Source: Bugula neritina
Lineage: Eukaryota > Animalia > Bryozoa
Length of the DNA stretch: 64,000 nt
Reading direction: 5' to 3'
Assembly (NCBI GenBank): GCA_964035545.1
Contig: OZ037765.1
Coordinates: 21,699,504-21,763,503, forward strand
Shown here: piece after piece, positions 1-64,000 of the stretch
How positions within the stretch are numbered: position 1 is the stretch's first letter
How the letters are laid out: each line of letters opens with the position of its first letter
Translations under genes and position numbers: made by a program
Notes under the pieces: generated by a model
Told to the model about the DNA's origin: nothing
Databases searched by the model: none
What the model saw: only the letters and a program-made list of their open reading frames with translations

Positions 1-120
1 GACAGTACCTAAAACAGAATAGAAAAAGCCCTAAATGTACATAAATACATGACATAAATAATTCATTTTGCCTCATAATCTTTTAACAACTGTGCGTAAA
101 GAGATGATGATTTCTCCTAG

Positions 121-3100
121 ATTCACTAAAAATCTGTCTCCCGACAAGATTCAAATAAGTACATTAAAAGGAGAGGGGGAGTTGACCAATCTGGAGTTAA
201 ATGAGGAAGTATTAATGGAGCTCATGGACCTGCCTACATGGCTACGTCTCAAGAAGGCAGTGTGTAACAGAGTCAACATAAAAGTATGAGTATTTCAGCA
301 ACTATCATTCATTTCATTATTCCAACTTAGTATAAAGTTGCTCAAATGCAATCTACTGTAGAATATAGTGCTGTGTACCAAACTTGATTGTTCTATGCAT
401 GGTTCATAGTACATCGCCAACTGTGATTCCTGAATGAACTGAAGTTCTACTAATTTATTGTGTGTTCACAGAGGGTTGAAATCATTACTTTTATAAATTA
501 AAGCCGGTCACTAACCACTATTCATACTTGGTGCAACTTTTCCCTATTTTTGAGGTTCTCCGATATTGAAGTATGCTTACTGCTCATGAAATGTTTTACT
601 TATTGCAGATTCAATGGAGCAAGTTGAAGTCTCAACCTATTCAATTGGTATGTCTTGAGAAACCTTTAAGCTCTGTTATTGTTGTTTTTTCTCTGTGTTT
701 TGCCTGTTGAAATGACATTTGAAACTTTGTATTCATACTTTAAGCTGTTAAAATCGCAATCTTGCAGTTCCTTGATGAAATAGATATCTCCATGGAGATG
801 TGCGATGACCTGAGACAGTCAGATAATGCCTCTGGATTACCCAGTTACAGGTCTGTCAATGAACTTGGGATAGTCTATTTTCTAACTGATTTGATATCTA
901 TTTTGGCATGTTTCGCATAAAAACTTCTTTGATTAATTCACTTGCTAGAAATGCTAGAAAATTACATTCACTTCTTGGCTACTTGTACCTTAAACTTCAA
1001 AAACAAATGCATTTATTTTCTGGCCTCTATTGACTTAATCACTCAAAGTAACATTTAGATTAAAAAAACTGTTTAATTTAAATGTTGAATTTCAATTTAA
1101 AAAGCTGATTAATGTGTGTATGATCTGTTGCTAACGTAGCTCTGGGGGCCGTTATGGGTTCGGAGATCGAGTCGTTGATGGTATGTCCCTACAAATAAAC
1201 ACAGTAAATATTAGCTTCACCTCTAAAGCCTTTCAAGCGTCTCTCAATGTAAGTATGCTATGCTAACCTCAACGCCAACTTTTCTATTCTACACGCATAT
1301 CTACCTTGTGTTGTTACCGTTCACTTTTTCACACAGTTCAACAGCATATAGCTATAGATATTTTTAGATCTGCTGGTATATCCGCATTCATGTAGGACAC
1401 TGGATCTACTTCATATAATTATTTTCTAAGCTTTATTCTTTTGCATTGTTTTTAAATGGTTTGAACTGATGCTGCTCATACATGTTTGAAATGTATCAAT
1501 ATATATATATTGTAAACAGCTGCATACATGTTTTGTTTAACTGATGCAACCTGCTATACATACTGGTATGGTTACCACTTCTATTATTATTTGGTGGTTT
1601 TATAGCCAAGCCATACTAGAGTACTTATCCTTCTCTTTCTAGAGCTAATAGAATGTTGTGCATATTATATGAGTCGCATATAAAACTGAGAGAATAGAAA
1701 AGCGATTATTTTCACGGCTGTATACTAGTTTTACTGAAGCAACATTAGTGTACCGGTGATTAGGTGTAGTTCATGGCATTACCAACATGAAATTTAAACT
1801 CTCTAGCTTTGGTGTGCTTGTCAGTTTTACATTTACAGTTACTGTTTCTTAGTTATTATATAAAACTGATATTCTTTTGTGAAATTAAGAAAGGTGTTTC
1901 ATTCATGAGAAATTAATTTCCCTGTGAAATTAAAGATCCAGGATGAATTATAACCTTTTGCCTTTGTGTACAATTTTCATTCTGCATACATGTTACTGTA
2001 TATAGACAATAAAGGTTTATAGTCATTTTCATTGAACTGTTATTCTCTGCTAGTTGTCCAACTGATAGAATAACATAACATATTCTCCTTGAGAAAGAGG
2101 CAATCGAATTTACAACTGGCTTTATAGGCGTGTGGGGGTTGAGTGCAAAAAATGTGAACACTTGAATTAATTTTTTTGCTAAATTAGTCAATAGTAATAG
2201 GGCAGAGTTACACTGTTTTAAAATGTTATTTCTCTATTTTAAATGAAACTCAAATGTTACATCATGTTTTTAATTTTTTTTTTTATATATTTACATACAT
2301 AGTTGTCGAGGATAATTATTCAATCAAAGACACCAACTTGGAGAACTGCTTCAGATCTCCAATACACAAGAGTCAGTGAAAAGAGTCAAGACCTTTTGTT
2401 GACCTTCAAAGAGATCAGCTGGCAGACACTGAAGATAGAGGCCGATTGTATGGTGAAGGAAGGAGTGAAGCAAACCACTCCTCTTAGACTGATCACCAAC
2501 GAAAGTAAAATCCGTATTTGTGTGAAGAAAAGGTATTCAGGTGAAGTTTTTAGAACAGAGTCTATTTTTCTATACAATGCCTTGGCTAGTTTTCATATAC
2601 TTATATGCATTATATTCTACGCATCATTGTGAAATCTCCCAGCTGAACTACAAGTATACAGGGTATGTAGATTTCACCTGGTGTGTAAGTATATAGTATG
2701 TCTCTATTGGATTAGAAACAATAACAGTTAATGCCTTAATAAGTTAATTTGATATAGTTTATTATGAATAAATGGAGTGCAGGTGAGAGACTAGAGTTTA
2801 TATAATGCATGTTCTAGTAGCTGGGTGTATGGCTTTATTCTATCATGATATACAAAACTATTGAACCGTTAGTCTGTGAACTTACTTTATGTATACAGGT
2901 GCTATAAGTGTATGAAGACCTTTGCTTTGCTAACAGAGCAGCAATGTGTGAAATGTTTTGTTGGTAACACAAAGTCCTTATTCCCAAGGAACTATCCCAC
3001 ATTACTACATATTCAGAAAAACTAATAATATAAATGCATTTTTTTTAAAATGAAGTAAGTGAGCCATTGTACTGTCAGTCGTCATGTTGGTGGTGAAGAG

Positions 3101-6100
3101 AAACTTCTGATGCAGTTATTTTGCTTATAGTATTTAGTCATGGACGCCTCAAGTGTTTTTGATATCTTCAACAACTTGAGATCTACTCATGACGTTTAAC
3201 GTTAAGTTATATGCATTATCTGAGTAGCGGCAAACTGCTTAATGGCTAGTTGACAGGCTCAACTAATACCTCGACTACAATATCAATGTTAGCAATACTT
3301 CAAGTTGTCTAATTATCCTAAGAAGTTTAAGATGTGAGAATTCTTTCGTCACGCTATTGTATTAGAACTGCTATTTTTGATCAACTTTGTTGTCTTTATA
3401 CATCAAAAATTTACTCCTTATCTCTTTTGGCTAAGTTATTTATATTTTAATCAAGGGTTTTATATCCAAGCTTTACAAGATGTGTATCAACATCAAAATA
3501 GCAAAAGCAGTTATTTATCTTGTTTCTACATAGATAGCTGCTATCTATATGTAATATCTCTAGTTTCTTACAGTGATAGACTCTTCATCTTTCTGATTAC
3601 ATAAATTCGATAAATCTGATAACCTTTTGACATCTTCATGTATGCCCTGTTTTCGTAGATTGCTCAATTGTGGCCACAAAATTACAATTCTTAGTTGACG
3701 ACTTGCTGTGGATCATCACTGACTCACAGATGAAAGCTGCAGTGGTCTTCGCTAAGCATTTAAAAGATAATATTGACAAGGCAAATGAGCAAAGCAAACG
3801 CAATGCTGCTCAAAAATTGCAGGTTACCATCTTATCATCTGATTGCTTAGCTCATTTTATTTCCTATAAACTGTGCCTAATGATATAAGTGAATTGAAAT
3901 TTGTTGCGGGCGTGCATTTCTTCTAATCTTTTTGCTTGTTTAAGCAGTGTTTCATTAGCCTATGATATGCATGAGTTTCAAACGTATATATTCAGTCTAT
4001 TTTCACAAATTTTGCTGTAATTGTTGCAGAAACTGCGACAAGCTCAACAGAAGCATTCTCAAAACACATCCTCAAATTCTTCTAATCCATCGGTTAACCA
4101 GTCCCGTCTTTCCACATTGTTCAGCAAGTATGATATTTCAGAAACGTCGTACCATGTCCATACTGGGCGGATAGATCTCCATATCTGTGATGACGTCAAT
4201 GGTTTGTAGCGCAAACTATACTCTCATTACTAGATGTAATCTAGTGTCAAATAGCTCCGCCATGACATGCCACCATTTTTTTCTATATTCTGCCTATCTT
4301 AATGGTATACATTTCCTAGTGGAGGTAACAATAATTTTGACTGGTTTTAGATGCAAATAGAAATCGTTTGGTAGATGGTGGAGCACTGGGCATTGCCATA
4401 ATGAAGCTTCTAGTCAGTCATTACCCCATGAGGTCACCAGGTTAGTCTTTTCAACAGTCAAGTTTAAGTCACAGTCAAGGCAAATGCGCATCACAGTCCA
4501 TCAATCAAACATGTGTATCGGTTTAACTGCAGCCAACTAAAGACATGGAAATAAATAAAAGTCGGACTCAATCAGTCTGAGTCTGTCTGTTTGCTCAGCT
4601 TGATCTTAGTGCGTCTGCAGGCCCATCAATTCATGGAAAACAGCCAAATCAAGTCAACTGCTTTCACTAAGAAATTAGAAAAGGCAAATATGAGTTGCTA
4701 GTAAATAATAAAAGATAGCTGGTGCAATCAGTATTTGTGTTGAATGATCTAAAATTTCTGTTTTGCGACTGCCAGCAGAGCGAGATGCTGTGTTAATAAA
4801 TTATAGTAGGCTAATGCTCTAATGTGAATATGTACAAAATTACAATAAGTTGATTGTACAAGAAAAATCTGCAGTTGTATTTTACTTTATTAAAAATTTA
4901 TCAAATTTAACATGGGCAAGTAATAGACTGTGGACCTAAATGCACAGGGCCAAATTTCCTACCATGTAGCATGCTTATAAAAGAGATGGCAACTTTGCAA
5001 GATCAAAACTAAGTTGTGAAAATGTCTTCACTAAATAATACTCTCCGGTCAAACTGATTGCAGCCACATTGAAAACAATACATAGGAAACTGATGTATAA
5101 TAACATGCAACTCATCAACTGTGTCAATATGCTGTAATATGCATGCAGCTGTCATAGTTTCCAACTGCTCATACATGATTCACAAATATCAAGAATTGTA
5201 CAACACTTCAATACACAGATAGTTGACCACTGGTATAAAGTTTGACAAAACAATTTCAATGTACTATTAATAGTGAAATATGCTGCGTTTTTCAACAAAG
5301 TTTTGAAGCTGTGTTTATATAAAGAGTAAATACAGGTGCTACCATGCTCTTGAGGCTGTACAAGAGTTGACGTGTACATAATATGCGCTGATTAGAAAAT
5401 GTACTCTATTTTATGACCTCAGGTGAAAATCGTCAATCTTGGGCCAAGTTTGATGGAAGCATGGCTAGCCGAGATGAATGGACAGTCAATTTGATCCAGA
5501 AATACACAGAACAACTAAGATTAGATCAAAAAATTGGATTAATAGATGTTAACGAATATGGAAGTCCTGAAGTTATTACATCAAAACTTGTTGAGCGGTA
5601 AGAATTTAAGTAAAAATATTTGAAGTTAATACTGGAAGAAATTTTTCATGCTTTTTGATAGAATGCCAACTATTTTAATACCTAGTACTTATTTGTTGTC
5701 ATGATAAAGCCTAATTTTTACTCAATCTACTCACTGTAGATTTATATGGAGTATGAATTGACTTGTGATATAAGCAAAGCTGTCTGATACCATAAAACCA
5801 GCTTTATAATGAGTTGAAAACTGTTTTAGAGTTTGTAATGAGGCCAAAGATGTTGCTCTTCATAGAAAATATCAGCAAACAAATCAAATGTTTTGTGCAG
5901 CCAGTTGTTTTTGAGTGGTTGCTGGAGTTGAATGAATTTTTCATCATCATTCCATGAATTGAGACATGTTTTTGGAAGCAGATACTGTCTTTCTAATCTG
6001 TAAACCAATGAAAATCTTTTTAATATTGATTTTTGTGGCTCATATTTTCATCAGTTTAGTGGAAAGTTTCACAACTTTATTCAAGATTTTGAAAGAGTAA

Positions 6101-9100
6101 TTTTATTTTAGATTAACCATGTTGACAGTAGAAGACTTTTTTGTAACAACAGTATCGAATGAACAGAAGGGAATTAATCGTCCTTCTAAGTTAGTCATGT
6201 CTGACAAAAGAGCTCTTTTCTTACCTCCTGACATGTCTGCAGTGCATCTCGAGCACGCTGAGTACTTCTTTGATTCTCATATACAGTTACCGAGTAAGAG
6301 CTCTCATAGCCATCTGTCTTGTTCACAGATACACTTGAGCTTCCAGTTTTTATAGTATCTGCATTGCTTTGACTACTCTCATTGTGAATGTATACTTATT
6401 TGACAGCTGGTAGAGTAAAGGTTTTATCTCGTTTCTAAATATGTATGCTATTTGATAGGCCTATCCTCAATTATTTTCATTTTGAAAACATGTTTGAATG
6501 TTGCGTTTTTTGTTAAGTAAAAATAAACACAGTATTCTATGTAAACTTGTACTACCAATAATGAATCTGTAGATCATTGATTTCTTTATAGCTCCCTGCC
6601 CTAATGTATATATCAACATCAATCCTGTGAAGCTATGTGTTGACACATACACTATAACTTGGCTGTCTTCATTTGCTCTTAGTCTGGCAAAAGATGTGGT
6701 ATGTACGAATCAAAGATCATTCACTCAATTAAACATAAAATAATAAATAACTATTGCCAATGTTTAGTACTAGTTATGTTGTGGATTGATTGATTGATTG
6801 ATATAATATAGTGTGATAACCTTAACATATTCCAGCTATGCCATAGTGACTAGCATGGGATAAATATCATTTGAAGTCAAATCAATTATAAACCTTTTAC
6901 ATGAATCATATTAACTAAAATCAATGATTGAAATTTAGGTTTGTTTTTTACTCTGCATACATATTCTGACAAAGAGTGACACTAAGTTTTCATTGTCAAA
7001 TAGTTTTTTATGTCTGTATTTACTTGTTTTTTGGTGGCCTCAATATTACTGCTGGCCAAAATACTTCTATCACACTACCAACTAAGAATTTATCTTACAT
7101 TTGGTGTGTGTAGGATGAGCTATTAGCTGCTTTGCCTATTGACACGGATAAGAAGAAAGAGAGAACTGAGTTGCGGTTAGAGGCCCTCATGCCTAAGGTA
7201 CTACTATATGCTATTTTTTTGCTATTAACCTGTAATATGAGTATTACTACCTAGTGCTTGTGACTGCTAGACACTAAGGCATTAATAGTGTTTGTGATGT
7301 ATGTTTTAAAAGTGTATAGATTTTTGAGGTAGATGCAGTAATGGAGAATTTGAGAAAAGCCTGTGTTCTAGATTTGAAATGTAGCATAAGGAGTTATGCT
7401 TTCGCGAGAATTTCAATCCGCGCCCGAAACTAAAATTTGATACTGAAATTAAAACTTGGGCTATCTCAATTTCTCCATTACTGCTTTTAAATGATTTTTT
7501 TTAAATACATTCTCGTGTGTTAACATAATAATTGGATAGAATGTACACTGTTTGACAGATCTCGGTATAATATTTTATAGATAGTTCTTCCAGTTGTTGG
7601 TGCAGTACCGGAGTTCCAGCACGACCGTCCCGACACTTTACAGATTCTAATCTCTAAAGTTATTATAACAAATAACCATTTAGTTTTACCAACTAAAAAC
7701 GTCTCTAATCAAGCTCATCGGACGTTATCTTCAGATTATGAAGCTCTTAGTTTGTGTAAATCTACAAGTTTTCCAAACATATCGTCAGATTTAAAGTTGA
7801 TATCCTCTTTGCATGAAGAGTACGCGGTTCGAGACCAAGTATCTTACATGAGTGTTGGTGAAAACTCTGTCTATGATGTCCCTCAGAGCAATTTTGAAAT
7901 GTTGTCTATTGAGTTGGAGCAGTTTTGGGTGGAGTTTCTTGGAGTTAAGAATGCAGGCAATAGACCAGTTTCTTTTGTTGAATCTTTTCCAATTGTAATC
8001 TGGTTAGCTCAGCCTTTGGACGATTCTCTTTCTGGTGATAATAAGGTTAAGGAAAAGCTAAAAGAGGTATCTGGTGACTCTATTGAGACGAGAAACGAGA
8101 ATGAGGCTCACATGAGTGTGATTGTCAATATCGGTGCTAAAGTGTGTGCTCAACTAAACCACTACCAGTACTGCTTCTTGATGAGGCTGGCAGACTCGTT
8201 CTCTGAAATGGCTGATACTGTAGCCAAAGAAGCAAAGATGCATAAAGATCTCTTTCATAGCAAAGATAGGCCAAGCATTTTGCCCACCATTGAGTCTACA
8301 TCAGGTAATTTTTAATATCTTTTACAGCTTTTTTTGTAAATTAAAGTCGCGCACTTATATTTTAGGGTTGCTGCTTCAACTAGCATTAAAAATTTTGTCT
8401 CCATATTTTGTTTGAGAATTATATTCTGTGTGAAATATTAAAGTAATTTATTTATAATTTAAAATTATATTAATTCATCAGCTGTGATTTTGCGTTTAAT
8501 CCCTTTTGTCAAAGATTTTTAGGAGTTGTCTTGCATTTTCAAGTGTATCATTTTAAAGCTACAGCACAAATATTATTTAGAATCATTTATAGAGTTACTA
8601 TACTCAAAAATTCCAAATAATAATAATAACTAATTATAATAAGTGTTTGATAAAATCAGCTTTGCAAATTTTAGTGAATGCATGAAATTTTGTAAAAGTT
8701 TCAACTTTATTAGTAACTATTTATGGTTAAAATAATTGCAGGATATTAATTTCTCATTCCAATCCAGTGTTTCATTAGGTTAAAATCATTTTCCATTTTG
8801 AAACTGTGTATGCGTTACCTTATAAGAAAGAAGATGACTCCTAAAAATTTGGAGCGTTTTCAAATATACAACTTTTATTTGATTTGGAAGATAGCACAGT
8901 GTCTACAAATTTGTTTTACCATCCAACTGTATTATATCTTTTTTTTTCATTGTTTCTAGCTAAGAGTGAAAATGAAAAAGCTGGTAAACGCTAACTCCCC
9001 CCTGCATAATTAAGCTTCACAATTCATATTTTACTTTTGTTTAATTTTAGCGGATATGTTTTATTAAATTCTTCTGATTACCTTTACATACTCAGCTCAG

Positions 9101-12100
9101 CTCTCTGGATTGACTGATTATCATATGCTAGACACCCATTAGGCTTTTTTCGCCCGAGACCATATGTATCCCAACTTCCTGTACAGATGTAGCTCACAAA
9201 CATTGCTGTTTATAACTCTTTGCTATCGCAATATAAATCAAGCATGTAAAAGTGATGTAAAAATGTGAACATTAATTCCAATGCTTATAATGTACTCAAA
9301 AATTTTGTCTCACCATTTACATGCCAAATCTCATTACAGCATTCATTGTCCATCATATTCATTCTTGCAGTCTATTAACCTAAATTACTTAAGTATTGTG
9401 ACGGAGTTGGTTCCTTGTTATTACATAATACTATTTTTAGTCATCGTTGGGTATGTTCATTTTTTGTAGTTCTACTGTTAATTAAAGAAGTGCAGTTTGC
9501 TATGATAGCAAAGCCCGACATTCGTCCTACAACAAAAGCAGCTGATAGTGTAGATAGCCTAAGTTCTGAAACTGAAACCGAGCAACTCTCTGCGTCATCC
9601 CCTGTTTGTTCTTATGAGCCAAGTAGGTCAACAAGTAAAGCAGGCTAACTTGTCGAAATTTCACCATTTTTTAAAAAAATACTTTTCCTCAGAAGTTTCC
9701 TTGTTAAATTTGTCAGTATTAGAAGTTTTTACATTGCATGTATAAAGACTTTGCGATGTTGCATTAGTATTTATAATAATTAAAAACATATTAGTTATTT
9801 GTCTTGGTTGATATCCGTTACCAATCTCCTTTGGCACCAAAGTATTCATTCCATCCCAACTCTGTACTTTAAGAATGGCTTTAGTTTTTCGAAATGATAA
9901 TAGTAAATGAAACCAACAGAAATAACTAATTAATAGATATGTTTTTAATGCAATTATCCATTATAAAATTACTTTAGTTACCTTATCTAAGTTTATAGAT
10001 AGCCTTGTGTTTATGTAAGTGGCATGTTGGAGGGAAATTATTATCTTTCTCATAAGTTATAATGTTTATCATTGTTTTAGCCGCTGTTGAAAGTAGTGCA
10101 GAGAAAATACAATTGACGCTGACACCTGCAGACGACATTCAAACTGGTTAGTGGAAACTTGTCATTTAACTTTTAACATCATTACACATACACATACAGT
10201 ACAATATGTGATGGCTTGAGGCAAACAAAAATCTTTATTTTCTACCTTGTAGCCTATTGTTGGCTCAACACCAAGCTTATTTTATGTGCTTTTCGGACGC
10301 CAATGTTGTCACTTGGTAGCGGTTTTTCTGGCTGTGACAAACACATAAATTATGTGTGTTTTTCCCAGAATATTTTATCAAACCTTATTTATCAACTATA
10401 CGAATATGTTGCATTATGCTATGTTATATTATGTAATCATATAGATATATGAACTTCAAACTGTAGATATGAATTTATCAGCTAGAAATGAAAGTCCTGT
10501 TGGCTCTGACTCGGGGATAGCAAGTGTAGTTGTGGGCTCTTGTCCTACCCCAATAGAAAGTGACATGCATCTGGAGAAGTCAACATTCTATCACAACACC
10601 AACCCTGATCATGCCTTGGTTAAAAAGAACTCTAAATCTCTTTCTTTCACAAATGACAACTCACTTTCCATAGAGCAGGCGATTGGAAATAAACTTTCTT
10701 CAGCATTCAACAGGGTAAATAATTAATATGTTAAATTTATCTTTATTTAGTCGAATTAGTTTAAAAAGTTTGCTTATTTAAGCATTATTTAACCTATCAT
10801 TTGGGGGCTTAATTTTGAATTGCAAGTCAGCCTACAAGGCTTGCAGCAGGTTTTGTTGCCAGAAATTAAATAAACTTGAATTCCCAGTTTCTAGATCGAG
10901 AGTCTAAACTCTAATTCATTGTTCTATATTTTGTACCTTAACTGACCATATACGGGTTTTGAAATAAGCCTGTATGTTTATAGGTAACGAGTAAAGTGAA
11001 GAAGCCATTTAATAGGTCAGCAGAGGACTCAGACAGCTGGGACACCATGTCCATAACATCTGGCATGTCTGATGAGTTTGACTTGCTATCTGAGCTAGAT
11101 GGGCAAGAGGAAGAGGCTGCCTTCTCAAACCAGAGTAAAGGGTTGAATGATGAGGAACAGGAGTCTGTGTTTAGCACAGGTATAGCCGACAGACCTAAAC
11201 AGTTGGTGAGTTGGTCTCTCTTTCATCTTACATTGTTCAGGGACACTCAGACTAAGGTAATTTAGATATCAGTAAATATTTAGAAATGAAATACAATGTT
11301 CCCTTCGTAGCTCATTAAGCTACGAGTCTGGAAACCTCAATTTGTGACATACCATGTTTAATGTTAAATTCTGCCATTTCGTTCCTATACATATATACAT
11401 AAGCTGCAAACGGGCGTCCAAACCTTTCTCGTGACCTGTGGAATTTCATGAGAACGGGATCTGTGAGCTATGGAAGGTTCACTGTAAATAGATATTGTTT
11501 GTTTGTTTGTTTTTATTTTGTCGTAGTCGGGAAAAATTTAATTGAAAAAAAATAAACAAAATGACAGGGCCTATGGCGCAATAGCACTGTAGCTAGTCGA
11601 GGCACCGAGCCATGAATGGTTGACAGTTATATAAGTTTTTGTTTAGGTTTTTGGAAGTTTTAGCAACTCAAAAAGTATTATTTTTTTATCTGGAAATTTG
11701 CCATTAGATGGTCTCTCAGGGCAAGTTTGAAACCAGCCTCCCTCCCCACAGCACGAATGGAACTAGGCAATTTATTCCATAGCACGAACATTGGAATTCC
11801 ACTCTTCGTTGACCTGCAGCAGTTGATGATGGAGGAGTTTGTAGGCTGAACTCTGAAAATCTTGTGGGATAGTTATGGGTGAGATGTGTTAGTTGAGAAT
11901 AGTAAAGTTTATGTGAGAGCAGTATTAGTTTGAATTTGTGTAGAGTGTGAATAGGCATGATTGAAGAACTAAGAAACAGTGGTTTAGATGGGGAAAGGTG
12001 ATGCTTTTTATATATAATTCTCAGTATTTTCTTTTGTAGTAAATGTAGTGGTTGAAGATAAATGTTTGCTGCATTACCCCATGATTCTAGGCAATATGTT

Positions 12101-15100
12101 AATTTAGAATTTACAAAAGAGTTATATATTTGTATTAGAATTTTTCTAGGTAGGTGATGGGAACATTTACTTATCAAGCCTACTAAGGGCCTTAGGTTTT
12201 GACAAAGTTTGCTGCAATGTTGTTGCCAAGAAAGATGTGAATCTATTATAATACCTAAGAAGGTAGTTGATTTTACCTCCACTAATTTTTTGTTAAACAT
12301 TTCTAAGGCAAAGCCATTTAAATCTTGTTTATTTTGCGCTGTTTTGATTATCATATAGTTTGTTTTACTCATGTTTACAGTTAATTTATTTTTATTGCAC
12401 CAATTTTCAATTTTCTTTAATTCACAGTTTATGATGTCCATATTGTTTAATAGATTTTTTGATTCAAAGAAGAGGTTTGTATCGTCGGCAAATAATATAG
12501 GGTCTAAATGCATAGTTACATCTGGAAGATCATTTATATAAATTAGGAATAGTGTGGGACCAAGTATGGATCCTTGTGGTACTCCACATGTGATATGAAT
12601 AAAGTCAGAATATGTGTTGTTAATAATAGTAGACTGTTGACGATTGGACAGATAATTTTTAATTAGCTTCACACTGTGACTTGAAAAGTGGAGCATTTTT
12701 AATTTAGCTAATAAGATTTCATGATTTATTGTGTCAAAGGCCTTACTAAAATCGAGGAAAATTCCCGCTACAGAATTACCATTGTTCATGGCATTTAAAA
12801 CCTTATTTGTTAGATTAATTAAGGCAATATTTGTGTTTCTATTTCGTCTAAAGCCGTACTGCTTATCAGTTAAATAATTTTTGCTTTCTAGAAAATCTAC
12901 TATTTGCTTATTTAAAATCTTTTCAGCTATCTTACTGAAAGCAGGTAATATAGAGATTGGGCGGTAATTACTTACATCAGTAGCTATGCCTTTTTTGTGT
13001 AGAGGAACAACTTTAGCTTTTTTTAGTTCATTTGGAAAAGCGCCACCGTTGATAATTGTGTTTATAATGTAAGCTAAAGGCTTTGAAAGATGAGATGCAG
13101 ATATTTTTATTAGGTTGGTGGGAGCTAAATCTAATCCTGCAGCTTTGGCTTGGTTTACATCTTTAAGTAAGCTTTCAATGACTGTGCTTTCAATATTTGT
13201 AAAGCTAAACTGTTCATCAAGTTTTTTATCTGACTTCTGAGCTGTAAAATCAAAATTGTCGTCAGTGAATTTCTCTGATAACGTTGTTCCTATGGAAGTA
13301 AAGTATTTATTAAAACTGTTTGCTATGTCCTTATCTTCAGTTAGTGTAATATTTTCAGATGTTAAACTTTTAGGAGCATTTAATCCCTTTGATCGATTTT
13401 TTCCTAGATGTTCGTTTATGACTTTCCAACATTTACTAGAATCTGAAGTATTTTCAAAAAAAGATTCAAAATATGAAGTCTTGGATCTGCGCAAATTCTT
13501 CGTAACTAAATTTTTCAGAGTTTTATGTTTAAATTTAAGTTTCAAGTTTAGAGGGGAATTTAAGGATTGTCTATAAACATAATCCCTTTTGTTCATCAGC
13601 TTAATTAATTCAACACTAATCCAGGGTCTTTTATTTGTTTTAAGTTTGCGTGGACAATTTGTTGAGAATTTTACTAATGGAGCATGTTTATTGCATAAAT
13701 CCATAAATATTTTAAAGAAACTGTCATACCTAGAATTCACATCTTTCTTGGCATATACTTCGGAGTTCCAGTCTACTTTAGAAAGATCTTTCAAAAATAG
13801 TTCTTCATTTATTTTCTTATAATTTCTAATGTTTGTAGATTTAGTTATATTAAAATAGTTAGTTAAATTTTCTATTTTGATAAAAGTAGGCAAGTGATCT
13901 GCTATGCTTGTTGTTATTGTTCCAGATGTTAAGAATTTATCATAAAAATTAACATTTATATGATCTAAGCAAGAATCGTATCGTGTAGGAATCTGAATTG
14001 AATTTATAAAATGAGAGCAGGATAGGATGTTGAGGTAAGATGTACTCACAGGATCAGATTTAAGAGTGTCGATATTGATATCACCTAGTATGACATGATG
14101 TGGAAAATTAGAAGAACTGATGTACTGCTCCAGGTCAGAGAGAAAAGCTGCAATGTCCGCAGACGGTTGCCTGTAAATGATTGTGAGGTGAAGACCACTC
14201 CCAAAGCACCCAAAGAGACCACCCTTTAGCTCCAAATGTAAAGATTCACTGCCTGCAAAAAGTGCTCGACTTTCCTTGACTTCAGCCACAGCACTACTGC
14301 GCACATAGGCCCCGACACCACCTCCTTTACTCTGTCTCTGCTTACCTATAAAAACATAATCATTTATGGGAAAATTATGTACTTCATTATCATAAAGAAA
14401 ACTTTCAGTAATACAAACAACATCAAAAGGTTTAGGGACACTAAACATAAATGTTTCTAGGGAATCAAAATTTTTACGAAGGCTTTGTACATTAACATTC
14501 AAAATAGTAAGAGAATTGGAATTATTTTTTATATTATTTCTAAACTGTTCTGGCGTGTATTGATCACAGTTTAGGTGTGCTTCCATGAATTTGAAAAAAA
14601 ATATAGTTACAGAAATTAAAAATCAGAGGATATGGAGTAATCAAGTGTTTAAGCGAGGTCATCTAAATCATCTGTCGAATTGATCTGTATTGCATTACTA
14701 TCACTGTCTTTCCTTAGGAAGATTCTTTGGTTTGATGTCCATGCAAAACGGTATTTATGTTCTTTTTTGAACATGCGAGTCTCATGAAAAAGAGCAGCCT
14801 GAGGTTTGCTCAGCACTTCATTTATGTAGAGCTTAGAGTTGTCTTTAAAACCTAAGTCTGTTGCATTTAGAGGGTTTTTTCTAAATGATCCAAAGAACTT
14901 GTCACGTTTATGAGCGTGAATAAATTTAATTATAACTTTGTCAGATGTCTTGACTCTAAAAATTGAGTCTATGTCATGGTAGGGTTGAAGTTCGCATTTT
15001 AGTTTTTCACTCATAACTTTCATGGCATGTAGTAAGTTCTCTCCAGATTTTTGTGGTATTCCATTTAATGTCAACTGTTTTTTACGGTCTTGGAATTCTA

Positions 15101-18100
15101 GTTGATCCACACGGTCTTTCACATCTGGAAAATCTTTTAGGTAACACTTCATTTCATTTCTTAGTAACTTGATATCATCAAATTCTTTGCTCAAAAATTT
15201 GCAGGTTTTAATTACTTCAGCCTGTTCAATTTCTACTTTCTTCAACCTACTATCAAAGTCATTTAGTCTTGCTAAGATCTGATCTAACTTTCCATGGATA
15301 GATGAATCGGGTGTAGATTCACCAGTTGAACTAGTGGCTGATTTAGCTCTACGAACCATGATTCAAGAAAACGATCAAATAGATATCACTGTCCCTATAT
15401 CCAGCTAGTTATGTAGTATGATATAGGCTTTAAGTTGCAAAATCAGGCTTTCACATTTACTGCTGCCCTCTTCCCAATGATTTAAATTAGTTTTGCTGAC
15501 CCTGCAATGCGACCTTTAATGTGAAAACCAGTATGCTTGAACTTCCAAATTATTGGATATTAATACTAATAATTAAAATTAACACAAATTTGCAAGAATC
15601 TATTGAACGTGTGGCCACAACTCTCATGGTCAATTTTTCATTATTATATAACCTATGTTCATGCGTAGTAGTAGTAGTAGTAGCAGCAGCGTAGTGTATT
15701 TTATCAGTTAATCTTCGCTACAGTGTCTGAGGTTGGTATTATCTTATTTACACAGGGTGCTTTAGCAGCCAGTTGTTTGTCAAATGCTGTTAGAAGATTA
15801 TGCAACTTAATATTATCTGTCTGAGAGCGTACAGCTTTGGGCTGCTTCTATTTTTAGCAAATAGCTATTATGTAAAAAGTTTAAAATTTTACGTTAACTG
15901 TATTTGTTCTTTTGGATTTGTCTCCCAACTTGAAATGCTGATTGAACATGTGGATTTTGAAAGCAGCAAAAGAAAGTTGGAAAAGTAAAATTTCTGCACT
16001 TGCTTAAATTGCATGACAAAATGTTGTAGAATATTTCATAATTTTATAGATTTTATAGTTTCTATATGTCATGTCCTTTCAGGTAGCAGTGACTGTATTC
16101 AGATTGACTAACATAGAGGTAGGTTTACAGTCTGCTGATGACGGTCTAATTGCCAAAGTAGCTGTCAAGTCCCTGCATAATCAAGACAGAGGAAACATGT
16201 ACTATGAAGAGTTTCAGGCACAGCAGTTGTTAGGTAACACGTGAAGTGGTATGGTATGAGAGTATAACAGCTCGGTTGTATTCTATTTCTGTAAATTATA
16301 CAAATCTCATGATGATCTCACATTCAGTATCTTATAAATATGAAATATTTGAAAACTGTTGATGATTATTGTTTTTTGGAAATGCTGTGTAGTAATATAT
16401 TTTGTTGTTTACCAATATAATGCGTTCTCAATTTTTATGCCTTTGTTAATGCTTTGAAAAGTGATTTAATTTGTAAATTGTTGAATTTTTAAAAATAAAG
16501 TTGTATATTTTATGCTTTGTTTGTAGATATGTCAAATTATTGTGCTGATGGAGCAGCTGACGATAACAGACCAATCAGAGTAAGATTTAGTCAAGGTCCC
16601 CTCGCCAAAGACCTGGCATATGGGGCTGAGGAGACTGGCTTTGCACACATACAGGTGTCTGACTATAAACTCTCATTTCTCTCCTCCACTGTTGAGAAGC
16701 TGGGTCCTCTGTTTAAAGATGAAACTGAAGCTAAACCTTTTCCAATGTGCATCGAAGTGTCCAATTTCGATGTTGAGCTGGAGGTATGTTTAACTTTCTC
16801 GATTTCAGTGTGCAATATACTCAAATTCATTGTAGTGTCTTGAATAGATTATATGAACTTTCCATTCATGTTAGATACCTTTATGCCAGTTTTTTCCCTC
16901 AGATCAACTTAGAATTCTTATGGAACAGACATTACACATTTTTAATTTTAACTTTTCTGGGATGGTTAAAAAATGTGTTGATATTTTTCTAAGTTAATAT
17001 GAGTCGGTTAATACTTGTCCAATGACTGTATTTGGCTGAAGTTTGTTGATTATGCAACAGGATGATTCTCTACCAGCCTACAACACCGAGTGGCCGAGTG
17101 TTCCCGTGAAGCTACACATAAATAAAGTCTCGTTGTTAAAGGGTCTAGACAATATATTCCATGTCCAAGGTAGCATTTACAGATAATGTAGATAATAGAT
17201 CATTGGGTTTAGTAATCGTCTCTACCTTGTCCTTAATATTTACCTACAGATGCACATCTCTAAACAAATAATATAAATTATAAGAATTATAATAAATTTA
17301 AACTGTTGTTATAAGCAAATTTGTTTATGGTTGAACTTGCTATGCCATAGGTTAAGAATTTTAGTGAAATATGATAGTCAAGGCTATAAATCTTGTTATC
17401 TTGTGAAATTTTTCTACATTCATTTTATGTTAATGAAATGCAAAAAACGAGTCCCAGTATTTTTGCATTTCCCGCCAAAACTTTTAATTTGGATGGTGCA
17501 CTGCATATATATTGTAATTGCTGGTAGCCCTGATTCTTATGCATTTTTTATTTATTAAAAATATTTACCATGGAAGCTTGTAGTGCTTCATACTCTTAAT
17601 GATGAATTTAACATGCCAAACATCAGATGGGACCTAATTTCATTGTAATATTATTATATGTATTACCTTATTTTAATAATTACGAGTAATAAATAATTTT
17701 GTGTATATTCAATTGGTTTGATGCATTCTGGGTAAACAGAAACGGTGGTACTTTTGCTGTAGGTGAGACTTGCCTTTCTGATACCAACTCTGCACTCAAC
17801 AAGAAAATTGTCATCATGGCAGACAAATCTACTAATACAATGGCTGTACCAGAGACAGTAGATGCACATGTAGGCAATCAAATCTCAGTTACTAGAACTA
17901 GCAGTAGCGCACAACTACTACAAGAAATGAAATTCCTACAAGATGAAAATAAAGCTCTGAAGGAACAGGTACTTTTTTGATTGTTTGAATACTTATAATG
18001 ATTTTTAGAAATCATGACTGAATGTGTATTAAATTAGTCACTAAATAATTGTGTTACACTTCACTCGAGACTTGAATCAAAGTTTCTTGGCAAGTCTTTA

Positions 18101-19593
18101 TCAATTGTAAGTTGTTACAGCTGCTAATGTTTTTAATATATTTTTTTTCAAAAAGTTGCAAATTGCGATGTAATAGGATTTTTAACCCGCCATTGATCTT
18201 GATAAGGTTCTGTCGTCATTAAAACAGGTTTGTTTCTCCTAACATTTTGTCTGCTAACAATAAATTGTATGTTCCGTTTTGTTTTATATACTGCAGAGTA
18301 ACCAGTTTTCAGCATTAATAGTTTGTTTGATGTTAAAAGTTTATATTACTGATGAAATGGCTATGCAATGGATTTGAATAAATATAATATAATAATTTAG
18401 ATAATTAGACTAAATGATAAACTCATCGAGAAAGATCATGAAGAGTTTGAGAGGACAGAGAGTGCCCCCGCATCAGATACCAATACTTTGCTGGTGGATC
18501 TAGACTATTATAAGAAAGAAACTCAAACCCTCCGTGCACAGGTGAGCTTAATAAATTTTGTGATTTTTGAAGCCTATTAGTCTATAAACACATCTATATA
18601 TTTTTAAAATTTATAACCAAATTTTCATCCTGATCAAATACCTAGTGGTAGGTATTGTCAGTGTTTCAATATGTGTCCGACTTAATAGTGATCATTTATA
18701 TTGTTGTTCATGTTAAATTTTCATTTTCCTAGAAATAAGATCAGCAAGGTAACTGCATGATTGTAATAACCACATCAATCTTGAGCTAACATCCCACTGC
18801 TACTCATATATGAATAATTACATATATTTCTACTGCATGTGTTGCATAATGCGCCACTTCACTTGTTTGCTTGAAGTGCTCAAAATCCTAAACTGTGGTA
18901 TTGTCTCCTTATGCAGGCAAGATTTGGCCTTTTGTTGGACAACATTCGACAGTCAAATGTTGTAAATTTGAATTCGGGATATTCTGGGAGGTTTAAAGAT
19001 GAGGTTCTGGCACCCCATAATTCTATGTGTCATTACAAGCTTCAAATTTGCTCAATCACCTTACATAAAGTTCTGCACTCGCGTTGATTGGATGATATGA
19101 AATTGTGAAACTGCATTAGAAGTGTCTATGCACTTATTTATGATTTACCTTTTCAGATTACAAACTTAATTCTTATATTCACATATATTCAATAATGCAG
19201 TGTGCATGTGCTTCCTGGATGATTGTTGTACAATTCTTGCTCTTGGCATGAATGTTTTCTGGTTATTAGGACTCCAAAACATTTAGTAAGATTATCATAA
19301 CGGAATATGAAATTTTAAAAATAGAAGCTTTCCTGCCACTAAATCTATATAAATAGGATCCTGCAACTTTGTATAGTATCCTATATAGTTGGTAAATGAC
19401 TACAGCCTAAAAGATCTTCTTGTTCACTCATCACTTACTGTGTATGTAATACTAGTGATAAATATGTCAACTCTTGTAGATGGTTTTCAAAGAGGATCAA
19501 ATAGACACGCTACAGTCTGCAAAAGAATGCTTGGCAGAAACAGTTAGAATATTAAAAAATGAAATCAGCAAAACTCCCGCCATGGAATCGTAA
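121..19593 (+). CDS. BLTP3: Bridge-like lipid transfer protein family 3 (UHRF1BP1/UHRF1BP1L/SHIP164-like); first coding exon lies upstream of the window
   Basis: Chorein-N-type start FTKNLSPDKIQISTLKGEGELTNLELNEEVLMELMDLPTWL, then YGFGDRVVDGMSL, LLTFKEISWQTLKIEAD, TPLRLITN, DDLLWIITDSQMKA, ETSYHVHTGRIDLHICDD, RLEALMPK, QLNHYQYCFLMRL and a C-terminal coiled coil. Phase-consistent GT-AG exons: 121-283, 609-647, 768-850, 1140-1248, 2303-2540, 3659-3822, 4030-4201, 4351-4440, 5423-5597, 6112-6293, 6592-6698, 7114-7197, 7581-8304, 9470-9622, 10081-10146, 10467-10714, 10984-11205, 16083-16233, 16527-16783, 17061-17169, 17763-17968, 18401-18541, 19480-19593 (TAA). Confidence 0.9.
7335..7484. mobile_element. 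Small MITE-like element in a BLTP3 intron
   Basis: Imperfect ~26-bp terminal inverted repeats: GCAGTAATGGAGAATTTGAGAAAAGCC on the left, GGGCTATCTCAATTTCTCCATTACTGC on the right; ~150 bp, non-coding. Confidence 0.5.
11294..11484. mobile_element. Degenerate Tc1/mariner-pogo(Tigger)-like MITE
   Basis: Flanked by TA on both sides. Left TA-CAATGTTCCCTTCGTAGCTCA versus the reverse complement of the right end TA-CAGTGAACCTTCCATAGCTCA, i.e. a degenerate TIR. Confidence 0.4.
11716..14586 (-). CDS. LINE ORF2: APE endonuclease + reverse transcriptase
   Basis: APE motifs NVQSL, CITES, GGGV, IYRQP, GDINID, CLDHI; RT motifs KAAGLD, NYRPISILP, QYGFR, FLDFSKAFDTINH, GVPQGSILGPTLFLIYINDL, LFADD. 956 aa open; apparent frameshift near 11785. 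Confidence 0.95.
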   Translation of the reverse strand: MEAHLNCDQYTPEQFRNNIKNNSNSLTILNVNVQSLRKNFDSLETFMFSVPKPFDVVCITESFLYDNEVHNFPINDYVFIGKQRQSKGGGVGAYVRSSAVAEVKESRALFAGSESLHLELKGGLFGCFGSGLHLTIIYRQPSADIAAFLSDLEQYISSSNFPHHVILGDINIDTLKSDPVSTSYLNILSCSHFINSIQIPTRYDSCLDHINVNFYDKFLTSGTITTSIADHLPTFIKIENLTNYFNITKSTNIRNYKKINEELFLKDLSKVDWNSEVYAKKDVNSRYDSFFKIFMDLCNKHAPLVKFSTNCPRKLKTNKRPWISVELIKLMNKRDYVYRQSLNSPLNLKLKFKHKTLKNLVTKNLRRSKTSYFESFFENTSDSSKCWKVINEHLGKNRSKGLNAPKSLTSENITLTEDKDIANSFNKYFTSIGTTLSEKFTDDNFDFTAQKSDKKLDEQFSFTNIESTVIESLLKDVNQAKAAGLDLAPTNLIKISASHLSKPLAYIINTIINGGAFPNELKKAKVVPLHKKGIATDVSNYRPISILPAFSKIAEKILNKQIVDFLESKNYLTDKQYGFRRNRNTNIALINLTNKVLNAMNNGNSVAGIFLDFSKAFDTINHEILLAKLKMLHFSSHSVKLIKNYLSNRQQSTIINNTYSDFIHITCGVPQGSILGPTLFLIYINDLPDVTMHLDPILFADDTNLFFESKNLLNNMDIINCELKKIENWCNKNKLTVNMSKTNYMIIKTAQNKQDLNGFALEMFNKKLVEVKSTTFLGIIIDSHLSWQQHCSKLCQNLRPLVGLISKCSHHLPRKILIQIYNSFVNSKLTYCLESWGNAANIYLQPLHLLQKKILRIIYKKHHLSPSKPLFLSSSIMPIHTLHKFKLILLSHKLYYSQLTHLTHNYPTRFSEFSLQTPPSSTAAGQRRVEFQCSCYGINCLVPFVLWGGRLVSNLP
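14649..15359 (-). CDS. LINE ORF1 protein (coiled coil + RRM-like + C-terminal domain)
   Basis: 236 aa immediately upstream of ORF2. N-terminal heptads (LDQILARLNDFDSRLKKVE), LTLNGIPQKSGENL, and LYINEVLS...YRFAWTSNQRIFLRK are typical of CR1-group ORF1. Confidence 0.85.
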   Translation of the reverse strand: MVRRAKSATSSTGESTPDSSIHGKLDQILARLNDFDSRLKKVEIEQAEVIKTCKFLSKEFDDIKLLRNEMKCYLKDFPDVKDRVDQLEFQDRKKQLTLNGIPQKSGENLLHAMKVMSEKLKCELQPYHDIDSIFRVKTSDKVIIKFIHAHKRDKFFGSFRKNPLNATDLGFKDNSKLYINEVLSKPQAALFHETRMFKKEHKYRFAWTSNQRIFLRKDSDSNAIQINSTDDLDDLA

Positions 19594-20025
19594 TTTATTA
19601 AACTATTTGCTGTTTGTAATCCCTAGTCATCAAAATGATTATATTCTGGTTAACAGAAATGAGTTTGTTGTCTCGCCAACTTTATTAATTTTATTCAGTA
19701 TTACTTCCAGTTTCAAGTTTTATTTCTATTTATTACTTGATTTTGTACTATATCTATTCATGGAATTTTATGAAGACGTGACTCCTACATTCTAGAAAAT
19801 GAAAATTAGATTTTATCAACTTTCCAATGGTGCTTTTGGCAGTACGAATTGCTATTTTCTCATATCAGAAAAATAAAATGGTTAATAAAAACTAAATAAG
19901 TATAGTATTTAAGTTAGAGATATGAGTAGTGCATAGATAATAATAAAATTAATAACATGGTAAACATAAACAATAGTATAATAAAGTGTATTTTAACTTG
20001 GTAAGTAAATGTCTCACTGCATAGT

Positions 20026-21767
20026 CTAATACAGCACTATGTCAGCACACTGATAGAAGGCAGCAGGTGCTTCCTTGTTCTCCGTGACATAAGACACCTG
20101 CAAAAATAAAATAAAACTAGTGCATACATTGTGAATCAGCTTTAAGTGTTCAAGGTTAATAAATGGCATATAATTGTGATTTACACCACCAATGTTCATG
20201 GTGAACATGGTTGCTTAAACGATGTGTTGAGAATAACAAGAAGGCTTACCTGAATGATTCGGTTTGGGTGACCAGATAGCATTGGTAACTTGACATCTAC
20301 CGAGTACAGGTGCAAGCTTGGCTCTCCCATATCTGACACACGGGCTACTTCTTTGAAAGATGACGCCATATCATCTAAGCCAAAACTAACTGAAAAATAC
20401 CCCTGCAAATAAATTTGAAAATGTACATTTAAAATTTGTGTTATGAAAAAATGATTTGCACACATGACTTCTAGAGTTTAAAAGGCTTTAAAATTTTTGA
20501 CTGAAGTAGACTTGTTAGAAGCAACGGCAGAACTTGCTTTTTTCATTGAACGATTTGCCGTGAATATTTCAGATTTAAGTAAGTTGAAACCTAAAAGTAT
20601 CTAATTTACTATTTTAAAAATCACTAATAAATTTGCTACATTTCAGGGATTTTAGACCCGAGCCTCTACAAGCTCTGCTATTACTTATTTTAGGTGACCT
20701 CTTCTTTATTACCTACCTTCTTATTAAACTTAGGGGTGAAAGTTAACAACAAAAAACCAATATTGCTTTATATCTTATCTATGTCCATAATGACAGACTC
20801 CAAGAAATTGTATAAACTAAAGTAATATAGCAGACAAGAAAGAAAGTTTTGTTCTTTTTTTCAAAACAGTAATAGTTAGGATTATACTTGATATTGTGGG
20901 ACAATCTGTGTCAAGTGACAATCAATTTTCACTTACTGGACTATTGGCGCTGAAGTGATCCAAATTTTTCTGAAATATCACAGTGTAGTTACTTTCAGCT
21001 CTGAAGAAAAAAGTCTAAAGTAAGACTAAAAGTAAACTTAAAATGCTAAATGCATGCCAAAATTTAGGAAAAAAAATCAAGTGTCTTGTTAATGCTGGTA
21101 CAAGAAAAGATAATAAAATGCTTTATACTTACTTCAGTTTCAAAACACCAGATGTTTGAGGCGACCTTCCACCACAAGGTGAAGCCAATAGAATGCAATC
21201 ATCTGAAGCTACAAATAGTTTCAATTTCAAACTGCAACAGTGTTTACAGTATAAAAATAAGAAATAGTTCTATTGGCAGCTCTCAATCTTTATTAGAAAT
21301 ATCATTTAAACTTTATTTTTTTGCAATTTAGGTTTTTTATCACTGTAAATAAAATATGAAATTCTCAACTAAGTAATCCTAATAGCCGCAATTATAGCAA
21401 TTACCAAACTAAAAGTAAACTGTAAATTTGATAATAACCAAACACAATGACAATAGCAACGCAATGAATTGAATGGTTATATTTATGGTATTGCCCTATT
21501 GGCTATTGGTAATGCTAACCATACAACGATACATAAAATTAAAATGATCATTATCATTATGGAACAACCACTATGAGTATACCTAGCGCTTTTATTTAAT
21601 AGTGTGATAAATCTAATAACTATAAGTATTAGTATATATAAAAACTAACCAACTTTGTTTAGGCCAGACATTGATCCTCTTTGGTGGGGATTAATTAAAC
21701 ATAGATGACAAGAAACCGTCAAAGCACAAGAAAACAAAATCAAAATAGCATGCTGATAATGCATCAT
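20026..21767 (-). CDS. Secreted His-brace LPMO-like copper-binding protein, paralog A (160 aa)
   Basis: Exons 21650-21767, 21133-21208, 20937-21000, 20250-20402, 20026-20097. Product: MMHYQHAILILFSCALTVSC|HLCLINPHQRGSMSGLNKVASDDCILLASPCGGRSPQTSGVLKLKAESNYTVIFQKNLDHFSANSPGYFSVSFGLDDMASSFKEVARVSDMGEPSLHLYSVDVKLPMLSGHPNRIIQVSYVTENKEAPAAFYQCADIVLY*. The gene model is strong; the family call is by motif. Confidence 0.85.
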
Positions 21768-21945
21768 TTTTAACTTTTAGGATATTTTTAATTTTTGCAG
21801 ATTGACCAAGTTTATTAAAAGTTTTATTAAACCGGTTACCGACGACCAGTTTTTGAAATAATCGCAAAACTAAAGAAAGAACTGATTTTATAGCATGCGT
21901 TTGCAGTTGTGCAAAATGTGCAACTCAAAACAACAAGAGTTTGCG

Positions 21946-21962
21946 CACGTGATCATCACGTG
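21946..21962. promoter_or_regulatory. Tandem CACGTG E-boxes upstream of paralog A
   Basis: CACGTG at 21946-21951 and 21957-21962, ~180 bp upstream of the ATG. TATAAAA on the minus strand at ~21886-21892 lies between them and the ATG. Confidence 0.4.
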
Positions 21963-23262
21963 GTATCGTTAAAAATAGCGTGTGGCAATAGATAACTCTC
22001 AATAATTTAATTACATGTCTAAATAATATATTGAAATAATATTATTATTCAGTTAGGTGTTTGAATGGAGATTTAAAAAAAAAATTCTTTTTATTAATTG
22101 TCAATTTGTTAAAAGTTCTCACATCTCTGCTAAACTATCTGTGTCGATGGTTGCTGTTGTGGAGAGAACTTGGAATAAAACTGTCATTCAGTGGCTCACT
22201 GGCCTTAAAATGTTGTGGCAAGTAGGATATTGTTAGAATTTAATGAGTATAAATTATAATATGTAGTAAGTAGTAACACTTTGAAAACTTGTTAAAAGAG
22301 TTATATGGTGACAAAGTAAGCTTTTGAAATGCTATGTGCAACTGTTGGAGCGTTGAGCTTTAAGGGTTAATATAATATATCCTCACTTTGAACATAATAT
22401 TAAGGCTCTGAGCCATTGCCCATTTTCAATATTGTTTTTCCAAAATTTATTACAAATAACTTTTGAAAATCTTATTAAAATGTCAACATGCATGCTTCTG
22501 CTTGAATACTTGTTTTTCTGAAGAAACTATATTTGTTTATAGAGAGCTTAGTTTTTACAGTAACAGCTAGACTGAATATTTTATATATGGTCAGAAATAG
22601 TGCTTTATTTGAAGAGAATATAACTCCTAATTTAAGATGTGGTCAGAAGACATGTGAAGGGGTCTATTATCAGCTTGTAGTTGTACCTACTATAAACCAA
22701 TAAGTTTTATTCTTTTTAATTAAATTCACTACCTGCAAAAATGTAACATATATTTGTACTAGAAGAGTATTCAAATATTTTTAATAGCAAAGCCTGATAT
22801 GTTGATCTAAAATTAATCATAGTACTTGTACCAATTTTACATAATTGGTACAACCTGCATGTTTATTCCCATTATGTACAATTTGCTTGTTATTTGTCAT
22901 ACCTGACACCAAAACATTTACAGCTGTCTCAATTAAGCTCTTGCAATTTCTTGTTTGTATTTTATATATGAAGTCTGGCCCCTTATATTACAATGAATAT
23001 ATGTGTTTAATCTGAATACAAACCATTAATAGTCTTGTAAACAAACGAGAACATTCTTTCTCGATTAGATAATAGCTGTGTTCCAAGACAACAATGCTTT
23101 AAGAAATATAAACCAAATGAATAAGCTAAATTACAATAATTATAGGCACTAAGTTTTATTACTTATAATGGCATGTATAACAAAATGCTGCAAATGTCAT
23201 TGTCTGCAGGTGAAAGAAGCTGATATATCAAGTTTTACTTTGTTCCAACCACTTTGAAGATG

Positions 23263-25314
23263 TTATATCACTGTGATATCAGCACACTGGTAGTAAACCA
23301 CTCCCGGGCTGGTAACATACGTAACCTGTAACATAATATAGTTTGCATGATTGTATTTTGGTGAATTGAAAAGGAAAAGTACATCACATAAAAGTCTATT
23401 GAATAATAATTAATTTTATTCTTCTTTGTTGTTAATTGCTATGCAAGGATTTAAAATGTGCAAATTGTCCTTTGGTTCATTAGTATATAATATGTAGGCC
23501 TATTACATTTTTTTAATAGTAATAGTTATTGTGATGAAAGAAGCTACAATACAATACAATGCAATACAATATAATACAATACAATGCAATACAATATAAT
23601 ACAATACAATACAATACAATACAATACAATACAAAACAATACAATTCTATGCAATTGTACCTAAAATACTCTCTAAACTAAAATTACAGCCATGTGCTAT
23701 AGTATGTAGTGGTTCTAGAAATTACAAATGCACATGAGAAAAGAATATTTTTATTGCACGGCTTGGCTCCAGCTTAAGGTATATCTTTCAAGAAACATAC
23801 AGTGTACCAGCAGCAATTCACACTAACAAGTAGGCAGGTATAATCAATAGCTCCCAACTCAAAACATAATACAATATAAAAATGAAATTGAACAACAGAA
23901 GAAACAAATACAAATTTCTATTCTGAATTTTGAGCCAAATTTCTTTTATTTAGAAAGTTTAGCCACCAACCTGAAATATATGATGACCAAGTGTTGAAGG
24001 CACTACAACATCATGTATGAAATACAAATACAAGTCCTTCGTTTCAGAGTCTTCAAACGTTACCAGCTCTGTAAACGAATTCTCATCAGCACCAACACTG
24101 ATGGTGAAGTTGCCCTAAAAATAATTTTATTAAAAATCTTGCAGTATGTAAATGGAGTTGTAGTTATGCATTTTAACCATATATAGTTTAATCTTTTGCT
24201 ACTGGATGAGTAATGTAACATCTTTAGGTGCTTTGAGATTCAAAAGTTTTTATTAGAATTGGATTATGTTTCAATAGATTTGTAGAACTCTTACTTGCTG
24301 CTTTTTACACAAATATTATGACATTGCACCTGTGGATGCAAAATTCTGGACTACATAGACATAGTTATATATATTATTGAAACAGAGGGTATGGAATTGT
24401 CCCCTCTCTGACAGGAAGTTGCATCCCCCTTATGATGTACATTATATGTCTACCAACACACAAGGATAGAAACATTAGCTGTTACATACAGTGCTAAAAG
24501 GCAGCATTCCCATCATCGTATACTTACAGGAAGTGCTGGATCAAAGTATCCAATGTTTTTCTGAAACACCACAGTCAGATTGCTGTCAGCTCTAAATAAG
24601 AAAATACGAAAATTCACAGATTTTAATATAACTACATTGATTTGTGCTTTAATATTAAACTTTGGGTGAAAAAATGATTTAAGTCTGTTAATTGTCTTTT
24701 CTTGTGAATTGACTTACTTGAGCGATAGTATAGACTGCTCCCTAGGCCTGCCTCCGCAAGGAGGGGCTGTCAAGTTACAATCTAAATCCTCTGCTCCTGC
24801 AAACATGTAAATAAAATACAGAACTTTCAAAAGGTCAAAGGTTAATCACATTAGCTACTTAAAGTCAAATTATAACAACATTTTAAATGAAACAGTGTAT
24901 CAGGAGTCATGAAAAAGTATTTTTAGTTGATTTGAATATACAATGATATAAGAACCAGTAAAAAATTATTCTATTCTATATGCAAGTTGTGAATTCTAAT
25001 GCTTTTCCCATGTCATTGAACATTGATGTTAAGCATCCATAACAAATTTTAGTTTTTTTATTTAATAAATGTGTGAAACTACATCCAACAGCTGGTACAT
25101 AGTTGAAATAGGTGCAATCATAAAATATTTTATAGTAAATCTTAAAATCAACACAGTTATGGATCTTTTGTAGTTAATATTTTCTAACAAAGAGTGAGTA
25201 GCTCTTACCTGGTACATTTAGGCCACCCAGAGGTCCTCGCTGATGAGGGTTAATCAAGCAGAGGTGGCTAGAAACTATAACAGCACAAGAAAGTAAAATT
25301 ATGTAATTAAACAT
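23263..25314 (-). CDS. Secreted LPMO-like protein, paralog B (151 aa; second His replaced by Tyr)
   Basis: Exons 25209-25314, 24718-24796, 24528-24591, 23971-24114, 23263-23325. Product: MFNYIILLSCAVIVSS|HLCLINPHQRGPLGGLNVPGAEDLDCNLTAPPCGGRPREQSILSLKADSNLTVVFQKNIGYFDPALPGNFTISVGADENSFTELVTFEDSETKDLYLYFIHDVVVPSTLGHHIFQVTYVTSPGVVYYQCADITVI*. Confidence 0.85.
23545..23646. repeat. (TACAA)n pentanucleotide microsatellite
   Basis: Direct reading; in the last intron of paralog B. Confidence 0.9.
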
Positions 25315-25806
25315 TGCTACATATATTGTATATGTAGAACTGCAACCCAAGACGATTCCTGTGCTAGCTATATTCATGGAATGACATAAATAAAGGAAAT
25401 TATACTGCTGGTATTTTGCATGACCAACCTGATACTGGTTGATATTAAAATAACTATGTGTCCCATTTTTTGTTAACCCTTACACGGAAACAGTGTCTTT
25501 ATATGCAACAGTTGTCAAAGGGCAAACAATTACTGAACTCTAGCAAGCATTAAAAAAATGACGGTAAAATAATCTTAGCTTGAGCTTGGAAACATTGCAA
25601 AAGGTACTATTTTTAATCATTACGGTCACTATATATTTTGACAACTGTTTGTGAACCAAAATTGCAAAGATTATTATCAAATAATAATTTACTTTTCTCA
25701 AATTGACTTATATAACAGCTATATAAATAGTGCCTTAGATTTTTCAAAATATTATAATTTAGTGTTTAGACTATGTTTAAGGAAAAGTGCTAATTATGCG
25801 ATGCGT

Positions 25807-25890
25807 ATATTATATATTCTATATTATATATTATATATTATATATTATATATTATATATTATATATTATATATTATATATTGTATATTAT
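25807..25890. repeat. AT-rich (ATATATT)n-type simple repeat
   Basis: Direct reading; explains the spurious Y/I-rich ORFs. Confidence 0.85.
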
Positions 25891-26966
25891 AGTTCTACAA
25901 AAAATATACATGAAACCATTTCTGTTTTATTTGACTTTATTTTTAAAAGTTGGGCTGCAACACATTTTGTTAATTAACATCAGAATTATTAGCTGTAATC
26001 TGTACACTAGCTGTGCTCAATAATTTTGATTAATTATAAGTAAACTTCTTCTTATACTCAGTGTTATTGCTATAAACTTGACAATTCAACTAAAATCACT
26101 ACACACCTTTTGCCATGATAGCACCACTTTACTCAACGTGCATCAAAGCAACATTTGGTTTCAATTACCTGTATTTATTCCAGCCATTAGTGACAACTTC
26201 AGTTCTGCCAATTTTATAACCACAAAGACAGGCAGCATATTCACCCATAGGCTACATAGAAAGCAACAACTTGGTAACTAAAACATAGTCTATGGCAAAA
26301 GTATTCACAATAAGTTAGATGCAAGTGGTTTTTGAAGTTACAAGACAAACAAAGTTTTAATTTTTGTTAGCTTCCAGTCTCACTTGAAACAGCAATCACA
26401 TATAAGCATAGCAGACAAACTGAAAACAATAAATAATTGCAAACAGTATTAATATTAGATAGGAAGCAGAGTGTTACACCAGTACTCATGCAATGCACTA
26501 CTTTATAATTGTTAATTTGGCAGCAAAGTATATATTTGCTATTGCTGATATTTAGTATTGCATTTGTCATAACCATTTTTGCAGCATTTTTCTGTTTCTA
26601 TTAACTGAATCTGTTTGTTCACTTTAGACTAAATAGAACAAACACACAAAACAAACACAAGCAGTAACATACAACAGTGTTGTCCATTTATGCATAGTAT
26701 AGCTATCAAATTACACAAGTGGTTTTTGCAACATACTCGTGTACATTCGCATTATACATATATCTTTGAAGAAAGGATTTTTCAATCAAGAGTTTAATTA
26801 AATATGTTCTTTTTTCTTTGATAGATTTCTAACATGATTGCGCTACTAATCCTTCCTTAAAGTATCTTTTGAGTCTTGTATTATAAATTGGTAAGCAAAA
26901 TTTTAGCTAATGACGTCTTTTACAAATAGTTATGATAAATTATAAGGTTGTTTATTTGGCAGCTAA

Positions 26967-27178
26967 GGGAGCAGCCGTGGTCTAGGGGTTAGAGCGTTTG
27001 CTTAGTAAGCACGAAGGTCATGGGTTCGAGCCCAGACAAAGGCCATTGGTGATGTTAGGAAGAGCATCCAGTCATAATTGCTCCTGTGCTTCATTTAAAT
27101 AAGTCCTTAGCCCGCTTTAACAAAAACCCCTTCCATCAGGGGTTTTCTCACAGGGATAGCGACTATAAAATTGCGTGA
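26967..27178 (+). mobile_element. tRNA-derived SINE with 17-bp target-site duplication
   Basis: Pol III A-box-like TGGTCTAGGGG and B box GGTTCGAGCC. Perfect direct repeat GTTTATTTGGCAGCTAA at 26950-26966 and 27179-27195. 3' hairpin AAAACCCCT-TCCATC-AGGGGTTTT. Confidence 0.85.
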
Positions 27179-27743
27179 GTTTATTTGGCAGCTAACCCTT
27201 AACCACATTGGTGATTATTATAAAAATATTGCATACTAATAGTAACAATGAACTGGTAATAATAACGTAAAATGGCTTTTTGGAGGTTCAAGCACTGAAA
27301 ATTTGTACTTTTGTATTTCGTAAAAAATTACATTATATTAATCTGCTAGTCATTTGCCTAGTATCACTAAACAGTATTTTAGTGATAGTATTATGCCCAT
27401 TTGAAAATTGCTCATAATATTATATAAATTGTATTCAATTTTTAGTATATTGAGTTTTGTATTGAGCTGCATTAAAGAATATATAATAATATGTATTAGA
27501 AATCGATCATCATATTTTCTTGTACTTTATTTGTAAAGCAAATAAAAAATGATGCACATCATAATATGTAGAACAAAAGCTTCTATTAGATTTTTAGTGT
27601 CTTAAGAACATAAAACACGCATGAAAATTTTTGTTATTGAAATAAAAGTGTGATGGTCTAAATAAAAAGTCGACACTTATTCATTAGCTATGTGTTATAA
27701 TTATTAAATAGTATTCTACTCTGTGTACAATCCATCCACTCGA

Positions 27744-29249
27744 TTAGGGGTCATTGATTAGAATATCTCCACATTGGTAGTAAGTGCCCAGAGGCACAGG
27801 TATTGATGGGTTGTTTGTAACATATTTCACCTGTAAAATATATACATGTATTTAAAACAGCAGCTGTTTCAGGGTTGTAAATATAATATGTTGTGCATAA
27901 AACTTAAATTTTATTCGTTCATTATGTTTTAGCCATTTCTAAAAAAATGCTTTTAAATTTCATTTAGCTTTTAGTTTTCTCTTGTTTTATGTAAAGTAAA
28001 CTTGTTCATATAATATTATTGGTTAGAGAATTCTTCCTAATAGTCAGAATGTATTTTGTTGAATTAAATAGACTGGGTTAAGTTTATGCAGTAGTTCTGA
28101 TAAATTCAACAATCATTAGCTAAAGTTATGATTATAGGTGGGCAAAAGAAACTTTTGTAAGCCTGTTTTTATAGCCCTACATTTCCAAATGTTCATTATG
28201 TACCAGCAACTACTTTCTAAAGAAAAAGGCTGTTCCTTGCACTTGATAAAAGCTATATTCAGAACATTCCTATGTCTTCAAAGGAGCAAAACTGCTGGTA
28301 TACCTGAGTCAGCTTTGTAGCTTAAGCTGTATGCTTATTGCATTGAACATGATTTGATTTTTTTCAGCAATTTTTAAGGGTGGTGGTGGAAATTTAATTC
28401 CATGTTCTTGGCTTAAACAATGATTTAAAATAGTAAAGAATACTCATAGTATGGTTACCTGGATAACGTGTGTCAAAGAAGCACCCTCTAGTGGTACCAA
28501 GATTGGCACTTGAAAGATGGTGAAGTTTGGTGCACCTCGATCAGGGATACGGGCAGCTTCCACTAGAGAATTCATATCATCTCCAATACTGACCGCAAAG
28601 TATCCCTGAAAAAGTCAGATATATATATGAAGAATATCCATTATATTCTAATAAATTACCAAAGAATATAACTTAATAAAAATTCTATCAAAGACTTACA
28701 GGACAGAATACTTTTACAAAAGAATTTTGGTAACTTACTGGACTCTTTGGGTCTAAATGATTCACATTTTGCTGGAAGGTGACAGTGTAGTTAGTTCCAG
28801 ATCTAAATAACGAACAAAACAAATCAGTTTAATAGCAAAGCAATTATAATATAGGCATAGTAAATAAGTTTGAAATTCTAATATTGTCTTATCTCTGCAA
28901 TACTTGAAATACGTAAATACCTACATTAGTTTTAAGCTGGGTGGATCATCTGCTGGTCGCCCACCACATGGTCCAGTCCTAAGCATACAATCTTTTGCAC
29001 CTATAAATTTCAACAAATTGATTTAAAATTTTACAAAAGCGTATACAATTTGCTTCTTTAATAAAGAATGAACCGAAATGAGAGTACATTTTTTCTCAAG
29101 ATGTCTAACTATTTTCCAAAAAAGTATTCATTTTTAAATTTACCAAATTTGTTAATTCCTTCCATAGAGCCTCTCTGGTGAGGGTTGAGAAGGCAGATGT
29201 GACTGGAAACAGCTGCCACACAGGCAAGTAGAAGTGTCTGTCGCAGCAT
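27744..29249 (-). CDS. Secreted His-brace LPMO-like protein, paralog C (159 aa)
   Basis: Exons 29144-29249, 28925-29000, 28739-28802, 28459-28605, 27744-27830. Product: MLRQTLLLACVAAVSS|HICLLNPHQRGSMEGINKFGAKDCMLRTGPCGGRPADDPPSLKLISGTNYTVTFQQNVNHLDPKSPGYFAVSIGDDMNSLVEAARIPDRGAPNFTIFQVPILVPLEGASLTHVIQVKYVTNNPSIPVPLGTYYQCGDILINDP*. Confidence 0.85.
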
Positions 29250-29351
29250 GTTGAATGTCTTGCACCTCTGTCAGCAGACGCCCCTATACTGTAAGTAAAG
29301 CTTCACTTGTATAGAATAATATAACTGCACATGCCCAGTTAACATCTCTGA

Positions 29352-29359
29352 TCACGTGA
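29352..29359. promoter_or_regulatory. TCACGTGA (CLEAR/USF-type E-box) upstream of paralog C
   Basis: ATCACGTGAC ~100 bp upstream of the ATG at 29249. Confidence 0.35.
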
Positions 29360-30679
29360 CAACTCAGTGTTCCAGTGAATGACCTCTGCAGCAAGAATAA
29401 TGTTTACTGAGTAGACTACTAGCATAATGTGCTTAAATTACACTGAATTGTTTTGTAATATAGGTACTTCTTTAAACTTTAATTATAATGCTTTGAAATA
29501 CTGTGATATATCAAACTTTATTATGTCTAATACTAGTGCACATAATTATTTACTCTAGCTATAACATCAGCAGCATATATTGACATATTAATTCTAATGC
29601 TCTTTAATATGCTTTACCAAATTTTATTTTTAAATTTTTTTTTAAATAGATATGTTTTTTAACAGAGTTGACTGTATAAAGGCTTTCTGCTCATGACGCC
29701 AAATGGTCTCACCTTAAGTTGAGGACTTGATTTAATCTCACAAAATAAATGTAATAAATACTCGACAGTAAATTATATATTATCTGTTATATATTTTAAG
29801 ACTGGTCTATATATAGCTGGCTATTAGCATAAAAATGTACATGTGCCTATACATGTTACAAATTTACATGCACAGATGTACAAATGTATCTTAAACTTAG
29901 AACTGCTTACTGCAAGTAACTTGTCTTTAAAGCAGCGTTAAAGTACATTCGGCTTAAAAATTACAAATTCCTGTCGGTAAAAATAATCCAAATATAGACT
30001 TGTTTAAAGAAGAGACTGGGAGTCATATGTTATTCATGTAGTATGACTTCAAAGGCTGCTGGTACTTTTAGAGAACATTCCCTGCTGGTACATTAGAATA
30101 ACTCTAGTCATAGATACAATAAAGAACTAAATGTTTCTTAAGATTCAACCAGCAGAAAAGAAAGTAGAAGTCATGAGTTTATTTTAGAACATAGAGAATC
30201 AGGTGTTCACTTGTCGTCTGCATGTAAAGATTGGCCAATCAAACAGTAGGCAGTTAAAGTTGTTTTTCAAGTCATTACCACAAAGGCTTTTCTAAAGGCT
30301 CTGCTACCAACATAGGAGAAATTTTATTTAACTAAAAATTATTTAAGGGATAAAAAGTTGGAAAATAAATGCATGAGACTGACGCAGTGTTAGCACATAC
30401 AAAGAGTTTCAATTCCTTAAACATTACTTAATTAAAATAAATCAATGAGTTGAGCACATCTCCAACATAGTGTAAATGATGTTTAAGATGCTCAAATAGA
30501 AGATCTCAAGTTTATCTTTTTAAGATATATGTTATATAAAACACCGATGTATCTTGAATTCTGCATATGCCATGTGTATAAATAACTAAATTAATATTAA
30601 ATTGAAACCAATATTTTTTTTATCAGTTGTAATTTATTTCTAGTATATGCCACAATTAGCTTGCTAATGAAAATCAAAG

Positions 30680-33600
30680 GGGTCATTCCGTGTCAACTCA
30701 ACCAATGGCCCACGCCTTTGCGTCTCAGATTTTGTTCATATTTACACCAAATGAACCTACACATGTCTTGAGTGCTATTCTTAAATATTTCTGGCCTGAC
30801 ACAAAAACTTTTTGAGAAATGAATATTTCCACGAACAAAGGTTGGGAAAACTTTTGAGGAAAATTTGCGATTTTTACTTTTAGACCAATTTGTAAACGTC
30901 CATATCTCCATTATTTTTCTAGACTGAGACTTAAAATTTGGTGTGTGATTTGATAACACCTATAAATTTGCACTAGTAGTAACACACACTGCAGAATACT
31001 TTGTGTGCATATATGCTAAGCCATTGAATATTGGCAATTTTTTATGAATTTTGAAAAATTTCGAATATTTGCCACATCACAAAAGGCATTAATTTTTATT
31101 TTACTTTCATAAATTTTTATCCATAAATAGTTGATTATGGTTACTTTATACTCCTTAATTTGTGTAATTTTGAAAATAATATTTTCCGAGATATAGACAC
31201 CCAAAGTGAAGAAAATGTGAAAATTCGCCCAACTTCACAAGGATGTAACCCGATGTTTGAATACAGTAAAATCCTTCAAACAAGTATTTTCTGTAACGTC
31301 ATTTAGTGTATTTTGTAGATTCATAAATTTGGACTTCCTTATATTGTCCAAACTTGAAGTAAGTCGCACGGAAAAATGGTATGCGTACGAAAATCGGCAA
31401 AATGCAATTTTTCAATATAATATGTTGGGATCATACATTTTTATTATTCATATTGTTCAAAATATCAAGTAGATACATATATGTTTCCTATATATGTCAA
31501 ATCTACTGAAGATTACGATAAAATCTGATTTGTGTGTAATATCGTAAGAAAATTCTGCCGATCGGCATTGTATGATATTCTCATTAGGTTTCAGATAGCA
31601 ATTGTTATTTCTGTGAGTGAATGGTGTAAAACAGCTGAAATCTTGCTGGAATCAAGTACATTAAGTAGCTGAGGCAAGAGTAGCTTCAAAAAACATACCC
31701 AAATATAGCACCATGGCCCTGAACACAATAGGCCTAATTTATTCGATGACAGTGGTGTTTAATACATGCCGGAAATAATTGTGGCTTTTGAAACAGATGT
31801 GCCTAAATACAGCAAAATGGCCCTAACCTCGCCTTAATTTGGTCAGTACTGGTTAAAAAATCAAGTAATTGGCGTCATGCCATGTCCAATATGTTCATCA
31901 TCCTGAAAAAATTTACAACTCTCTTTTTCAAAACTGGAAGCAATGGTCTTCCAACTTTAGTATCTGGTTCAGACAGAACTCCTTTTGCAGTCTTCTGGTT
32001 TGCTGTGCAAGGTAATTGTTGGGTTTTTACATAAGCTGGAAAAGCTTTTTCCTAATACATGTCATCTCAGCTTGTTATGCTTTTCCATTTTCATTATAGC
32101 TAATACACAAAAGCGAACTAAGCGACTATAAAGACCCAGCAGTTTTTCTCTTATCCAGACTTGCATTTCACACTTGTACTGGCAACTTGTAACTCATGAG
32201 ATAACCTTTTTTTACGTTGCTATTTCTTCAGTCTGTTACTATAATAAATATTTATTTCTCTAACTTAAAACACAACGATAATTGTTTACTCCAAATTTTA
32301 TAGAGGTCTTATTAATGGTCCACCTTTCTGGTGCCAATGTCAATAACTGGACCTTCTTTTGTCCCAAAGAAACTTTCACCTTATTCAAGGAACATATTAA
32401 TATGTTCAAATCTTTATGATTAATAGGCTTTATACAGGCATTTGTTGATTCTGGGTGGAGTTCTTCTCCCTCTATACTTGCAACTGTGGACACCTTCTTA
32501 GCAATGACCTCCTCCACTTGATTCTGTTTTTTTCCCATAGTTCAATTTACTGGAAGGGCTAATTTTTAGGGCTCTCCTAGTATAATTCTACTCCTTTGAA
32601 CTGTAGAAACTGAGAGAAACTGTGCAATATTAATTGCTTTAAAAAAAGATGAGCTCTCAGAATACTCTCAGGAAACTAAAAGTGATGCATTTCTTGAAGT
32701 TGAGAAGGAGGTACAGACACTAAACACTGGAATGACAGAATTGGGAGCTTCTTCCTTGAAAGTTGCAAAAATTAGCTCATCCAGTAAAGTGAGCTATAGG
32801 AAAAGAAAACGAAATAAAGTGCAGGAGGTTATTACTGAAAAGGTAGAAACAGTCTTTGGCATAGATGAAGAAGAACTCCACCCAGAAGCAACAAATGTCT
32901 GTATGAAGCGTAGTATTCATAAAGATTTGAACAAATTGATGATCCTTGATCCTTGAATAAGGATGCGAAAGTTTTCTTGTGACTAGAGAGGGTCCAGTTA
33001 TTGACATTAGCACGAAAAGCTGGACCACCGATAGAACAGCCATAGAATCTGGAGCAAACAATTACCTGGCCCAGCAAGCCAGAAAACTGCAAAGGGAATT
33101 CTGTTTGAACCAGATGGTAAAGTTGGAAGACCATTCTCTCCACATTTAAAAGAAAAAGTTGTAGATTTTTTTAGGATGATGAATTATTCTTAGCCTGGGC
33201 AAATTACTAACCTGATGAGGGTGCGGACCAATCTGCTATATTTAGGCACATCTGTTTCAAAAGCCACAATTATTTCCGGCATGTACTAAACACCACTGTC
33301 ATCGAATAAATTAGGCCTATTGTGTTTAGGGCCATGGTGCTATATTTGGGTATGTTTTTTGAAGCTACTCTTGCCTCAGCTACTTAATGTACTTGATTCC
33401 AGCAAGATTTCAGCTGTTTCACACCATTCACTCACAGAAATAACAATTGCTATCTGAAACCTAATGAGAATATCATACAATGCCGATCGGCAGAATTTTC
33501 TTACGATATTACACACAAATCAGATTTTATCGTAATCTTCAGTAGATTTGACATATATAGAAAACATATATGTATCTACTTGATATTTTGAACAATATGA

Positions 33601-34377
33601 ATAATAAAAATGTATGATCCCAACATATTATATTGAAAAATTGCATTTTGCCGATTTTCGTACGCATACCATTTTTCCGTGCGACTTACTTCAAGTTTGG
33701 ACAATATAAGGAAGTCCAAATTTATGAATCTACAAAATACACTAAATGACGTTACAGAAAATACTTGTTTGAAGGATTTTACTGTATTCAAACATCGGGT
33801 TACATCCTTGTGAAGTTGGGCGAATTTTCACATTTTCTTCACTTTGGGTGTCTATATCTCGGAAAATATTATTTTCAAAATTACACAAATTAAGGAGTAT
33901 AAAGTAACCATAATCAACTATTTATGGATAAAAATTTATGGAAGTAAAATAAAAATTAATGCCTTTTGTGATGTGGCAAATATTCGAAATTTTACAAAAT
34001 TCATAAAAAATTGCCAATATTCAATGGCTTAGCATATATGCACACAAAGTATTCTGTAGTATGTGTTACTACTAGTGCAAATTTATAGGTGTTATCAAAT
34101 CACACACCAAATTTTAAGTCTCAGTCTAGAAAAATAATGGAGATATGGACGTTTACAAATTGGTCTAAAAGTAAAAATCGCAAATTTTCCTCAAAAGTTT
34201 TCCCAACCTTTGTTCGTGGAAATATTCATTTCTCAAAAAGTTTTTGTGTCAGGCCAGAAATATTTAAGAATAGCACCTAAGACATGTGTAGGTCCATTTG
34301 GTGTAAATATGAACAAAATCTGAGACGCAAAGGCGTGGGACTTTCTGAAATTTGGTTGATTTGACACGGAATGACCC
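30680..34377. mobile_element. Non-autonomous Sola2-like DNA transposon with ~1.14-kb terminal inverted repeats
   Basis: Termini GGGTCATTCCGTGTCAA...TTGACACGGAATGACCC; 4-bp TSD AAAG (30676-30679 and 34378-34381). Near-identical TIRs ~30680-31820 and ~33228-34377, mirrored in the ORF track. Internal decayed transposase fragments (KVQLLTLAPERWTI; EPD..VGRPL..V.FF.DDE). GRG termini, 4-bp TSD and long TIRs are Sola2 traits. Confidence 0.8.
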
Positions 34378-34441
34378 AAAGGCCTGTGGTTGTTGTGTTC
34401 TATTAATGCACCCTGTAAGCCTATACTGTGTATACCTACTC

Positions 34442-34633
<192 letters not shown>

Positions 34634-35691
34634 ATTTGAAATCTCTTTAAATGCAAACAGCGTTGTTGTGTTGATGGTATAATTGAAAGCATATACTCCA
34701 TGTTCTCCTTATATCTTATAAGCTAATGAAATATTATCATTAAACTATAAAATGAGATGATGCTGGAATTAGTAATACAATAACTTTTTTTGCTTCTAGC
34801 GTCTTTTATTTATTTATATGGCTATATGCAAATAATTTGATAAGAATCTAGCACATTATTAGGAGCAAAAGTTCTAAACATGTATAATCATACCTAGTTT
34901 ATACATTTATTGATTGGCTAAAATTCATATTTATTCAATGTTATTTTATGTTAGGCGCTCAATATATTTACTTATTACAATAAGACCTGCAGCATTTTGC
35001 TACTTTTATATGTCCCACAAAGTTTCTTCAGATTGTTTGAGTTTCCATCTCAAAAGCAATTAACAATTGAGTTACATACATTGACGCATTTAATTGTTCT
35101 TGAAACCTAATTAATATAATAATTAATAATAAATTGTGAATAAGAATATTTTTATAAATGAGATATATATATAGTGCCGGTGAGAAGAATGTAGTATTTA
35201 TTCAGGCAGTTGTTCAATGGCTTCTATCAATTAAGGTACTAACTGTCTATCTTGCACAAAATATTGAAACTTATATTTTATCATTTCTACAACCTATTAA
35301 TATATTAATTTTAAATGGTTTCTGATGTGTTTCCACATTAATTCCTAATTTTGTAACTACATGTGATGCTACAAGCATCATGACCTATATTACCTATCGA
35401 GTTAATTTATTTTACATCTTGCAAATATTTCATTCAACATCTGCTATTCTAGTAAGAATTGTTGCTTTTGCACTATAACCTCTTTTTCTGTACTAACTAT
35501 TATGCATGTCAGTTTTAAATGTCATTATTCTGTTGATTTATGGCTAAATGTGCATTTTAGTTAACCTTGGGAAGTTACATGTGCTGTTTAAATTAATATC
35601 TGCCAATTTAAATATTAGAATTATGAAAGTAGGTTTAGTTTTGAGTAGCTTTTATATGGCATAAATCTGTTTAGTAGTTGGTATTGGAGTA

Positions 35692-35775
35692 GTGGTGTTG
35701 GGTGTAGTGGTTAGCATGCTGGCTTAAGCAAGCCAGGGGTCAATGGTTCAAGTCCCAATGGAGGCAGAAGCTTTT
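35692..35775 (+). mobile_element. Degenerate tRNA-like SINE head
   Basis: GGTGTAGTGGTTAGCATGCTGGCTTAAGCAAGCCAGGGGTCAATGGTTCAAGTCCC contains A/B-box-like motifs and an anticodon-like stem, but the acceptor stem does not pair. Confidence 0.5.
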
Positions 35776-35998
35776 ACAAGTGTGAATATAGTTTATTAAA
35801 TATGTGGTGTACATCACATCTATTTATAGAATTCTAGTAAATCACTGCACATTGTTGTCAGTGTTATTTATAATAAAGTTTAATAAAAAGCAGATGAAAT
35901 TATTTTGTTATAATAATAAAAGTTGTCCAATGCAATAATCTAAAAATCTTTATATTATTTGTATTTCATATATATGAAGAGATTGGGAAAGCTCATAG

Positions 35999-37913
35999 TT
36001 ACTCTTGATCTATGTCTATATCAGCACACTGGTAGTAGTTGAATCCTAGATTAGTTATATAAGCAACCTGTGAAATAAAATAAAACAGCATAAGTCATAG
36101 AAAGTGTTAATGCAGTTCTTTTAAAAACGTATAACATTAAATATTATTGAAAAAAAAAATCTCATTTCTCAACCCAACCATAATTATACTAAGATGTGTG
36201 CTATGTTCCTAACATATTTTCAAAAGATTTTATCAGAGCGGTTGAATATTCTATGAGGCCAAACAACTTAGATGGGGAACATTTTGCATTTGAAAAAATT
36301 GTAATATATGTTACTGACAACATTCAAATTGTATCGTGTACATGTGTATCTTTAGGTTTCAGGTCATAAAACGGTATAACTGTACGTGTTTTGTAGAAAC
36401 AGTGTTGACTCAGAGTTATGGCTGCTTAATGACAAAAATGCAGGTAGTGTACGCTTAACCTGCTGGCAGATAAGTTGAGCAAAGTTCTTTTTCATCTCCA
36501 AGCTATGGGGCTTTAATATTGTATGAATAGAAATAAGTCGAAATATTAAGTGCTTTGTTTTAACTTATTTGGTAAGCATTTTAATACTGCTAAACATTTT
36601 TAAGCATTAGATGAGCTGAGACTTTTCTCATGTTTTTATTACTTTTTATTATTTTGGCGTAATGGTCTGCGGTTCAAATTCCAGTTGGGGCAAAAATATT
36701 TTACCGAATTATTCCAAAGTACATCATATTATATTATTATATTATATTATTATTATATAAACTATGCCAACTTAAATTACTACTCTTTAAACTATAGTTA
36801 GTTTGAAGTTTCTTGAAAGTTGATAATTATGTAGAAAGTTTTGCCAATAAATTTACTTTACAAAACTCAACCTAAAGGCTATGAAGTTGAATATTAATAT
36901 ACTTTAACCATAAAGTTTACCTGAACCACGTGTCGAGGAGTAAGACCAGGGGCTGGTATAGTAACATCTGCCAATATCAGCTCCATATCAGGTTTTCCAG
37001 TGTCAGGAATACGCAAGACCTCTTCCAGGTCAGCATCCGTCAAACCAAAGGCGACTGAGAAATACCCCTAAAAATTTGGTTAAATCTGAATAATTGGAAA
37101 AATATATAATGTGTACATGGTAATATAATTTATATGTGTACTTATATATATATATATATAATACGCCATTATGTTATGCTATATTATAATATAATACAAT
37201 ATATAAATTATACATTATATTATATAGTAAATATGTACTTACTGGGTTTAAGGGGTTCAAAAAGTTTTTGTTTTGTCGGAAGATTACTGTGAAATTTGCT
37301 CCATTTCTAAAAAAGATACAAAATATTGCATTTTTAAACAATAGGTAACTCAAGCTGTATTTTTTATATACTTATGATAAGTTCTAAACTTTGATTTCTA
37401 TAAGCTATCCAGGACAGCGTAGTTTTATTTTTCTAGTGCAAGAAATACTTTTCAACATACAGTGTTGTGACTTGAGGTGTTTCTGTTAGTCGTCCACCAC
37501 ATGGTGCTGTTTGTAGCATACAATCAGGAGAATCTACAAATATCAAAATATAATCGCATTTAGCTGCAGTTATTATTTTTTCATGAAATTATATAGATAA
37601 AAAAAGAACTTTCTTTCAGTTGAAAATTAAGATATTTATTCTCACAACTTGTTTTCTATCACATAGATCATGCTGTTTTCTAAGAATTACCAAAAAGATT
37701 ACTAAAAAGAAACTAAGTTTTTACAATAGTAGTATATAATTGAAAAATTTACACTTTACCAACAAATTTTTTTACTAGATCTATAACAGACTGATAATTC
37801 TTACCTTTGAAATTAATGCCTCGAATGGATCCCCCTCTGGGATGTGGTGTAATCAAGCAGATGTGAGAAAACACACTCACCACACAAGACAGTAAGGCAA
37901 TGTATCGCAGCAT
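35999..37913 (-). CDS. Secreted LPMO-like protein, paralog D (153 aa; second His replaced by Phe)
   Basis: Exons 37805-37913, 37461-37533, 37243-37306, 36921-37067, 35999-36067. Product: MLRYIALLSCVVSVFS|HICLITPHPRGGSIRGINFKDSPDCMLQTAPCGGRLTETPQVTTLNGANFTVIFRQNKNFLNPLNPGYFSVAFGLTDADLEEVLRIPDTGKPDMELILADVTIPAPGLTPRHVVQVAYITNLGFNYYQCADIDIDQE*. Confidence 0.85.
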
Positions 37914-38371
37914 TGTAGCTCTCAGATATGGCACACAACTAGAGACAAGGAGCTGGGACTGGTGGATACTGACTGTAATGTCTAAGCTAGACATTAGTTT
38001 ACATTCTCTCAACTCCACAGACATGCTTTCTTATTCGCCTGATTTGCTCTTTGACCTACATTTAAGGACCTATAGTAACATGGCATAGCAGTAGATGGAG
38101 ACCATCTTTTGAACACTATAAGCTTTATGCGTAAATTGCAAGATTTGCTGCCCACTTCGGCTTTGGTTATTTGGCATTGAGTCTAGCCAATGAAATTATG
38201 GTCATGTTCAAATATATAAAAGCATTATTTAAACTAGTTACATAGAAAGAAAATTCAAGATATTTGTAAATTGTTTTTAAGGATCTTTTTTCACTAATTG
38301 TTACATAAATCACATGTACCTCACTTGAGAATTTTTTATTTACAAACATTTTCTTTTGAAAAGTTTTGTTG

Positions 38372-38686
38372 CATTACAATTATGTTACAATTACATTACA
38401 ATTACATTCCAATTACATTACAATTACAAATTACAATTACTTTACAATTACAAATTACAATTACATTCCAATTACATTACAATTACAAATTACAATTACA
38501 TTCCAATTACATTACAATTACAAATTACAATTACTTTACAATTACATTACAATTACATTACAATTACAAATTACAATTACTTTACAATTACTTTACAATT
38601 ACAAAATACAATTACATTCCAATTACATTACAATTACAAATTACAATTACTTTACAATTACATTACAATTACATAACAATTACATA
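38372..38686. repeat. Compound (ATTAC/ATTACA/ATTACAA)n simple-sequence array
   Basis: Direct reading; explains three overlapping low-complexity ORFs. Confidence 0.95.
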
Positions 38687-38980
38687 ATGGTAGTTTGGTT
38701 ACTAAAACTACCTTATTGTAAGCATAGCTTAAATAATGTCCCACATAATTTTATGACAGCATTAGAATGTTAACAGCATAAACTTTTGCAAGTTTTGGAT
38801 TTATTTCTTTAAAATATTGATATTTACTTTAATAAATTTTTGTATGATTATTGTTCTAGTCGAAGTTTTTAGTAAGATTCTGCATTCTGCAATGAAAAAT
38901 ATTGATGCTACGAAAATGCTAATATTATGAATACCAGCATAGGTTATTATATTATACATCTAACTTGTTGCTTGTATAAA

Positions 38981-39122
38981 TGGTGTCCGGTAATAATGGC
39001 ACAAATGGAAAGTAGGTAAAAATGGCACATTTTCAATATTAGGGTTTGGGGTGGGGTTTGGAGTTTGGGAAAATTTAGCATCACTGTGCCATTATTGTCT
39101 GTGCCATTTTTACCTAAAATCT
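38981..39122. mobile_element. Short non-autonomous element with subterminal inverted repeats (MITE/Helentron-associated-like)
   Basis: Perfect 17-bp inverted pair TAGGTAAAAATGGCACA (39013-39029) / TGTGCCATTTTTACCTA (39100-39116), a second AATAATGGCACA/TGTGCCATTATT pair, and a G-rich TTAGGGTTTGGGGTGGGG core. Confidence 0.5.
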
Positions 39123-39822
39123 CTATAAATATATGCAAAACTATACATACAGCCTTTATATTAAAAGAAAAATTTATTTGTCTATTCTACAAATGTGTAA
39201 ATTTTTCTAATAGTTTTCGAACATGTTTATGCATAAGTTATCTTACTACATGAATATATAAGTATGCTGGTTATAAAAACTTGCAAATTAAGATTATAAA
39301 TACTATAGGCACCATTTAGAATTGTCACATCTGCGCATGCATCACTTTACTAATAGGAATGAAAAGTTGCCAACTTTTGTCCATGCAAGTATTTTATAGG
39401 TCTGTCCAAGTTGGACCATTTCTGTGTGAAACATAATCGTTTTCGGTTGACACCACATTTGAAACAGATAAAATTGTAAATGCAGTAATGTTTTGCAAGT
39501 TAATATAACATAACGCTTGATAAATTATCTCTGAAAGAATATTGCACTTTTTAATATTGGTTATTATCTTCAAACACTGAGTGTATGAATAAATCACATA
39601 CTGCATGCTTTATTACTAAAATAATAGATTATAATGTCTTATTTTTAGTTATTATTATGCTTTGTATTAAAAAATTAGACCACTTTTAGGCTTATAAGAA
39701 TTGTCTTATTATACAAATAAATGATATTCAAAGTTTGTTAAACATTTTCATTTATATTAAGCAGGTTGAAACAAAAAAGTAACTGCTAAGCATGCAGACA
39801 TTTATTTCAACAGCATAATTGT

Positions 39823-39891
39823 CAGATGTGAGTGGTGTGACACAGAAGTGAGTGATGTGACACAGATGTGAATAGTGTGGCACTTATGTGA
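39823..39891. repeat. ~20-bp tandem repeat (CAGATGTGAGTGGTGTGACA-like, ~3.5 copies) in the 3' UTR of paralog E
   Basis: Direct reading, just beyond the stop codon at 39905. Confidence 0.7.
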
Positions 39892-39904
39892 CCTTCAGTA
39901 GCTT

Positions 39905-42897
39905 CTAATAGATTATCACATCTGAACATTGGTAGTAGATGGCAACAGGTGGAGCCATGGAAGCATTGTTAGTCACATAAGCCACCTACAAATATTAAAC
40001 AGTGTATTACTTTATGTTTCACAATCGAAAATGCAAGCAACTATAAACTACTCCCACATGCTTGCAGATGGAGATGTGGCTTGAAAACTGTATAGCCATC
40101 GTTATATTAGTAAAATAAGTACAATTATCTTGTGGCTTTTAGAAAAATTTCTCCCGAAAATATGTCTTATATATATACATATAGTTAAAAATTGTTATTC
40201 GTGTGAAATGTGAGGCCTGTTGTTTGATCTTTTCTTTTAGGCTTGAATTATTAGTGCAGTAGACAAAAGCTTCCTCAACTCAGCTGGCTGATGGTAAAAA
40301 GCTTTTAATAACTATGACAGAATAATGTACTGCAAATGCTACTATAATAACGATGCAAAGATGAGATTTACAAAAAAATTAATGCGCATGTGAGGATAAA
40401 GGGAATTCATGTGACCTGTTATCATTTCTGATATACACATATCTATATTCCGTTTATTGATTTCAAAATGTCCTAGTGTTTTAGGGCATTTGAGTACAGT
40501 GAACACAACAAGATTTTTTAGTATACAAACTATTGGCGTGGATAGAACAATAAATAATTAGAAAGAGCATTTTTCATAAAATGACAAAAGTTATTATAAT
40601 GCAGCGCCCTTATGCTGTGCCACAAACTAGCACAGGAAATGCTTCTAGCATATTATAATGGGTGTAGAGCATGTCACAGGCTGACTAATAAAGACAGAAT
40701 AAAGCTGCTGTCTAGTGTAAATACAACCACGACTATCATAGTGAAAGTTATGTTGCTGGTACATCATCTAGTTTGACTTATTAGATATTCGTATTTAAGT
40801 TTACTGAACAGTTCTAAAAAGTGACCGCCAATAGTTGAGCATTCAAAGAAATACAACGAAGTTGTTGTTTATTGCTTATGGTAAACTTTTTCCTGGATAT
40901 AAAAGACCAACTCATGCAAAAAAGCTATAAGCAAAATTGTGTAGCCACATAATTAATTTACTGAAGTCATCAACAAATAAAAAAACATAAATCAAAGATT
41001 TGAAAATTTCTACTAGTTCTCATTTGTCAATAATGTTCCAACCTATTACATTTATATAAAGGCTTTATTTACAAGTATATGTCTGTAAGACAGCTTTTAT
41101 GTTTATGAAATTGTTTATAACTTTGTGCAGTATTAAAGTTTGTTTTGCATTTTTAACAGATTAAACCAAAGGGTTGAGAGATATATATGAATATGTTACT
41201 ATACCGTAAACATTGCATAACATTGCTTGAAAAATGTACGTAAAACCTTATGATAATTTAACATGCTTGGAAAATACTAGTAGCAGGTTTATATCTTGAA
41301 TAAATATATAAACACTAAATAAAAATAAGAATTAAACAATGTTATAAAGATAATTAAGAGAATATAAAAGACAGATTATTGTAAACTGTATGAAGCTTAC
41401 TGCTGATTGGTTAGTATGTTAGCTTGAACTCCAACTTTGCAATTTTTCAATTTGCAAAACTAAATTTCCTAAATCTAAGAAAACACTCTCTCTAAATCTT
41501 TTCACACAAGACTGTAATTGAATGGTTAAAGATACTGGTTTAGCCTGACACATATATTAAGCAAATAATAATCGTTCCTTGCCACATTGAAAATTCTCAG
41601 TTCATATTGTTAGTATAGTTTACATTAAATTATAGACCCCTTCTACCCCCACAATCACTCTTCTCATCATGATGGCAACTTAAACAAAGTGAGTTTTATT
41701 ATCATGCTTTTTAGTTTTACCTGCACGATTCTTTTTGAGTGATTCATGACAGGTGGAACTATTATATCTTCAGAAAACAAATGCAAGTTTTTCTCCCCTC
41801 TGTCCTTGACACGCGCTACTTCTACGAAAGATTGCTCATCCACTCCGAAACTAACTGTGAACCATCCCTAAGAAATGAAACTATTATACATGTAATGATG
41901 TAATGCCCGGTAATAACAGCAAATGTTCACACACCAAATATGATAACATTTCAGTATAATCGAAATAAAAATAACAATTGGATATATTTAGCACTTACTG
42001 GTGTTTTGTAATCAATGTGGTCCAAGTTCTTCTGAAATATGATTGTGTACACACTCCCAGCTCTAAATTACACATATAATAATAAAAAGAAGCAACCTTA
42101 AACACATTCTAATTAGCATCATATAACTTTGTTTAAAATATATGCACAAGTTTTTCTCAAATAAACAAAAAATTCAGACTGGTAATACGTACTGTAGATA
42201 GGTGGTGCTGTTCTCAGCTGGTTTTGCCCCACATGGTGGAATCACACGGTAACAGTCATGTGAACCTGCAAAAATCTAACACAAGTCAGTGATAAACAAA
42301 ACCCAGAAAACGTTCTTGACTCTTGGTACAAAGTTATGTGTATGTTTACCAATATATTGCTTTTATTTACAGTTTTTAAAATGAAGACAGCCATTTATAT
42401 AGATTGCAAAACTTATGTGTATTTAATTCATTAGATATTTTACTTTTAAGTTCACCTTTTGAAAGTGTTTTTACGTATAGATTTTGACTTTTTATTATAT
42501 GTATAATTTTATATAAGTTTTAAATTTGAAATCTGCAGTTGCTAATAAATGCAAAGCTTTGTATATATTACAAAAACTTATCTAACATTTTAAAAGATAT
42601 TTTAGTGATTAATGTGACAACTACTACTCTATGCTATATAGGATACACATTGATAGCTTATCAATATCAGAGGTCCTATATTGTGTTAACTTAATATATT
42701 TTTTGCGAAAATATTGAAAAAGTGAAATCAGTGTCACATTGTACAATTGAAATTCTTAAATAATTTATAGTTTTGCTTATGAACTTACGCAAGCCATTTA
42801 CAGTTGGTCCGAGTGAACTTCTCTGAGGAGGATTCAGCATACAAAGATGGCAGGAAACTGCAACTACACCGGCAAGTAATAAGATAAATCTTGACAT
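39905..42897 (-). CDS. Secreted His-brace LPMO-like protein, paralog E (157 aa)
   Basis: Exons 42789-42897, 42193-42265, 41999-42062, 41721-41867, 39905-39985. Product: MSRFILLLAGVVAVSC|HLCMLNPPQRSSLGPTVNGLRSHDCYRVIPPCGAKPAENSTTYLQAGSVYTIIFQKNLDHIDYKTPGWFTVSFGVDEQSFVEVARVKDRGEKNLHLFSEDIIVPPVMNHSKRIVQVAYVTNNASMAPPVAIYYQCSDVIIY*. Confidence 0.85.
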
Positions 42898-43330
42898 GTT
42901 TGCAGCTTAAGTTTGATGTCCAGCTTTCCTATAGCAAACTACTGAGCAAATTCAGCAGCACCCAAAGGATGTGGGTAGCAAGACAAAGGTATACATGGTT
43001 GAGCAGTGACTACAAATTTACATCCTTTGAAGCATGAAAAACACACTCTTTAGTCTAAAAGAACGAATCATCACAGATGGGGGCCTGAGATATTTTTGTT
43101 TATGCTGGTCACCGCGTACTAGAGTCAGGGAAGGAGTGAGCTACTATTCCCGCCTTATTCTAATGTCACTTCACACAGTAATACTTCCTTCTTATTTCTT
43201 CTTTTCCTTCTTAAGGAAATAATGCTTGAATGTCAGTGTTATACTGCTTATACATAGTTGCTACCATTAAAGCAACATTTTTTGTATTATTACTATATAT
43301 ATACCTGTATTATATAGTAATAATACAGGT

Positions 43331-43341
43331 ACACACACACA

Positions 43342-43425
<84 letters not shown>

Positions 43426-43612
43426 CACACGCACACACGCACACACATATATATACGTATATAGTGTGTCTGTGTGCGAGTGTATGTGTGTGTGTGACGT
43501 GTGTGTTCGTGTATGTGCTGCGTGCGTGTGTATGTGCGGGTGTGTGTGCGGGCATGTGTGTGTGCGTTTGCGTTGTGTGTGGATGTGTGGGTGCTTGCAT
43601 GTGTATGTGTGT
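43331..43612. repeat. (GCAC)n/(AC)n followed by degenerate (GT)n microsatellite
   Basis: Direct reading. Confidence 0.95.
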
Positions 43613-44121
43613 TGATGAGAGGATAAGCATAATGCAAATGTATCGGCGTGCTCACAATAATTACTAATTGGTAAGATAACTCCATATACACTTTTAAAAA
43701 TGAGTGGTAAAGAACAGAATTATGTATATTGCAAGTTAACTTTAACAAATGATAAGATTCAATTCTTATGGGAGGTAAAAATGGTGTTAGAATATTATAG
43801 AAGTTATAGGACCTAAATGAAGATTGTGACAAATATTTTTCACACATGCACACACAACTTCCTACTTTTTAGTAAATAAATTCAAAATGTTTGAAGTTAA
43901 TAGTTGTGGGCCAAACGAGTGGTTTTGGTTTTACTACTTGAGCTCTAATCTTATCAACCACTACAATCTCAGAAATTTCAATAGAAGCTTAAAGGTTTGT
44001 TGTCTGACATTGCTATCTCATTATATGTTAGTTTACCACAATGTGCCCACTGATAGCAGACTTGAAATACTACTCCTTAGTTATTACTAAATAACAAGTT
44101 ATCTGCTCGGTACCTTTCATT

Positions 44122-47100
44122 ATGGAAATAAAATTAGATTCTGAGTCTGAGCCATTCATTGAATATCTGAAGAAGGTGGGGCCTGTAGACATCACACAAC
44201 CGCTGGACACAATACGATTATATAATGAAATTGGTGCTGAGAAGTTGAAAGGGAAATTCCAATTTAGAGGGACAAAAGAAGAGGCTTTCATTTCATCTGT
44301 GGACAATTTTACTCAGTATGATATACCAGTGACTGTCCTGAAGCCACCCCAGCAGAAGATATGCAAACATATAGTGATATTCTTTCATGGTGGGGGATTT
44401 ACCTTTGGCAGCCGTAACACTCATATGAAGTTTACAGAAATGATTTGCCAGTAAGTGCTTTCGTGTGTATTTATATATGATATATTTGTGTGTGTGTGTG
44501 TGTGTGTGCGTGTGCGTGTGCGTGTGTGTGTGCGTGTGCGTGTGTGCGTGTGTAAAATTCACATCGCTTATTAGGCTTGTATAAATTGCATTATATTTCA
44601 ACTCTTGTAACCGACAGAGTTTGTGAGTGTGTAGTGGTGAACGTGGAGTACAGACTGAGTCCTGAACACAAGTTCCCAGCCTGTTATGTTGATGCTGAAA
44701 CAGTGGTGAGATGGTGTCTGAATAATAAGAAGAAACTCTCTGGTAGTGACTCAGCTTTAGTAGGTGTGGCCGGAGATTCTGCTGGGGCCAACATATCCGC
44801 GTCAGTCTGCCATCTTGTTGAGGGACTTGACTTTCAGGTAAACAACTGTGCGATAATGCAGATATTTGAGGGATTATAGTACTAGTTTTTGCTTGCGATG
44901 CTTTAATTTATACGTCCAGTAACTTCTGTTTATGTACTAATTTTGTTATCATTTATTTTAATACAGCACATGTTACATTATATGACCTATAAAACTACAA
45001 CTATATATGAATGAAGCAAAGTTAGTAAACCAAAAAAATTGCTATATTCCTCATTGCAGAGTAATTTGTTGATCTCGCTCATATTTTTATAACCATTATA
45101 CACTTACTAATTTCTATGCTTATTAAAAAGGCAGCATAATGGTATATAGAACATATTATTTTATAGATTTTGATATATCCTTCTCTAGACATGTCCCCAA
45201 ACTCCAAATACTCGTCCTATCTTACATATGGTGAAAGTTTCATGCTTACCAGAGAACTGATGCTTTGGTGAGAGTTTACTTGAATTCCTAATATTGAAAT
45301 CGGCATCTTGCAATTTAGATTTTAATATTTACTCTAACAGGCCTGTCTCACAGTAAGTTGAAGTAACAAATAATTTGTAAATTCAAAAAGATGAAGTATA
45401 GTGTCGAAAATTGAGTTATGTCTTCATGGTGCAACATTACAAACGAAATAAAATAATTTCACTGGAAACATTGTATACTGCATAGCACTGAAACCATGTA
45501 CTATTTTTTGGTCTGAATATTTATGAAATGGCATCAACATTACTTTATGTGGTCAATTAAGATGATGCTTACTGCATGAACTATTATACTTTAATGTATT
45601 TACTTACATCTGAACTACCACATATGTATGTATATTAATTTATACTGGAGCCTATAAATTTATATTATGCTTTTAGAACTTTTACTATTTTGTAACAGTA
45701 AGTTTTCTCAATGAACTCCTTATTAGGGGTTATGTCCTTTGCATGCTAAAACTGGGCAGATAACTTCAAATTTGCCCCTCATTTCATAATAATTATTACC
45801 CTATAGCAGGGATGGGCAAATGGCGGCCCGCGGGCCACATCAGGCCCTTCTACTGTTTTAATCAGGCCCTCAGCCAATCACTAGCAATTCTAATAATGTG
45901 TGTACTAAGCAACACTGGCCAATCATGAACATGACTCATGAGAAGATTCTGGCCAATGCATAGCTGCTGAAACTAATGATCACGCTTCAGTGAGCACAAT
46001 TATAGCAGCATTACAACTTGAGCTATGTGATATCCAGATCAATTTATCACTTTGCTGCAACAACAGTTAGCTTTTATACTTCACCAGTAACCAGTGAGAA
46101 GTACCCTTCAATAGCTAAACTTGGACTAAGAGTACTGAGCATATTTGGTTATACTTATAAATGTGAATGCATGTTTTCTAGCATGAACCATATAAAAATA
46201 GTAATAGAACACGCTCACCAATGGGCATCAGCAAGATTTGCTTCGAGTAGCCACACATGAACCCATTACTAGCAGTGACATTAGTGCTATTATGGCTAAC
46301 AAAAGTGTTTTTCATACTTCTCACTAATTCCAGTACTATAAGTGTACCCAATATATTATTTGCTGCTTTCTTGCTTAGGAAACTATATACAACTTGTTAA
46401 ATTAATAAACTGTCATAACTTTTGTATTCTGCATCTACAAGCTACATTCTGCAATTTATACTTTCAGCCCAGGAAACTGGAAAAAAGCAATTTATATATG
46501 CACTTAGTAATACAGCATTGTAGGGGGAAGCACAACAGTCATAGGGGTACAAAAAGCCGGCCAAATTGTGAGAGAACTTATTGACTTAGAGTTGTAGTTT
46601 TTTTTAATAAAAAGGTATTGACATAATTATTCAGCCATTGTAGTTTCAACACTTGGGGAGCATACATGTTGAAGAGGCAAGTCAAAAACTGTTTTTACCT
46701 AATTTTTTGTAAATTTTTGAAGATGTCGTTAAAGCCTTATAACTTTTTACACTCAAAGGTAACCAGCCTAGAGTTTACTGATATTGTTGCCATTGCTTGT
46801 CTCTACATTGCTTAACTAGTGAAACAGCAAACTCTAAAATAAATTTTCCTTTAGCCACACTTATTTTCAACTTGGCCACATGGGGCACAATGGGCCACCT
46901 GATCATTGCACCCTGATCACTGTTATTAGTTTGTTTGCCCAAAGAGTTAGATGACATGTTACAAAAATCTATAGATATCATGGTAAGACTACCAAACTGT
47001 AAGGTGAAGCTCCCCTAATATATACATCTGGAGAGGTTATAGCTTTGCCATTTTATACATCATACAAAACACTCTGCTGTTGCTACTATAGTGGATAGTC

Positions 47101-49282
47101 ATGATATTCATTATAATATGTTATATCATTGAGGGAATATACATGTATTTGACTAAAATAAATTGCGATTTGCTCATTTTCTCCCCCCTCCCCTTCCGTG
47201 CTTCAGTCACGAACCTCAGCCATGCACCTTAGCTACAGTTCATAGAAAAAAGTCCACTCGGAATTTTGTAATACATGTTACTGATGAAAGTTCCTGTGAA
47301 GTGGAAATAGAAAAAACATTTTTAGTTCTAAACAGTAATGATAATGGCACTGCAGAACCGAGTGATGTGCATTTGATTTTGCTTTCCTCTGCTATCCGTA
47401 GTGGCACAAACTGTACAGCTAAAACATGAATTTTGCTTTAGATCTAAAAAAATGTTTTATTTATTTGTAATATTAAATAAATAAAGATCAGATGCAACAA
47501 AATCAGCAAAGTTTCAATATATTTGTTGTGTCCCACCCAGTGGTCAATTGTACCCCGGTACTGGGACACAATGGGCCATTATTTTTGACATGAAAATTTT
47601 CTTATTCTGAAAGTTGTGAAAGAGATAGATTAACAACCAACTGATACCTATAACAGACAACAGATGCAAGATTTAGACTAGAGATTATTGAACTAGTAAC
47701 TTGAAAAACAGACAAATGAGAGCAAAAAATTCAAAATTCGGCCGGTTGTGCCCCCCCCCTCCGTTACCCCTGTACCTTGAATTGACAACGAGCAAGCCTG
47801 GCCCTTCTTACGCCTTAAATCTTGAGATCTGGCCCCATTTCGAAAACATTTGCCCATCCCTGCCCTATAGGCTACTCTTAGGCAACTTTTAGGTTATCAA
47901 CTTTGCTGCATATATTACAACAAAGGAAAAATGTGACTGCCTACAATAAGCAAGAGTGCTTTATTATTACTTAATCCTTACATAGTAAAGTTTGTTATAT
48001 CAAACCAATGCTTAATTGAATTACATTGTAGGACTATTCTGCACCAATTAGCCTTTTCCGGTGACAGATTTAAATTTACCAAAATGCATATTATTTTTGT
48101 GTTTTAAAATTTTATAAAAAATGCATTAGCTCACAGCCATATTAATCTTTAGTAACTCGCAACAAAATATTTTACAACCAATTTTTCTCATTTCTAAATT
48201 ATAATTTATATCTTTACTTATAGGTTTGCCAATAATTTCTTAAATAGCTTGAAAGATGCAGAAGATCCTTTATGTTCGCCAATGAAAAGAAATTGTTTCA
48301 CTGGTCTACCACCTGCCTTGTTTATAGTGTCTGAGATTGATCCCTTAGCAGATCATAGCAGAGGTGTGAGTTTTCATAAACATATTCCAGAATAAATAAT
48401 TATCCAAGATTTTCTAAATGCATGTTAGCTAAACATACATAATAAAGATGGATCCCAATTATTTTAGAGTACAACAAGAAGTTGAAAAGTGGGGGAGTAA
48501 AGACACAGTTCGTACTTTTGCAAGGAACAATACATGGATTTGCTGCTATGCCAGGTAAATAAATAGGCACTGAGCTAATAACATGAAATTGTTATACTAT
48601 TTTCCATTAGCTTTATATAGCACAACCACTTTAAAAGTAAACGATATGTTAATGTTGAAACATGGATGAAATATCAAAACATTCTTAATTATGTTTTACT
48701 AAGCCCTAATGGGTCATTCTCGCAGCGAGTTTTCGCTTTTATTACAATTTTCGCCATAGCAAAATCGGGTAATTTAGATTTCTAGGTTAAAACTTCATTA
48801 TTGAAAATTAACATTTAGTGGCAGCTTACCAAAAAATAAGTAATCTCACAAAATTGTTTTATTACAAAATGGAAGGCCAAAGACACTATAGATGCAGCCT
48901 ACTTTTACGAATAATTGTAATTAACAGATTCAATCACAACTTGTTATTTTGCATGGCCAAACCTCAAACAAGCCGTATTAACAAACTGATGCTCATGGTG
49001 TGACTTATTCTTTTTATCACAGCCTGGTTCTCCAACTAATTAATGGATTATTAGAGTTTTGGGAGAAATTGAGGCACTTTAATTTTTCCTTAATTCAGCT
49101 TTTTCTATCAGTCTAGAAGTATTATTATTTGTTTTAAAAAAGAATGAGAATTTTTTCAGCATTGTAGTCTGTAGCATGCTAGGGTGTATTTACATGTTGG
49201 TAATTGGATTTTTGCAGGTCATTTCAAGAAAACCACAGAAAAGTCGTTGAAACATATATCAACATTTCTTTCAAGGTTATAG
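44122..49282 (+). CDS. Hormone-sensitive-lipase (GDXG, Abhydrolase_3) family carboxylesterase, ~313 aa
   Basis: Exons 44122-44450, 44618-44837, 45167-45267, 48224-48363, 48468-48554, 49218-49282. Motifs: HGGGF oxyanion hole, VEYRLSPEHKFP, GDSAG nucleophile, LIYP, GLPPA...EIDPL (catalytic Asp), HGF (catalytic His). The start codon is tentative. Confidence 0.9.
44488..44552. repeat. (GT)n/(GTGC) microsatellite in esterase intron 1
   Basis: Direct reading. Confidence 0.9.
45807..47862 (+). mobile_element. Non-autonomous hAT (Charlie/Buster-like) DNA transposon in esterase intron 3
   Basis: Perfect 16-bp TIRs CAGGGATGGGCAAATG / CATTTGCCCATCCCTG. Perfect 8-bp TSD CCCTATAG (45799-45806 and 47863-47870). 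GGCCCGCGGGCC subterminal motif. Remnant hAT dimerisation domain KYPSIAKLGLRVLSIFGYTYKCECMFSSMNHIK (~46100-46200). Confidence 0.92.
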
Positions 49283-49468
49283 AAAAACAACAAAATTATA
49301 TGAATTAAAATTTAAACAGTTAATACATTTGGAATGGAATAAATTTATAACAGACGTAAGATATTATAATATTTATTATATATCGCAAAATTAATAAAAC
49401 AGAAGTATAACAATGACCATATAACATGAGAGTGAGGCTACAGATCTAGTTGTCCTTTTTATCTTGTC

Positions 49469-52400
49469 CTAGTTAGCTTTTCCTTCAGGTTTCTCTGTTA
49501 CTGGCTCAGGGTTATCTTCATACCTAAAATAGTTTCAATGGTGATGCACTGTCAAAATCTGCACTGCGACATATTAACCTTCGATAGTTGAGAGATGAGA
49601 CATTGTAAATAATGTGTTATGCACCAATGGCAGCAAATTAACAGCAAATTATTGCAAAGCATCTCCAGTTGCATTGTAATTTCATAACAACTTCATCCAT
49701 TATAGCTTGTTACTTCAGCCAGTAACATTAATGATAAATACAACTCACGCAAACATTGGTTTAAAGTCTCCCTTGACCAGAGATAATCCAACAGGAATGA
49801 GGGTGCAGCAAGGGACCAGGTAGAGAAGGGCGGGCTACAAAAACATTCTCCAATAAATAATGCAAAAACTTGTAGCTTAGCAAAAAGTTGTCAGGTATAC
49901 AATATTCATTTATACTTGTGTAATGTGTGCTATTTATATGTATACCTTGTATCAACTATTATGTAATGTTATGTAATTGATGTTAACACCTGCTAAGTTG
50001 GACCAGTTTTGCACTGTCTGTGCAAGTTGTATGTAATGTAAAATATAGAGCAAACTATTTAACAACAACTAGTGTTAGGTATTCAATGAATTACGGACTT
50101 TAAATAATTTCTTTTAGAAAATGTGTCAATAAAATTGCTTATTTCAAATGCAGTGCAGCAAATGAAAAATTTATGGATAAAGCACTTTAATATATACATA
50201 TAGACATTATATAACACTGCCTGATTATTATACACTTATCTGTTCTGAATAAGGTACTGTCATCAAAACACACCTGTGCATGTTTGAAGTAATGCATGAC
50301 GAAAATGGTCAAGCCTAATCCCAAAATATAGGCTAAGTAGCAGGCATAGAAGTAAACTTTGGAACCATATCCACGGCTACAAGTAATAGAAGGATAAACA
50401 GCACAATGATATAAAAATAATTCCACAAAAGTGTGTTAACATCTAGTTTTCAATCAAATTAAAGCTTCACATGTGTCTAATAACAGGCATAAGGAAAGCA
50501 CAACATAGTAGCCCTGCCGCACTGCCACCAAACAGGTGTAGCAGAGGTGCTAAGTCTAAATTGACTTAGAACTCAGATTAATTCATTGATAATCAAACTA
50601 AACGGAAATGGTTGAGACTTGATTTTTTAAACACAAAATGATGTTTTGTAGCAAGAAGATGTACTCAATCCATTAAGCATTGAGATAAAAAATATTTTGT
50701 AATGTAGGAGAGGAGGAGTATTATAAAAAACATATATTACACCTGAATGACAATGTTTCTATGACTTCTTTTCCAGAATTATACAATGCATTCTTACAGA
50801 TAGAATGCATTTATGTTAAGTAGACTGAGAAATTTTTTAGTTTTCTAATCGCATTTACTAGAAGTGGCACTCAGAACAGACCCCTATGTTACTGAACACT
50901 ATATGAATCATGTTCATCACATCAAGTACACATAAAAGACACTTACCTATAATCAAATCTTAGAAGCAAAGCAATAAATATCCCTGGAATAACAATATCT
51001 CCAAGCCCAAGCATGGCAAAATTCTTAGCAGCCAAACCATTCTCAATTAAATCTTGAGGAAATACCACTAGAATAGAGTAAAATATAACATTATTATACT
51101 TTAGATTACAAAAGAACAAACTCATTAGGTTCCCATACTTTGAATGGACCCGAATAGATGGATTTGTGGTTGCGTTAAGCTAGTGTTGTGGTTTCATTCG
51201 ATTGACACTGTTCTCATGCATAAATGAAAAATTTATTTCCACAATGCGAAGCATGGGGACATAGTTATACAGTACCACAGTAAAAGTTAAAAAAAGAATA
51301 TATGAGTATTCAATAATACAACTACCCACACTTGATTGGTGCATCAAAGGACTTAGCAACAGTAACCATGACATCTGTGCCAAACACCTACAGAGTAATA
51401 TAAGTATCTCAGCAAACAAAAGAGAGATAAAAATTATATTAAATAGATAAATTAGTAAATGTAACAAATACAAGGTATTCTAGTTTTTAGTAAATTTTGA
51501 CTTACCCAAAATATGTCATAGAAAAATAGACCGCCTAGCAGAATGCACCCGATCATCACAGTGTTCAACTGCAGGATCTCTATTCCGTTGACCGCAAAAG
51601 CTAATCCAAGTACATTATTTGCCACCCAGTGCTACAAAATCAAAACCTATATACAATATATATAACACAGCTGAATGGAATAACATAATTTTTCCTTTCA
51701 CACAATATCATACTTACAAGCTTTCTAAAAAATAAATATTTATATAAAACTCTATCTGAGTTATCAAACATGTTAGTCATTATTACAATCATACATAATA
51801 TATTAAAATATTTTAAATCAACTTATTTTACTTTCCTAATAATTTAATCGTGTTATGGCAAAAAAATGCACTACTATATTATTAAAACACATTCATCTAT
51901 ATACTTCAAAAACCACCGACTTACCTTTTGAATAACATACCAAACACCGAAAACAGAGCATATTGCAAGTACAACCAGATCTTTCCTGTCAAACTTACAG
52001 TCCAAATGCTCTGAAAGAAAATCAACATACCAGATGGTCAACAGCTGTGTATTAAAAACAAATGACTCAAGCAAGTCTTTAGAATTTTTTTTTATATTCA
52101 CCAATGCATTATATCTAGTTGAAAAAATTTAAATAAGGCTGATTATATTTTGCACAATAACCAGTTGCATGAAAGTGGTTGACTACTACACACCTTCCAT
52201 AGCTTCCCCTTCACCTTCAGTGAATTTCAAATGGTATTTGCTGTTTGGAAATGATTCTGGTATTAGCTTCTTCAGCCATGGCCTAAAACATTTTAAATTA
52301 TTATCAAAACCTTACAACATTCAACTTATTTTCTGATTAAACTATTTAAACTTTTATAGAAAATCCAACCTGAGTGATATGTGCTGGACAATAACAAGAA

Positions 52401-54599
52401 GATAACACTGTTAAGAACTTGAACAATAACTTGAAATATTGAATAAATAAAATCCAACGAGCATTACCCTGACACATGAGCAAGAGCCAATATTCCAAGA
52501 ATAAGAAAGTAGCTGGAAAGCAGCATGTTAACATACTCCTTAGAAAACATCTACAATATATTAATTCAATACAGAGTGTAGTAGAAATGAAGCCTAAAAT
52601 GTTATAGTTGTAAAAGCAATGAGAAGCATGAGAAAAATTTACTTATCAGTGGCAGGAAAATGTATAACAATAATCTAATAGCAAGAAAGCACATGTAAAG
52701 AGCTTCCATGGAGAAAACAGTATACATACCTTAAATACTACATAAATACCAACAAGAAAACAGCTAGCTATTATAGGAAACATGGCTGCATCTTTTCCTG
52801 TCATGCGCTCTACAACTTCTCCAGTATCCTAAACCAAACACAAAATGTTTATAGTGATGTTAACTATAACTAATAAACTAAGCAATAAATAAAACACATT
52901 TCAAATTAATTTGTCATCATTTCTTTGGAATTACTTTTCAATAGTATAAATAAAACAAAACATAAAGGGCATAAAGTTAAATACAAACAATAAATTGCTC
53001 AACTCTCACAATAGCCGGTGAGCAACGATATAACACTATAACTATGAACAAAATTAAACTCTAATGAAATTATTTGCCTTGCCATTTGGTTTAAATTATT
53101 TGACAAACTAAGTTTGATAATAAAAAAAAATTATTTGTGATTTTTCAGACAACCTAAATACAAGAATGCTAGGAATATGAGCCAATTCAATCCATTATTG
53201 AGGTTGAATTTTGCACAATGATAAAGAAATGTTCAACGACAATTACAATGTAATAATCAAAGGGATAGTCATAGTCATAGTGTGACAGTAATAACTAATA
53301 ATAAATGAAATCATCAATCACAATGTAAATCTCTCTAAATGTATGGAAACCCAATAATTAAAGCAGAATAAAACTATCATGCTTATTTAATACTTTATTA
53401 CTACTAGTACTACCAATACCAATACTACCAGTACTACCAATACTACTAGTACTATTGATACTAATTGCACTCAGCACTGTACTTAATACTAATACTAATA
53501 GTAATAGTAAAACTAATAATGATAGTATTAGTAATTACTAAATTAATATTACTATTACTATTAGCCACTAAAAGTGTAGCAGAAAGATTAGAAAGGATTC
53601 AAAACAAGGCTGTAAGATACATAAGTGAACTGAAGGGTCGTGAAAGTGTCACTGTAGCCAGAAACCAGCTTGGATTAAAAACGTTAGCCAGTTGTCGAAG
53701 GATCACCGAGTGGGACTGCTTGTCAGAATCCTCGGGAATCAGGAACACCACAGCGCACTCTCGACCAGTTACGATGAAATTATGAAAAGCAGATCAAAGA
53801 CCACCATGTAAACTCGTGCTGCCAGCCGTGGACAACTGAACTCAATATATGCCTCATCAAACGTTTTCCGAGACAGTTTCCTTCTCAGAACAATACACGA
53901 TATGCTGCGTCTATTACAAAATGAAACTGATGACTAATGTCAAACAGCGTTACGCTGCAACCCCAGACCATAGTTTCTGCAACACCGTTTTTACTTAGCA
54001 CACCTGAGGCGCTCTGCTTGTGCTTTTAGCAATCTCGAGCGTGTAAAGGATACAGAGGTAATACAGAGTAATACTAATAGAGAAGGTAATAGTAGACGTA
54101 GTACTAGTACTAGCTGCACTTTGACTTTAGTAGAATTTCAATTTGAAAACAACAAATGCAATAAACAATTACAATGTCAATTATTATTTGTTACATTATG
54201 ATTATCATTATGATTAATATTGAAAATGATTATTATAATATTTAAAATGTTAAAATCAGTAACATCACTCATTAGTCATTACCTTCAGAAATTATGTTAA
54301 TGTTTAGGTTATCAACTAGTCTTATCTCCAAGTACAATAACTACAATAACTTTAAGTTTAAAAGTCAAAAGGAACATACTCATAGTGATAGTCATAGTGA
54401 TTGTGATACTTACTTTCTGCTTTTTGTGAAACTTTACAGATTTCATAGAGCCAAAATATATTGATACTACAGCCATAGTAAACAAGGCACCATAAGCAAG
54501 AAACATTCCCTCGGGTGAAGCGGGAACCTTTTCTCCTGCTGTGGCATTCTTGGCAGCTTCAGTTGCATTTTCAACTACTTCTTTGACGACGTCAGCCAT
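49469..54599 (-). CDS. HM13: Signal peptide peptidase (minor histocompatibility antigen H13), ~363 aa
   Basis: Exons 54414-54599, 52730-52828, 52468-52550, 52194-52282, 51925-52010, 51506-51631, 51330-51387, 50947-51067, 50274-50376, 49749-49834, 49469-49523. Catalytic YD (GLFFYDIFWVFGTDVMVTVAKSFDAPIKL), LGLGD and QPALLYLVP motifs. Confidence 0.95.
53570..54075 (+). mobile_element. 5'-truncated, decayed LINE 3' fragment in HM13 intron 1
   Basis: Encodes LERIQNKAVRYI...SVT..R.QLGLKTLA..R and, downstream, DSFLLRTI.D, typical post-RT C-terminal LINE motifs. Ends in a short tandem tail (ATACAGAGGTA/ATACAGAGTA). Confidence 0.7.
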
Positions 54600-55743
54600 G
54601 GTGGTCGTTTAAGAAAAACTGTCGCGTCAGCGATAGAAAAAAAAGGAAATCCCAAGCCAAAAGCCACGAGTAATAACCTGTAGAACCTCAATTGAAGGTT
54701 TTCGTTAAGGCGATCAATTAAACCCCCGTTATCAACTACATTTTGTTAAGCCATACAGGCTTCAAATATCATAATAATAGCTGAAATGGAATATTGATGA
54801 ATTGATAATGATATTAAACTCTCGCGGTAAAAGAATTATTTTCCTTGAAAGTTATCCTCTCTATCTTAACTGCTATTTTGTGGACATTTAAGCATAAGAT
54901 TAAGAACTCAATAGCTAGCTTGTAAAACAGTGACAAGCTTTGATATTCCTACACAAACCCAGAGAAAATGGGTAACTGGTTCCGAATAGTCTCACTTATT
55001 TTAGTTCCACTGGGACAGTAGATTTTTAGCTTTAAGTCATTAAAAATCTTTATATAGCTTAACACTCCATTCATTAAAAATCCTTTATTGGTTATTATTA
55101 AATTTATTGTGAACCATTTTCAATGCTGTGAATAATCATAATGCTATGGTGAGATGGTTCACACCTATCTCACAATAAACTAATGGTGAGATAGGTACAA
55201 ATCACAAACTATACAGATAATTAAATATTGTGTTTTAATAAATACATTCAACTATTTCAGAATCAAGGCATTGTATTATCAAAGTACTCTAGACTGTACA
55301 TTGTAGAATTGTAAAACATTCATGAAAAGTAATTGATGTGTGTAATGACTAATCAATACTTACTACAAAGCAACAAATAGAAAATGGACATTAGGAAGTA
55401 TATTATAAGGTGTATAAAGTGGCTCTAAAAATTATAAGCACATATCAATTTAATATAAACTTTTACCATATAAATCAAAAGTGTCTCTTATCTCCTTTAG
55501 ATGAATATAACAATATTTCAAAAAGTACATCTACTCTAACAATGCTAATTTATAATTGCGTATAAAAAATTAATCATGGACTTCAATAATGGACTGCTTC
55601 TTAAATATTAATTACAAAACTTAAACATAAATTCTACAGCGCTATACTTAGAATCACGAATTCTAATTTAAAGTCATTTTTACCGGCAAAACATAAAATA
55701 AAAAAACATCAATAAGCGCTACAAAGACAAATTCCAACTTGAA

Positions 55744-57150
55744 TCACAAATGGCCTAATTTCTGTGCTAAATAACCTATGGCTGATGCCTTCATGATATA
55801 CCTACCATCTGGTAGTCTCTCTACCTGATGCTCAGCTGGTAGAAGCCGAACTATGATATGACCTAAACTGTCATAACTGAGAGAAGAGTCTGGTGCTACT
55901 GGAGTTGTCCCACTACAGTTCATGGGGGCAGCAGAGTAGAGGGAGGAGGTGGAAGATGAACTCACAGCTGATGAATTTATATGCGACTGCTTGCTGGCTT
56001 TGTTCTTCTTTTTATGTATGTTTGTTGGAGCTGGAGACTGCAAGTTCTTGCGATCTTTCGGCTCCACAGAGTGACCTCTAACCTGCAGCCAATAAAGAAC
56101 TGCAATCAATATTTATCAGCTTTTATTCCATAGATAAATTCTGATATCTCATATTTCGAACTTTTCAAAAATATTTTTACAAACTTGAAACATAAATAAA
56201 AACAAACCAGTCCACCTCCAGCAGCTGCGTTATCTTCTTCAGAGTCAGATCCTCGTAAATCTACTTTCACCATCGAGGACTTTCCAGAAGTCTTTTCATC
56301 ATCAGATTCAAATCCTTCTTCCTGGAGATTGTGAAAATATACTCGGGTATAATGTCTAATTTTCACAATGAAGGATAAGCAAGGGAGAAAAAATAGAGAT
56401 AATTATTTATATTTGTACTTTAATCTATTATAGTAAACAATAGAATAACATAATTTGAAAGGTAATGAAGGACTGTCATTGTTAGGTATTATAATCTATT
56501 AATTTTGTTTCAAAAACTTTTAGAGTAATTTGACACTTCATAATATTTATACCAACAGCAGCATACAATCCATCTCTTCACACACACACCTTGAGCTTTC
56601 AGTGTATGACTAAGGAAGTAATTGTATATAAAAATTTGTAAAACATTCAGAAAACTGGTTGTGTAGCAAGAAAAATCTAAAAAAAAGCAGGAAAATACAT
56701 TATAGTGAGTAAGTAAACATATGAACCAACTAATACTAGTCAATAGCTTCAGATTCTTACCTGCACTACATTTCTTTCACTCATTTGCTGTTTTTCTGCC
56801 ATATGCTGCTGTGGGTTAGTTGCCTTAGATGCTTTACTCTTTTTGCCTACACAAAAGCATAAAACCACAAATTGTTACTAATAAATAGGAAAAAACCCAA
56901 TAGGTCCTGTACATAGTTAAAAAGTTATTAACGATAAAACTATATTCGGTTTTTATTGCTTGTATTTAATAAATAGTATTCAGTGCTAAGCAGATAATTT
57001 TAAAAAAGCAGCACAATTAAATAATGCTGAATTAATTAACTTTGATGGAATGTTTGCTACATTACAACTATGAACACAATAGAACCAGCTTTAAGTGCCG
57101 AATATATAACATAATGAATAAATCACTCTAACAGGCTTACCTTTACCCAT
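55744..57150 (-). CDS. Hypothetical ~182-aa mostly disordered protein (no recognised family)
   Basis: Phase-consistent exons 57141-57150 (ATG GGT AAA G), 56761-56846, 56208-56321, 55744-56082 give MGKGKKSKASKATNPQQHMAEKQQMSERNVVQEEGFESDDEKTSGK...DSEED...VRGHSVEPKDRK...YDSLGHIIVRLLPAEHQVERLPDGRYIMKASAIGYLAQKLGHL*. Confidence 0.6.
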
Positions 57151-59089
57151 GTCCCATTATATCTGTTCAAAGAATTCTCAAATAAAACCGACACAACTCA
57201 GCGAGGAACAAAATCTGTCATGTCACCTGATCATCAATTCTAAAAACAGAAACCACAATCATGCAAGTTTTCGCACTAAAAACAATTTACAACTCTTGTA
57301 ACAGAATATAAAAATTTCTGGAGGTTAAAGGTTTGAAAATTTTGTGTAACAAATAATAACAACGTGAACCAACAGAAATTAACTAAAGTTAAGATAGCAA
57401 TAGGTTAATCTGAGCCAGTCACACAAATGATTGGGTTTGTCATTTTTTATAATCAATTAATAATAATTAAAGAATGAAAATACCCAATGTAGTTATGATA
57501 TATAAGAGTACAATATAAAATATAGCAATTAAAAGCTGAAGCAAATTAAAAGCTGAAGCACATTAAACCAAAATCTAGGCTTCATCCAGTCTCCTATAAA
57601 GCTAGCTATGATCTATCAAAAGACTTGTCAAAGTTCAAGCTTACATATAAACTGCTTTAAAATTAATTTTGTAAGTTTTCTTATACATTTATCATTATTT
57701 TAAATACTTATAATAATTGAATATTAATATTTTATATAAATTCATAGTTGAGTCAGTTACAAATTCTAGATATTGAAAGATTAGCTAAAAGACCCAAATA
57801 TTTATTTGTCAGCTGAAAAAATGTATAGTAAAACTTAGATTTTGCACCTAAATTATCTAAACAATTAGTTCATGTCCATATTACAGTCTGTTGAAATACT
57901 GTTTATGTTTTTATCGATCCATGAGATCTTCAAATAAATGTAAGCTACTTCAACAGTTCAACAAATAAACTGCAAATTAATGCACTACTATCTGTTTTAA
58001 TTATCATATACCAAAGCTATCACAGCAGCTGTTAATTATCCTAAATTATTGATCAAAATTGTGAACTAGCTTCATTAGCCTACTTTCCAAAAAGTATTGA
58101 AATAATGATGCTAATATCAATAGCCCATTCAATAATTGATAAACAAAATATCAACCAAAGTGTTCAGTGTTATATATATTTTATAGTTTATGAATCCATA
58201 ATAGACCTCAATATGCTCCTCTGGTTTGTTGGCAGCTATTAACCATAAATTTATTAATATCCATACACATTGATTATGCAACTATCAGAGAGCAAGAATG
58301 AACTTAAATGAAAACTGGTTTGCAGCTGTAACAATTTATCTGTATATTAGCTTAATTGCAGTTCGTCAATTGGCCTACACCTGCTAATATTTCCATTAAT
58401 TACAACAATTTCATACAAAGTCAACATTCTTCCTATTAAAACATAAATTTTATTTTATAAGTAAGTAGAAAAAGTAGCTAATTAAACCTTAAAATTCAAC
58501 TACCTCGAAGTCAACTTTTTATAAATAATAACTTTTATTTATTATGAGAAAACGTGAAAATAAAACTAAGACTTCACAAAGATAATGTACAGTACAGCTA
58601 TGCTTGCAAATAATAACTACTCTCTTTTGTTATTGTCTAGGGTCTAGGCTATGTGTCAGTGTATATTCCAATGTTTTTTGCTTATGTCACTACATAGTTT
58701 TATGGCAGTAAATAGGTGACAAATTTGGAATAAAAACGAGCTGTACTCTTGATTAGTTGATGTTGTATAATTCAACTTTTAGCGGTAACAAAATTTTAAG
58801 CATACACTACTTGATTATGGTTATCACGGTTTATACCAACTGGCAACTAAAGTTTAAAAATATAACTTTTACTTCAGGAAAAAAAATGACCAACACTTAC
58901 AGTTGGTTTGCAATCCACACTGCAACTGGGGTATTGCTATATGTAGCTTTACTTTTTACATTTACTGATAGTGATTCATTTAGCAATATTTATACTACAG
59001 TAAATTTAATCAAGCTTGGCATTGGTTATAAGTATAAGCATCAGTATCACTATGACTATCTGTTCCCTTAGTTATAAAAAGTTCAAGTC

Positions 59090-59870
59090 CGTAACTGTAA
59101 AACTCTAACTAACTATATCATATACTATATGTATAACTATAAGGCCCAGTCTGAGTCTGAGATTGAGTAGGTGTAACAGTAACTGCATTTAATTGTATTT
59201 TACTATCGTCTATTACTATTAGTATTAATCTTAGACTATCAGTATCTGTATCGCTATTAGTAGGAGTATCAGTATCTGAGCTCACTTCGTAACATGGGAA
59301 CAGTAAGTGACTAAGTCAAAGTGTAACGCTAACAATAACACTAACAAACACAGTAAGTGTAACAGTATGAGTAACACTAACTGTAAGACTAAGTCAAAGT
59401 GCATGGCATTGTGATTGACTGCTACTATTAGTAACACTAACAGACTCAGAGTAAGAGTGCGACTAAGACTTAAGAGTTAAAAGTAAGAGTGCGACTAAGA
59501 CTTAAGAGTAAGAGTTAGTGTTACTAAGTGACTTGTCTCAAGAATTGTGAGTAACAGCAACATTACCACTACCAGTGTGGGTGTAAGTCAAACTGTAAGT
59601 GTTGGAGAATCACTTTAACTTTAAGTTTAGCTGTTTACGATAATCATAATGATGCCAAATGCAAAACCTCAAAGTAAAAGTAAAACTAAAAGCAAAAGAT
59701 AATCTTGAAATAAATGTGACTCAATCTGACAGTGACACTCACAGAGTGAGAGTGTCACAGTAAGTGACAATGAGTATGACTCGTCACTGGGTATAAATTA
59801 AAATACTAATAACAATAACATCAACATTATACTTAGAGTTAGTCTTACTCTTAGACTTAGATTAAATTCA
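59090..59870. repeat. Low-complexity region of degenerate AGT/ACT/AGTAAG-type short repeats
   Basis: Repeated AGTAAGAGTGCGACTAAGACTTAAGAGT (two copies, ~59449-59510), AGTAACACTAA and GACTAAGTCAAAGTG. Confidence 0.6.
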
Positions 59871-60142
59871 ATGATTCACTCGCCTCGTAAAAATATTGAT
59901 AATCCGTCAACTACCATAATCATAATGATAATAAAATTAAATGATGTTGAAAGAATAAATATATTTTCAATAAACAAAACTGCCAGTAACTGTAATGTCA
60001 TACTATAAGAATAACTTAAACTATTGGGCTTGGCTACTAGTACTAACAACTTCAACATGGGCGTAATTATTAACTAACGGGACATCAATCTGAAAGTGAA
60101 ACCAACGACGTCTACTGCAAGATGTGCTATACGTTTATATGC

Positions 60143-60152
60143 GTCACGTGAT
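60143..60152. promoter_or_regulatory. GTCACGTGAT E-box in a putative promoter of the orphan gene
   Basis: Lies in a locally CpG-richer patch (60060-60200), upstream of a candidate minus-strand non-coding first exon with a donor near 59879. Confidence 0.3.
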
Positions 60153-60962
60153 CACCATTTTCTATAAAGTTTGCTAACTGACACGCTAAATTTCGATGAC
60201 AGTTTGAAAAGAGTAAGTAACTCTAGAATACAGCAAATTAATATTTGCAGAATGCTTTCTGCTTTGAAGAGCTCCAATTTTATGTACAATGTAAAATGCT
60301 ATCATAAATTGTAGTTCAGGTCTACAGTTGGTTACCAAAGTAACACAAGCTAGTAACAAATATTAACCAACAAGTAGATGATTTAGAGTACCTAATCAAA
60401 CTGCCACTTTACTGTCTTTTTCAGAACTGTCTACCAGCTACCTAGTTAAACAACAATGCCCCCCTGTATACGAGATAATGCTCTACACACATTCCTAGCC
60501 TGCTAGTCCTTGTAAGCAACAACTCATTATAGCTAGCTCTGTAGCCAGAACTTTTATTGTAGAACTTTTTATTATATTAAACACATAATAACATGGTGGT
60601 GTTGAAAAAAGCTAAGGTTCATCATATACACTGTTTACATCTCAGAAAAATTGAAAAAAAAATAAAAGCTTTGGTACATTATTATATAAGCAGCAAAAAG
60701 GGCCACGGTTTTAGCATATGTTTCATTGGAGCTGTTGCCTCCAAACTTTAAATAAAACAAATGCAAGTCACATGGTATACACAAAGTAAATCCTACTTGA
60801 TTAACTGTATTTAAGACAAAACTATGATTGTAGATCACAGATAATTTTTGAGAAGTTGAAAAGGCAGATAGCAAAAGTAGAGAACAAATAAGTATAAATT
60901 TTGTCTCATTATCAACAGACATAAATAAGTAAGTAACGCAAATAATTGTCTTTATGAAGGCA

Positions 60963-63449
60963 CTAAGTTAGCTTCATGTGATAGGGCCACGGGGACCTTG
61001 GACTGCTCTGCGATGCAGTTGAATTGAGATTAGGTGCTCCGTGTCGACCTGACACAAGTCCCTGTTGCAGCTGTTGAGTGCCACCAATAGGAGTGCTGGG
61101 AAGAGCAAATGTTATTCCAGAGTTATTAATATCTGTAACCTGCAAGCTACCCAGATCTATTCCAGGAGGCAAAAGTCTAACCTCAAAAGTTGAGCTTGAC
61201 ATTCCTACGCCAGTATTTGATGCTAATTGCTGATTCTAAAAAGGCAAAATAATGTTCATGTGTATTAGTAACAATTTTTAGGATCACAAGCTAAAGTTAT
61301 GATATATTATCTGAAAACTTTACTCTACGTATTATGAAACACATGGCTAACTTACTGTTTGCTGGAAATTCAAAGGTGACTGAAGCTCATTAACCGACAT
61401 GGCATGAGTGAGGAGATCTGAGTTTTCAGTTATAGTCTGAAATAAAAAAGAGATTTGATTTCGAACTATTCCTGTACAGAATAAAACACTTTACTCTAGA
61501 AAGCTGCACACAGAACATAAATCTACTGCAAGATACAACCTAATAACAAAGATTATCTGAGCCATTTTTAGTCATATTTTGAGTTTAGTCATACTTTTTG
61601 AATTAGCATAGAGTCAAGAGCCTATTTAGTTGCCAGTTGGCATAAGCAATAGACTAGATAAACCTCAATCAAAAAACATATTTTCATAGAATGTGTAATG
61701 AATATGTTGCAAGGGGACATTCCTACAACTCCTCTTCATAGCGAGAACATGACCAATGTAAGTTGAATCAACTTGTTTATGCTAATCAAGTATCAGGTAG
61801 TTTTCATATGTATTTCCTTCATTAGTGCATAAACATAAATAACATGTTAAAAATGCCTAACAGAATTAAAATTAACATTTCTGTGAACATTTAAAATTCA
61901 AGTACCAAAAGGGGTAGCAGCAAACTGTACCTGGAGAAGGGTAACAACGTCGTGATTAGATGCAAGTTCCCCTGAGAGCACGTGATCACTGAGGTTGTGC
62001 TCCAACAGTTTATCAGTCCTCACAACAGGAGAGGTGTCAGTCTCGGCATGCTCTGGGTGTTTACTTCGCTTATGCTCATTAAGCTTGGCTTTGTCCGCAT
62101 ACTGCTTGTGACAATATTCACATGCAAACGGATAGCTGTAAGTCTTCCCTATGGGCTACAAGTTATTGAAAAGTTGATCAATGGCAAAAATATGGTTGCA
62201 ATCTGACAAAGTCAGGCAGTTCTATTAGCACCAAGAACAACGAACAAATTAATTTAAGGTAAATTTGTAATTAGACCAAATTTGAATTAATATTCTTCAG
62301 TATCAATTGTTTACATTTTATGCTTCCAATTTAAATTAGTTTTGCATCATTGATTATTTGATCTATTTTTTTTCAAATATTATATGTCCACATTTTTATT
62401 CACTTGAAAGAACGCTATTAGCCAACATGTAAAGTAAATTCTATTATTTACTCTAAAGGTGTTTTTCTGACAGAATTCTGACAGTAGCGAATATAAAACT
62501 AGTTTACTTCATGTTCATCGAATGACGTAGCAAAGTTTAATCATACCCGTGAGAATGTCAACATATTTTCTGTGTTCTTGGTCTTGGCAGAGGGGGGTAT
62601 TAGCTGACCAGGGTGCTTATTTTCAATGTGAAGCTTTCTCTTAGCACTAGATTTGTACACACAACTAAAACAATGCGTTCAATTTCATATTGTTAAATGT
62701 GTGCATTTAATACAATAAGCATACAATACCAAAATTTAATTTGGTTGAAATAGTTTTTTTCATCATTTAATATTGTCTTCAGCTTTAGAAACTGGAAAAA
62801 GCTATGCAACAAAACCGTAGTTATAAATGAAAGAAGGTGACAACTTTTCTCACAACCATACAACATAAGTCACTATAAGTAACAACTGTATAGAGTTCTT
62901 AAATAATCAAGCCTGAAAACTCAAATCAATTGCAATATTTCAATAAAAATTGCTTCCACTTAATAACTAGTTATACATGTAACCAAAAGGCACAAGTCTC
63001 TGGTCTTGCTGATTGTTCATCTTATCAAGTTTAGACACGAGCTGCTTGCACTTTGCAAGAGAAAACAACTTCCATTAAATTTAGGAAAATACAGCTAAAC
63101 AAAATAAAATTATTTCTAAAATGTTCAACTTCTCAAGTACTAAGATAATAAAGCTGAAACAAAAAGATAGCTGCAGAACATACCTGCAATAAGGACAAGA
63201 GAATTCTTTTTGAATTTTTATTATTGGCAAATTCAACTCATCTATGCTATTGGATGACACCTCCTTGTGATTCTTTTCAAGGTGATTGACCAGCATTCCA
63301 CGACGCTTAAAGCCAACTTGACATTCGACACACTTGTAGACGTACTGGCGATAGTCTGAAGACCGAACGCTAGACTTATGTACCTTATTGTGTATCTTCA
63401 TGGAGCTATCTCGGTTGCTTTGGTGTAACTTTCGTATGTGTTCCAGTAA
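60963..63449 (-). CDS. PRDM10: PRDM10-like C2H2 zinc-finger protein, 3' portion (5' exons beyond the window)
   Basis: Exons 63184-63449, 62547-62664, 61931-62155, 61356-61436, 60963-61235. YKCVECQVGFKRRGMLVNHL...ELNLPIIK...CPYCSCVYKSSAKRKLHIENKHPG, CEYCHKQYADKAKLNEHKRSKH and DLLTHAM match the characteristic PRDM10 C-terminal finger region. Confidence 0.8.
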
Positions 63450-64000
63450 CTACCAGCATATAAAAATTTGACATCAAACCATGTCATAACTGCACTAAAA
63501 GTCCTGGTAGAAGTAATTATTTAGACTACCATCTTCAACCGTCTTTTTCTATAGAACAAGCTTAAGTCGGATATACGATATCATAGTATTCTAACAGATA
63601 GCTGCTCAATTAAACAGCAACACTACTTTGAGGTGATAGAATTTGCATATATAAGAAGTGATTACTTAACATACACATATGTATCCAAAGATTTTCAGCA
63701 TATGTAATAGCATGAGACCTGAGTCCAAGCTATGTTGACTCAGTTACTAGAAACCTTGTGATGTAGTTGACAGCTAAAATTATTGGCTTAACCAATTTAA
63801 TCAGCTAAAGTTAAAAAAATTTGATAGTATTTTACCAGCCGTTAAAGTTTCCATAACTTAAATATACTCAATGGCCTAATTTATAAAGAGCAAGTGCTAA
63901 ATCAATTTGTTGAACCACGATTGAAAAATTTAAATGTTTCCTATCAATCGAAAGTAATTATTAATGTCAACACTCATGCACTATATGTACATATCATATT

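Follow-up and report, generated by a model that had tools for sequence, protein, structure and literature searches.

A tandem array of genes for small secreted proteins of predicted LPMO fold in the bryozoan Bugula neritina

Results

Five intact genes of Bugula neritina lie head to tail on the minus strand between positions 20026 and 42897 of the window, the 64,000-nucleotide stretch of genomic DNA that was analysed, and they are best explained as tandem paralogues belonging to an old family of eukaryotes, whose soluble, secreted proteins of about 15 kDa have a predicted LPMO fold. Our best guess at their function, to which we give a probability of roughly 40%, is that of a copper redox protein with the glycans of ingested microbes as its target. 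Each gene has five exons, GT..AG introns and a single terminal stop codon, and the intron phases (1-2-0-0) and the 64-nt third exon are common to all five, as stated in the original prediction. Precursors are 151–160 aa and mature chains 135–143 aa long; pairwise identity is 35–51%, and the mature chains of all five have the four Cys first taken to be conserved. The genes are listed here with residues numbered from the mature N-terminus.

g1, 39905..42897, minus strand: 157 aa; exons 42897-42789, 42265-42193, 42062-41999, 41867-41721, 39985-39905; His1, His60 and axial Tyr132, a complete brace.
g2, 35999..37913, minus strand: 153 aa; exons 37913-37805, 37533-37461, 37306-37243, 37067-36921, 36067-35999; His1 present, Phe in place of the second His.
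g3, 27744..29249, minus strand: 159 aa; exons 29249-29144, 29000-28925, 28802-28739, 28605-28459, 27830-27744; complete brace, axial Tyr.
g4, 23263..25314, minus strand: 151 aa; exons 25314-25209, 24796-24718, 24591-24528, 24114-23971, 23325-23263; Tyr in place of the second His, fold kept in the model.
g5, 20026..21767, minus strand: 160 aa (159 from the ATG at 21764); exons 21767-21650, 21208-21133, 21000-20937, 20402-20250, 20097-20026; Lys56, Leu58, His60, aromatic 61 and axial Phe, of the copies nearest to the family consensus.

The array is confirmed as real and not a product of chance. RNA contigs support the splicing of eight introns, the four of g4 (412, 126, 413 and 645 nt) and the four of g5 (441, 132, 534 and 152 nt; four runs), all of which are exactly skipped. 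Independent annotation gives KAF6017736.1, identical to the g1 model, and KAF6017738.1, which differs from g4 in one residue and also has Tyr at the second-His position; whole-protein searches were run with these database proteins. A 159-aa gene is called for g3 in the second assembly. At the g2 locus no gene is called in GCA_010799875.2; the second assembly has g2 intact. For g5 the second ATG, at 21764, is the safer start, since the first is polymorphic; g5 also gave the best score (178 bits) against an HMM built from non-Bugula members. A sixth copy within the window was searched for and rejected, and three further copies on contig C7 bring the total for the species to eight.

A second His following a central strand was part of the original prediction. 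It is present at mature position 60 in g1, g3 and g5, but g2 has Phe and g4 Tyr at this position, in the second assembly as well, so that no two-His brace is possible in two of the five genes. Comparison with the second assembly gave synonymous to non-synonymous counts of 7∶0 for g1, 6∶1 for g2, 11∶2 for g3 and 5∶1 for g4, and pooling g2 and g4 gave 11∶2 (binomial p ~1e-5, assuming 25% of sites synonymous). Both copies are under purifying selection despite the missing second His, and their dismissal as pseudogenes or assembly errors is rejected by the second assembly, the RNA and the synonymous bias. The persistence of these two copies as intact genes (second assembly or RNA contigs), like the variation of near-site residues between the Bugula copies, would suit non-catalytic recognition proteins of a lectin- or opsonin-like kind, in which copper is structural or dispensable and the expansion diversified a binding surface. 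This account suits g2 and g4 better than the other members, however, and His1 and His60 are almost invariant from amoebae to echinoderms, which implies that the metal site matters family-wide; we hold it to be the least probable of the three alternatives weighed here.

The AF2 model of g1 (pLDDT 94.5) is an LPMO β-sandwich whose best structural matches are AA15 (Z 13.6) and then X325 (Z 11.8). All of the top 16 VIA rows for this model are LPMO or LPMO-like and the top Foldseek matches likewise, in agreement with the fold first proposed, and the VIA alignments pair model residue 1 with the mature N-terminus of the matched structures, which counts for an LPMO-like reading. Neither a Reeler nor an ML fold, named at the outset as possible refutations, is among the best structural matches. 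The g4 model is of similar quality (pLDDT 95.7; Z 13.2 to AA15).

The placing of His1 directly after the signal peptide, another part of the original prediction, is upheld at the level of sequence: in all five array genes His1 follows a hydrophobic leader that has Val at -3 and Ser or Cys at -1, and the preceding residue is Ala, Ser, Gly or Cys in 63 of 63 homologues. In the profile alignment His60 is in register with the second His of AA10, and residue 132 with the Phe of the terminal A/G-F-Y motif of AA10. Of the 61 non-Bugula rows, 60 have His60 and all have an aromatic at 132, and the axial residue across 69 eukaryotic rows is Phe in 60 and Tyr in 9. Judging from the alignments, His1 and His60 very probably bind one Cu with Phe/Tyr132 beneath it in g1, g3 and g5. 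Beside His60 lies a near-invariant surface of Gln55-Lys56-Asn57 and aromatic 61. A "G.F.VS.G" motif is also present, although in a looser form than first written.

Several observations count against catalysis at this site. Only one Glu was found in the 69 eukaryotic rows two residues before the axial aromatic, where Glu or Gln was sought, while more than 96% of AA9/10/11 have Glu/Gln either there, at backbone position 1, or at a second position of the backbone (PMC10472438); since this residue is absent from its usual catalytic position, polysaccharide oxidation is offered as a hypothesis. Two residues before His60 the family has Leu, as against a small Ala in the aligned AA10s. X325/Bim1 and MtAA16A/AnAA16A have the brace and the fold yet do not cleave polysaccharides. 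Gln9, Asn18, Gln55 and Asn57 are conserved and are candidates for a second-sphere role at the second backbone site.

Also against glycan oxidation, the family alignment has no conserved aromatic within residues 2–53, and no carbohydrate-binding module was found either. MtAA16A, which matches the g1 model with Z 11.1, has a typical brace and no flat aromatic surface and makes H2O2 (PMC10088020). It is a precedent for an oxidase whose Cu site oxidises small reductants and supplies H2O2 for microbial killing or for partner enzymes, such as peroxidases or the animal's own AA15-type protein, with no glycan cleavage. A gene of that type, with T-A-Y-H and Q-E-E-F motifs, is indeed located on C4 of the same genome. 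Gln55-Lys56-Asn57 and aromatic 61 next to His60 suggest a specific bound ligand, however, and an AA16-like role appears improbable.

The main alternative is an extracellular copper carrier or buffer comparable to fungal Bim1/X325 or bacterial CopC, which would hold Cu(II) at the brace with a conserved acid, Asp24, Asp59 or Asp88, as fourth ligand and release it for uptake by an importer or for loading of secreted cuproenzymes. PF20238 (BIM1-like; gathering cut-off 27 bits) is the best Pfam match, with 59 of 70 aligned members matching at E<=0.001 and homologues scoring 17.8–33.1 bits, several of them above the cut-off; among the array proteins scanned whole, g4 scored 23.6 bits and g1 had no match. 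LaX325 ranks second among the structural matches and comes nearest in size, and a single small domain without the position-1 Glu/Gln would also fit a carrier. On the other hand, the LPMO axial aromatic is retained in 69/69 eukaryotic rows, and the chain stops 4–6 residues past the last motif (median 4 among homologues) with no GPI-like or membrane tail. The last loop, which we take to be the equivalent of the Asp-bearing loop of X325, is Pro-rich and has no conserved Asp (between -2 and -4, counted from the axial residue, no more than 1 of 69 rows has one). In X325/Bim1 an Asp on a Gly-rich loop closes the fourth Cu site (PMC7529816). The three neighbourhoods of bacterial relatives that were inspected show no copper genes and no copper-transport Pfam label, and the conserved copies without a brace are hard to account for by copper carriage alone. 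We regard a carrier role as unlikely, and membership of X325/Bim1 itself as doubtful.

The suggested kinship to BIM1-like and SCE4755 proteins is supported. Against NF043005 (SCE4755), which requires 75 bits, g4 scored 14.7 bits, g1 had no match and eukaryotic homologues reached 32.4; SCE4755 membership is rejected on these scores and on the replacement by Lys/Gln of an invariant Glu four residues before the second His. AA15 membership is rejected as well, on the missing H-G start, the length of about 140 aa, the lack of Ala before the second His and of Glu before the axial aromatic, and the absence of a PF03067 match in g1; the family is distinct from AA15, as first proposed, in size, start and motifs. 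Scans of the single exons against Pfam and NCBIfam gave no significant match (the best was BIM1-like, E 0.1, for exon 5 of g5), and phmmer with g1 against the PDB and a homologue search from one exon of the AA15-type gene gave none.

Members of the family occur in sponges, Trichoplax, molluscs, echinoderms and amoebae, and the Trichoplax gene has the same four introns as the Bugula genes, on which ground recent horizontal transfer or contamination is rejected. Most of the named hosts, a sample and not a census, feed by filtering or grazing or are phagotrophic protists, and the nearest bacterial kin are SCE4755 proteins of Bdellovibrionota; both count for the glycan reading. On this sequence evidence the family looks old, spread over invertebrates and microbe-eating protists. 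Of the lineage expansion first envisaged, only the copy number looks bryozoan; the family as such is ancient and widespread. The claim that it is uncharacterised in animals also holds in part: searches by family names, accessions and taxa, with most subscription journals outside their coverage, found no published study, but UniProt automatically labels some members "BIM1-like domain-containing".

Discussion

As a copper redox protein acting on microbial glycans, the family might work as follows. In g1, g3 and g5, removal of the signal peptide would free His1, and His1 and His60 would then very probably hold one Cu over Phe/Tyr132, as in AA10/AA15. More tentatively, the fourth Cu position would be open and the reduced site, with H2O2 or O2, could oxidise a glycan on the surface formed by Gln55-Lys56-Asn57 and aromatic 61; the likely substrate would be the polysaccharide that forms the wall or coat of ingested microbes or algae, attacked in the gut or digestive vacuole. 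Bryozoan duplication may subsequently have altered this surface (of the eight copies, seven have Tyr for the axial Phe, five have Gln for Lys56 and six lack aromatic 61), and may also have given rise to g2 and g4, without the full brace, as non-catalytic binders or one-His metal sites.

A wider formulation, somewhat doubtful when taken as a whole, is that of a new family of minimal active copper monooxygenases in phagotrophic protists and invertebrates, sister to SCE4755 of predatory bacteria. Its members would oxidise the wall glycans of microbes by means of a second sphere lacking the usual Glu/Gln, and the Bugula array would present a natural series with Phe-axial, Tyr-axial and brace-less members. 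The family would be a second LPMO-fold family in animals, predating the split of placozoans and bilaterians. It has the LPMO-type axial aromatic but lacks the position-1 Glu/Gln, a GPI tail and, apparently, the Bim1-type Asp. A decision between enzyme and carrier is thus relevant to the question of what renders a histidine brace catalytic, and Bugula, with eight copies in one species, offers natural controls.

Among known systems, AA15 is the closest in structure (TdAA15A, PDB 5MSZ; rmsd 2.9 Å to the g1 model, 129 residues aligned, 22% identity). AA15 proteins start with H-G, have a domain of about 190–200 aa and carry Ala ahead of the second His and Glu ahead of the axial aromatic. The family resembles them in secretion, His1, the terminal F-x-x-C-x-D strand and occurrence in animals, and differs in its size (about 140 residues versus 195), its H-x-C start, Leu before the second His and the lack of Glu two residues before the axial aromatic. 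In the reviews consulted, all animal LPMO-type proteins that are named belong to AA15, and X325/Bim1 appears as a fungal family (PMC10952591). X325/Bim1 (PF20238; LaX325, PDB 6IBH; rmsd 2.6 Å, 116 aligned) is set apart by the features of tail, loop and axial residue given above.

The nearest sequence relatives are the SCE4755 proteins (NF043005; Bdellovibrionota-type members), which share the size and the P..R, PCGG, strand-His-P-G and Y-x-C-A-D layout. No paper under that name was found, and the family name says only "monooxygenase-like". In the bacterial proteins Glu is invariant four residues ahead of the second His and the axial residue is Tyr (58/58), whereas eukaryotic members have Lys and mostly Phe at these positions and an additional Cys3/Cys25 pair. 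Those bacterial proteins that were inspected have C-terminal tails, and their genes follow a putative lipoprotein gene. AA10 (SliLPMO10E, 5FTZ; JdLPMO10A, 5AA7) is related by profile homology (E 4.7e-5), in which the second His and the axial Phe line up, and differs in the low identity of structural alignments (9–17%), in Ala where the family has Leu, and in that no Glu near copper is assigned in the family. JdLPMO10A is an AA10 of 142 residues, so an active LPMO is possible at the size of the family described here.

The gene array and its neighbourhood

In a six-frame motif scan of the window, the N-terminal, PCG and terminal motifs each turned up five times on the minus strand at 20–43 kb. 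Every gene model there (g1–g5 from right to left, 20026-42897) consists of five exons with canonical splice sites, intron phases 1-2-0-0 and a third exon of 64 nt. Their products of 151–160 aa share 35–51% pairwise identity, with mature Cys at positions 3, 24–26, 31–33 and 129–135. The four introns of g5 are precisely absent from contigs of four RNA runs, and those of g4 are all spliced out when contigs of the same runs are taken together; the models, and for g4 and g5 the RNA contigs, bear out the original prediction of five minus-strand genes with a shared exon plan. Exon-1 profile searches retrieved two Bugula neritina records labelled 'hypothetical protein', KAF6017736.1 (identical to g1) and KAF6017738.1 (g4 with one change), which served as queries for the whole-protein searches. 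Gene g2 is intact in the older, second assembly (GCA_010799875.2), yet has no called gene there.

Features around the array (window positions) and a second array
about 2300-16850, plus strand: left flank, exons belonging to a bridge-like lipid transfer gene (BLTP3A/B)
11716-15359, minus strand: LINE encoding ORF1 (236 aa, Baculo_FP-like domain) and ORF2 (956 aa, endonuclease/reverse transcriptase), nested within a plus-strand gene
30680-34378: DNA transposon of 3.7 kb, non-autonomous, located between g2 and g3, inverted repeats of about 1.3 kb
from 44122, plus strand: alpha/beta hydrolase gene (Abhydrolase_3; product of 313 aa in the second assembly), in head-to-head orientation with g1 across about 1.2 kb
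G000:C7:4647000-4661300 (4.647-4.661 Mb; L019-L021), same genome: tandem array of three further intact family genes, same exon plan, His60 and Tyr132 in all three

The transposon has ends GGG...CCC, an apparent 4-bp target duplication (AAAG) and no long ORF. It is recent and polymorphic, since its more than 20 full-length copies are 91–97% identical and the second assembly lacks it; it may be Sola-like.

Predicted fold and copper site

The LPMO-type fold proposed for the family is recovered in the predicted structure of g1 (pLDDT 94.5, pTM 0.89), whose best structural match is the AA15 enzyme 5MSZ (Z 13.6, rmsd 2.9, 129 residues), followed by LaX325 (Z 11.8) and by AA13, AA10, AA11 and AA16 (Z about 11–11.5). 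The first unrelated fold scores Z 9.3, and Foldseek agrees. In an alignment of the family profile with AA10 5FTZ (E 4.7e-5), His60 falls on the second His of that enzyme, and residue 132 matches its terminal-motif Phe, which occupies the axial position in SmAA10A (PMC12067858). Signal-peptide cleavage directly before His1, as predicted, is supported by residue -1: in 63/63 homologues, rows picked for His1 (two further matches lack it), it is one of A, S, G and C. The alignments let us infer the brace geometry; g1, g3 and g5 very probably bind copper at a histidine brace.

Variation, copy number and age

A complete brace His pair is present in g1, g3 and g5 but not in g2 and g4, which have lost His60. 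Lys56 (59/61), His60 (60/61) and Phe132 (59/61) characterize the non-Bugula rows, with W/F/Y at residue 61 in 97%; among Bugula copies g5 alone keeps the full pattern, Tyr132 occurring in 7/8 and Gln56 in 5/8, with aromatic 61 lost in 6/8. Neither g2 nor g4 is decaying: their synonymous to non-synonymous allelic differences are 6:1 and 5:1 (g4 among variants listed; p about 1e-5 for both together, taking roughly 25% of sites as synonymous), and g4 is spliced and keeps the fold in its model. The alignment also shows a shorter last loop that the two have in common. A non-catalytic binder, improbable for the family at large, is likeliest for these two.

Bugula has at least eight copies, and whole-genome profile searches found none beyond these. 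A quick tree (140 columns) joins them with a Watersipora protein (SH-aLRT 91, not strong), so that expansion within bryozoans is likely, not proven; the family itself is not Bugula-specific. Homologues (E about 1e-58 to 1e-26) occur in sponges, Trichoplax, bivalves, gastropods, a brachiopod, an annelid, echinoderms and a hemichordate, as well as several amoebozoans, a euglenid and a foraminiferan. Among those matches of a word-limited search that carry a name, as many do not, none came from cnidarians, chordates, ecdysozoans or fungi. All four Bugula introns recur in the Trichoplax gene, which has one more, with matching position and phase and with the 73- and 64-nt exons. This excludes recent transfer and points to inheritance from before the placozoan–bilaterian split. 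In the ESM Atlas the family is a eukaryotic cluster of 138 members, 36% with the BIM1-like label PF20238. A closely related domain (TM 0.88) lies inside 546-aa mollusc proteins, which suggests multidomain members overlooked by length-limited searches.

Proposed function

We tentatively favour (probability about 0.4) a redox role in which the family would act on glycans of ingested microbes. In favour are a complete LPMO primary sphere with no evident fourth protein ligand, a conserved patch of polar and aromatic residues next to His60, and hosts that mostly feed on microbes. Support for any role past copper binding is indirect; a copper carrier is a less likely reading of the same site, and an AA16-like H2O2 generator (cf. 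PMC10088020) is less likely still.

The family was proposed to be functionally uncharacterised, and the literature search, whose coverage left out most subscription journals, found no study of it. Some members are already labelled BIM1-like by automatic annotation. The fold class is known and catalysis only proposed; the family is real and apparently unstudied.

Comparison with known systems

The nearest bacterial relatives score above the cut-off of the LPMO-like SCE4755 family (NF043005), but reach at most 68 bits with an HMM of eukaryotic members, against 117–178 for the Bugula copies. Inspected SCE4755 genes (L024:5480-6004; L027:5471-5995; L030:920-1417) sit directly downstream of a gene for a Cys-rich putative lipoprotein of 165–174 aa, which has no NCBIfam match.

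Unlike standard LPMOs, the family shows Glu at position -2 from the axial aromatic in only 1/69 rows; in >96% of AA9/10/11, Glu/Gln occupies this or a second backbone position (Hall et al., PMC10472438). Where LPMOs have Ala, two residues before the second His, the family has Leu. Residues 2–53 hold no conserved aromatic in the aligned rows. An AA15-type LPMO gene of Bugula (L023, G000:C4:2370700-2373000, plus strand) has second-sphere motifs of the usual kind, with Ala and Glu, and encodes a Cys-rich C-terminal module. PF20238 scores of family members fall on both sides of the cut-off. In contrast to the fungal Bim1/X325 copper proteins, the family retains the axial aromatic, lacks a GPI-like tail and has a Pro-rich last loop without a conserved Asp (PMC7529816; PMC10952591); we file it as a separate family within the LPMO-fold, histidine-brace superfamily.
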